From NCBI GenBank assembly GCA_964410015.1, contig CAYPFV010000002.1, positions 1 through 57,938 on the forward strand: a stretch of 57,938 bases of DNA. Direction: 5' to 3'. The notes beneath the pieces are model-generated. The model saw only the letters and a list, made by a program, of their open reading frames with translations, was not told where the DNA came from and made no database searches. A program made the position numbers and the translations under genes. The DNA is from an uncultured Bacteroidales bacterium. Lineage in GTDB: Bacteria > Bacteroidota > Bacteroidia > Bacteroidales > UBA7960. Positions 1 through 57,938 of this stretch are shown here, one piece after another. Numbering within the stretch: position 1 is the stretch's first letter; each line of letters begins with the position of its first letter.

Positions 1-2
1 CC

Positions 3-188
3 CTTGAGCAAAGCTATCTGATAGAGCAAATGAGTTTTGCACAGTGGTGTTCATTACAACCCAATGTTGTGATGGCAACCACCCTCGAAATTCCTTATTC
101 GCACGTGATGGGCACCACCATATCAAAAGAAAACCTTCGCCAATTTGGCAGATCTGTTATGAATAGTTTAATTCAATCCCGTCAATAA
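3..188 (+). CDS. 3' end of an unidentified CDS entering from the left edge (partial)
   Basis: Frame 3 is open from nt 3 to TAA at 186-188 (...LEIPYSHVMGTTISKENLRQFGRSVMNSLIQSRQ*). No family recognised from 61 residues. Confidence 0.35.
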   Translation, partial: LEQSYLIEQMSFAQWCSLQPNVVMATTLEIPYSHVMGTTISKENLRQFGRSVMNSLIQSRQ

Positions 189-234
189 CATGGTTTAATC
201 AACTGGGAGAAACCAACCTCAAAAAACAAAATTC

Positions 235-364
235 TTCATCTGTTTATAATTAGATTAAACAGGTTAGATGGAGCCCGCCAAAACTCCGGTTTTGTGTTTT
301 GTCCCAACCACGAAATCAATTCATCCGCGTGTGTGTCAATAATATTGTCATGGATCGGATCAAC
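235..364 (+). repeat. Intergenic repeat unit, copy A (about 125-nt family)
   Basis: TTCATCTGTTTATAATTAGATTAAAC..GATGGAGCCCGCCAAAACTCCGGTTTTGTG..ATTCATCCGCGTGTGTGTCAATAATATTGTCATGGATCGGATCAA. Aligns along its full length with copies at 37902-38034 and 57801-57938 (reverse). Confidence 0.9.
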
Positions 365-511
365 TTACCATAGATTTAAAAAAAATTCTTACATTTGAAT
401 ACAGAAGACAGAAAAATATATAAATGGAAGACAAAACTAAAAGGCAGATAAGAATCTTATCATCCATATTCCATATTATCTTTTTTTAAAAATCAATTAA
501 ACATTCAAATT

Positions 512-1594
512 ATGATATATAAGCACCAGGAACTGAAAAAACCAGGTTGGATAGAAAAGATATTCAATAAACTGCCCAATGAAAACGCTATCATAAAGAT
601 CAATAACCTGCTGGCAGAAGCAGGTCAGAATATCCATCAAATATCTATTGATAACATTGTGGATATTGGAAATACATACCGGGTTGACCTGAAAAAAAAA
701 TTTAAAGAAGAAAGAAAATCACTCTTCAGACAATATTTACTGCATTGCCTGAAAGATAACCACCTCGACCCGGAAGAGATCAACACGCTCTGGCATTTAA
801 AGAATATTTTAATGCTCAATGAAAAAGAGGTAAGTCAGCTGATGAATGACGAAACACAGATCGCCTACGAAGAAAATTTAAAAAATGCCATGCAGGATGG
901 CAAACTTACCGTTGGAGAAAAAAATAAACTTGAAAAACTTAAACGAAACCTTTTGATCTCAGAATCCACAGCAGAAGAAATATACGACCGGAATGCCAAA
1001 GAAGTCTTTGAATATTTACTCGATGAAATGATTGCTGATGAAAGACTTTCGCCTGAAGAGGAAAATCACTTGAATGAAATTGCCCAAAGCCTGGGTCTGA
1101 AAATACATTTCACCGATCAAACCCAAAAAACACTCGCACGATACAAACTTTACTGGCAAATTGAGAACGGTGAACTGCCGGTTTTAGAACCCGACATTAA
1201 AATTCAAAAATCCGAAAATTTATATTTTACAACTTATGTTGACTGGCAGGAACAACGAAAAGTAACCAAAAGATACAACTATGCAGGTCCTACTGCGCGC
1301 ATCAAAATCGCCAAAGGTATTTACTACAGAATAGGTAGCATAGGCATACAACCTGTTTCCAAAGACCTTTGGCGCACCATTGATTCCGGGCAAATATACC
1401 TGACCAACAAGCGACTGATCTTTATGGGGGTTAAAGGTAACAAAACCATCAGACTAAACAGGATACTTAATATCGAACCTTTTCAAAATGGCGTAGATAT
1501 ACAAAAAGACACAGGTAGAAGTCCCTTTCTTCGGTTCTCTGATAATACTGATATTTTTGCACTGATCTTATTAAGACTTCTGGAAGATGCTTAA
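512..1594 (+). CDS. Hypothetical protein: three TerB-like L(D/S)PEE..L helical repeats plus a C-terminal bacterial PH/GRAM-like domain
   Basis: 360-aa ORF with ATG start. Internal repeats LDPEEINTLWHLKNIL / LTVGEKNKLEKLKRNL / LSPEEENHLNEIAQSL. The C-terminal segment IYLTNKRLIFMG..IRLNRILNIE resembles YokE-like PH domains. Domain calls are by eye only. Confidence 0.7.
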   Translation: MIYKHQELKKPGWIEKIFNKLPNENAIIKINNLLAEAGQNIHQISIDNIVDIGNTYRVDLKKKFKEERKSLFRQYLLHCLKDNHLDPEEINTLWHLKNILMLNEKEVSQLMNDETQIAYEENLKNAMQDGKLTVGEKNKLEKLKRNLLISESTAEEIYDRNAKEVFEYLLDEMIADERLSPEEENHLNEIAQSLGLKIHFTDQTQKTLARYKLYWQIENGELPVLEPDIKIQKSENLYFTTYVDWQEQRKVTKRYNYAGPTARIKIAKGIYYRIGSIGIQPVSKDLWRTIDSGQIYLTNKRLIFMGVKGNKTIRLNRILNIEPFQNGVDIQKDTGRSPFLRFSDNTDIFALILLRLLEDA

Positions 1595-1641
1595 AACCCT
1601 GAGCGCATATTCTGTAATCTGTTATTTACAAACAAACCCTT

Positions 1642-1674
1642 ACCTTTATTTTCAATAAAAAAATAAGGTTTTTG
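1642..1674 (+). terminator. Possible weak intrinsic terminator after the 512-1594 gene
   Basis: AU-rich imperfect hairpin CCTTTATTTT-CAAT-AAAAAAATAAGG followed by TTTTTG. Confidence 0.3.
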
Positions 1675-1766
1675 TTATTTTTGTACCGGAGAAGAAAACC
1701 TTTCATTGAAGGTGATTTTTTTATTGCACATTTATTTATTTATTCATTCTAAAAACATACGTAAAA

Positions 1767-3134
1767 ATGAACAAAACTTTATGGATTGCTTTAGCACTGA
1801 TATGCATCAATGCTGCCTATGCACAAAACAACTGGCAATATATTTTTAACGGGGAAAATCTCGATGGATGGGAAAGACTAAACGGAACAGCAGAATTTTC
1901 TGTCGAAAGCGATAGTATCCTTGTAGGAACCTCTAAACTGAATACGCCCAACACTTTTCTTGCTACGGAAAAACTATACACAGATTTTATTCTGGAATTT
2001 GAAGTAAAAGTAGACAATGAACTGAATTCGGGTGTACAGATCAGAAGCAACAGTTTTGATTCGTACAATTCCGGGCGCGTACACGGCTACCAGGTGGAAA
2101 TCGATCCAAGCCCACGTGCATACAGCGGTGGTATTTTTGACGAGGCGCGCAGGGGTTGGATGTACCCTCTGGCAGACAATGAACCAGGCAGAAATGCTTT
2201 CATGCAAGGGGGATGGAATCACTTTCGGGTAGAGGTTATCGGGAATTCTATCAGAACATGGATAAACGGACAAATGTGCAGCAACCTTGCAGACGATATG
2301 ACCAGTGAAGGTTTTATTGCCTTGCAGGTACACAGCATCAGCAATCAGGAACAGGTTGGAAAACAGGTGAAATGGAAAAACATCAGAATTATGACTACAG
2401 ACCTGGAAGAAAACCAATGGCCGGTTGATCCTGACGTTAGGGAAATTAGTTACCTGGTAAACGAACTCACTGAAAACGAGATCAGAAAAGGATGGAGACT
2501 GCTTTGGGATGGCGAGACCACCAACGGCTGGATCGGTGCCAAACTAGACCATTTCCCTGAAAAAGGATGGGAGATCAACGATGGTGTTCTGACTATTTTA
2601 GCTACCGACGGCGGTGAAGCCACCGGCCCAGGCGATATCATCACTGAGGATATGTTCGCTGATTTTGAACTGGAACTGGAATTTAAATTTACAGAAGGCG
2701 CCAACAGCGGCATCAAGTACTTTGTAGACGCCGAACTTAACAAAGGGCCCGGATCAGCCATTGGATGCGAATTCCAGATTCTCGATGATCAAAGACACCC
2801 CGACGCCAAAAATGGTGTAAATGGTAATCGTACACTTTCCTCCTTGTATGACCTCATAGCAGGTGAGATTCTTACAGCCGGAAACGGGGTAAACAAAAAT
2901 ACCGATACCTGGCACAAAGCAAGAATTGTGTCTAAAAACGGTAAAGTAGAACATTGGCTCAACAATGAAAGAATGGTGGAATACGACCGTTTCTCACAAA
3001 TGTTCAGGGCATTGGTTGCCTATAGCAAATATGCCAAATGGGAGGATTTTGGTCAGTGGGAACAAGGACATATACTGCTGCAGGATCATGGAGACACCGT
3101 CCATTACAGAAGCATTAAAATTAGAGAGTTTTAA
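1767..3134 (+). CDS. Secreted protein with two DUF1080 (3-keto-disaccharide hydrolase-like, concanavalin-type) domains
   Basis: Signal peptide MNKTLWIALALICINAAYA. Two copies of the DUF1080 pattern (FNGENLDGWE...GYQVEI...FRNIRI and LWDGETTNGW...EFQILDD...YRSIKIRE). Confidence 0.85.
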   Translation: MNKTLWIALALICINAAYAQNNWQYIFNGENLDGWERLNGTAEFSVESDSILVGTSKLNTPNTFLATEKLYTDFILEFEVKVDNELNSGVQIRSNSFDSYNSGRVHGYQVEIDPSPRAYSGGIFDEARRGWMYPLADNEPGRNAFMQGGWNHFRVEVIGNSIRTWINGQMCSNLADDMTSEGFIALQVHSISNQEQVGKQVKWKNIRIMTTDLEENQWPVDPDVREISYLVNELTENEIRKGWRLLWDGETTNGWIGAKLDHFPEKGWEINDGVLTILATDGGEATGPGDIITEDMFADFELELEFKFTEGANSGIKYFVDAELNKGPGSAIGCEFQILDDQRHPDAKNGVNGNRTLSSLYDLIAGEILTAGNGVNKNTDTWHKARIVSKNGKVEHWLNNERMVEYDRFSQMFRALVAYSKYAKWEDFGQWEQGHILLQDHGDTVHYRSIKIREF

Positions 3135-3162
3135 AAAAAATTAGAGATAAACCCTGAAAGAG

Positions 3163-3250
3163 AAAGTCGTTTTACCTAAAAGATATTGAAAGTAAACGGT
3201 TTAATACCGGAATATTTGAACTTTATAAGTTTCGTAAAACGACTTTTTTT
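3163..3250 (+). terminator. Long-range hairpin plus T-tract downstream of the DUF1080 gene (terminator-like)
   Basis: AAAGTCGTTTTAC (3163-3175) pairs perfectly with GTAAAACGACTTT (3234-3246) and is followed by TTTT. The loop of about 58 nt is unusually large for a terminator. Confidence 0.3.
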
Positions 3251-3382
3251 CTGCTTGGTAACAATTCAGATTTTTATCATATCAATTTGATGAAAGCGTC
3301 ACGATGGAACACCCATGTTGCTGATTTTTTTATCAATGTGTTTGTGTTTAAAAAATATGGGTGTTGCATTCCACTTTCCCAT

Positions 3383-5173
3383 TTATCTGTTTGTCCAGCG
3401 TGTTTTTTTCAACAACCACTGATTTTCTTCCCTTGTTAAATGAGGTGATAAATTTTCAAATACTTTATTATGGTATCTGTTCAACCATTCCATTTCTTCT
3501 TCCGAAAGCATATCTGTATCTATTAATTCCAATTCAAAAGGAAAAAGAGTAAGGGTTTCAAATTGCAAAAATTTCCCCTGATTATTTTTTCCATCTTCTT
3601 TCACCACAATCAGATTTTCTAACCTGATTCCATATTTTCCTTCAGGATAGTAGCCAGGTTCATTACTTTGAAGCATACCTGCAAGCAATGGTTCATCTAT
3701 AGCAGTATTGGGCGAAATTCCCTGCGGACCTTCATGCACATTCAAAAAATATCCCACGCCATGACCGGTACCATGCCCATAATTTTTCCGTTTCTGCCAC
3801 AAAGGGCATCTGGCAAGTGCATCTAAATGGAAACCCTTGGTTCCTTCAGGGAAAACAGCCAAAGACAACCGGATCAATCCTCTCAAAACAAGGGTATAAT
3901 CTATAATTTCTTCTTCGCCTGGTTCTCCGGTGAATATAGTACGGGTGATATCGGTTGTCCCATCCAGATACTGACCACCCGAATCAATCAACAGCATTCC
4001 GTTGCTGTCTATCTGATAATCTGAGCCTCTTTTAGCATTGTAGTGCACGATAGCACCATGATCCTTAAAACCTGCTATAGTAGGAAAACTATTTCCCACG
4101 TAACCTTGCTGATCAGAGCGAAAACGGGTAAGTTGCTCACCAATATCCGATTCTGAAATCTCTTCTTTGCCTATACCTGCCTCAAGCCAACGAAAGAATT
4201 TCACAAGAGCGATCCCGTCTTTAATCATGGCATTTTTGATCTTTTCAATCTCTCCAACGGTTTTACATGCCTTCAAACGGGCAGGAATACTGATCTGATC
4301 CATTATTTTTACATGAGAAGGAATACAAGTAAATATATGACTGGAAACTTTTGCAGCATGCAGAGATATACTGCTTTGCAAATCCAAATTCCCCAAAAAT
4401 TCATCTATCTCATCATAAGGTTTTATTGTGATCCCATCACCCTCAAGTAATTCTTTCAAAGCAGGTTTTACTTTATTCTCATTGACAAACAACAATGATT
4501 TCACCTGTGAAACCACAGCATAAGCAACAAAAACCGGATTATATTCAACGTCATTACCCCTCAAATTAAATAACCAGGCAATGTCATCCAACGAAGTAAG
4601 TAGTTGATATTGAATCCCTTTTTCACTCATTTCCTTTCTTACTTTTGTCAGTTTTTCTGTTCTGGGGATAATGGCATATTCTGGTTCGTGCTCAAATACA
4701 GGGGTTTCACTCAAACCGGGTCGATCCTGCCAAATGGAAGATACAAAATCGAAACCTGTATTCAGCAAAATGCCTTTCGGGGAAAACACCTCTTTCATTT
4801 TCTCTACCAGGGCATGCGAAAATATTTTCCCATCGCATCCTACTTTGCTTTCGGCAGGAAATGTATTTGCAATCCATTCAATATACTCCGGGGCATAGGG
4901 CACTTTTAATTTAACCAGTTCAATTCCACTATCAGACAATTCCTGTTCTGCCTGGATAAAATATCGCGAATCAGTCCACAATCCGGCAAAGTCCATTGTA
5001 ATGACTAATGTACCTGCAGATCCTGAAAAACCAGATACCCACTCCCGCACTTTCCAATGATCGGGTAGGTATTCACTCTGGTGCGGATCGGTAGAAGGTA
5101 TAATATAAGCATTCAGTTCATTATCTTTCATTTGATGCCTGATGGATGCAATTCTTTCGGGGATGGTCTTCAT
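3383..5173 (-). CDS. Aminopeptidase P family (Xaa-Pro aminopeptidase, peptidase M24)
   Basis: 596 aa. Creatinase-like N-terminal region and an M24 metal-binding signature HGTGHGVGYFLNVHEGP...NEPGYY, plus a C-terminal M24_C-like tail. Confidence 0.9.
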   Translation of the reverse strand: MKTIPERIASIRHQMKDNELNAYIIPSTDPHQSEYLPDHWKVREWVSGFSGSAGTLVITMDFAGLWTDSRYFIQAEQELSDSGIELVKLKVPYAPEYIEWIANTFPAESKVGCDGKIFSHALVEKMKEVFSPKGILLNTGFDFVSSIWQDRPGLSETPVFEHEPEYAIIPRTEKLTKVRKEMSEKGIQYQLLTSLDDIAWLFNLRGNDVEYNPVFVAYAVVSQVKSLLFVNENKVKPALKELLEGDGITIKPYDEIDEFLGNLDLQSSISLHAAKVSSHIFTCIPSHVKIMDQISIPARLKACKTVGEIEKIKNAMIKDGIALVKFFRWLEAGIGKEEISESDIGEQLTRFRSDQQGYVGNSFPTIAGFKDHGAIVHYNAKRGSDYQIDSNGMLLIDSGGQYLDGTTDITRTIFTGEPGEEEIIDYTLVLRGLIRLSLAVFPEGTKGFHLDALARCPLWQKRKNYGHGTGHGVGYFLNVHEGPQGISPNTAIDEPLLAGMLQSNEPGYYPEGKYGIRLENLIVVKEDGKNNQGKFLQFETLTLFPFELELIDTDMLSEEEMEWLNRYHNKVFENLSPHLTREENQWLLKKTRWTNR

Positions 5174-5481
5174 AAGTAAATTTTATTCGTTTCTAATTTT
5201 TATATAATTGTTCTTTTTTTACTTAAGGCAAAAATATAAATCATTGATTTTTCAATTTCCAATTCATGAATATAACTTTCGTATTCAAATTCCATTAATT
5301 TTTATATGAATTATACAACCATAAATAATTCCCTTCTGATTTTTTGTAAGTAGCAAAAGATGAATAATATCTATTAAAAAACTGAGATGGCGAATATAGC
5401 ACACTCAGATTCCCCGAAGTTACAATTTTCAATTCAAACATGTAACATCTTAAGGGCAATACTTTTTTCAGATAAAAATAT

Positions 5482-8400
5482 TCAGGGTGCAACAGAAACC
5501 TTCTGAAGCATTTGGTTAACAATATCGTGCTTATGTTTTTCTACATTTAAGTGGTCAGGCATTATATGTAATGCCCTTTCTAATGAAAAACCCATCATCT
5601 GGCTCAACCAGGGCGAATTCATAAGCACAGGCATTTCCCTCATCAGAATATTACGAGCCACAGGATGTGCAATCAGTTCTGCTATTTTATAATCCGTGGA
5701 TAAATTCACAGTAAGCAGATTTTCCTCTTGCTTTTCGTCAAAAGAGTATTCTTCAAAACCCAATGCTGAGTAGGTGAAAACATAGTTCCCAGATCCTGTT
5801 TTGACGATTACATTCCCATCTTCTTCTCTGATTTCGTCTGCCAGTTTGCTTCGCAACAAAGTTACATTGTTCATATTAACAAGTGAGGCAATGGCATTGG
5901 GTAAAACGATGGTAGCATTTGTGTTGGCCGGTATCACAACTTCAAGTTCGAAGGTTTTATCTGTAAGATTCCATTGTGAAAGAACCCTGCCGTAGGGTGT
6001 ATTTTGAAAAGCCCTGGCATGGGTAATTCCACCTCCGGGATTTGGCGATATATTAATGGTTTTGTATGCAGGGGCGGTATGTTTTATACCGGCAATTTCG
6101 CGGTACATCCATTCTGCTATGGCACCGTAAGCGTAGTGATTAAATGAGTTCATTGCAGGGCTTTGGAAAGTGCTGTCGGGTTTTATTCCATCCCAGCGTT
6201 CCCAAATGGTGGTAGCACCCATTTTAACTGGATAAAGCCATGAGGGATAACGGGTTCTCAAAAGAAGATCATACGCCTCTTTTTCGTATCCAAATTCACT
6301 CAATACATGATTCAAATGAGGAGTACCCAAAAAACCTGTTGTAAGATGTCCGCGTCTGCGAACATCATTTACCAGATATGCGGTAGCATCTTTACGTCTG
6401 TTTTCCGGTAGCAAATCGAACTGAAGTGCCAAAAGATAGGCAGTTTGCGTATCGGAGGTAAGGCGACCATTAGGGGTGACAAACTCTTTTCTGAATGCAT
6501 TCTTCACATTTTCGTATAAAAAAGTAAAATACTCTTTATCTTCTTGTATATTGAGAATCTCAGACATTTTCAACGCCAGATGTGTAGAATGGGCAAAATA
6601 TGCCGTAGCAATAAGATCGGTATGGGTATAAGATCCTGCATAATCGGGGCGATCAATCGTGGCATAAGCCAGCCAATCACCAAAATGGTAATCACCCGTC
6701 CAGATATACGGGTCGTCTTTTAAGGCGGCGCGTCCCCGCATATATTCAACCCACTTCTTTACAGATTTGTATTGCTTTTTAAGCAGAAGGGTGTCGTTGT
6801 AAGCCTGAAAAACTGACCAGGTAACAACTGCAGCAGCATCGCCCCAGCCTGCTGCACCTGCAGCATTATCACCCAAAACATTCGGTATTACATGGGGAAC
6901 AGCACCATTCTCCAACTGATCTGCGCTAAGATCATCTAACCATTTCTTTAAAAAAGCAGCTGTGTGCATTTGAAGACTGGCCGTATTGGCAAAAACCTGG
7001 ATATCGCCAGTCCAACCCATCCTTTCATCGCGCTGAGGACAATCAGTGGGTATTTCCAGGAAATTACCTTTCTGCCCCCACACGATATTATGTTGCAACT
7101 GATTGATCAAGGGATTCGACGATTCAAAATGCCCGGTTGGTTCCATGTCTGAATGGATCACCATGCCTGTAAAGTCATCCGTATTAAAATCTCCCGGCCA
7201 ACCACTTACGGCAACATATCTGAATCCCTGAAAGGTAAACCGGGGTTCCCACTCTTCCAAACCTTCACCCTTTAGAACATAGGTATTGAGCTGGTCCGCG
7301 CTGCGCAGATTAGCTGTATAGAAATTCCCCTGTTTGTCGAGGGTTTCAGCATGCCTTAATTCAATCTTAGTACCTTTTTGTGCTGAAACTCTGATTTTCA
7401 TCCATCCTATCATATTTTGTCCCATATCCAGTACAGTATCTCCTGCAGGGGTTACAAACCATGAAACAGGTTTCAGTTCCTGTATTTTTTTTACCGGAGG
7501 CGATTGCCAGGCTATAAGCTTTTCCATAGGAATATCTTCTGCTACTTTTACCTTTTGCCAGTCTCTGTCTTTAAAACCTGGTTTGCTCCATCCGGGCATT
7601 TCTAAACGTGCATCGTAATATTCACCTTTGTAAATGTCGGACTTACGGATTGGACCTTGCAATGCTTTCCAGTTTTCATCAGTACCGGTAGTCAGGGTAG
7701 AACCATCTTCGTAAGTGATGTGTATCTGAGCGATAAATGCCAGTTTTTCACCGTAATAGTTCCTTTGATCTTCCCATCCTAAAAAACCACGGTACCATCC
7801 ATCGGCCAGGTAAGCGCCCACGGCATTCTCGCCCATTTGCAGAAAGTCTGTTATATCATAGGTCTGGTAGGGTACTCTTGATGCGTAACTGGTCCATCCC
7901 GGCGTAAAAACCTGATCACCAACGCGTTTGCCGTTTATTTCAATCTCATACAATCCGTGAGCAGAAGCATACAAACGTGCCGATTGTATTTCTTTTTTAC
8001 TTTTAAATACTGACCTGAATTGTGTTACCGGCTGAGATGAGGCAGTATCTTCATCAAAAGGAGTTTGTATCCATTTGACTTTCCATTCAGATGGGTTGAG
8101 CAAACCGGTCTCAAAAAATGATGCTTCACTCCATACTGAACTATTGCCATGATTATCCTGCACTTGTACACGCCAATAATAGCGGGTTTGACTCTCCAAA
8201 GGAATGCCCTGGTACTGAATATGGATCGATTGGTCTGAATACTCCCTGTCTGTATCCCAAACTATTTGACGATCATTTTGAAATTCCGGATCTTTGGATA
8301 CCTGCAAATGATATGAAGTTTGCGTGGTATTATTCATATTGCTTCTCATGATCCACGAGAATCTGATATCATCTCCACCAGTGCCCATAGGATTTTTATG

Positions 8401-8526
8401 ATAGTTGATCTTTAATTCATCAACTTCAAGGCTTTGTCCAGGGTCTGAAGTTTTAGGTAAAGAGTTGGAAAACAATGAAAAACAAGAAATAACAACCAGT
8501 GGTAGAGAAATGAGCATTGCTTTCAT
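5482..8526 (-). CDS. Alpha-L-rhamnosidase, glycoside hydrolase family 78
   Basis: GH78 N-terminal pattern (YHLQVSKDPEF.., ARLYASAHGLYEIEINGKRVGDQVFTPGWTSY) and a six-hairpin catalytic region (PTDCPQRDERMGWTGD). Start set at the internal MKAMLISLPLVV signal peptide; the ORF is open up to 8583. Confidence 0.88.
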   Translation of the reverse strand: MKAMLISLPLVVISCFSLFSNSLPKTSDPGQSLEVDELKINYHKNPMGTGGDDIRFSWIMRSNMNNTTQTSYHLQVSKDPEFQNDRQIVWDTDREYSDQSIHIQYQGIPLESQTRYYWRVQVQDNHGNSSVWSEASFFETGLLNPSEWKVKWIQTPFDEDTASSQPVTQFRSVFKSKKEIQSARLYASAHGLYEIEINGKRVGDQVFTPGWTSYASRVPYQTYDITDFLQMGENAVGAYLADGWYRGFLGWEDQRNYYGEKLAFIAQIHITYEDGSTLTTGTDENWKALQGPIRKSDIYKGEYYDARLEMPGWSKPGFKDRDWQKVKVAEDIPMEKLIAWQSPPVKKIQELKPVSWFVTPAGDTVLDMGQNMIGWMKIRVSAQKGTKIELRHAETLDKQGNFYTANLRSADQLNTYVLKGEGLEEWEPRFTFQGFRYVAVSGWPGDFNTDDFTGMVIHSDMEPTGHFESSNPLINQLQHNIVWGQKGNFLEIPTDCPQRDERMGWTGDIQVFANTASLQMHTAAFLKKWLDDLSADQLENGAVPHVIPNVLGDNAAGAAGWGDAAAVVTWSVFQAYNDTLLLKKQYKSVKKWVEYMRGRAALKDDPYIWTGDYHFGDWLAYATIDRPDYAGSYTHTDLIATAYFAHSTHLALKMSEILNIQEDKEYFTFLYENVKNAFRKEFVTPNGRLTSDTQTAYLLALQFDLLPENRRKDATAYLVNDVRRRGHLTTGFLGTPHLNHVLSEFGYEKEAYDLLLRTRYPSWLYPVKMGATTIWERWDGIKPDSTFQSPAMNSFNHYAYGAIAEWMYREIAGIKHTAPAYKTINISPNPGGGITHARAFQNTPYGRVLSQWNLTDKTFELEVVIPANTNATIVLPNAIASLVNMNNVTLLRSKLADEIREEDGNVIVKTGSGNYVFTYSALGFEEYSFDEKQEENLLTVNLSTDYKIAELIAHPVARNILMREMPVLMNSPWLSQMMGFSLERALHIMPDHLNVEKHKHDIVNQMLQKVSVAP

Positions 8527-8929
8527 TTTCAAGGAATTAGCAGTAAAAAAAGTAGAGAAGATAAAAATTGTCAGTGATGGCATGTAAAGTTAAGCAATTT
8601 TGAAAATTCAACCTTACGTATCATTCACTTCCCTCGAAAATCTGAACAATCTTTGTTTTTTTATGAGAATAAGATAAAAAACTATTGATTGGATGTAAGA
8701 CAAATAATTGGCAGAACTCTGGTTTGACCAAACTATTCCGGATGATTTTCCATACTTTTAAATGTCTATCGGTTGTATACGCCCGGTTTTTGTGTAATAA
8801 CTGTTTTAAAAATATTTTGAAAAAGAATTTATCGCTATACACCAACCGGCAAAAGCAACAGTTACGCGTTTTGAACAAAAAAGATAGCACAACCCGGGAA
8901 GGGTCTTAGCTGGTCTGTTAATACAAAAA

Positions 8930-10345
8930 TTATTTATTTTTCATTTCCTGCTCAATAATCTGTTCAGCTTGTTCAATATTAATATTTTTGGCAAGAATCT
9001 TTTTGTCTTCATCCAGCAGGAACAAAAGAGGTGTAGCATATATGTCGTATTTATCACGAAAGCCGGACTGATTGTAAGCATCATTTACATTGATCCATCC
9101 GGTAAATTCATTTTCATTGATATAATCAATCCATTTTTCTCTGTCTGCCTCACCTTCTGTATTTACAGCGAATACTTCAATGCCTTTGTCCTTCATTTTA
9201 TCGTAATACTCTTTAATTTTGGGAGTTTGCTTTTTACAATGCCCGCACTCTGTATCCCAGAAATACAAAAGGGTAAACCGGGCATCCACCGAATGTAGGT
9301 TTATTTTTGAACGATCGGGTTTGAATACTGAGATATCGGGTGCTTTCTTTCCCAAAAGAATCGGTTTGAGTACCATAGCCCGCTGGGCTAATTTTTCCAC
9401 TTGTTCATCGGTTGCCCAATCGGCTTTTCCTGCCATGTAATAATTTTCCACCATGTGTACAAAAACCGCATCCATTCCCATGATCTGCGACCGTTCGAAG
9501 GTGTTGGTGATGTAAAACAAAGTATACTTATAAACTTCAGGATGTGCCTCTGCTTTTTCCATCATACGGTCTGCTTCCGCTATAATACTGTCAGGTAGTT
9601 GTATGACCACACGTGTAAAATACTGATCGAGTTTGGCATGATACATTGGTGTTCGCAGCAAACGATCATCAGAAAAATCAATATTTGACCAGAAATTTTC
9701 TTTAAATATCTGATACATCATTTGATTATCGGGTGTACCATCTTCTTTTACCGGAGTATCAGGAAGTGGTGGTTCCTGCTGGGCAAGCAATATTTTACTA
9801 AATAAACCATCCGGGTTTTCCTCTATGATCTCATTCTGGTAGGCTTTCACTTCCCTGTCCTTTTCCTGTAGCTGTTGCTGAATGTTTTGTTTTTCTTCTT
9901 CCGGTGTATTTTCATCATTTACTTTTTCCATCAGGGGCGCCGTATCCTGGTTTTTCTCTCTCAAAAACTGCATATAACGATAAAAAACCTCATTTTCGGG
10001 AGAGTTTTCAAATTTCATACTACCTACAAGATTATTATTATCTGCCCGGATATTAAAATTCTGATTGTCATCAACCAAAATCTCGAAGTATTTTTGCCCT
10101 GGTAATACAATCAGGTACATACCCTTATCGAGAAGTGTATCTCCGGAAAAACTAAAATTGCCCTGCATATCAACATTCACAGTATCATGAACATACTGCT
10201 GATTGCCATAATGGTAAGCTAATAAGGCAGTAGTGTCTGCAACACCCTCTATCTGAACATTGATCTGGTAATCTTTGCCTGCAAGGGCGAAATTTCCAAT
10301 CAAAACAACCAATACAAAAGAATAAAACAACTTTCTAAGTACCAT
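8930..10345 (-). CDS. TlpA/AhpC-like thioredoxin-fold thiol:disulfide oxidoreductase with a long N-terminal extension
   Basis: C-terminal FTLLYFWDTECGHCKKQTP (CxxC) thioredoxin fold. Signal peptide MVLRKLFYSFVLVVLIGNFALA; the ORF is open up to 10372. Confidence 0.85.
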   Translation of the reverse strand: MVLRKLFYSFVLVVLIGNFALAGKDYQINVQIEGVADTTALLAYHYGNQQYVHDTVNVDMQGNFSFSGDTLLDKGMYLIVLPGQKYFEILVDDNQNFNIRADNNNLVGSMKFENSPENEVFYRYMQFLREKNQDTAPLMEKVNDENTPEEEKQNIQQQLQEKDREVKAYQNEIIEENPDGLFSKILLAQQEPPLPDTPVKEDGTPDNQMMYQIFKENFWSNIDFSDDRLLRTPMYHAKLDQYFTRVVIQLPDSIIAEADRMMEKAEAHPEVYKYTLFYITNTFERSQIMGMDAVFVHMVENYYMAGKADWATDEQVEKLAQRAMVLKPILLGKKAPDISVFKPDRSKINLHSVDARFTLLYFWDTECGHCKKQTPKIKEYYDKMKDKGIEVFAVNTEGEADREKWIDYINENEFTGWINVNDAYNQSGFRDKYDIYATPLLFLLDEDKKILAKNINIEQAEQIIEQEMKNK

Positions 10346-10474
10346 AAAAAAAATGTTTATTGATATTTCCAATTAATTAATTTTCTGACCTGGATTTTAA
10401 AACGTATTTTTCCAACTTCTTGTTTTGTCTGATATTTTATGTGTTTATATTACCAATAAAATACATAAGCTAAT

Positions 10475-11236
10475 TTAGCAGGATTTTTTATTGAGTTCCT
10501 TCAATTTTAAATATTTTAGATACGTATAAAAGCCAGATAAAATGCTGATGACTAATCCATAATAACCATCCCTAAATCCTTGCTGAAGAACATACTTTTT
10601 GAAAAATTTAAACCCCGGACTCAGAAAGAGTTTGATAAAACCTGCTTTCTTCTTTTTTTGGTAAGCCTCTTTTGCCATGATATCGGTGAAATAATTCATT
10701 TGAGTGATATGCTGCGCGATACTGTAATAAGAATAATGTAAAATATCACCCTTTATATGCGTGCATGTGGCATCCTTTTGCAGCACGATCTGATCATGCG
10801 GATTGGTTCCACCCCACTTCCCTTTTCGACGATCGAATAAGCGTATTTTTGTATCCGGATACCATCCGGTATGATGTATCCATTTTCCACAATAATTGGT
10901 CAACCGGTTCATACTACAGGCATCGCTTTTCCAGTTTTTTAAAACCTTTACAATATTTTGCCGGAGCGTTTCATCAATTGCCTCATCGGCATCCAGGCAA
11001 AGTATATGATCATATTTGGCTTGCTGCAAGGCAAAATTCTTCTGCTCAATATGCCCCTGGAAAGGGTTTTTGATAAACCTTGCCTTGTATTCATTGCAAA
11101 TACTCTCTGTTTTATCAGTACTAAAAGAATCTACCACCACAATATCATCGGCAAAAGATTGAACGGAGGCTAGACATCTTCCGATGTTTTTTTCCTCATT
11201 CAAGGTAATGACAGCAACAGATAGTTTTACTTCCAT
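10475..11236 (-). CDS. Glycosyltransferase family 2
   Basis: N-terminal LSVAVITLNEEKNIGRCLASV...VVVDSFSTDKT...LDADE, a typical GT2 (GT-A fold, DxD motif). Confidence 0.85.
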   Translation of the reverse strand: MEVKLSVAVITLNEEKNIGRCLASVQSFADDIVVVDSFSTDKTESICNEYKARFIKNPFQGHIEQKNFALQQAKYDHILCLDADEAIDETLRQNIVKVLKNWKSDACSMNRLTNYCGKWIHHTGWYPDTKIRLFDRRKGKWGGTNPHDQIVLQKDATCTHIKGDILHYSYYSIAQHITQMNYFTDIMAKEAYQKKKKAGFIKLFLSPGFKFFKKYVLQQGFRDGYYGLVISILSGFYTYLKYLKLKELNKKSC

Positions 11237-11446
11237 GTTTTTTCGCAGTTTTATTCAAAATGCCTTTTTAAGGATCAATAATTCCTTTAACCATACCTTT
11301 TACCCCAACACCAAAGCCCCAAACTAAAATCTTTTTTTCAATCATAAACCTCTTGCGTAATTTCCTGCTGCAGGAGAATCAAAAGAAATACTTAAATCTC
11401 CTCTTTGGAGATCGGTAAAGATATGAAAACTTCCCAAACCAAATCA

Positions 11447-11809
11447 CTACAGATAAGCACACTTTTCTTCCCCCAGCACAAAATTTTCAGCAACAATAAT
11501 CGCTTTTTCACCAGGCAATACATAACAGGTTATCCATTTACAAGGTAAACCCGAAATAGCACGACAGATTTTCTCTGCAATGCAATAAACGCCATCAGGA
11601 ATAAACAAACTATCTGCTGTTTTTAAAACATCAGCACCTTCCTGTATGGTTTTCCGGGGAGCATTTTTATCTCCGGAGTTGTCATCAGTGCCCCAGGGAG
11701 ATACATAAAAGACTGCACCCTGTGCTGAAATTGCTGCAAAAATTAAAAAAAAGACAGATAAAATAAAATAATCCCGGCAATAAGGCATTTGTCCAATAAA
11801 TATTTTCAT
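11447..11809 (-). pseudogene. Probable truncated remnant of a right-handed beta-helix (DUF1565 / pectate-lyase-like) secreted protein
   Basis: Signal peptide followed by FYVSPWGTDDNSGDKNAPRKTIQEGADVLKTADSLFIPDGVY, which matches the N-terminus of large beta-helix proteins. The ORF stops after 120 aa. Confidence 0.35.
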
Positions 11810-12012
11810 TTTCAGTCTAAACAGCGTAAAAACATATGAATTTTACTTTTAAACTGATCTTTATCAAAAGATTTTTTTTCAACAATTTTTCATCAAAATA
11901 AAAAATTACTGTATTAACGTAAACTTAATCATGCATTTGCAAAGGCAGAACGGATAAAAATACCTGTTAATAACCCAAAGGGATGAAATTGCAAATGTAA
12001 AATATTATCTTA

Positions 12013-12020
12013 TACCTTTG
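12013..12020 (+). promoter_or_regulatory. Candidate Bacteroidetes -7 promoter element (TAnnTTTG) for parE
   Basis: TACCTTTG lies 23 nt upstream of the parE ATG and matches the sigma-A(Bf) -7 consensus TAnnTTTG. Confidence 0.35.
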
Positions 12021-12042
12021 GCAGATTAAAACCTTATGATTT

Positions 12043-13890
12043 ATGGCAGAACAATATTCAGAAGAAAGTATACGGTCGCTTGACTGGCATGAACATATCC
12101 GGCTAAGACCGGGCATGTACATCGGAAAACTTGGAGATGGTAGCTCGCCTGATGATGGTATTTATGTGCTGATCAAAGAGGTAATAGATAATTCTATTGA
12201 TGAATTTATCATGGGTTTCGGAAGAACCATTGATATCAGTATTCAGGATAAACAGGTAAAAGTAAGAGACTATGGGCGGGGCATTCCTTTGGGTAAAGTA
12301 GTAGACTGTGTTTCCAAAATCAACACAGGTGCCAAATATGACAACAAGGTTTTTAAGAAAACTGTTGGTCTTAATGGTGTAGGAACCAAAGCGGTCAATG
12401 CTCTTTCCAGCAGTTTTAGCATACAATCCATACGCGAAGGAAAATCAAAAACCGCTAATTTTAAAGCAGGTATTTTGGTTGAAGACCGTCACGAAGTGGA
12501 AGATAACGACCGAAAAGGTACCATTGTTAAATTTACTCCCGATGAAGAAATATTTGGGTCTTACAGATACATCGATGACTATATCGAAAAACTTTTATGG
12601 AACTACGTTTTCCTCAACCGAGGACTGACCATCAATTTTAATGGTCATAAACTTAAAGCAGAAAATGGATTACTCGACCTGCTCAACCGCAATATTGACA
12701 CTCCTATCTCCTACCCCATCATTCATATCCAGGAAGATGATCTGGAATTCGCTTTTACGCACAGCGCCACACAATACAGCGAAGAATACTTCTCTTTTGT
12801 AAACGGTCAGCATACTTCTCAGGGTGGTACACATCAAAACGCTTTCAGAGAAGCACTTACCAGAACAGTCAGAGATTTCTATAAAAAAGATTTTGATGCC
12901 AACGACATCAAAACATCCATTATTGTTGCTCTGAGCATAAAAGTGCAGGAACCGGTTTTTGAATCACAGACCAAAACCAAACTTGGATCACAGCATACCG
13001 AACCCAAAGGACCTACCATAAAAAATTATATCGGTGATATTCTGAAAAGAAGACTGGATAACTACCTGCACATGAACCCCGAAACCGCAGATGCCCTTTT
13101 GCGAAAAATCCTGCAAAGCGAAAAGGAACGAAAAGATATGGCAAATATCAAAAAAATTGCCAAAGAAAGGGTAAAAAGGGCAAGCCTGCACAATAAAAAA
13201 CTGCGAGATTGCCGAATTCATTACAATGATAACCATGAACGACGACTGGAAACAACACTTTTTATCACCGAAGGTGATTCTGCTTCAGGAAGTATTACCA
13301 AAGCAAGAGATGTAAATACACAAGCTGTTTTTAGCCTGAAAGGAAAACCCCTCAACTGTTATGGACTGTCGAAAAAAATTGTTTATGAAAATGAAGAATT
13401 CAACCTCATGCAGGCAGCACTCAATATTGAAGACGGACTGGAAGACCTCAGATACAATAATATCGTAATTGCTACCGATGCCGATGTAGATGGCATGCAC
13501 ATCAGATTGCTGCTCATTACATTTTTCCTGCAATTTTTCCCCGATCTGGTTCGAAACGGACATTTATACATCCTTCAAACACCATTGTTCAGGGTTAGAA
13601 ACAAACAAAAAACCATTTATTGTTATTCTGACCTCGAAAAAAACAATGCAATCAATGAGCTCAGCGCAAAGAGCAAACCTGAAATTACCAGATTCAAGGG
13701 ACTGGGTGAAATATCACCCGACGAATTCGGTGCATTTATTGGTAGTAACATTCGCCTGGACCCCGTGTTACTTAAAAAGGATGTGATCCTTAAAGACATG
13801 CTCAACTTTTATATGGGAAAAAACACACCCGAAAGGCAAACATTTATCATCGATAACCTTCGGATAGGCCTGGACACTGTTGATGCCTGA
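12043..13890 (+). CDS. parE: DNA topoisomerase IV subunit B (type IIA topoisomerase ATPase subunit)
   Basis: GHKL ATPase N-terminus ([19 protein letters not shown]), Toprim ([20 protein letters not shown]). The 615-aa size fits ParE rather than GyrB in Bacteroidota. Confidence 0.82.
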
Positions 13891-13898
13891 AAAACAAG

Positions 13899-13944
13899 CA
13901 CTACCAGAGGTCTTCTGACTTATGGTAGTGATTTTCTTTTTTTC
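13899..13944 (+). terminator. Intrinsic terminator after parE
   Basis: 8-bp stem CACTACCA / TGGTAGTG (13899-13906 / 13923-13930) followed by ATTTTCTTTTTTT. Confidence 0.6.
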
Positions 13945-14109
13945 TGCTGCTGTTTGCTGCATTATTTATAAAACCTCTGTTATATCTCTTTCTAATCCCT
14001 GCATTTTTCTTTCACACTTCCCTTTTGCATCCTCCCTTTAAACTAATTACCTGCTTATTTTGTTAAGATGGATAAAATAAAAATTTATTCATGTAAACAT
14101 CTGTTATTT

Positions 14110-14505
14110 ATGGACTATTATTTTAGCAAAACTTTACCCGGAAAAACTTTTGAGAATGCCCTTGAATTGGTAACTGAGGAATTGAAAAAAGAAGGTTTCG
14201 GAGTACTTACTGAGATTGATGTAAAAGACACACTCAAAAAGAAACTGGATGTGGATTTTAAAAAATACAAAATCCTTGGTGCATGTAACCCCCATTTTGC
14301 TTATAAGGCCTTTCAAAGTGAGGATAAAATTGGAGCATTCCTCCCCTGCAATGTTGTGGTGGAAGAAAATGATGATGGACAGGTTGAGATATCAGCCGTA
14401 GACCCCATTGCCATGATGAGCTCTATTGATAACAAAGAGCTGGGACCACTTGCTTCAGAAGTTCGAACAAGATTGCAAAAAGTCATTGAAAGTACAGGCA
14501 AGTGA
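14110..14505 (+). CDS. DUF302 domain protein
   Basis: MDYYFSKTL...GFGVLTEIDVKDTLKKKLDVDFKKYKILGACNP is typical DUF302. The ORF is open from 14068, but the family N-terminus matches the ATG at 14110. Confidence 0.85.
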   Translation: MDYYFSKTLPGKTFENALELVTEELKKEGFGVLTEIDVKDTLKKKLDVDFKKYKILGACNPHFAYKAFQSEDKIGAFLPCNVVVEENDDGQVEISAVDPIAMMSSIDNKELGPLASEVRTRLQKVIESTGK

Positions 14506-14563
14506 TTAACCTTAATCATGAATCTATAATACGATGAGATAAATCTTTAAAGAAGGAAATGAA

Positions 14564-15802
14564 ATGAAAAACAGAAAACATAACAAAAGCATTGCTTTAT
14601 TATCGGGAGTCATATTCCTGATGATTAGCATACCGGGAGCATTTTTTGGGGTAAATGCTCAAATAAGGGTAACCGAAAGAGTAATAGATGACAACATCAG
14701 AAGCGAAATGGTTAACTTTCGGATTGTACAGGTGGTGGAAGGACTGGAACATCCCTGGGCAATTTCCTGGCTTCCCGATGGTCGTATGCTGATAACCGAA
14801 AGACCCGGCAGAATGCAATTGATCGATGGAAATACAGTAACCCAGCTTAAAAATCTGCCTCCCATACACTATCAGGAGGATCAGCGAACCGCTCCGCAAG
14901 GGGGTAGTCAGGCAGGATTACTTGATGTGGTAGTACATCCCGATTACGAAAATAACGGATGGATCTACTTTACCTATTCAAGCCCTGGCGACGCCGATGG
15001 GGTGAATGCACGGCATGCTACCGGCACTGCACTGGCACGGGCAAAACTTAATGCCGATAACACTGATCTTACAAACCTTGAAACACTCTACACCCTGATG
15101 CCAAGAACACAACCCGGAAGACACTACGGATCGAGAATCGTATTTCCCGGTGATGGAACAGTTATGTTTTCCATTGGTGACAGAGGACTCAGATATCCTT
15201 CCCAGGAACTTACAAACCCCGCCGGATCCATCATCAGACTCCTGGAAGATGGGGGTGCCCCGCCTGATAATCCTTTTGTAAACGTGTTTCCAGGAAATCT
15301 GAGACCTGAGATTTATAGCTTCGGACACAGAAACAATCAGGGAATGGCCCAAAATCCCTTAACAGGTGAGATTTGGGCCACTGATCATGGCCCTAACGGA
15401 GGAGACATGCTTTACCAAATTGAAAAAGGAAATAACCACGGATGGCCAAATGTGGCTTTCGGAAAAGAATATTCTACCAGCGAACATATTGGTATTGGAA
15501 AAGAAGCACCAGGTGTGAAAAAACCTGCCTGGGTATGGGAAAACTCCATGGCTCCTTCTGGATTGGCTTTCTATAATGCCGAACCTTTTCAGGAATGGAA
15601 TGGACATTTACTCGCTGGCTCTCTCATTCGCGAAGAGATTTACAGAATCGTACTGGATTATGGAAAAGTTACACATAAAGAAACACTTATTACCGGAAAA
15701 ATTGGACGCATCAGAGATATCAGACAAGGACCTGATGGTTTTGTTTACATTGCTACAGACGAAACAAATGGAGGTATTTACAGACTTGAACCGGTAAGAT
15801 AA
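14564..15802 (+). CDS. PQQ-dependent sugar dehydrogenase (soluble aldose/sorbosone dehydrogenase family, YliI-like)
   Basis: Signal peptide; beta-propeller motifs LEHPWAISWLPDGRMLITER and GHRNNQGMAQNP.TGEIWATDHGPNGGD...GNNHGWP. Confidence 0.85.
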   Translation: MKNRKHNKSIALLSGVIFLMISIPGAFFGVNAQIRVTERVIDDNIRSEMVNFRIVQVVEGLEHPWAISWLPDGRMLITERPGRMQLIDGNTVTQLKNLPPIHYQEDQRTAPQGGSQAGLLDVVVHPDYENNGWIYFTYSSPGDADGVNARHATGTALARAKLNADNTDLTNLETLYTLMPRTQPGRHYGSRIVFPGDGTVMFSIGDRGLRYPSQELTNPAGSIIRLLEDGGAPPDNPFVNVFPGNLRPEIYSFGHRNNQGMAQNPLTGEIWATDHGPNGGDMLYQIEKGNNHGWPNVAFGKEYSTSEHIGIGKEAPGVKKPAWVWENSMAPSGLAFYNAEPFQEWNGHLLAGSLIREEIYRIVLDYGKVTHKETLITGKIGRIRDIRQGPDGFVYIATDETNGGIYRLEPVR

Positions 15803-15837
15803 ATCTCTCATACAATACTCAACCTAACTACCTGAAA

Positions 15838-15885
15838 AACCACCCCGGAATTCTGAACAGGTTTTGTGGGGTGGTTGGCTTTTTC
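15838..15885 (+). terminator. Intrinsic terminator after the sugar dehydrogenase gene
   Basis: 9-bp GC-rich stem AACCACCCC / GGGGTGGTT (15838-15846 / 15868-15876), then GGCTTTTT. Confidence 0.65.
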
Positions 15886-15955
15886 AGAAATAATTACACA
15901 CTCAATTCTCCTTATGCTGAAAATGCTTATTATGAAAAAAATAAATTTTTAATGC

Positions 15956-16870
15956 ATGAGAGTAGTCATCCGCTTTTTAATACCATTTGCGATCTTTCTC
16001 CTTTCAAACTTTCTGCAATTTGGGATCAATCAATTTGAGTTTTTCAATGAAAATACATTTAACTGGTTAAACAAAACGGGACAAATTCTCCTGGTATTAA
16101 GCATTGCATGGGGATTGATTGTTTTGATCAGAACAGGCAAATGGCGGTTACTGAAAATGTACGACATTTCCGCAGAAGATAACCTGAAAGAACGAAAGCT
16201 ATATACTCAGTTTAATATTCTTGAGAAGGTAATTGTTTTTCTGGTTGTTATTATTGCCCTGGGTACAGGATTGATGCTATTCGAACAGGTGCGGAATGTG
16301 GGCGTAAGCCTGTTTGCTTCCGCCGGTATTGCAGGTTTGATATTGGGTTTTGCAGCACAAAAAGCTCTGAGTACTATTCTTGCTGGTTTACAGATCGCCA
16401 TTACCCAACCCATCCGGCTTGAAGATGTGGTGATCGTTGAAAACGAATGGGGATGGGTAGAGGAGATCAATCTAACTTATGTAGTAATAAGAATTTGGGA
16501 TAAAAGAAGATTAGTGGTACCTACAACCTATTTTCTGGAAAAATCCTTTCAGAATTGGACAAGAACATCAGCCGAGATACTGGGCACAGTTTTTATTTAT
16601 ACCGACTACTCAATGCCTTTCGAACCCTTGAGGAAAGAACTTACCCGCATACTGAAATCTTCTGATAAATGGAAAGGAAAGGTAAATGTTATGGAAATAA
16701 CAGATGCTAAAGAATATACTGTTGAAATACGTGCTCTTATGGATGCCTTTACCAGTGCTAAAGCATGGGACCTGAGGGTGTATGTACGTGAAAAACTGAT
16801 TGAATTTATTCAGAAAGAATATCCCCAATGTCTGCCACGAACAAGGGTTATGATCCATAATGACAACTGA
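15956..16870 (+). CDS. Mechanosensitive ion channel family protein (MscS-like)
   Basis: Transmembrane N-terminus plus the MscS core LAGLQIAITQPIRLEDVVIVENEWGWVEEINLTYVVIRIWDKRRLVVP. Confidence 0.85.
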   Translation: MRVVIRFLIPFAIFLLSNFLQFGINQFEFFNENTFNWLNKTGQILLVLSIAWGLIVLIRTGKWRLLKMYDISAEDNLKERKLYTQFNILEKVIVFLVVIIALGTGLMLFEQVRNVGVSLFASAGIAGLILGFAAQKALSTILAGLQIAITQPIRLEDVVIVENEWGWVEEINLTYVVIRIWDKRRLVVPTTYFLEKSFQNWTRTSAEILGTVFIYTDYSMPFEPLRKELTRILKSSDKWKGKVNVMEITDAKEYTVEIRALMDAFTSAKAWDLRVYVREKLIEFIQKEYPQCLPRTRVMIHNDN

Positions 16871-16901
16871 GCATCCTGCCTTCACCTTACTTCAAAGGAA
16901 G

Positions 16902-18383
16902 TTACAAACCATATTGGGTAATTGCATTCAACAAACCCGTGATCTTTTTTCTCATCTGAATAGCAGAGCCCGTATAGTTATTAACGATAATTGTAAAAGC
17001 AATCATGTTTTCCTCAGAATCTTCTGTATATCCTGCGTATGCCCAAACATGATCAAGATAACCACTCTTTGCTCTGAGCAAACCTTCAGAAGGAGTACCT
17101 TTGAATAATCCTGACAATGACCCACTGCGACCGGCAACGGGTAATCCCTGAATGAGAGATTCATAAATTTCGCTATTTCTTGATGCAAGTATAAGAATCT
17201 GAGTCAATTGCGAAACAGTGATTAAATTAAATGGCGATAATCCACTACCATCATGAATACGCATTCCCTGCTTATCTATGCCATTCTCTTGCCAGAATTT
17301 TTCAATCACTTCGGCTGATGCTTCAAAACTTCCCTCATCATTCACCTCTTTTCCCAGTACTTTAAAAAGATTTTCGGCATAAGAATTTACGCTTTTCTTA
17401 TTGGTACGTGCAGCTATCTCATTCAAAGGAGGTGATAACCATTTACTCAACACAATTCTGCCAGCATCTTCAGGAAGTTGCGGATGCGTTTGATGGGTGA
17501 ATACCTCACCATCTATAGATATCTGATTTTTTTTCAGAAAACTTCTAAAAGCCGAGGCAGCAAAAAATCCAGGATCGGGCATCGAACCCTTTACAGCAAA
17601 ATAATCCTGACCCAAAGGAACAGTGCCAGTCAACCACCTTTGCTTTTGACCAGGTACACCAAAAATATACACCTGATCTCCCGAACCTATCGCTCCGGTA
17701 GTTACATGGTTGATAAATGTCATACCATCGATACGAGGACGGGTAGACAAAACCCTGGCAGGTTCACCCTCTTTATTCCCGGGTCGAAAAAAAACTGTAT
17801 ACATATTCTCATGAACAGAAAGGGCATGTGCACCGGCACCGTAATAATTTCCAATGTCTTCCCAATTCCATTTGCTGGGTATCATATGATCATCAAAAAA
17901 AGTCCCGTCGGATACTATATTACCCTTTATACTTTTAATGCCTGCTTTTTTAATACTTTCCAACCATTCATTGAAAATAGTTTCCAAAGACAAAGAATCA
18001 CTCATCTGAACAGCTCCAAAAGTTGGGTCTCCCATCCCTTTGATGATCAAATCACCTTTTAAAGTATCGCCGGTTAAAGTCCCGGAATATTGCAGAAGTG
18101 TTTCAAACTGATAATCAATACCCAAAAGAGATAGGGCAGTAATCGTGGTAATGAGTTTTTGAGTAGAAGCATTGATGAGCGAAAGGTCGGGATTCATAAA
18201 AACTTTTTGGGAAGTATCTGCGGTACTGACTGCCATAAAACCCCATGAGGCATGTTTTAATTGTTCATCTTCGGCAAATTGATCCACAGCTTGTCTTAAA
18301 TCTTTAGGCTTTTGAGCCACAACAGACCTTCCATAAGATAAAAGCAATATCAGAAAAAAAATAAAGGATTGATTCAGTCTCAT
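16902..18383 (-). CDS. dacB: D-alanyl-D-alanine carboxypeptidase/endopeptidase (PBP4, peptidase S13)
   Basis: Signal peptide, SxxK motif (NASTQK), S13-type layout including DGSGLS and KSGYL (KTG-like) motifs. Confidence 0.85.
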   Translation of the reverse strand: MRLNQSFIFFLILLLSYGRSVVAQKPKDLRQAVDQFAEDEQLKHASWGFMAVSTADTSQKVFMNPDLSLINASTQKLITTITALSLLGIDYQFETLLQYSGTLTGDTLKGDLIIKGMGDPTFGAVQMSDSLSLETIFNEWLESIKKAGIKSIKGNIVSDGTFFDDHMIPSKWNWEDIGNYYGAGAHALSVHENMYTVFFRPGNKEGEPARVLSTRPRIDGMTFINHVTTGAIGSGDQVYIFGVPGQKQRWLTGTVPLGQDYFAVKGSMPDPGFFAASAFRSFLKKNQISIDGEVFTHQTHPQLPEDAGRIVLSKWLSPPLNEIAARTNKKSVNSYAENLFKVLGKEVNDEGSFEASAEVIEKFWQENGIDKQGMRIHDGSGLSPFNLITVSQLTQILILASRNSEIYESLIQGLPVAGRSGSLSGLFKGTPSEGLLRAKSGYLDHVWAYAGYTEDSEENMIAFTIIVNNYTGSAIQMRKKITGLLNAITQYGL

Positions 18384-18398
18384 CTTTACCTTCCAAAT

Positions 18399-19352
18399 TT
18401 ACCTTCCAAAAACACTTAAATTTATATAATCCCCGGGATTATCCTTGATCTCATCCAACAATTCTTCCAACTGTTTGGAAGAAGCCGAAAGATTGTTGTA
18501 AAGTTCTTCATCATTGACCAGTAATCCTGCTGTCCCCTGACCATTGTTGATCTTTTCCAGTATTTCATTCATCGAGGTAAGGCTTTCTTCTGCCCTCAGA
18601 AGAGTTTGGGTTAAATTGGCTGCGGCAATGCTATCAGAAATATTGGAAAAATTTTGCATAACATGGGTCAAAAGTTCACTATTGTCGCTCAGGTTTTGGG
18701 TGATAGATTCGGTATCGGTCAAAATGCTTTTGATACGGGTAGTTTCCTCATCCAGTGTATTATCAAGACGGACAGTCGATGATTCTACAGTATACAAGGT
18801 TTTTTGTATGCTTTCAAAACTCTGTACAATATTAGAACGGGTATTCTCATTAAAAACAGACTGAAAAATCAACATCACCGAATCAATTTGTGCAAAAAGA
18901 TTTTCAGCATGCTGTTGGATAGGCAATACAAGTTGACTAACCTCTTCCTGTATGGATGCTTGCTGCCTGGAAGACAGTGTATCGCCGTTTTGAAGATAGG
19001 TTGTTGAATTTCCTAATTCAATGACAATCTCACGGGTTCCTGTCAAACTCATGCCTGTAATAACAGAATAGGAATCATCAGGAATCATGATGTCTTTTCT
19101 GATGATATTTTCCACCAGTATTCTTCCGGATTGATCAGGCATGAAGGAAATGGTTTTTACCTGCCCGATATTTACCCCATTGAGTGAAACAGGGTTAGAT
19201 TCAATCAATCCGGTTACATCATCATAAACAGCATAGTAAACAATCTGTTTTGAAAAAATATCTTCTCCCTTTAAATAATTTAAGCCCCAAAGAAAGAGCA
19301 GAAGAGAGAGCGTGGCAACCACTCCAATTTTTATTTCTCTTTTTATTTTCAA
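18399..19352 (-). CDS. MlaD/MCE family protein
   Basis: N-terminal TM helix followed by an MCE domain (VYYAVYDDVTGLIESNPVSLNGVNIGQV) and a long coiled-coil C-terminus. Confidence 0.8.
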   Translation of the reverse strand: MKIKREIKIGVVATLSLLLFLWGLNYLKGEDIFSKQIVYYAVYDDVTGLIESNPVSLNGVNIGQVKTISFMPDQSGRILVENIIRKDIMIPDDSYSVITGMSLTGTREIVIELGNSTTYLQNGDTLSSRQQASIQEEVSQLVLPIQQHAENLFAQIDSVMLIFQSVFNENTRSNIVQSFESIQKTLYTVESSTVRLDNTLDEETTRIKSILTDTESITQNLSDNSELLTHVMQNFSNISDSIAAANLTQTLLRAEESLTSMNEILEKINNGQGTAGLLVNDEELYNNLSASSKQLEELLDEIKDNPGDYINLSVFGR

Positions 19353-19378
19353 ACTTCTGTTTTTATGTGTGTTAGCAA

Positions 19379-20632
19379 TTATTTCATTTTGGTTGATTCC
19401 CTGATCAATCGCATGGCTTCAGCGGGTGTAATACGTTCATTATTCTTAAAAGCAACAACAAAGGCATCCGTAAACCCTTTTTCATGAAGTTCCTTTTGTA
19501 TTTTAGAGGCTGCTTCCAGGGTTGATTCGTTGCCCAGGGTATATTTATATAACCCCTGATGCTCATAATAGGATACCCCTTCAAGATCAGTAAAAAAGGG
19601 ATCATTGGGTTGTTTTTTTTCGGAGGTGGTGGCAAACTGCACCCTGAAACTGATCACCGGGTTTGAGGTGGAAGAGTTTTGATCATGGTTTGTTTCAGCA
19701 GAGGTTTCAGCAGAATCAATCTTGTTTCCATTATTACCGGAATCAACTGAAGTGTTTCCGTTTTTATTTTCCTGATTATCGTGTTTTATCTGATTTTCTG
19801 ATTCAGGGATTGTTTGTTGATGATTTCCGTTGTTGTAAACCAACATTTTGGAAGCCATTTGGTCTTGCATAGTTTTATAGTCTCTGAAAGCCCTAAAAAT
19901 AGCAGAAGCTATATATGACTGTCCTATATCTGACATTAAAAATTCTTCCTCCTTTCGGTTACTCAAAAAGCCAGCTTCTACTAAAATACCAGGCATTGTA
20001 ACCCTGTATAATACAATAAACCCAGCTTGTTTTACACCCCTGTCCACACGCATGGCTCTCTCGCGAAACTGGTCTTGCACCAGAGAAGCAATTTTCAAAC
20101 TCTGGTTTAAATGGGTATTTTGAAACATATTGAAAATAATGTTGGATTCCTCGCTGTTAGGATCATAGCCATCGTAGGTTTCCAGATAATCTTCCTCATA
20201 CAATATAGAAGCATTCTCTTTTTTAGCAACCTGAAGGTTTTCCTGACTTTTGTGCAGACCCATCACAAATGTTTCAGACCCGTAGGCATGTGAAGAGGCA
20301 TGTCCGTTGCAATGTAAAGAAATAAAAAGATCGGCTTTGTTTTCGTTGGCGATTTGGGCTCTTCGGTGCAGTTCAACAAATTCATCTGTAGTACGGGTAT
20401 AAATAACCTCCACATCAGTAAAGTTTTCTTCAATGTAACCTCCAAGTTTTAATGCTATAGAAAGGACAATATCCTTCTCCTTAGATCTGGAGCCTTCAGC
20501 GCCTGGATCCCTTCCTCCATGCCCGGGATCAATAACAACTTTTCTCACAAAACCATAACGATCGGCATGTGCATATTGCCATACAGATAATACCAGGAAC
20601 AGAATACCAAAAATTATAATCTTTCGTTTCAC
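19379..20632 (-). CDS. N-acetylmuramoyl-L-alanine amidase (Amidase_3) with a low-complexity linker and a C-terminal SPOR-like domain
   Basis: VVIDPGHGGRDPGA...SLHCN...GFLSN amidase_3 motifs, an N/Q/S-rich linker, and a C-terminal FRVQFATTS...GLYKYTLG SPOR-like repeat. Confidence 0.85.
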   Translation of the reverse strand: MKRKIIIFGILFLVLSVWQYAHADRYGFVRKVVIDPGHGGRDPGAEGSRSKEKDIVLSIALKLGGYIEENFTDVEVIYTRTTDEFVELHRRAQIANENKADLFISLHCNGHASSHAYGSETFVMGLHKSQENLQVAKKENASILYEEDYLETYDGYDPNSEESNIIFNMFQNTHLNQSLKIASLVQDQFRERAMRVDRGVKQAGFIVLYRVTMPGILVEAGFLSNRKEEEFLMSDIGQSYIASAIFRAFRDYKTMQDQMASKMLVYNNGNHQQTIPESENQIKHDNQENKNGNTSVDSGNNGNKIDSAETSAETNHDQNSSTSNPVISFRVQFATTSEKKQPNDPFFTDLEGVSYYEHQGLYKYTLGNESTLEAASKIQKELHEKGFTDAFVVAFKNNERITPAEAMRLIRESTKMK

Positions 20633-21002
20633 TTATTATTCACGGTTTTTTTATAGTTTTGCCCTGTTTTTAATTGAGTTTATTTCATTTTCAAGGTAGT
20701 CTATTTGCGAAAAAAGAATCACTTATTTGATTACCAATGCTCAATAAACAGATAATAAAATTAAATATCCTTTTATTATAAAAAAAATCAATTCAATTTC
20801 ACATTCCTGAAAACAATGTACCGGATGATTTTATTGCCAATCATGTGAATTTTATTCTGAGCTGATGTTTCCTGAAATCACGAATGACAGAAACCATGCA
20901 AAGGTACAAAATATAAGAACGTATATGAATAAACATAAAATTTACTATGAATTAATACGTTTTCAGGTTATATATATTGTGCAAAAATAATATTAAATAA
21001 AA

Positions 21003-23813
21003 TTGCGTACAAACTTAATATTTAAGTTTTTAATCATCATTTCAGCTTGTTTTCTGTTTCAGTTGATTCATGTGGTTCATGCACTTGAAATGCCATTGAT
21101 AAAAGAAAATCTGAATAATGATTCTATTGTACCGGAAGAAATAAACCTGCCTGTTGCACCGCCTTCTGAGGGAGTGCCAGAACCCGAAGACACTCTTGAT
21201 TTCTCTGATCGCTCCAACCAGGACTCACAACTCCCGGAGGATACACTGTCAGCTGATCCTCAGCGTCAAACAGGTTCGGCAGTCATTCTGGATACAAAAG
21301 TAGATTATTCGGCGGTTGATTCCATCCCTTTTGATATTGAAAACCAGATTATACACCTTTATGGTGACGCAGACCTAAAATATGGCAGTATACATCTTAC
21401 CGCAGCATACATTAATATCAATTTCAAAAAAAATGAACTTTATGCCACCGGTATGCCCGATTCCACAGGCACCATTATAGGAAATCCTATTTTTGAGGAT
21501 GGTGAAGAAAATTTTGAATCCATTGAGATCAAATACAATTTTGAAACAAAAAAAGGGCGTACCACCCGGGTTATGACAGAGGAGGCAGAAGGTTATATGC
21601 ATGGCGATGTGGTGAAAATGATGCCCGATAAAGAAATCCATGTAAGCAGCGGAAAGTTTACAACCTGCGATAATCCTGATCCTCATTTTCATATAGCTTT
21701 CAGAAAAGCCAAAATCATTCCCAATGATAAGATCATCACCAGCATTGCTTTTCTAACCATCGAAGGGGTGAAAACACCCCTGTTTGTCCCTTTTGGTTTT
21801 TTTCCTAACAAACGCGGGCAAGCCTCGGGTATACTGATGCCTTCCTATGGAGAAACAACCAACAGAGGATTCTATCTTGAGAACGGAGGTTTTTACTGGG
21901 GTATCAATGATTATCTGGACCTTTCCCTTACAGGCGATATCTATTCGAGAGGAAGCTGGGCCGCCAGGGTAGGTTCTAATTACCGCAAAAGATACCGCTA
22001 CAGCGGGAGCTTAAATCTTAATTATGCTATCAATATTCTGGGCGAAAGAGACCTGCCCGGATACGAAAGAAACCGTGATTTTCGCGTACAATGGAGCCAT
22101 AGCCAAGACCCAAAAGCAAGACCCAACAGCGTATTCAGAGCAAACGTAAATGCCGGTAGCAGCTCTTTTAACCGTTTTAATTCCACAAACACCAATGATT
22201 ATCTTTCTAATACGTTTTCATCCAACATAAGTTACTCTGCCAACTGGGCAAACAGATACAATCTATCTGTCAATTTAAGGCATAACCAAAATACAATTAC
22301 GGAAAAAGTTGATTTGAGTTTGCCCGAAATGACTTTTAGCGTTTCACGTTTTTATCCCCTGCGAAGAAAAAACCCGGAAGGAAAACTCAGATGGTATGAG
22401 GAAATCACCATGAATTACAACATGAATGCCAGCAATCAGATATCTACTATTGAGGAAGACCTTTTTACCAATGCCATGTTTAGGGATATGAAAAACGGGA
22501 TACAACACTCCATCCCCATCAGTCATAACTTCAGGGTTTTAAATCATTTCAACCTGAGCAACAGCGTCAACTACAACGAAAGATGGTATTTTCAAAAAGT
22601 AGAACAACGATGGGAAAGTGATCCTGAAGATGGTGAAACAGAACCCGGAGATAATATTCCGGGTGAGGTAGTAAGGGATACAATTCCAGGATTTTATGCC
22701 GTACGCGATTTTAATTACAGCACTTCGCTAAACACAAAAATCTTCGGTTTGGCTCAGTTTAAAAGGGGACCGGTAAAAGCTCTGAGACATGTTATTACCC
22801 CCAATTTAAGCTTCTCTTACCGCCCCGATTTTGCCGACGATTTTTGGGGATACTACGGAAGCTATCAAAATCCCAACCTCGACGAACCCACAGAATACTC
22901 ACTTTTTGAAGGTGCAAGGTATGGTACCCCCACTTCGGGCAGATCGGGTTCGATCAATTTCTCAGTCTCCAACAACCTGGAAATGAAAGTGAAAAGCAAA
23001 AAAGATACCGTAAACGGCGAACGGAAAATAGCCCTGATCGATAATCTTACCCTGTCAACAGGATACGATCTGGCAAGAGATTCGCTAAACATGCGCGATG
23101 TTAGAATAAGTGGAAGAACCAGACTTTTCGGACAGTTCGACCTTACCTACTCAAGCTCATGGACACCTTATGTAATTGACTCAACCACCAACAGACCCAT
23201 CAATACTTTTTTATGGGAAAAAGAAAAAACTTTGCTCAAGATGAGAAACTCCTCCTGGAATATCAACCTGAATTATAGTCTGAGTTCCGATGATAACCCC
23301 GCCTCCGGTTCCGCCGGAAGAGGAGGCCCCGGCCAAGGCGACGATAATATGATGCAGGGAGGAGATTTGCCATTTGGATCAGATGAGGAAACTGATCCCG
23401 GAGCAGATGATCAACAGGAAGAGACACCCACTGAACAACCGGAAAATGGAATAGACCTGGCTATCCCCTGGTCATTCAGGCTATCCTACTCTTTTAATTA
23501 TAATGCCAACTCCAATTTCAGAACTATGGAAACAGACAGAAAATATCTGCAAAGTCTCAATTTTTCCGGTGATGTAAATCTGACTCCAAACTGGCGCATA
23601 GGTGTAAGCAGTGGTTATGATTTTGATGAAAAGAAAATTACCTATACTTCGGTAGATATCTACAGAGACCTCCACTGCTGGGAACTTACGATAAACTGGA
23701 TACCCTTCGGATTCAGGAAAAGCTATAACATGACCCTGAGGGTAAAATCTACTGTTTTACAGGATTTGAAACTAACCCGCAGAACCCATCATCTGGACAG
23801 AGCTTTTCAATAA
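21003..23813 (+). CDS. lptD: Putative LPS-assembly outer-membrane protein (Bacteroidota LptD-like)
   Basis: 936-aa beta-rich protein with an OstA-like N-terminal region (IHLYGDADLKYGSIHLTAAYININ). Divergent from the amidase gene, as is common in Bacteroidota. TTG start at 21003 is inferred because it retains a signal-like N-terminus; the first ATG is at 21090. Confidence 0.7.
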   Translation: MRTNLIFKFLIIISACFLFQLIHVVHALEMPLIKENLNNDSIVPEEINLPVAPPSEGVPEPEDTLDFSDRSNQDSQLPEDTLSADPQRQTGSAVILDTKVDYSAVDSIPFDIENQIIHLYGDADLKYGSIHLTAAYININFKKNELYATGMPDSTGTIIGNPIFEDGEENFESIEIKYNFETKKGRTTRVMTEEAEGYMHGDVVKMMPDKEIHVSSGKFTTCDNPDPHFHIAFRKAKIIPNDKIITSIAFLTIEGVKTPLFVPFGFFPNKRGQASGILMPSYGETTNRGFYLENGGFYWGINDYLDLSLTGDIYSRGSWAARVGSNYRKRYRYSGSLNLNYAINILGERDLPGYERNRDFRVQWSHSQDPKARPNSVFRANVNAGSSSFNRFNSTNTNDYLSNTFSSNISYSANWANRYNLSVNLRHNQNTITEKVDLSLPEMTFSVSRFYPLRRKNPEGKLRWYEEITMNYNMNASNQISTIEEDLFTNAMFRDMKNGIQHSIPISHNFRVLNHFNLSNSVNYNERWYFQKVEQRWESDPEDGETEPGDNIPGEVVRDTIPGFYAVRDFNYSTSLNTKIFGLAQFKRGPVKALRHVITPNLSFSYRPDFADDFWGYYGSYQNPNLDEPTEYSLFEGARYGTPTSGRSGSINFSVSNNLEMKVKSKKDTVNGERKIALIDNLTLSTGYDLARDSLNMRDVRISGRTRLFGQFDLTYSSSWTPYVIDSTTNRPINTFLWEKEKTLLKMRNSSWNINLNYSLSSDDNPASGSAGRGGPGQGDDNMMQGGDLPFGSDEETDPGADDQQEETPTEQPENGIDLAIPWSFRLSYSFNYNANSNFRTMETDRKYLQSLNFSGDVNLTPNWRIGVSSGYDFDEKKITYTSVDIYRDLHCWELTINWIPFGFRKSYNMTLRVKSTVLQDLKLTRRTHHLDRAFQ

Positions 23814-24285
23814 TTATTAAACTAACCTATATGTGATTATTTTTGAAAAGTATGAATATTTTGATTTATTTTTGTTACAAACAATTAGATTCAAATCTTG
23901 TAAGAAAAACAAAAAAAAGAAGGTACATCTTTTAGAATCAAAATTCAAATGAACCAATACATGGCAAAGATATAAAAACACTACACAGATAAACATATAA
24001 ACATATAAGACTAAATGTAATATAAAAAAATCTTTTTTTTACAATGTTTTTTAAGAAATTATTAGTGGTTTTAAAAAAAAAATTGAATATTTGCATTTTG
24101 TTATCAGCATCCGTCTGTTTTAAACCAACGATCTTTAAAAATCCCTGTGAAAGTGCTACATCCTTGCAAAACCAAAATATTCGACACCTAAAATGAATAC
24201 ATCAGGGTTATGAAAAAAAACTTTACAATTTTGTAGATAAAAACAATAAATTAACATCAAAATCAATCCATTAAAAAAAAATACA

Positions 24286-24879
24286 ATGAAAACAGTTATT
24301 CAGATTGTGCTAGCTCTTGTAATCGTAGTTTTGGGTTATTTCATTTACGAAAGTGTAATGGAACCTGTAAGATTTAAGGAGGAAGTAAAACATCGTGAGT
24401 CGGTTATTATTCAGAGATTAAAAGATATCAGACAATTACAGGTAGCATATCGTTCAAGATATAATGCGTTTGCCAGTGAACTTGATTCGTTGATAATCTT
24501 TTACAAAAATGATTCTTTACCGGTAATTCGTGCCATTGGAACCGTTCCCGACACTTTAACAGAGAATCAGGCCGTTGAAATGGGGATTGTGCAGCGCGAC
24601 ACAGCCTGGGTAAATGCCACTGACAGTTTGTTGAGCAAAGCAGACTATCCTATCGATTCTCTTCCTTATGTGCCTTTTACAGATGGCAAAAAATTTGAAA
24701 TGGAATCGGGTAAAATAGAAAGAGGATTGGTAGAACTACCAGTTTTTGAAGCAAAAACTCACCCTCAGGATTATCTCAAAGATATCGACCGATGGAGAAT
24801 CTATTACACAGGAAATATAGAAGAAGGAATCAAAGTAGGGTCTATGGTCGAAGCATCTACCAACGGTAACTGGGAGTAA
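24286..24879 (+). CDS. Hypothetical membrane-anchored protein
   Basis: 197-aa ORF with one N-terminal TM helix (IQIVLALVIVVLGYFIY) and normal composition. No family recognised. Confidence 0.6.
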   Translation: MKTVIQIVLALVIVVLGYFIYESVMEPVRFKEEVKHRESVIIQRLKDIRQLQVAYRSRYNAFASELDSLIIFYKNDSLPVIRAIGTVPDTLTENQAVEMGIVQRDTAWVNATDSLLSKADYPIDSLPYVPFTDGKKFEMESGKIERGLVELPVFEAKTHPQDYLKDIDRWRIYYTGNIEEGIKVGSMVEASTNGNWE

Positions 24880-24933
24880 CTTGATTTTGCCATCAGTCAT
24901 TTTTTTTCTCTTTCTACTTTTAACTCACCTACC

Positions 24934-25815
24934 ATGCCCGATCATGTTAAAGAACTGCTTAGCATTCAAGAAAGTCATGACGAGGACGAATCAGAATTGA
25001 ATGACCTTAAAAAAGATTTTTTATCCATTGAACTCTCGCGCGGTGTATTTTCTTATTGCGTGCTCAATACACAAAAGTTTAGGTACACAACACTCGAATC
25101 ATTCAAATTTGAAAACATAAAATCATTCGATAGCTTATCACAGGTGCTTGAATCACTGGTTAAATCCAGAAAATTGCTTGCACAAAATTACCAAAGGATT
25201 AGCCTGGTTTTCATTCATCCTTTGGCAACGCTCATACCTGCAAATTTGTTTTCTTACTCAGAAAAAAATCAATACCTCGAATTTCACACCTACACTGATA
25301 ACCAAAATGAAATACGAGTTGATAAACTTAATAATCTTGGAGCGTATTCGGTTTATTCCTTTCCTAAAACCCTCAGTCAAAAAATCAATTTTCTTTTTCC
25401 CGGTTGCAGGATAAGACATATTTCAACCACACTAATAGAAAACATTTTGTACATGAACCGCTATCAGGAAATAGATATTCAACTGGCGCTGCATATACAA
25501 AATGATCATTTCGAGATACTTATCTTTAAAGAGAAAAACCTTATTTTTTACAACTCTTTCCGTTATCAGACATGGGAAGACCTGTTTTATTACCTGTTTT
25601 TTGTACTCGAACAAATGCGTTTAGAAGCAGAAAACCTTCACACACTTATTCTTGGTGAAGTAAGCATCAACAGCGCTTTTTACAAACAAGCAAGGCTCTA
25701 TTTCAAATCTCTTCATTTGGCTCCCCGCAACGATCTTTACAAGTATGCAATGGAATTTGACAGCATACCACATCATTATTTTTTTAACCTTCTAAACCTG
25801 AATGCATGCGGATAA
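24934..25815 (+). CDS. DUF3822-like protein
   Basis: LSIELSRGVFSYCVLN resembles the DUF3822 N-terminus. Overlaps the rsmD start by 10 nt, the usual Bacteroidota arrangement as I recall it. Confidence 0.55.
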   Translation: MPDHVKELLSIQESHDEDESELNDLKKDFLSIELSRGVFSYCVLNTQKFRYTTLESFKFENIKSFDSLSQVLESLVKSRKLLAQNYQRISLVFIHPLATLIPANLFSYSEKNQYLEFHTYTDNQNEIRVDKLNNLGAYSVYSFPKTLSQKINFLFPGCRIRHISTTLIENILYMNRYQEIDIQLALHIQNDHFEILIFKEKNLIFYNSFRYQTWEDLFYYLFFVLEQMRLEAENLHTLILGEVSINSAFYKQARLYFKSLHLAPRNDLYKYAMEFDSIPHHYFFNLLNLNACG

Positions 25816-26336
25816 TTGGAGGTAAGAATCAAAGAAAGCAGATATTTGCTCCGGTAAAACTTCCCGTAAGACCCACAACCGACATGGCTAAAGAGGCGCT
25901 TTTCAACATCCTGAATAACTACTTTGACTTTGAAGAAATATCTGTACTCGATCTTTTTGCCGGTACGGGCAATATCTCATATGAATTCGCATCAAGAGGT
26001 GCACGCGAAGTGGTATCTGTAGATCAGAACAAAATGTGTACAAATTTTATTAAAGAAACTGCTGATAACCTTCATCTGCCTAATATCAAAGTGATAAAAA
26101 CAGATGTTTTTCACTTTCTTGGATTTAATACTTCACAATTCAATATTGTTTTCGCCGATCCTCCTTATGATACTTCAAGGTATGAAGAGATAATAGAAAT
26201 GGTATTTAAAAATCAATTCATTGCTCACGAAGGATGGATGATCATGGAACATAGCAATAAACAAAAATTCAACTCCTCTCAGCATTTCTTTGATCTTCGC
26301 AGATATGGAAAAGTACATTTTAGCTTTTTCAAATAA
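25806..26336 (+). CDS. rsmD: 16S rRNA (guanine966-N2)-methyltransferase
   Basis: MRIIGG......RPTTD..KEALFNIL....VLDLFAGTG.....SRGA...VDQN.....DPPY motifs. Confidence 0.85.
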   Translation: MRIIGGKNQRKQIFAPVKLPVRPTTDMAKEALFNILNNYFDFEEISVLDLFAGTGNISYEFASRGAREVVSVDQNKMCTNFIKETADNLHLPNIKVIKTDVFHFLGFNTSQFNIVFADPPYDTSRYEEIIEMVFKNQFIAHEGWMIMEHSNKQKFNSSQHFFDLRRYGKVHFSFFK

Positions 26337-26420
26337 AAAAACATATCTTTGCTTTCTGCTTTCCCTATCCATACTTAATCAGATCATTAAACCAAATTAT
26401 ACCAAAAAGCAACATATAAT

Positions 26421-26870
26421 ATGATCACAATATCAAAGGCAACTCTTCAACATATTCATGATATCGCAACTTTTCAGGTTGCAATGGCAAAAGAAACTGA
26501 AAATCTTAACCTTCAGCAGGATGTTGTTGAGAAAGGAGTTAAATACTTTTTCGATCATCCTGAAACAGGATTTTATTTGCTTGCCTGCTATAATGAAAAA
26601 GTAGTAGGTTCGCTGCTTTTGCAATATGAATGGAGCGAATGGAGAAATGCAAAAATTATCTGGGTACACTCGGTTTTTATTCAGCCTCAGTTTAGAGGAA
26701 AAGGCATTTACAAAAAAATGTATCATAAGGTGCAGGAGATTGCTTTCCAAAACCCTGAAATTGCAGGAATAAGACTCTATGTAGATAAAACGAATGCTGT
26801 TGCTAAAAAGGTTTATGAAAAAATGGGTATGTCAGCCCGGCATTATGATCTGTATGAATGGATGAACTAA
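26421..26870 (+). CDS. GNAT family N-acetyltransferase
   Basis: 149 aa; acetyl-CoA binding motif VFIQPQFRGKGIYKKM. Confidence 0.8.
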   Translation: MITISKATLQHIHDIATFQVAMAKETENLNLQQDVVEKGVKYFFDHPETGFYLLACYNEKVVGSLLLQYEWSEWRNAKIIWVHSVFIQPQFRGKGIYKKMYHKVQEIAFQNPEIAGIRLYVDKTNAVAKKVYEKMGMSARHYDLYEWMN

Positions 26871-27017
26871 GCCTTGACAATATTATAGACATACTCGCAG
26901 ATGATTATAATATCGAAACACGGAGAAAATTACAAAACCGGAGTTTTGGCAAGCTCCCCCGTAAGAAAAGAACGGGGCAGGCATCTGAGCGAATTAATCA
27001 AATTATAAACAGATGGA
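26862..27017 (-). repeat. Intergenic repeat unit, copy B (reverse orientation, with a hairpin insertion)
   Basis: The reverse complement reads CCATCTGTTTATAATTTGATTAATT..CAGATG[CCTGCCCCGTTCTTTTCTTACGGGG]GAGCTTGCCAAAACTCCGGTTTTGTAA..TGTCTATAATATTGTCAAGGCTTAGTTCAT. Its end overlaps the last 9 nt of the GNAT CDS. Confidence 0.8.
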
Positions 27018-27067
27018 AAATTTTTAACTAACCTTTATCATTGCAGCAAATCCAAAACCAACAAAAA

Positions 27068-27526
27068 ATGAAAAAAATTGCCGTATTTCCAGGTTCATTT
27101 GACCCGATTACAAGAGGACATGAATCCATTGTAAGAAGAGCTATACCGCTTTTTGATAAAATAATTATTGCCATTGGTGTAAATGCCGAAAAAAAGGGGT
27201 TTTTCCCTGTTGAGAAAAGAAAAAACTGGATTGAAAAAGTTTTTGAAAATATAGAAAAAGTGGAAGTTGATACCTACAGCGGACTTACCGTACAATATTG
27301 CCGTGAAAAAAATGCAAGGTTTATTCTAAGAGGATTAAGAACCTCGGCCGATTTTGAATTTGAACGAAGCATCGGACAGATAAACAGGCACATGACACCC
27401 GAAATTGAAACAGTATTTTTACTTACCACACCAGAATTTACAGCACTTACCTCGTCTATTGTGAGAGATATAATTCGCAACAATGGAGATATTTCCGATT
27501 TTGTACCCCGGCAGGTTACTTTTTAA
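27068..27526 (+). CDS. coaD: Pantetheine-phosphate adenylyltransferase
   Basis: MKKIAVFPGSFDPITRGHESIV (HxGH-type motif). Typical length from the ATG at 27068; the ORF is open from a TTG at 27041. Confidence 0.9.
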   Translation: MKKIAVFPGSFDPITRGHESIVRRAIPLFDKIIIAIGVNAEKKGFFPVEKRKNWIEKVFENIEKVEVDTYSGLTVQYCREKNARFILRGLRTSADFEFERSIGQINRHMTPEIETVFLLTTPEFTALTSSIVRDIIRNNGDISDFVPRQVTF

Positions 27527-28752
27527 TGTTTTTCTGCAAAACTTTGATATATGCCATGATAAGTATCTATACCAGTTTTCAGATTAAAAGAATCCAGTGC
27601 TTTTTGTCTGATCTGCTCACGGTCAAGTGATAATAAATGATCGATCTTTTGTATTGCATGATCAAACTCTTTGTCAGAAAAATCTTTGATCACAATGCCT
27701 GCTTTTTCGTCGGCCATAATGCTGTCTGTATCTCCTACACCTGCATTGCAAATCAAAGGAATCCCCATACTAAGAATTTCTGCCTGTTTGGTAGGACTGC
27801 TGGCTTTTTTAGAAAAAACAGGTCTTATGAAAAATATGGATACCTGAGATAATGCCAGATACTTGGGCACATCTTTTCTCTGAGCAGCTACAACTCTCAT
27901 ACTGTCATCACTAATACCATATTCTGCTGATTTTTTTTTCAATGCATGCTCATCATCTGTTGTAATAAAAAGAAACTTAGCATGTGCATATTTATTTTGC
28001 AACCGCTTGAAAAATAGCATCATCTCTCCCGTCATATACCATGTTCCGGTAGAACCTAAATAGGAAATCACAAAATCCTTGTCTCCAATATTCATTTCTT
28101 TCCTGAACTGCAAAAGCAAAGAATGATCAATGCCATCCATAGAAAACAAATTTGTATCTACACAACAAGGTATCACTGTTGTTTTATCATGAACACTTTT
28201 TCCGAAAAGTTCCCGAATCACCTGTTTTCCATTGTAAGTCAAACTTATAACTGCATCAGCATATCTGAAAAATAATTTTTCTTTCTTTTTAAAGTAGTGA
28301 TAAATAATACGATAAACAGGATTGTCTAAATTCCATATATACCCTTCAATGCGCTCATTGGCCCAGAAACCACGCATGTCAAAAACAAACCGTATGTTGT
28401 ATTTTATTTTTAAATCCAAACCAGCCAGGGCAGCTATATAACTTCGACAATGTACGATGTCAAACTGGTTTTCCAAATGCAGGTGTTTAGATTTTCTTCT
28501 GATCTGAACAATGTCATAAAACTTTGATATCCATGGGGGTGAGGTTCTGAAGGTAAGAGATGACCATTGAATATTGGCAGTTTCTAACAGTTGGGTAACC
28601 TCGTTTTTATCCGATACAGAATTATGCTTTTTCTCGAAACTAATTACATGTATTTCATGCCCCAGACCACTCAGACCTAATAAATAAGGTATTACCTGAG
28701 ATCTGCCCAGCACATCGGTTAACCCATCGTAAGTTATATACAATACCTTCAC
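27523..28752 (-). CDS. Glycosyltransferase family 4
   Basis: MKVLYITYDGLTDVLGRSQV N-terminus and a C-terminal GT-B region with an EX7E-like segment (SSPTKQAEILSMGIPLICNAGVGD). Confidence 0.85.
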   Translation of the reverse strand: MKVLYITYDGLTDVLGRSQVIPYLLGLSGLGHEIHVISFEKKHNSVSDKNEVTQLLETANIQWSSLTFRTSPPWISKFYDIVQIRRKSKHLHLENQFDIVHCRSYIAALAGLDLKIKYNIRFVFDMRGFWANERIEGYIWNLDNPVYRIIYHYFKKKEKLFFRYADAVISLTYNGKQVIRELFGKSVHDKTTVIPCCVDTNLFSMDGIDHSLLLQFRKEMNIGDKDFVISYLGSTGTWYMTGEMMLFFKRLQNKYAHAKFLFITTDDEHALKKKSAEYGISDDSMRVVAAQRKDVPKYLALSQVSIFFIRPVFSKKASSPTKQAEILSMGIPLICNAGVGDTDSIMADEKAGIVIKDFSDKEFDHAIQKIDHLLSLDREQIRQKALDSFNLKTGIDTYHGIYQSFAEKH

Positions 28753-29154
28753 AAACTAATCGGGGTAAAATTTTATAAACATCAAAAATAAACAACTTTT
28801 ATGAACCACAGTAATTTTTTTATGCAGGTCTGAAACCTTTGTTTTTTAGAAATATTCAGGTTTTTGTGCTTCATATTGGCAAATAAAGGAAATAAACCCT
28901 GGCACAGCAAATCAAAACTGGGTTTATACCAAAGAGTAAAACACATTTAAATATAACAATATTCATTAAGGATAATAGGTATCAGCTTTAAAAATGAAAT
29001 TTTAGCGGAAAATAAAAATATTCCTTTCCATTGTGATCTGATTTGATACGGTTTTTTATGACCAATCCGCATTAACAATAAAATAATATATCATAGCACA
29101 GATTTTATTTTCTGATGTGTTGTATATTTCTAAATTGATTAAATTTGTCATGGG

Positions 29155-29367
29155 ATGTCAGTTTTTTATTCACTAAAAAGTATTGATATGAGCAGAATCA
29201 AAAATCGCACAGCAACTTTCAGAGCCCGTATCAAGAAAAATATCGAAAACGGCAATTTCTCCCATGAAAAGATGTTTAAAAATTATTTGATCACAAAAGA
29301 TCAAAAGCAAAGCACTATTCTTGAAATGTGGGAAAATTACCTGATCTTTGACCGGCTCGAATTCTGA
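29155..29367 (+). CDS. Small hypothetical ORF (doubtful)
   Basis: 70-codon ORF (59 codons from the internal ATG at 29188) standing alone in a 1.4-kb gene-poor gap. Lys/Asn-rich, no recognisable family. Confidence 0.2.
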   Translation: MSVFYSLKSIDMSRIKNRTATFRARIKKNIENGNFSHEKMFKNYLITKDQKQSTILEMWENYLIFDRLEF

Positions 29368-29393
29368 TCTTCCCGATAAAAATATCAGGGAAA

Positions 29394-29479
29394 AGTACCC
29401 TCAGAAATTCAAAACTAAGTGCGATTGTTATAAAAATCTATCCAAAAAAGAACGCCCCGCGAGAATCTCTGAGGGTACT
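29394..29479. repeat. Perfect 12-bp inverted repeat separated by 62 nt
   Basis: AGTACCCTCAGA (29394-29405) and TCTGAGGGTACT (29468-29479). Confidence 0.9.
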
Positions 29480-29490
29480 TAACGTAATAA

Positions 29491-29769
29491 CGGACATGTT
29501 CTTATAATGATTTATATCTTGTTAAAACCTATAAAAAAGATTGATTAAAAAAATGCTTCATCTGATCAGGATTATTTTCTCAATGATATTTAGCAATTTA
29601 CCACTTGTGCCTTTAAATTGCTCTTTCATCAGGATAAAAGAAGGTATCTTATTCAGCTACCCAAGGCTTTGCCAACGGGTTGAAAAGAATTGCCATATCA
29701 GGGGTAATCCATTTTCAGTGCCATAATCATGCTCAAGTGTGTCAATAGTATTGTCATGGCCATGTTCAT
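29491..29769 (+). repeat. Divergent or composite copy (F) of the intergenic repeat
   Basis: Left-end-like CGGACATGTTCTTATAATGATTT at 29491 and a second GCTTCATCTG at 29556. The right half is clear: CCATAATCATGCTCAAGTGTGTCAATAGTATTGTCATGGCCATGTTCAT, ending at 29769. The interior is longer than in other copies. Confidence 0.5.
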
Positions 29770-29887
29770 TGATTCTAATTAGTGCAGCAAGAAAACTCTT
29801 ACTTTTTGTGTCTTTGATAAAAAATTGTCAAAGATAAGGCTTTCGAAGTTTTTGAATCCAAAGAGTTTATTTTTTGTAAATGACTGA

Positions 29888-30012
29888 TTCATCTGTTTAT
29901 TATTTTGTTAAATAGTCAGATGGAGTTCGTTAAAAGTCTGACCGCATGCTTTACATGCCCTGCATTATATCATGTAGGTGTGTGTCATAATCTTTGTCTT
30001 AGCTCGGTTCAA
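29888..30012 (+). repeat. Intergenic repeat unit, copy J
   Basis: TTCATCTGTTTATTATTTTGTTAAATAGTCAGATGGAGTTCG...ATATCATGTAGGTGTGTGTCATAATCTTTGTCTTAGCTCGGTTCAA. The central hairpin is replaced by GCATG-CTTTA-CATGC. Confidence 0.8.
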
Positions 30013-30077
30013 AAACGAGAATAACACAATATTTGCGTTTTCGTGCAAAGACTATTTAAAAAATAAAATCATTACCA

Positions 30078-30085
30078 TAAATTTG
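30078..30085 (+). promoter_or_regulatory. Candidate -7 promoter element (TAnnTTTG) for the phosphatase gene
   Basis: TAAATTTG lies 65 nt upstream of the ATG at 30150. Confidence 0.3.
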
Positions 30086-30149
30086 CATCAGTTGCTTTTC
30101 TAATAAAATAATTTCACTATTTATTCAATAATTAAATTTTCCAACAATA

Positions 30150-38596: not shown

Positions 38597-39631
38597 ATGA
38601 AAACTAATCTCGCCTCTATCAACGACATTGCCAAAGCATTAGGGGTTTCTGCCTCAACTGTTTCAAGAGCATTAAAAGACCATCCTGATATCAGCGAAGC
38701 TACGCGAAACAAAATAAAGGAATATGCCATGAAGGTAAATTACCGCCCCAATGCACTGGCTTTAAGCCTGAAACAACAGAAATCTAAAACTATCGGCATC
38801 GTAATTCCTGAAATCATTCATCATTTTTTTTCCTCTATTATCAGTGGTATTGAAGATATTGCCTACAACAAAGGATACAGGGTCATGATTTGCCAATCTA
38901 ATGAAGACCACCAGAGAGAGGAGATTAATGTACAGGCCCTGCTTGATCATCGCGTAGACGGCATGCTGGTTTGCATCAGTAAAAACACTACTCAATACAG
39001 TCATTTTCAACCGGTAATAGACAATGAAGTACCCATGGTATTTATTGACCGGATTTGTAAATCAATTGAAACGGACCGTGTGATTACCAATGATTTTGAT
39101 GGGGCAAAAATGATTACCAATCATTTGATCGAAAAAGGATTTAAAAAGATAATGCACCTGGGAACTTCTCCCCATCTCACCATTGGTCATAACAGAAAAA
39201 AAGGTTATATGGCCGCTCTTCAGGAAAATGATATTTTCCCTTCCCCGGAACTTATACTCGAATGCGATACCCCCCAGCGTGTATTGTTCGAACAAAAAAA
39301 AATGCTATCCCTGGCCCCCGATACAGATGCTATTTTTGCTGTCAATGATTTTACTGCCGTGGCAGCGATGAACCTACTCAGAAAAAACGGATACAGAATC
39401 CCGCAAGACATAGCCGTTGCCGGATTTGGCGATGACCCCATTGCAATGATGTCTGCCCCACCACTTACCACTGTTAAACAAAAGGGTTACCAGATGGGGC
39501 AGGAAGCCATGCTGCTTCTTTTACAAAAACTCGCAAATCACCTGGAAGCAGATCAAGGGGGGCAAAAGCAAGATTTTACAACAAAGATTTTTGAAGCCGA
39601 ATTAAAAATAAGGGAATCTACGCTTCGATAA
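38597..39631 (+). CDS. LacI family transcriptional regulator
   Basis: N-terminal HTH INDIAKALGVSASTVSRALK and a periplasmic-binding-protein-like sugar-binding core. Confidence 0.9.
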   Translation: MKTNLASINDIAKALGVSASTVSRALKDHPDISEATRNKIKEYAMKVNYRPNALALSLKQQKSKTIGIVIPEIIHHFFSSIISGIEDIAYNKGYRVMICQSNEDHQREEINVQALLDHRVDGMLVCISKNTTQYSHFQPVIDNEVPMVFIDRICKSIETDRVITNDFDGAKMITNHLIEKGFKKIMHLGTSPHLTIGHNRKKGYMAALQENDIFPSPELILECDTPQRVLFEQKKMLSLAPDTDAIFAVNDFTAVAAMNLLRKNGYRIPQDIAVAGFGDDPIAMMSAPPLTTVKQKGYQMGQEAMLLLLQKLANHLEADQGGQKQDFTTKIFEAELKIRESTLR

Positions 39632-39746
39632 TTGGCTGATTTTTATTATTATTGTGTGGCGTTTCATTTACGGATTATTTCCGGTATAAAGCAATGTGAA
39701 GGTTTTTTGGTTTTCCCGCTGTGGGTTCATTTCAGACTAGATAATT

Positions 39747-41624
39747 ATGAGGCAAGCATCTATTTTCCTGATCATCATCACATTTTTTTTCAAAACAGAA
39801 CCTTGTTCTGCACAGATCAGTACCGGTGAGTCACCCCCTGGTCTGACCATAGAAAAAATCACATCTGATACAACCTACTCTTTTAAACTTCCCCCTCAAA
39901 ACCTAAAAGAGAAAGATGAAACTGCCCTGCTTGCAGGATATTCGATAAACATTGAGCAATACTTCAAAAAAAATGCCACTGCTCACCTCTTGTCCGATAG
40001 TTCTGTTTTGTGGCAAATGAATATTCATTCACCCGGCGCATCGGGCATGGGTTTCATCTTGTCTGAGCTTTCGATCCCCGCTGGAGATAAACTTTTTGTC
40101 TATCATCGCGAATCCCAAAAATCTTTGGGTGCGTTTACCCGGCAAAACAATCAACCGCATGGATTGCTTTCTATCCAGATTTTACCCTATGATGAACTTA
40201 CTATAGAATATCATGAAAGCAATCTCAACTCACAAAAAGAAAATGATTTTCTCATCCAGCAAATCATACATATTACAAACCTACCGGAAAAATCGGTGGA
40301 TGGAAATAAACAAATCAGTGCTTCGGGCGAATGCAATATAAATATAAATTGTCCGGAGGGGGATTTATGGCAAAAACAGAAAAGAGGTGTGGCAAGAATT
40401 GTTTTGCGCTCAGGTGATACCTGGTTCTATTGTACCGGGTCTCTTATGAATAACACAAATCAGGATCAAACACCCTATTTTCTTACTGCTAATCACTGTG
40501 GCACAAATGCTTCTGAAGAAGATTATCTGGTATGGCAGTTTTACTTTGATTATGAATATTTGACATGCGAAAATTCGGGTTTATTATCTGAAAGCAAAAT
40601 GATTGAAGGCAGTACTCTAATATCCAAAGGTGTTTTGCAGCAAGGTACAGACTTTAAACTTTTATTGCTGGAAGATGAAATACCCGAAATCTGGATGCCT
40701 TATTTTAACGGATGGAGCCTTAGTACGCGCTCATCTGATTCGGGAGTGAGCATCCATCATCCATCCGGAGATGCAAAAAAAATTTCTATTTATGATCAAC
40801 CTTTACAATCCGGGACTTTTACCTTAGGACTTCATCAGGGATTCTGGAAAGTAAACTGGACAGAAACCCAATCGGGTTATGGCGTAACTGAAGGAGGATC
40901 ATCAGGGGCCCCATTGTTTGACCAGGACGGACTTATCATTGGCACCCTTACCGGTGGAGGGGCCAGTTGCGATGAACCCCAACTGACTGATTATTTTGGC
41001 AAATTCAGTCATCACTGGGTAGCAAATGGTACCGAACCCGAAATGCAGATAAAACCCTGGCTGGATCCTCTTGAAACAGATACCATTCAGCTTTACGGAT
41101 TTGATCCCAATGTCAACACCAATTTTGTAGTACTCGAAATAGTACCTGCACTAAGTGGCGTTATTTCCGGATCTGGTTATTATGCAGAAAATGAGATGGT
41201 TTTGCTCAATGCAGTGCCCAATCCCGGATTTAAGTTTGTTTCATGGACAGATCAGAATGGAATGATCCTGAGCACCCTGCCAGAATATTCTTTTATTATG
41301 CCTTCTGAGCAAACCCTGGTAAAAGCAAATTTTAAGGAGATTGAAAACCATCAGGAAAATATCTCATTAGAAGAATCTGTTCGTATTTTTCCTAATCCTT
41401 CAACAGGAAACTTTTTTGTAGAAATCAAAAACACCTTAAAATATGATCAAAACACCCTGAAGATCATCAATACTTCAGGACAGGTAATTTTTAAACAAAG
41501 TATAGGTCAAAATAAACAAGCGCAAACATTCCAAATCAATTTACAAGACTTGGGTACAGGAATTTATTTTCTTCAAATAACCAATCCGTATCAATCATAT
41601 ATTCAAAAAATTCTGATGCATTAA
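39747..41624 (+). CDS. Secreted trypsin-like serine endopeptidase (S1, lysyl-endopeptidase-like) with a T9SS C-terminal sorting domain
   Basis: Signal peptide; catalytic His context FLTANHC and Ser context EGGSSGAPLF. C-terminal RIFPNPSTGNFFVEI...GIYFLQITN, a type A T9SS CTD. Confidence 0.85.
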   Translation: MRQASIFLIIITFFFKTEPCSAQISTGESPPGLTIEKITSDTTYSFKLPPQNLKEKDETALLAGYSINIEQYFKKNATAHLLSDSSVLWQMNIHSPGASGMGFILSELSIPAGDKLFVYHRESQKSLGAFTRQNNQPHGLLSIQILPYDELTIEYHESNLNSQKENDFLIQQIIHITNLPEKSVDGNKQISASGECNININCPEGDLWQKQKRGVARIVLRSGDTWFYCTGSLMNNTNQDQTPYFLTANHCGTNASEEDYLVWQFYFDYEYLTCENSGLLSESKMIEGSTLISKGVLQQGTDFKLLLLEDEIPEIWMPYFNGWSLSTRSSDSGVSIHHPSGDAKKISIYDQPLQSGTFTLGLHQGFWKVNWTETQSGYGVTEGGSSGAPLFDQDGLIIGTLTGGGASCDEPQLTDYFGKFSHHWVANGTEPEMQIKPWLDPLETDTIQLYGFDPNVNTNFVVLEIVPALSGVISGSGYYAENEMVLLNAVPNPGFKFVSWTDQNGMILSTLPEYSFIMPSEQTLVKANFKEIENHQENISLEESVRIFPNPSTGNFFVEIKNTLKYDQNTLKIINTSGQVIFKQSIGQNKQAQTFQINLQDLGTGIYFLQITNPYQSYIQKILMH

Positions 41625-41887
41625 TACCAATTATTTTTATTGTAATCTTATTCTCTCCAGGCATTTTACACCTTCAATGCTCTTAAAAGGATTGGAATAA
41701 TCCATTTGATTTCAGACAAAAAAAAAAGCATATTAAACCCAAAGATGGGTGCTAAGAAAAGTTTTGTAAAGAAAAAAATAGTTGTTTTCATTTTTTTTTA
41801 ATTACTTTGAATGTTTTTTCGGTTCAATAAAACAGCCATAGTTATAAGATAAGCTAATTTAGATTCAGAAAACAAAACAATAAACAT

Positions 41888-43435
41888 ATGTCGATAAAGA
41901 AAAAGACACTTGATTTAAAAAAGAGAATGCAGGGTGCCTTGCTGGGTGGTGGTGTAAAAGCCATTGAGAAGCAACAAAGTATGGGTAAGATGACAGCCCG
42001 TGAAAGGATTGTTAGTCTTTTAGACCCTAATTCGTTTCATGAGTACGACATGTTTGTAGAGCACGCTGCTCGTGATTTTGATATGGACAAAAAACACCTT
42101 CCGGGTGATGGTGTTATTACCGGTACAGGTACCATAAATGGTTATCCGGTATGCATATATGCCCAGGACTTTACCGTAGCAGGAGGGTCGCTTGGAATAA
42201 TGCATGCCCGCAAAATTGCCAAGATTATGGATCATGCCATGAATCATAAGATACCCATTATTGGTATCAACGACTCAGGTGGTGCACGTATACAGGAAGG
42301 GGTGAATTCTCTTGCCGGATACGGTGAAATCTTTTACCGCAACACCCTGGCATCGGGGGTTGTGCCCCAAATATCGGTTATTTTAGGACCATGTGCCGGT
42401 GGCGCTGTTTATTCTCCGGCACTCACCGATTTTGTATTTGTAGTAGATAAAATATCTAAAATGTTTATTACCGGACCAGAAGTTATCAAATCTGTTTTGG
42501 GAGAAGAAATTTCGATGGAAGAACTGGGCGGCGCTCGTGTACATTCCGAAATTACCGGAAATGCACATTTTTATGCAGAAAGTGAACAGGAATGCCTTGC
42601 CCAGATCAAAAAACTTGTCACTTACATCCCCTGGAATAATACAAAAAAAGCAGAACCATTCCCCAAAAAAGCTCCCAAATCTAGGCAATATAAAATTGAT
42701 GATATCATCCCTATTGATCCCAGAGAACCCTATGATGTAAGAGACGTTATCAAATCAATCAGCGACGATAGTGAATTTTTTGAAGTTCAGGAACTTTTCG
42801 CAGCCAATATGGTTATCGGATTCGGAAGAATAAATGGTGATACTGTGGGTTTTGTTGCTAACCAACCTCTGGTATTGGCTGGTGTGCTCGATGTTGATTC
42901 ATCTGACAAAGCTGCCCGGTTTATCAGGTTTTGTGATGCTTTTAATATACCCCTGATCACTTTGGTAGACCTGCCAGGTTATTTGCCAGGTATCGATCAG
43001 GAACATTCGGGAGTTATCAGACATGGAGCAAAAATTTTATACAGTTATTCCGAGGCAACCGTACCCAAAATCACTGTCATTCTCAGAAAAGCTTATGGTG
43101 GTGGATACATTGCTATGTGCTCCAGACACCTGAGGGCTGATTTTGTTTTTGCATGGCCAACTGCTGAAATTGCTGTGATGGGACCCGAAGGTGCTGCTAA
43201 TATTATTTTTCGAAACGAAATTAAAAATGCAGAAAACCCTGATAAAATCAGAAAAGAAAAAGTGGAAGAGTACAAAAGAAAATTTGCTAATCCTTATGTT
43301 GCCGCAGCTCATGGATACATTGATGCTGTAATTGAACCCAATGAAACCCGCAAATTTATTGTACATGCCATGGAGGTTTCCAATCAAAAATCAGAACTTC
43401 GTCCATCTAAAAAACACGGAATCCCCCCATTTTAA
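41888..43435 (+). CDS. Acyl-CoA carboxylase carboxyltransferase subunit (propionyl-CoA carboxylase beta / methylmalonyl-CoA decarboxylase alpha family)
   Basis: 515 aa with the characteristic GGGVKAIEKQQSMGKMTARERI, DFTVAGGSLG, FVANQP..LAGVLD and AYGGGYIAM motifs. Confidence 0.9.
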   Translation: MSIKKKTLDLKKRMQGALLGGGVKAIEKQQSMGKMTARERIVSLLDPNSFHEYDMFVEHAARDFDMDKKHLPGDGVITGTGTINGYPVCIYAQDFTVAGGSLGIMHARKIAKIMDHAMNHKIPIIGINDSGGARIQEGVNSLAGYGEIFYRNTLASGVVPQISVILGPCAGGAVYSPALTDFVFVVDKISKMFITGPEVIKSVLGEEISMEELGGARVHSEITGNAHFYAESEQECLAQIKKLVTYIPWNNTKKAEPFPKKAPKSRQYKIDDIIPIDPREPYDVRDVIKSISDDSEFFEVQELFAANMVIGFGRINGDTVGFVANQPLVLAGVLDVDSSDKAARFIRFCDAFNIPLITLVDLPGYLPGIDQEHSGVIRHGAKILYSYSEATVPKITVILRKAYGGGYIAMCSRHLRADFVFAWPTAEIAVMGPEGAANIIFRNEIKNAENPDKIRKEKVEEYKRKFANPYVAAAHGYIDAVIEPNETRKFIVHAMEVSNQKSELRPSKKHGIPPF

Positions 43436-43564
43436 AAAAAACACTTTAACAATTTGAAAACAAACAAACTGAAAAATTATTTGGTCTCTGAAAATTATAA
43501 ATCTTTTCATTATCAATAGAAAACAGTCATTTTCTTACCTGATATTTGATAATTGACCTTTACT

Positions 43565-43948
43565 ATGAACAAAAAAGCAGAACCACCCAAAAAGAAAAAA
43601 CAGGAAAAGTTCTTTCCTCTTGTTGTAGACGATATTACCTATCAAACACGATTCAACAAAATGCAGGAAAAAAGAACTTCCTATGTACCCAGTAATCCTA
43701 ACCATTTAAAAGCATTTATGCCTGGAAACATCCCTGAGGTATTTGTAAAAGAAAACGATCTGGTCAGAGAAGGAGACAAACTTATGATTCTTGAAGCCAT
43801 GAAAATGAAAAATCTTATTCTTGCCCCGTTTGATGCCAAAATTATTCGGATTAATGCACAAAAGGGAGACAAGGTGAAAAAAAATTTCATACTTATAGAA
43901 TTGGAAGAAACAGAAATTTTGGAGGAGAAAACCGAAAATAATAATTAA
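43565..43948 (+). CDS. Biotin carboxyl carrier (biotinyl/lipoyl attachment domain) protein
   Basis: Biotinylation motif ILEAMKMKN within a C-terminal biotinyl domain. ATG at 43565; the ORF is open from a TTG at 43553. Confidence 0.85.
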   Translation: MNKKAEPPKKKKQEKFFPLVVDDITYQTRFNKMQEKRTSYVPSNPNHLKAFMPGNIPEVFVKENDLVREGDKLMILEAMKMKNLILAPFDAKIIRINAQKGDKVKKNFILIELEETEILEEKTENNN

Positions 43949-43965
43949 GAAAACCCATCCAAAAT

Positions 43966-44553
43966 ATGCTAGAACTTGTTTTTGCAACACAAAACCCCAA
44001 TAAAATCATAGAAGTAGAAAAAATGCTTCCTGATTCACTCAAAATAAAAGGACTAAAAGATATTGGGTGTAACGAAGATATTCCCGAAACACAAAATACA
44101 CTGGAAGGAAATGCTTTGCAAAAAGCATGGTATATTAAAAATCGATACCAGGTAAACTGTTTTGCCGATGATACAGGACTGGAAATAGAAGCACTGGATG
44201 GCCAACCCGGTGTTTTTTCAGCCAGATATGCCGGAGAAAATAAAAACAGCAATGACAATATTGAAAAAATCTGGAGAGAACTGAAAAACAAAACAAACCG
44301 TAAAGCTCAGTTCAGAACTGTAATAGCGCTTTTATTGGATGATGAAGAACTTACATTTGAGGGGATTGTGAAAGGTGAGATTATCATGGAAAAAAGAGGA
44401 AGCGATGGATTTGGATATGATCCTGTTTTTATTCCGCAAAATTACAGACAAACCTTTGCTGAAATGCCCCTGAAAGAGAAAAATAAGATCAGCCATCGAT
44501 ACAAAGCCATCAAAATGTTGTCGGAGTATTTACTTTCTCTCAATTACATTTGA
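43966..44553 (+). CDS. rdgB: Non-canonical purine NTP pyrophosphatase (RdgB/HAM1 family)
   Basis: LVFATQNPNKI.E......ETG.T.EGNA..KA....ADD(T/S)GLE..AL.G.PG..SAR....GYDP(I/V)F pattern. Confidence 0.9.
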   Translation: MLELVFATQNPNKIIEVEKMLPDSLKIKGLKDIGCNEDIPETQNTLEGNALQKAWYIKNRYQVNCFADDTGLEIEALDGQPGVFSARYAGENKNSNDNIEKIWRELKNKTNRKAQFRTVIALLLDDEELTFEGIVKGEIIMEKRGSDGFGYDPVFIPQNYRQTFAEMPLKEKNKISHRYKAIKMLSEYLLSLNYI

Positions 44554-44602
44554 TCTCGGATATTTTGTGAAAAAATCTTGCTCAACAATATTTCTGCTTG
44601 TT

Positions 44603-45610
44603 TTACTTTTGACGGATCGCTTCCATAATCACATCAGTGAATAATTGCTTTAATTCGATTCCTATATGAGCAGCCTGTTGAGGTACAATGCTTCTTTCTG
44701 ACATTCCCGGAGTAATATTGGCTTCGAGAAAAAATAACTTTCCCTTGCTGAAAATATAATCGATGCGGCAAATTCCTTTCAATTCGAGTTTTTCATACAA
44801 AAAAGCCGTCGTACGCCATATCTCATCGCGCAAATCATCATCAATTCGGGCAGGAGTAATTTCATCTGCAGCCCCCTTGGTGTATTTAGCCTTATAGTCA
44901 AAAAATTTTGCCTCGGTTTTACTAATAATCTCCGTTACAGGTAATACTATTAATTTTCCCTGACGCCGGTAAACACCACAGGTTAGTTCAGTTCCTTCAA
45001 TATACTCTTCAATCAAAGCTTCACAATCATGTTCAAAGCATAACCGTAATGATGGAATCACTTTGTCAGCATCCTGCACAAAAGTGGTCCCTAAACTGGA
45101 CCCCCCCTGGTTGGGTTTTACAAATACGGGCAGTTGAACCTGCTCCAGAATATCCTGTTCAACAATCTTTTCGTCCGATGAAATCTTTACCGAACGGGCA
45201 ACCGGTATACCCCAGCGAGAAACCACAAGATTACAAAAATACTTATTGAAGGTTAGGGCACTGGGAAACATTCCAGCCGTTGTATAAGGAATTTTCATCA
45301 AATCAAAATAACCCTGTAATTTCCCATCTTCGCCCGGTGTGCCATGTATGGTAATAAGTGCACAATCAAACAGAACTTTTCCAAAGCTTGTTTGAATGCT
45401 AAAGTCGTTCTTATCAACAGGAGTTTCACGATTCTCCCCGTCAATATAAACCCATTTGTCACTAACCACGATTATTAAATAAACCTTAAACAGTTTATTA
45501 TCCAGATTTTTTTTTATTACACGGGCACTATTGATTGATATCTCATACTCTCCTGAGTAACCTCCTGCTACAAGTGCAATATTCTTTAACAGGTCGTTTT
45601 TTTCTGACAT
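44603..45610 (-). CDS. ddl: D-alanine--D-alanine ligase
   Basis: IALVAGGYSGEYEISINSA, HGTPGEDGKLQG, ATP-grasp region VFVKPNQGGSSLG, and C-terminal EANITPGMSERS. Confidence 0.9.
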   Translation of the reverse strand: MSEKNDLLKNIALVAGGYSGEYEISINSARVIKKNLDNKLFKVYLIIVVSDKWVYIDGENRETPVDKNDFSIQTSFGKVLFDCALITIHGTPGEDGKLQGYFDLMKIPYTTAGMFPSALTFNKYFCNLVVSRWGIPVARSVKISSDEKIVEQDILEQVQLPVFVKPNQGGSSLGTTFVQDADKVIPSLRLCFEHDCEALIEEYIEGTELTCGVYRRQGKLIVLPVTEIISKTEAKFFDYKAKYTKGAADEITPARIDDDLRDEIWRTTAFLYEKLELKGICRIDYIFSKGKLFFLEANITPGMSERSIVPQQAAHIGIELKQLFTDVIMEAIRQK

Positions 45611-45758
45611 AAATTTTCGTTTTAAAATTCGGGTACTGGAAAATTAAATTTTTTATGGCCGTTTAATTCATTGAATATCTTTTCTTTCTTTGATGTTACA
45701 AAAATGGTTGAAATGTTTTATGTGAATATTTATAAAAGGTTTCCTTACAATAAGTAAA

Positions 45759-45892
45759 ATCATCTGTTTATATTGTGATTTTATAAAGCAGTTAGCAGAG
45801 CTCGGCAATAAATCCGTATTGCTTGTTTTCTTCTATACCAATTAAGAAACATCTACATGCGAGTGTAAATTTTTTATCTTAACCCGGTTTAT
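45759..45892 (+). repeat. Degenerate copy (G) of the intergenic repeat
   Basis: ATCATCTGTTTATATTGTGATTTTATAAAGCAGTTAGCAGAGCTCGGCAATAAATCCGTATTGC...CATCTACATGCGAGTGTAAAT...ACCCGGTTTAT. A different 6-bp hairpin, GCAATA-AATCCG-TATTGC, occupies the central hairpin position. Confidence 0.5.
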
Positions 45893-46266
45893 CGAATCAG
45901 CAATACATTGTTATTCAAAACATGACGACATATTTTATGATACCCAAAAAAATATATTTTACCATTCACTACAATGGACAAAAGAACAGTAAAATAAAAA
46001 CAAAGATAGAAGAGTTTAAGAAAAATAGTTCAAAATTATGCACAGGTTAAATTTTGCGGTGTATCACTGAATTAATTATTAATTTTGGCAGGGCATAGAA
46101 AAGTGCAATGAGAAACTACTTTTTCAGGTATTTTTTAACTGGCAAAAAATAAATTACAAAATATAAGGACGAAACCTTTCCGGGTTTAATAAGCAATCAT
46201 CCTGAAGTTTTCTATACAGAAAACGCAAAAAGATAGCAAAAGAACCTGATAAATTAAAATTATACT

Positions 46267-47298
46267 ATGAGTGTCATTGATTTTTTGAAAAGCAAGACGT
46301 TTCTGATCCATTTGGTTTTGGCCATTGCTTTTGCCATTGCAGTACTTTGGTTTGCATTAAAACTATTGGATATTTATACAATGCATGGCAAAACCATCAC
46401 CGTTCCAGACCTGAAAGGTATTGAAACCGAAGAAGCCATCCGGATTTTAGAGGACAATAAACTAAGGGCTGTGATCAACGATTCTGTATTCGATTCAACC
46501 GGCGAAAAGGGTACCATAAGTTCGCAGAATCCCGATGCAGGTAAAGAAGTAAAAAAAAACAGAACCGTTTATCTTACTACCGTAGCTATATTACCAGAAA
46601 TGGTTGAAATGCCCGATCTGAATGATCTGTCTCTCAGACAGGCACTAGCCATTTTAGAAAATTACGGACTGAAGGTAGGAAAACTTGAATACGTTCCCAA
46701 CATTGCCAGAGACAATGTATTGAAACAAAAATATAATAATGGAACCATAGAACCAGGAACACGTATAGAAAAAGGAACTGCTATTGACTTAGAATTGGGT
46801 ACAGGAGAATCAGGAGATATGGTAACTGTTCCCTTTATGGTTGGAAAACCACGCGAAGAAGCAATAATGCTATTAAACCAATCATCACTGAATATAGGAG
46901 AAGAGGTTTTCCTGGATGATGAGGAATCAGAAGACCTCAGGGTTTACAGGCAGGATCCGGGAATGGAAACAGGCATCCAAAGATTGGAAAGAGGTAAAGA
47001 AGTAGACCTTTTTTATCGCTCTGCCGAAAATTTCGACTTTGAAGAATATATGATGGAAAGCCTGGCCCTTCCAACTCCAGACCTTACAGGAAAATCTCCT
47101 GAAGATGTATTTGAAATACTCAGGGAAAACTCTATGATACTGGGACGGGAAACATTTGAAGATAATGTGCCAGACAGAAGAGCCAGAGTTTATAAACAAG
47201 ACCCTGACCCTGAAGACATTGAAAAAGTAGTGAAAGGTACTACCTTTGATATTTGGTATAAAGATGTTGATGATTTAGAAAATCAGGAGGATTCATAA
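46267..47298 (+). CDS. PASTA domain-containing membrane protein
   Basis: N-terminal TM helix, then four PASTA-like repeats (ITVPDLKGIETEEAIRILEDNKL, VEMPDLNDLSLRQALAILENYGL, and two more). Confidence 0.8.
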   Translation: MSVIDFLKSKTFLIHLVLAIAFAIAVLWFALKLLDIYTMHGKTITVPDLKGIETEEAIRILEDNKLRAVINDSVFDSTGEKGTISSQNPDAGKEVKKNRTVYLTTVAILPEMVEMPDLNDLSLRQALAILENYGLKVGKLEYVPNIARDNVLKQKYNNGTIEPGTRIEKGTAIDLELGTGESGDMVTVPFMVGKPREEAIMLLNQSSLNIGEEVFLDDEESEDLRVYRQDPGMETGIQRLERGKEVDLFYRSAENFDFEEYMMESLALPTPDLTGKSPEDVFEILRENSMILGRETFEDNVPDRRARVYKQDPDPEDIEKVVKGTTFDIWYKDVDDLENQEDS

Positions 47299-47390
47299 TC
47301 TTTTTTCATTTCTCCATGGTTGAATCCCCCATTGACATATACAATAAATTAAAAATTACTTTGTTTGTAACATAACAAACAAAACCCGTC

Positions 47391-49409
47391 ATGACAAGAG
47401 ACCTGATGAACCCAAAATTAATTCTGTTGCTTGTTTTATTGCCATTTTTCAATCCTTTTGTGCTGGCTCAGGAGGTATTACTCCCTGTGCAATATAACAT
47501 CTCGAAAAAATACCATCATCAAAACGGAAATCTTTTGGATACTACACAGCAAAAAAATGACAAAAACAATCATCTGACAATCCCCTTAAAAGAAGATTTT
47601 TCATACCCCGGACCCTACCCTGATGCTAGATTCTGGACCGACAGCTTTGCTTTTATCAATAAGGGGTTTGCTATCAATCCCAAAAGTACGGGAACAGCAA
47701 CATTTGATGCCATTGATCAACGGGGAGAAATATATGCTGCTGCAGATTCCCTGAGTTTTCAGTTTGTTGCAGACCAACTAACCTCTCAACCCATCAGACT
47801 GGATTCTGTTTTTGGAGATAACCCCCAATCCCTATCCCCATCAGATAGTGTAATGCTGAGTTTTCACTATCAACCCCAGGGGAATGGAAGTCCTCCCCGG
47901 GAAAGGGACTCCCTGGTATTGCAATTTTTGCATACTCCCGCCCATTGGGAGAGCGATCCTTCCAACCCTGATGAAGATATTTGGGTAGAAGACCAATGGG
48001 AAAGCGTTTGGAAAGCAACTGGTAAATCTCTGGATGATTTTTTAAGTACTAACGATAGTACATACTTTCCATTTGTGGGCGTAATGATTGATGATGAAGC
48101 TTATTTCAGAGACGATTTTCGTTTTCGTTTTCTTAATTATGCAAGTTTCCCACAACCCAATCTGAAAAATCCTCAAAACTTCTCCGGAATTTCCACCATT
48201 TGGAATATTGATTATATCATGTTAGACAGGGGAAGAAACAAGACAGACTCTTTCTACTACGATATAACATTTGCTGAAAAACCTCAATCGGTGCTCCAAA
48301 AATATCAGGCAATGCCCTGGAAACACTATATACAAAATCCAGAGGACTATATCAGGGCAACATTTGATGTAAAAATTGCCAATCTCGACAACATTACCTA
48401 TAACTATTTTTACCGATACTTTATAGAAGATGAACAAGGTTCAAATGTAAGGAATTATTCTGGTGGATCCTGGAATATATCACCTTTTTCAGAAGCAGGG
48501 TTCCAGAATTATCAACCGCATGCCAATCCAATTGTAGTTCCAAACCCTCTGCCTGCAGACCCGGCTGATGCAAGACAATTCAAAATTTACCATGTGATCA
48601 GAGAGGGACTGCAAGGCGATCTGTGGCCATGGAACGATACAATATCACGTACACTAACTTTTGACAACTATTTTGCCTACGATGACGGAACACCAGAAAA
48701 CGGATACGGGTTGGTGGGTAATTCGGCCAAAGGAGCCGTAAGGTTTGTTTTAGGTGCAGAAGACCTGATGGACGCTGTTCAAATCTATTTCAACCCTACT
48801 TATAACGATGTTAACAATAAACCCTTCGTAATCAAAATATGGGAAAACCTCGATCCTGAGATCATCCTCTATGAATCAGAAGTACTTTTTCCCGATTTTC
48901 TGGAAGGTATTAATCAATTTGTCAATTACGAGTTTGAAGAACCTCTTTTGGTTTCGGATACTATTTATGTGGGATGGCAACAAACTACATCAGATTTTTT
49001 ACATATCGGCTTTGATACCTCAACCAACAATTCAGATCAGATCTTCTATAATACCACAGGTGAATGGATGCCATCTATTTTCGAAGGATCACTCATGTTA
49101 AGACCCGTATTCGGAGAACAACTCATAACCAACATTCATAACCACCCCGATTCAAATACAACAGAAAAACTAATTGTTTATCCTAATCCGGTGAAGGGCC
49201 AACATCTTTTCATCAAAAATTCAGGTGAGAACCTCAAAGCCGATACTGAGATAATCATTTCAGATATTGCTGGTAAGGTTATTTATCGTTCATCCTACTC
49301 AAACCAGATTGATGTTTCTGCCCTTGCCAATGGTATCTATTTCCTGCAACTGAACAGTGATAATAATTTAAAACCTGCCCAAAGCACACGTTTTATCATA
49401 GCCCGTTAA
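47391..49409 (+). CDS. Secreted hypothetical protein with a T9SS C-terminal sorting domain
   Basis: Signal peptide; 672 aa. C-terminal LIVYPNPVKGQHLFIKN...GIYFLQLNS...RFIIAR, a type A T9SS CTD. No catalytic family recognised. Confidence 0.75.
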   Translation: MTRDLMNPKLILLLVLLPFFNPFVLAQEVLLPVQYNISKKYHHQNGNLLDTTQQKNDKNNHLTIPLKEDFSYPGPYPDARFWTDSFAFINKGFAINPKSTGTATFDAIDQRGEIYAAADSLSFQFVADQLTSQPIRLDSVFGDNPQSLSPSDSVMLSFHYQPQGNGSPPRERDSLVLQFLHTPAHWESDPSNPDEDIWVEDQWESVWKATGKSLDDFLSTNDSTYFPFVGVMIDDEAYFRDDFRFRFLNYASFPQPNLKNPQNFSGISTIWNIDYIMLDRGRNKTDSFYYDITFAEKPQSVLQKYQAMPWKHYIQNPEDYIRATFDVKIANLDNITYNYFYRYFIEDEQGSNVRNYSGGSWNISPFSEAGFQNYQPHANPIVVPNPLPADPADARQFKIYHVIREGLQGDLWPWNDTISRTLTFDNYFAYDDGTPENGYGLVGNSAKGAVRFVLGAEDLMDAVQIYFNPTYNDVNNKPFVIKIWENLDPEIILYESEVLFPDFLEGINQFVNYEFEEPLLVSDTIYVGWQQTTSDFLHIGFDTSTNNSDQIFYNTTGEWMPSIFEGSLMLRPVFGEQLITNIHNHPDSNTTEKLIVYPNPVKGQHLFIKNSGENLKADTEIIISDIAGKVIYRSSYSNQIDVSALANGIYFLQLNSDNNLKPAQSTRFIIAR

Positions 49410-49423
49410 AACTTTCTTTTCCT

Positions 49424-50536
49424 ATGAAAGAAGAATTGAACGACAATAATGAAGTAAATAATCTGCCGGATAGTGATGACGAACAGGAGTTATACGAGCA
49501 TCACAGGTTTGTATCAGATCGCGGACAAGGGTTCATCAGGGTAGATAAGTTTTTGCTTTCGAGAATGGAAAATACCAGTCGCAATAAAATACAAAATGCA
49601 GCCAAAGCAGGAAACATTTTGGTAAACAACCAACAGGTAAAATCTAACTACAAAGTAAAACCCCTGGATGTGGTAACCATTGTATTGGCTTACCCGCCCA
49701 GGGAAATTGAGATCGTTCCGCAAAACATCCCCCTCGATGTTATCTATGAAGACGAATACATCCTGATCATTAACAAACCAGCTGGTATGGTTGTGCATCC
49801 CGGACACGGTAATTATACAGGTACATTGGTAAATGCTCTTGTGTATCGCTTCAAAGACCTGCCCAGGCAAAACGACGAAGGCATAAAACCGGGTTTGGTA
49901 CACAGAATTGATAAAAACACCTCTGGTATTATTCTCATTGCAAAAACCGAATTGGCTCAAACCCGGCTGGCAAAAATGTTTTTCGATCGCAAAATAGACC
50001 GCCTTTACCATGCTCTGGTGTGGGGAAAACTAAAAGAAGATAGCGGAACCATTACAGGACACATTGGGAGAAGCTTAAAAAACCGGCAGATAATGGATGT
50101 TTTCCCGGATGGGAACTATGGAAAACATGCCATAACCCATTATAAAACATTAGAAAAATTTGGATATGTTTCGCTGGTAGAATGTAAACTTGAGACAGGA
50201 AGAACACACCAAATCAGAGCACATTTCAAATATGCCGGACATCCTTTGTTTAATGATGAAAACTATGGTGGTGATAAAATTTTGAAAGGCACAACTTTCA
50301 CCAAATACAGGCAATTTGTACAAAATTGTTTTAAAACCTGCCCACGTCATGCACTACATGCCAAAACTCTTGCCTTTGAACATCCTATAACTGGTGAAAG
50401 TATGTTTTTCGATTCTGATATTGCACCCGATATGAAGGAAATGATCAACAAATGGCGACATTATGCCCAACATAAAAATTATGAGGATAACATAGGTTCC
50501 GCACCCACCGGTAGAAATGCGGAACCCATTGATTAA
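49424..50536 (+). CDS. rluD: 23S rRNA pseudouridine synthase, RluA/RluD family
   Basis: S4 domain (RVDKFL...SRNKIQNAAKAGNILVN), catalytic motif GLVHRIDKNTSG, and HQIRAH. Confidence 0.9.
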   Translation: MKEELNDNNEVNNLPDSDDEQELYEHHRFVSDRGQGFIRVDKFLLSRMENTSRNKIQNAAKAGNILVNNQQVKSNYKVKPLDVVTIVLAYPPREIEIVPQNIPLDVIYEDEYILIINKPAGMVVHPGHGNYTGTLVNALVYRFKDLPRQNDEGIKPGLVHRIDKNTSGIILIAKTELAQTRLAKMFFDRKIDRLYHALVWGKLKEDSGTITGHIGRSLKNRQIMDVFPDGNYGKHAITHYKTLEKFGYVSLVECKLETGRTHQIRAHFKYAGHPLFNDENYGGDKILKGTTFTKYRQFVQNCFKTCPRHALHAKTLAFEHPITGESMFFDSDIAPDMKEMINKWRHYAQHKNYEDNIGSAPTGRNAEPID

Positions 50537-50545
50537 TCTGTTTTT

Positions 50546-52975
50546 TTAAAATCTTAACCTCATGCCGGCAAGGTAATGCCTGCCAGCCTGTGGAAAATAT
50601 CCATCTTCAATGGAAACCAATCCCTCTGAACCCAGATAACCTTTGTATATCCAGGCATTGGTAATATATTCAACATCTAAAATATTGTTAATCAAAAAGG
50701 TGAACTCCAAACGATTTAAAAAAGAATTATTGATTTCATATGAGAAACCTAAATCATTTACCAGGTAAGCATCAAGCTTACGATCATTACTCATGGTGTT
50801 ATCAATAAACTGATCACCTACATATTTTGAATAAAGATTAATGTGAAGATCTTCCAGTGGAGTATAGCGGAAATGACTGCCAGAAACCACAGATGGGGAA
50901 AAAGCAATATCAGTGTTTTTGTATGTTTCTTCCTGCGATCCCATCCAATTCCAATCCTCATCATATACATCAGAATACTCAGTAAAAGTAGGAATCTTAT
51001 TTCTGCTAAAGGCCAGGTTTGCTGTCCAATCAAGTTTTTCTGTTATGTTTACTGAACCTTCAAACTCAATCCCCATGCGATAACTGTCTTTAATATTTGC
51101 ACGTGAGAATCCACCTACATCATTGATCTCACCGGTAAGAATCAGTTGATTATCATAGTCCATAAGATAAACATTTACGCCCACTCTGGTATTGGAACTC
51201 TGATAGCGGTAACCTGCCTCAACATTATAAAGTGTTTCATGTGTTGGTCTGGATTCCGGTGAAGATTCTGTAAAATCACGTCTAACCGGTTCGCGATTAC
51301 TTATTCCTGCAAAACCATACGCTTCATGTGCTTTTCCAAACTTATAAAGCAAACCTGCTTTAGGATTAAAAAAATGGAAGACAGCACGCTGATCAAGAGA
51401 TGAAACCTCGTTGTCAACCAGTGCCAAACCCGTAAAGTCGTAAATAATATTGCGGTATTGAAGATCGGTAAACAAAAATAATCCCTCAGATAGCTGATAA
51501 TTGATTTTAATAAAGTTATTAAAATCAGACTTCTGTGCATCGTTATCATAAAACCGCTGGTCTTTTTCTATATTTTGTGCAAGAGCAGCCCAAATGATCT
51601 CTCCAAAATGGTCGCCTTCATAAATATTAAAACCACCGCCAAAAGTCATATCAAATCTATTGAATGTGTTATACTTTAACGAGTATGTAATACCATAAAA
51701 ATGATTGTCGAGCCAGCGGCGTCTGATCAGGTCTGTTTCCGTAAACAAAGTCGATTCAATGGTTACATCTTCAAGTCCGTAATCCTGGAAACTTTCATCT
51801 TCACGATATTGCTCGTAATAGCCCCGTCCGTAGGTATAATGCAAAGAACTGTTGGCAATCAGGGAGGGATTAAATTCATGTGTAAAATGTAATTGATAAT
51901 GATCCTGTTGATAATTATCAGTTTCATTCTCATAAAACTTCATGTTGCCATCATCATCAAAATACATCCCTGAGGGATTAAACCTGCGATCGGTTTCCAA
52001 CATATCGCCCGGAACTCCATTCCATGCCTGATAGGTTTTTTCGGTTCCGCTAAAAGTGATTGCTTTTACAACGGTGTTTTTTCCATAATATCCGCCAGAA
52101 AGATAAAAAGACTTCAGGTCAGAGGAAGCCCTGTCGATAAAACCATCTGAAGATATCCGGGAAAGTCGTCCGTCAAAGACCCAGTGGTCGCCCATCAATC
52201 CGGTTCCGAAATTCACTGTATTTCGTAATGTATTGAACGAACCTCCGGAGGAATGTACTTCACCATAAGCTTCTTTTTTCAGGTCGGTTGTATTTAAACT
52301 GATAGTAGCGCCAAAAGCAGCGGCACCCTGTGTACTAACCCCCACCCCTCTTTGTATTTGTATATTATCTGACGAAGAAGCAATATCGGGCATATTTACC
52401 CACCAAACACCATGAGATTCTGCATCATTTACAGGTATACCATTCAACGTTACATTGATGCGCGAATTATCGCTTCCCCGGATATTCATCCAGGTATATC
52501 CTACTCCGGCACCTGCATCTGAGCTGGTAACCAAACTGGTTGTTAAGGAGAGCAATACAGGCAGATCCTGTCCGAGATTTCGCATCTCAATCTCTTCCTT
52601 ATTTACACTGGTAAATGTAGAAGGCGTTTTTTCATCTGCGCGGGTGGAGTTTACAATCACTTCCTGGGTCATCAAAGAAGCTTTTTCCAATAATATTTCT
52701 TTGAAATTCTCCTCTGATGGGTTTATTTCAAATGTTTTTGTCTCAAAACCCAGGAAGGAAATCTCAAAAGTGTATTGCCGGGGTTGCAGGTTTGTAAATG
52801 AAAAACGACCTTCAGCGTCGGTAAAAGTACCCAGAAAAGTACCCTTTATGACCACATGAGCGCCAGGAAGCGTTTTTTGATTCTGTTGATCCCTTACCAC
52901 ACCTTCAAAAGTGTGTTGTGCATACAGCGTAAAACATCCCAGGGTAAGGATTGCTGCTAAAAAAAATCTGTTCAT
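50546..52975 (-). CDS. TonB-dependent receptor (thiamine-related, riboswitch-controlled)
   Basis: Carboxypeptidase-regulatory-like N-terminus (FEGVVRDQQNQKTLPGAHVVIKG), plug (MNIRGSDNSRINVTLNGIPVND), terminal ...GMRLRF. Preceded by a TPP riboswitch. Confidence 0.9.
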   Translation of the reverse strand: MNRFFLAAILTLGCFTLYAQHTFEGVVRDQQNQKTLPGAHVVIKGTFLGTFTDAEGRFSFTNLQPRQYTFEISFLGFETKTFEINPSEENFKEILLEKASLMTQEVIVNSTRADEKTPSTFTSVNKEEIEMRNLGQDLPVLLSLTTSLVTSSDAGAGVGYTWMNIRGSDNSRINVTLNGIPVNDAESHGVWWVNMPDIASSSDNIQIQRGVGVSTQGAAAFGATISLNTTDLKKEAYGEVHSSGGSFNTLRNTVNFGTGLMGDHWVFDGRLSRISSDGFIDRASSDLKSFYLSGGYYGKNTVVKAITFSGTEKTYQAWNGVPGDMLETDRRFNPSGMYFDDDGNMKFYENETDNYQQDHYQLHFTHEFNPSLIANSSLHYTYGRGYYEQYREDESFQDYGLEDVTIESTLFTETDLIRRRWLDNHFYGITYSLKYNTFNRFDMTFGGGFNIYEGDHFGEIIWAALAQNIEKDQRFYDNDAQKSDFNNFIKINYQLSEGLFLFTDLQYRNIIYDFTGLALVDNEVSSLDQRAVFHFFNPKAGLLYKFGKAHEAYGFAGISNREPVRRDFTESSPESRPTHETLYNVEAGYRYQSSNTRVGVNVYLMDYDNQLILTGEINDVGGFSRANIKDSYRMGIEFEGSVNITEKLDWTANLAFSRNKIPTFTEYSDVYDEDWNWMGSQEETYKNTDIAFSPSVVSGSHFRYTPLEDLHINLYSKYVGDQFIDNTMSNDRKLDAYLVNDLGFSYEINNSFLNRLEFTFLINNILDVEYITNAWIYKGYLGSEGLVSIEDGYFPQAGRHYLAGMRLRF

Positions 52976-53035
52976 TTTTATTGATTTATTTTGGGTTGAA
53001 CTTATGAGGGCAATAGGGTAAATCCCTCGTTAGTT

Positions 53036-53112
53036 ATTCCCTTCCCTTCGCCGGCATTATCCGGATCAGGTTCAATGGGTTTGATCTCAGCCCGTAATTT
53101 AGGGCACCCCTA
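53036..53112 (-). promoter_or_regulatory. TPP (THI-box) riboswitch aptamer
   Basis: The minus strand reads AGGGGUGCCCUAAAUUACGGGCUGAGAUCAAACCCAUUGAACCUGAUCCGGAUAAUGCCGGCGAAGGGAAGG. It contains the invariant THI-box blocks GGGGUGC, CUGAGA, ACCC and GAACCUGAUC.GGAUAAUGCC.GCG.AGGGA in the canonical order. Confidence 0.9.
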
Positions 53113-53340
53113 TTTTGATATGTTGTGCAAATGTAATAACATTTTCCAGTTTGTTAGTGCTACTTTAACAGATTTTAAATTGCTGAAACCCTTGTTTTCA
53201 CAATAAAAACATACATATTGCCCAAAATATCAAGCAACTAAACCAACTTTGGCTCACAACAAAACGACATGAAATGAGGTAACTGAAATAACAAATATCC
53301 TTATATTCTATTCCCCTTGTACAAAAAGATTTTTTTACCT

Positions 53341-53487
53341 TTACCTGTTTACCGTTTGATAAATTGAATTCTCCTTTTTTTCAATGAAAAGCGCTGCTCA
53401 AAAATATCCGTTTTATATTTATTGCTGTAGCACGAAATTTTAATCAGCTTTGTGCAGGTCAATAATATTGCTATGGATCGGTTCAAT
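53341..53487 (+). repeat. Degenerate copy (D) of the intergenic repeat, with a hairpin insertion
   Basis: TTACCTGTTTACCGTTTGATAAATT[...ATTGAA-TTCTCCTTTTT-TTCAAT...]GCTCAAAAATATCCGTTTTATATTT..CACGAAATTTTAATCAGCTTTGTGCAGGTCAATAATATTGCTATGGATCGGTTCAA. Confidence 0.55.
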
Positions 53488-53593
53488 TGATTACTTTTGC
53501 AATGGAGTAAAAAAAACTATAAAGACCAGAAATAATTATGCACAATGCTGGTCTGAGAGAACAAAACCAAAGACCTGAAAAAACTATATATCT

Positions 53594-54034
53594 ATGAAAA
53601 TCTCAATCATCAACGGACCCAATTTAAACTTGCTCGGTACCCGTGAAACCTCTGTTTATGGTAATGCTTTTTTTGAAGACTATTATGAGAAACTAAAAAA
53701 AAGATACCCTGAAATAACCTTTGATTATTTCCAGAGCAATGTTGAGGGAGAACTCATCAATCGCCTTCATGAGAAGGGTTTTGTAAGCGATGCCATTATT
53801 CTGAACGCAGGTGCTTACACACACACTTCTGTTGCCATAGGCGATGCTGTTTTGGCAATCAATGCACCCGTAGTGGAAGTGCATCTTAGCAATGTTTTTG
53901 CACGCGAAGATTTCAGACATAGCTCCTTCATTGCACCGGCATGTGCCGGTAGCATTTCCGGATTTGGGTTGAGTAGTTACCGCCTGGCAGTAGAAAGTAT
54001 TCTTGACAAATCAGAATCAGGTAGCAGGGGTTGA
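53594..54034 (+). CDS. aroQ: Type II 3-dehydroquinate dehydratase
   Basis: MKISIINGPNLNLLGTRE..(V/I)YG......FQSN.EGELI..(L/I)H......IILN.GAYTHTS(V/I)A(I/L).DA......P.VEVH(L/I)SN. Confidence 0.9.
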   Translation: MKISIINGPNLNLLGTRETSVYGNAFFEDYYEKLKKRYPEITFDYFQSNVEGELINRLHEKGFVSDAIILNAGAYTHTSVAIGDAVLAINAPVVEVHLSNVFAREDFRHSSFIAPACAGSISGFGLSSYRLAVESILDKSESGSRG

Positions 54035-55114
54035 TCCAAACTTGTATATGGTGGTAGATTTGAAAGCACGACCCGGTTCCAGTACCACAGAAGGAAAGTG
54101 TTGGTGGTGCGGTGAATCCGGGAAATGCTGCGTTTCAAGACAAAACCCAGATCTACTGATGTTTGGTTGCCCTTTCTTTCCTAAACAGGCACCATCAAGA
54201 GTATTACCTGTGTAAAACTGTAATCCCGGTTCGCTAGTCAATACATCCAGCCTGCGTCCAGAAGCAGGAGAATATATGCTTGCTGCCATAACCAGACCAT
54301 CTGCTGTGGCATTGCCGCGGTTAATCACAAAGTTATGATCATAACCCAATCCATATCTTAGTTGATCGTGCTCTGTATCAATCTCATCTCCTATCCTTTT
54401 AAATTCCCTGAAATCAAAAGGTGTACCCTCAACCGGTGCAATTTCACCATTGGGCACATTTTTACTATTCATGGGAGTATATTTTTGGGCATTGATCTTC
54501 AAAACATGATTCAATACATTTTGATCTCCCTCTCCATCTAAATTAAAATAGGGATGAGATGTAAGATTAATGATGGTTGTGGCATCGGTAGTGGCGTTGT
54601 ATGATATTTCCAGTTCATGGTTATCATGCAGGGTATAGATTACATTCACCCTTATATTTCCAGGATAACCGGAAGACATGTGCGGCAAAAAGTAAGATAA
54701 TTCCAGGTGTTTATCGTCATGCGAAACCACATCCCAGATTACTTTATGAAATCCTTTTTCTCCACCATGTAGATGATTGGTTCCATTATTTGCCTCAAGC
54801 TCATAATGCTTACCATTCAGATCAAAAGATGCATTGGCAATACGGTTGGCAAATGGACCGATAAGTGCCCCATAACAGTAATTATCCTTCTCAATGTATT
54901 CTTTTGCCGTAAGGAAACCAAGCACGATATCGTCCCAAACACCGTTTTTATCCGGAGTGAGTAGCGAAACAATACGCCCGCCATAATTGGTGATGAAAAC
55001 CTGCATCCCTTTACTGTTTTGTAAGGCATACAGAGATATCTGCTTCCCATCTTTGTGTATCAGAAAGTCTTCTTTCCTGGGTATTTTTAGATCATTAAAA
55101 AGGTTTTTGCCCAT
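54017..55114 (-). CDS. galM: Aldose 1-epimerase (galactose mutarotase)
   Basis: GGRI.SL..PDK.G...D(I/V)VLG, NHLHGG..GF....W, LTSHPYFNL and ETQHFPDSP motifs. The 3' end overlaps the aroQ 3' end by 18 nt. Confidence 0.9.
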   Translation of the reverse strand: MGKNLFNDLKIPRKEDFLIHKDGKQISLYALQNSKGMQVFITNYGGRIVSLLTPDKNGVWDDIVLGFLTAKEYIEKDNYCYGALIGPFANRIANASFDLNGKHYELEANNGTNHLHGGEKGFHKVIWDVVSHDDKHLELSYFLPHMSSGYPGNIRVNVIYTLHDNHELEISYNATTDATTIINLTSHPYFNLDGEGDQNVLNHVLKINAQKYTPMNSKNVPNGEIAPVEGTPFDFREFKRIGDEIDTEHDQLRYGLGYDHNFVINRGNATADGLVMAASIYSPASGRRLDVLTSEPGLQFYTGNTLDGACLGKKGQPNISRSGFCLETQHFPDSPHHQHFPSVVLEPGRAFKSTTIYKFGSTPAT

Positions 55115-55242
55115 TTTAAAATTTATTTTTTGATTAAAAAATCAGATATTTGTGAAAAATTATTTTTCCAGTTTTTATGAGACAGTTTTCTCATCATTAC
55201 TGACATTAAGGTTTTTCGTTGTTTTTTAAACTTTCTGCATGA

Positions 55243-55389
55243 TTCATCTGCTAATAATTCCGATGCAACAGGTTCTCGTTTTTTTTTAACGAGAGCGCCC
55301 GCAAACACTATTTGTTATGGACTTTTTACCATGTTGCGAAATTACAATCTTTCGTGTGTTTATCAATATTATTCTCATGGTCAGTTCAT
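55243..55389 (+). repeat. Intergenic repeat unit, copy H (with a hairpin insertion)
   Basis: TTCATCTGCTAATAATTCCGATGCAACAG[GTTCTCGTT-TTTTTTT-AACGAGAGC]GCCCGCAAACAC...GCGAAATTACAATCTTTCGTGTGTTTATCAATATTATTCTCATGGTCAGTTCAT. Confidence 0.8.
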
Positions 55390-55544
55390 CACACTTTATG
55401 ATAAATTGCTTTATTAGCGATAATTTTCGGCGGCAAAGATAATGATAGTTCATAAGTTTGTTTACTTTTTTCAGTTTGAAATCATTGACAAAAGAGAAGA
55501 ATTTACATTTATCCATCATAAATATAATTAAACATTCAAACACT

Positions 55545-57647
55545 ATGAAGTTCAGAAGTTTTTTATCGGGTCTGATTGGCATAATGCTTACATCATGGAT
55601 GGCTCAATCGCAGGAGATTCTGACTCCTCAAAAGTTATTTGATTTAAAATCGGTTGCAGAGGTAGCTGTTTCTCCGGAAAAAACACACATTGCCTATACG
55701 GTAATTGTGCCCAGACCCTTTACTGATGAACCCGGCAGCGACTATCGCGAGTTATATGTTTATGACCTGAAAACAAATGAATCGATTCCTTTTATAACAG
55801 GCAATAAAGTTGTAAGAGATCTTGGCTGGACACCCGATGGATCAGCTGTTACTTTTCGTGCTTCTTTTCCTGAAATTCCGGGTGTTCAGGTATATGCAAT
55901 CAGTTTACGCGGAGGGGAATCATATCCGCTTACCCAGCATACTTCAAGCATCAGAGCCTATGCATTTATCGATGAACAAACACTTGCTGTTACCGCTTTG
56001 TCTGACCCAGACCCACTTCAGCACGAAACGCGAAAGAAAGGTTTGGAAATAGAAGTTTATGAAGAAGAATTCAGACACATTAATCTTTACCGCTACAATC
56101 TTAATAACCATAAAACTCAGCAGTTGACAAAAGATGTTACCGTATTTGATTTCAGTTTATCTCCTGATAAAACCACTGCGGCCGCTGCCATTGCTCCACG
56201 CAACCTGGTAGATGACTTTTATATGTTTAAAAGAATACATTTGGTAAACATGGAAACGGGTCAAACAGATTTGCTGCTGGAGAACCCCGGAAAATTGGGA
56301 AAGATGGCATGGAGCCCAGATGGTACCAAATTGGCCTTTCAGTCGGCATCAATGCTGCAGGATGCTGTGTTGGGTAGCCTTTTTATCCTGGATTTAAACA
56401 ACAGGAAATCTTTTTCTGAATTATATAATTATGTGGAAGATATGGAACTTAGCATTACAGACCTTGCCTGGCGCGACAACAAAACTGTTATGTATGCTTC
56501 GCAGGAAGGTGTTGATGTTAGTTTGAGTGAACAGCGACTTGATCGTCCCAGCAGAAACCTTATCATAGAACCCGGAAAAGTGGTATTTAACAAATTTCAT
56601 TTCATTGATGGCCTGGTAGCTTTTGCCGCCAATACTCCCCAGCATCCTTCCGAACTTTTCAAAATTCAACTCGATGAGCAAGGCAACAAAGATTCCATTG
56701 CCGAAACGCAAACAAAAAAAACATCAGCAAAACCTGATGAAATAATGGTTGAACCAGAAAGACTTACCCAACTCAATCCTGATCTGGAAAACATAAAACT
56801 TGCCAATCAAAGAAAGGTAACCTATAAAGCGCGCGATGAAAAAATTATTGAAGGAGTACTGCTTTATCCTTTAAATTATGAGGAAGATAAACAATTTCCA
56901 CTGATCACATATATTCATGGAGGACCAGAAGCAGCAGTAAGCAATGGTTGGTCAACAGGATATAACCGCTGGGGACAGATAGCAGCAGCACGCGACTTTT
57001 TTGTTTTTATGCCCAACTACAGGGCCAGTTCAGGAAGAGGAGTAGACTTTACCATGGCAGGATTTGGTGATCTGGCAGGAGTGGAATATGATGATGTAAT
57101 CGATGGTATTGACCATCTTATTGATACCGGATATGTTGACCGAAACAGGGTAGGCATTGGAGGTGGATCCTACGGAGGATATTTTTCTGCCTGGTCTGCA
57201 ACAAAGCATACCGACAGATTTGCTGCTGCGGTTATGTTTGTAGGTATCTCGAACCAACTAAGCAAAAGAAACACAACTGATATACCATGGGAAGACTATT
57301 ATGTGCACTGGGGATATTGGACCCATGAAAACTGGGAAGATGTTTATGACAGAAGTCCGGTTAAATATGCACCGGAAAGTGAAACTCCATTACTGATTTT
57401 GCATGGAACTGAAGATTCTCGTGTACATCCATCACAGTCGCTCGAAATGTACCGGGCACTCAAACTTCACGGCAATGCACCTGTAAGACTTATTTGGTAC
57501 GAAGGAGAAGGGCACGGGAACACAAAAAATGTACATAAGTTCGATTATCTGGTACGCACCCTCAACTGGTTTGAATATTACCTTCAGTCGGATAATCCAA
57601 AAGATGAAATGCCTGATAAGTACATTGATTACAATCGTTTCAGGTAG
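55545..57647 (+). CDS. S9 family serine peptidase (prolyl oligopeptidase / acylaminoacyl-peptidase type) with an N-terminal beta-propeller
   Basis: Signal peptide from the ATG at 55545 (MKFRSFLSGLIGIMLTSWMAQS); WD40-like propeller repeats; catalytic GGGSYGGY (GxSxGG), LILHGTEDSRV, EGHG. The ORF is open from 55458. Confidence 0.9.
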   Translation: MKFRSFLSGLIGIMLTSWMAQSQEILTPQKLFDLKSVAEVAVSPEKTHIAYTVIVPRPFTDEPGSDYRELYVYDLKTNESIPFITGNKVVRDLGWTPDGSAVTFRASFPEIPGVQVYAISLRGGESYPLTQHTSSIRAYAFIDEQTLAVTALSDPDPLQHETRKKGLEIEVYEEEFRHINLYRYNLNNHKTQQLTKDVTVFDFSLSPDKTTAAAAIAPRNLVDDFYMFKRIHLVNMETGQTDLLLENPGKLGKMAWSPDGTKLAFQSASMLQDAVLGSLFILDLNNRKSFSELYNYVEDMELSITDLAWRDNKTVMYASQEGVDVSLSEQRLDRPSRNLIIEPGKVVFNKFHFIDGLVAFAANTPQHPSELFKIQLDEQGNKDSIAETQTKKTSAKPDEIMVEPERLTQLNPDLENIKLANQRKVTYKARDEKIIEGVLLYPLNYEEDKQFPLITYIHGGPEAAVSNGWSTGYNRWGQIAAARDFFVFMPNYRASSGRGVDFTMAGFGDLAGVEYDDVIDGIDHLIDTGYVDRNRVGIGGGSYGGYFSAWSATKHTDRFAAAVMFVGISNQLSKRNTTDIPWEDYYVHWGYWTHENWEDVYDRSPVKYAPESETPLLILHGTEDSRVHPSQSLEMYRALKLHGNAPVRLIWYEGEGHGNTKNVHKFDYLVRTLNWFEYYLQSDNPKDEMPDKYIDYNRFR

Positions 57648-57800
57648 AATTTTCTATGTAAAAATCTCCCAAAGTTAAATACATGCAGGTTTGAAAGAGA
57701 GTTTACAGAAGTAAACCCCCACAGAAATTTTTTACCCTGAACCTGATTTAAAATGATTGTATAAAACCTTTGTATGTAAAAACAAAAACCTCTTTCTGAT

Positions 57801-57938
57801 ATGAACCGAGCCATGACAATAGTATTGACACACACGCGGATGAATATAATTCGTGGCATAGACAAAAATACAAAACCAGAGTTTTGGCGAGCTCCATCTG
57901 ACCTAATTAATCAAATTATAAACAGATGAACCGAGCCA
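57801..57938 (-). repeat. Intergenic repeat unit, copy E (reverse orientation), running to the window edge
   Basis: ATGAACCGAGCCA occurs at 57801-57813 and again at 57926-57938, an exact 13-nt direct repeat 125 nt apart. The interior aligns in full with copies A and C in reverse complement. Confidence 0.9.

Follow-up and report, generated by a model that had tools for sequence, protein, structure and literature searches.

What kind of element keeps its stems while the sequences of those stems change is the question raised by copy H of a short repeat, at positions 55243–55389 of a 57,938-nucleotide stretch of DNA from an uncultured Bacteroidales bacterium (the window, meaning the whole stretch that was analysed). 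An earlier note on this DNA had described three copies of the repeat as carrying unrelated hairpins at one internal position, and had taken the pattern as expected for a structured RNA or a DNA cruciform recognition site and not for neutral decay. In our analysis, copy H is probably the relic of a gene-less miniature transposable family of the Bacteroidales and related Bacteroidota, moved as a single strand in the manner of IS200/IS605 elements.

With a profile built from four good copies, nhmmer found nine members of the repeat in the window, and all the hairpins named in the earlier note lie inside copies of this one family. The members, with the parts of copy H that matter below, are as follows.

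235–363, plus strand: copy A, type I, without the optional hairpin P2 (nhmmer 229–365, plus strand).
26862–27017, minus strand: copy B, type I, with a B-type P2 at 26957–26977 (nhmmer 26861–27023, minus strand).
29557–29769, plus strand: long aberrant copy with TTCATCTG at its left, a right end at 29723–29769 (partial nhmmer match) and an unrelated 150-nt interior.
29888–30012, plus strand: copy J, with a type-II middle that holds the GCATG-CTTTA-CATGC hairpin at 29944–29958 (nhmmer 29885–30012, plus strand).
37905–38034, plus strand: copy C, type I, without P2 (nhmmer 37899–38036, plus strand).
45759–45892, plus strand: degenerate copy with a GCAATA-AATCC-GTATTGC middle (weak nhmmer match at 45760–45866, plus strand).
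53343–53485, plus strand: copy D, with a P2 remnant at 53363–53385 (nhmmer 53343–53486, plus strand; alignment A2).
55243–55389, plus strand: copy H, full-length, about 80% to the consensus (nhmmer 55239–55390, plus strand, E = 3.9e-11; alignments A1 and A2).
55243–55247, plus strand: left border TTCAT of copy H, target-like (ATGAA on the opposite strand), by direct reading.
55272–55296, plus strand: P2 hairpin of copy H, GTTCTCGTT-T7-AACGAGAGC, homologous to P2 of L070, L124b, L063 and L134b.
55336–55389, plus strand: right-end block of copy H, matched by the right-end HMM, with a remnant of the CAATAT-TATTC palindrome and a terminal TTCAT at 55385–55389.
57801–57938, minus strand: copy Z (57801–57930) and the opening 8 nt of its tandem neighbour, ATGAA being common to both (nhmmer 57799–57934, minus strand).

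Copy H is diverged and combines an H-type P2 module with a type-III-like middle and a degraded right end; copy D is old and belongs to the same subfamily. The nhmmer E values of H and D (~1e-10) compare with 1e-36 to 1e-43 for A, B, C and Z, and by these far lower profile scores H and D are evidently old, decayed copies. Copy B is bordered on the plus strand by ATGAA (26862–26866) and ATGGA (27013–27017).

Direct reading places the hairpins where they had been reported, as GTTCTCGTT-TTTTTTT-AACGAGAGC at 55272–55296 in H, as GCATG-CTTTA-CATGC at 29944–29958 in J, as CCCCGT-TCTTTTCTT-ACGGGG, the reverse complement of 26957–26977, in B, and as ATTGAA-TTCTCCTTTTT-TTCAAT at 53363–53385 in D; the alignments also bear out the absence of the insert from copies A, C, J and Z. 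The proposal that the inserts have no sequence similarity to each other does not hold, as those of H, D and B align gap-free in A2, both mutually and with inserts of other MAGs (L070, L124, L063, L134, L001 and L060). They are homologous, and to see in them independent, unrelated insertions at one site is wrong. The H insert reads TCTCGTT-TTTTTTT-AACGAGA in A2, that of L070, L124b, L063 and L134b TCTCGTT-TTTTCC-(A/G)ACGAGA (AACGAGA in L070), that of B, L001b, L124a and L060 CCCCGTT-(C/T)TTTTCT-TACGGGG (with the loop CTTTTCT in B) and that of D TCTCCTT-TTTTTCA-ATGAAAA. The D insert is accordingly a decayed H type; the stem as drawn in the earlier note lies in a different register from the A2 alignment, and the GCGC variant of the block that follows P2 is common to H and D. 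Stem pairs 1 and 3 differ between the B and H types of P2 by C-G to U-A double changes, and the P2 stem is 93.5% paired as against 42–68% with the partner slid.

The B insert is also present in about ten copies of the sister MAG CAZPVB01 and in copies of other species, and being so widespread it is a subfamily marker, not an insertion private to B. Copy J and the 45760 copy do have the central hairpins that had been described as swapped for different self-complementary sequences, but these are middle modules of other subfamilies, known elsewhere: GCATG-CTTTA-CATGC of J and GCAATA..TATTGC of the 45759 copy are the type II and type III middles. B-type P2 is combined with middles of type I or II and H-type P2 with those of type II or III, and these different combinations of P2 and middle types indicate that the modules reassort. 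As the alignments present them, the extra hairpins are evidently subfamily variants of one optional module. The earlier note had considered that the hairpins might prove to be a small palindromic element that also occurs outside the repeat; none was found outside elements in the window and 155 loci (~1.1 Mb).

The borders of the repeat were defined from 53 near-full copies aligned with their flanks, in which homology starts at TTCATCTG and stops at ..CATGGCTCGGTTCAT (GGTTCAT). The left border word TTCATCTG (TTCAT before CTG..) is present in 74 of 107 units and the right border word CGGTTCAT in 86 of 107. Units measure 94–175 nt and run 5'-TTCAT/CTGTTTATAATTTGATTAA..GGTCAGATG-(optional GC-stem hairpin P2)-GAGCTCGCCA-(variable or absent middle)-TTATAATCATCCGCGTGTGTGTCAAnAnTnTTGTCATGGCTCGGTTCAT/-3', where slashes give the borders. 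In A1, an alignment of 81 sequences, this order appears as a conserved left block TTCATCTGTTTATAATTTGATTAAnnnGGTCAGATG, the optional P2, GAGCTCGCCA, the middle and a conserved right block TTATAATCATCCGCGTGTGTGTCAAnAnTnTTGTCATGGCTCGGTTCAT. The ends are invariant in this alignment and P2 and the middle are dispensable; the middle exists in several unrelated versions or is missing altogether, as in the 94-nt copies L076 and L110. A related CCCG..CGGGATAAAT hairpin was observed at two different internal positions of the element.

No terminal inverted repeats were seen in the alignments, one end reading CTGTTTATAATTTG and the reverse complement of the other CCGAGCCATGACAA, and the ends CTGTTTATAA.. 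and ..CATGGCTCGG are not complementary. What the two end blocks share is a direct motif, ATGG(A)GCTCG. The right-end hairpin GTGTCAAT-nnn-ATTGTCAT and the left-end hairpin P1 are unlike each other, though both covary. Tandem neighbours overlap by a common (GG)TTCAT, as seen in L002, L011, L013, L019, L025, L045, L060, L067, L124, L134 and L143 and at the end of the window, which falls inside a tandem array, 8 nt into the copy beyond Z. Among some 150 right-end matches across all loci no gene-bearing copy was found, left and right ends always lying at most ~170 nt apart. A second, unrelated repeat of 110 nt (R2) also ends ..GACTGATTCAT and abuts copies. Integron attC sites were considered and rejected, as the ends ATGAACCGAG and CAGATGAA are unlike the RYYYAAC ... 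GTTRRRY cores and not mutually complementary.

Evidence for movement came from the sister species CAZPVB01, to which the window is ~84% identical over 10203–17042 (L039) and 24919–28465 (L153). Three presence/absence differences separate the two, two copies being present in the sister only and copy B in the window only. The two sites that are empty in the window are the following.

14559–14568, plus strand: empty site 1, ATGAAATGAA, at the start codon (14564) of a GSDH-family (glucose/sorbosone-dehydrogenase) gene.
15833–15837, plus strand: empty site 2, TGAAA, between the stop codon of the GSDH-family gene and a terminator hairpin.

At site 1 the sister copy (L039:5272–5398) stands exactly before the start codon, the window reading ..GGAAATGAA/ATGAA/AAACAG.., and at site 2 the sister copy (L039:6662–6790) corresponds to ..CTACC-TGAAA-AACCACCCC.. 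in the window. At site 3 copy B is missing in L153, where an acetyltransferase (GNAT) ends ..YEWMKDF* (ATGAAAGATTTTTAA); the GNAT of the window ends ..YEWMN* inside copy B and is followed by an orphaned ATGGAAAATTTTTAA. To judge from the two alleles, copy B has evidently shortened the C-terminus of GNAT from MKDF* (sister) or a probable MKNF* to MN*. At all three sites (A)TGAA stands once in the empty allele and on either side of the copy in the filled one, and the single word in the empty alleles identifies these as real insertions. The copies seen to have moved recently are those without P2. An exact-protein look-up for CoaD returned the filled allele alone, and a search for orthologs of GalM, meant to show if the sister species also has copy H, brought up only relatives of at most 53% identity.

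The family is widely distributed. In the collection of species-representative genomes, 46 stretches contain its central 19-mer, ~35 of them in the Bacteroidales MAG CAZPVB01, and in a scan for the right-end 17-mer, whose counts are lower bounds, true copies were present in at least 28 species-level Bacteroidota MAGs. The carriers are labelled Bacteroidales, Marinilabiliaceae, Salinivirga or 'Sphingobacteriia', and many derive from mats and soda-lake sediments; matches in other phyla are due to chance and lie inside genes. In the microbial-mat metagenomes from which the DNA of the window derives, the word depth over the element is 300–1000 times that of the flanks and contigs break there; no informative empty-site joints were seen in these metagenomes among Logan contigs, which stop at the repeat. 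Viral contigs gave only four chance matches, in GC-rich coding DNA, and plasmids none, and the signature 15-mers of the repeat were not found in the literature searched.

The orientation of the copies relative to genes bears on what the repeat does. In the orientation that the earlier note had called plus, the hairpin loops are literally pyrimidine-rich as described, but this orientation is antisense to the neighbouring genes; the opposite strand reads 5'-ATGAACCGAGCC...TTATAAACAGATGAA-3'. Relative to this ATGAA strand, 70 downstream genes run the same way and 10 the other way (80 in all), and the sense bias is 35:10 when start-codon copies are left out. The closing ATGAA supplies the start codon of the next gene in about a third of the copies; it takes in the first ATG of the following ORF in 35 units, and the terminal ATG opens an ORF of at least 100 aa in 36 of 104 units, 22 of these having a signal-peptide or TM-like N-terminus there; start-codon examples also include pyrH, SUI1 and an epimerase. 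In the window, all seven copies that can be judged are sense and upstream of the next gene. Copy C lies 114 nt upstream of a SusC-like gene (34756–37791, minus strand), copy D 220 nt upstream of a TPP riboswitch and TonB-dependent receptor operon, and the degenerate copy at 45759–45892 is 148 nt upstream of ddl. On the upstream side, the neighbouring gene mostly runs in the same direction at a short distance, and the sequence that precedes the element resembles the native 5' leader or promoter of the gene. A rough estimate of ours from base composition suggests that an ATGAA target and purifying selection alone would leave ~40% of surviving insertions on start codons. In IS200/IS605-type elements the top strand is biased to the lagging-strand template; by GC skew, the ATGAA strand is the G-rich strand in 63 copies and the other in 41 (p ~ 0.04), a weak bias confounded by gene direction. 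For an outward Bacteroidetes-type promoter (TTTG...TAnnTTTG), inspection of both strands by eye gave only off-register near-matches (TA-N3-TTTG, at the left end).

On the same strand the repeat could be read as a repeated small gene, a 42-codon ORF (MNRAMTILLTHTRMI...NQIINR*) that fills the canonical unit from end to end, its TGA overlapping the ATG that follows, an ATGA overlap kept in 32 of 104 units. However, unit lengths are spread over all three frame classes (21/19/14, sister MAG excluded), stop codons come early in most units, the 25-nt P2 inserts shift the frame, and intact ORFs are not enriched at gene-adjacent copies (14 of 42 vs 18 of 62). A small-peptide gene was rejected because the frame is not conserved, and we regard its probability as close to nil.

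The earlier note was right that stems are kept while sequence changes: compensatory changes occur in P1, in P2 and in the right-end hairpin, and they argue against plain neutral decay. The P1 pair next to the border is C-G in 64 sequences and A-U in five, turning CATCTG/CAGATG into CATATG/CATATG, and one pair of the right-end hairpin is split between A-U (37 sequences) and U-A (28). Taken together, P1 and this hairpin have 92.5% of their cells paired, compared with 88.2% in shuffles. The folding strand is not separated by the counts of G-T and A-C mismatches (25 vs 18).

These changes would also be expected of a structured non-coding or cis-regulatory RNA, in the form of sRNA genes or of common 5'-leader RNAs in which P2 is a variable-length stem. 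The sense position of copies before genes makes co-transcription of the ATGAA strand probable, and on this strand P1 would pair the AUG of the gene (CAGAUG with CAUCUG) in the way of a translational device. Several results speak against an RNA. No copy matched Rfam 15 at the gathering score or at E ≤ 5, the only Rfam match of the window being the TPP riboswitch at 53026–53121, and RNAalifold returned zero consensus pairs across the 81 family members of A1. Folding z-scores are ordinary, at -1.5 to -2.0 for canonical copies and near zero for H (-1.0, -0.8) and the 94-nt minimal copies (+0.8, -0.2); copy B, whose GC stem accounts for its -4.2, is the sole copy that extreme. Conservation sits at the ends alone and the interior can be lost or exchanged, whereas a functional RNA would keep its core. 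No common function links the downstream genes (sulfatases, an ABC ATPase, dehydrogenases, pyrH, SUI1, secreted proteins), presence and absence differ between sister species at otherwise conserved loci, a promoter or terminator of the repeat's own is not evident, and the strand proposed in the earlier note is the antisense one. A structured RNA is on these grounds unlikely. The second option of the earlier note, a DNA recognition site in single-strand or cruciform form, fares better, given the proven insertion and the fixed 5-nt target; a single-strand or cruciform DNA structure fits because HUH-type transposition needs hairpinned ends.

Such ends are known from IS200/IS605 elements. In these, a TAM adjoins the left end on its 5' side, a near-identical TEM closes the right end, both ends carry hairpins on one strand, the target is not duplicated, and derivatives without genes occur as PATEs (Meers et al., bioRxiv 10.1101/2023.03.14.532601). 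TAM and TEM are read by base pairing with internal 'guide' bases beside the hairpins, and the TAM of ISGst5 is TTCAT (Meers et al., bioRxiv 10.1101/2023.03.14.532601). By analogy, the repeat would move as single-stranded DNA by IS200/IS605-like 'peel-and-paste', with a Y1 HUH transposase acting in trans that would cut after the TTCAT adjoining the left end (TAM) and a second time after the TTCAT closing the right end (TEM), so that TAM = TEM = TTCAT. The hairpins and the direct ATGG(A)GCTCG motif at both ends would serve as recognition features. In P1, CAGATG would pair with the first three element bases and with the CAT that precedes them in the border word, and the ATG beside GCTCG could pair with the CAT of the right tip, both resembling guide contacts. 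As TEM equals TAM, each copy is itself a new target, which explains the tandem arrays; and as the target reads ATGAA on the opposite strand, surviving insertions would be expected to pile up in intergenic DNA and at Met-Lys or Met-Asn start codons, where the start codon is rebuilt.

One word per empty site fits both 'no duplication' and '5-bp duplication', since TAM and TEM are the same. The same five nucleotides on both sides with one in the empty site formally amount to a target-site duplication, as would be left by a classical DDE-transposase MITE with a preference for ATGAA. Yet the repeat has no terminal inverted repeats, its duplicated word hardly varies among at least 28 species, a constancy unusual in DDE elements, and its tandem arrays hold the word in common; we consider a DDE origin highly improbable. 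Double-strand circle routes by a serine or tyrosine recombinase are implausible at 94–175 nt.

The single-strand reading finds its closest counterpart in the PATEs related to ISGst1 and ISGst5 of Geobacillus stearothermophilus. Like these, the repeat is gene-less, has many copies, hairpins near its ends and no inverted terminal repeats, carries a fixed pentanucleotide beside its left end with a near-identical one ending the right, and keeps a single orientation relative to the motif. It differs from known PATEs in its Bacteroidota host, in its strong association with start codons, in the identity of TAM and TEM with tandem arrays, in the absence of sequence similarity to the described elements tested and in that no parent IS or Y1 transposase was found. 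A further difference concerns the hairpins: in IS608 and ISDra2 the left- and right-end hairpins are alike, whereas the end hairpins here are not, and P2, the best hairpin, is optional, both of which speak against a PATE. Mapping of left and right ends (~150 right-end matches, with 8-kb pieces around copies) brought up no autonomous relative, tblastn with approximate IS200 and IS608 TnpA queries found no TnpA in the window and 155 loci (~1.1 Mb), and Pfam showed no transposase among ten less obvious ORFs of the window. Read from its borders and insertions, the element would work like a PATE and is a candidate member of the IS200/IS605 family.

PATEs are described as elements that 'often encode omega RNAs', and TTCAT is also the TAM of an IscB element; a PATE of the present kind could therefore also encode an omega or reRNA guide for a TnpB or IscB made elsewhere, its top strand being transcribed across the right end into the flank. 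A length of ~100–130 nt and modular stems with compensatory changes would suit the scaffold of such an RNA, but Rfam gave no match, the 94-nt minimal copies lack most of the scaffold, and neither tnpB nor iscB was seen beside any copy, which makes a guide-encoding element quite unlikely.

Other small repeats share parts of this picture. The MITEs and intergenic repeats of bacteria (Correia/NEMIS of Neisseria, ERIC/IRU, RUP and BOX) are similarly of ~100–150 nt, intergenic and co-transcribed with neighbours, and ERIC has subfamilies with internal insertions at fixed positions. Correia, ERIC, RUP and BOX have terminal inverted repeats or long imperfect palindromes and TA or unspecific targets, in contrast to the direct end motifs and asymmetric 5-nt target found here. 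REP/REPIN sequences with their RAYT (TnpA-REP) are likewise gene-less hairpin repeats, thought to be moved in trans by a single-copy HUH Y1 enzyme; REPs, however, are GC-rich palindromes of 20–40 nt with a GTAG/CGTC tag and no fixed target, and both tag and architecture are absent from the present repeat. Rickettsia palindromic elements (RPE) and IStrons are also small mobile elements tolerated in or at the edge of genes, and IStrons share the use of an IS605 TAM and the sense orientation. RPEs are translated in frame and IStrons splice as group I introns, whereas here the frame is lost, there is no ribozyme match and tolerance comes via the rebuilt ATG. The repeat is in sum a new family of a known kind of element.

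A host-level function could alternatively lie behind the 35:10 sense bias and behind ends so highly conserved in many species. In its most explicit form, the repeat would be a mobile translational leader that homes to Met-Lys or Met-Asn starts and rebuilds the AUG inside a covarying hairpin (CAUCUG...CAGAUG) behind a short decoy AUG, its ends and sense bias being due to host selection or to an unrecognised, possibly domesticated enzyme other than a standard IS200/IS605 TnpA. We hold this to be improbable; if true, scores of unrelated genes would get a common mobile leader in a phylum that lacks Shine-Dalgarno-led initiation.

Under the preferred reading of a single-strand-type miniature element, several features deserve attention: its target spells a start codon, its copies form tandem arrays, its ends are conserved throughout the phylum, and no partner enzyme was found. 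The repeat is of practical concern in annotation, where it breaks Bacteroidales MAG assemblies, yields false small ORFs (MNRAMT...) and alters gene termini (GNAT), and with 130 nt inserted between promoters and start codons, gene-start and operon calls nearby need care. It offers a clean natural example of two effects: gene starts become the destination of a transposon of single-strand type because its 5-nt target reads as a start codon, and tandem arrays arise because the right-end motif is itself the target. The modular hairpins with their compensatory changes mark the parts that the machinery needs, and if the mobilising enzyme is found, the family would give a phylum that has few genetic tools a small element whose target is defined.

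A mini-hairpin with its tail, 21-24 nt long and of the form CCCG-loop-CGGGATAAAT, is inserted within the element, a gene-less mobile repeat, at two differing internal positions in different species, and resembles either a very small nested insertion or the outcome of template switching. It lies in the following numbered loci from other Bacteroidota MAGs (coordinates locus-internal):

Position 1, after GGAGCT: L081, L148, L091, L067, L106, L113
Position 2, inside the conserved right-end block: L135:5490-5650 and L132

A long inverted repeat, CTATAAAGTCCGA...TCGGACTTTATAG, is nested in the element copies at L074:1760-2036 and L133:3100-3333, and is apparently another miniature element inserted there. 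At L058:5930-6062, the usual interior is replaced by a 60-nt perfect-looking palindrome, TTGACGAACTTTTTTTTTGACATCAGGAAC..GTTCCTGATGTCAAAAAAAGTTCGTCAA, preceding a right-end fragment.

Of the pair of pentanucleotides that border an insertion, one has mutated in several recent cases; L039 is a locus of the sister species.

L039:5272-5276, ATAAA
L039:6786-6790, ATAAA
window 27013-27017, ATGGA

The change at L039:5272 removed the upstream decoy ATG. Relative to window 11419-11421, the sister species also carries 914 extra nt (L039:1224-2138), which fall within a 474-aa minus-strand ORF. Because only a 120-aa remnant ORF (11447..11809) is retained in the window, it seems that sequence was deleted at 11419-11421 in the lineage of the window.

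Other features of the window comprise:

53026-53121, minus strand, TPP riboswitch (65.6 bits)
33145..37791, minus strand, ORFs of 1011 and 528 aa, SusC/SusD-pair-sized (by size alone)
5482..8583, minus strand, ORF of 1033 aa, likewise in the SusC/SusD-pair size range (by size alone)

Copy D lies 220 nt upstream of the riboswitch, which precedes an 809-aa TonB-dependent receptor (50546..52975). The SusC/SusD-sized ORFs at 33145..37791 have copy C 114 nt upstream of them, and a LacI-family regulator (38597..39631) is the copy's neighbour on the opposite side.

Another repeat of ~110 nt, R2 (..AATTAGTGTCAGCAAGAAAAC..CGTAAATGACTGATTCAT), is unrelated to the element and known from two species:

window 29770-29887
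L001:1172-1284
L005:1343-1454
L015:4966-5077
L022:3631-3742
L134:1-54

R2 shares the terminal word TTCAT with the element and directly adjoins the left end of an element copy at three places; it may be a further passenger of the element's insertion machinery.
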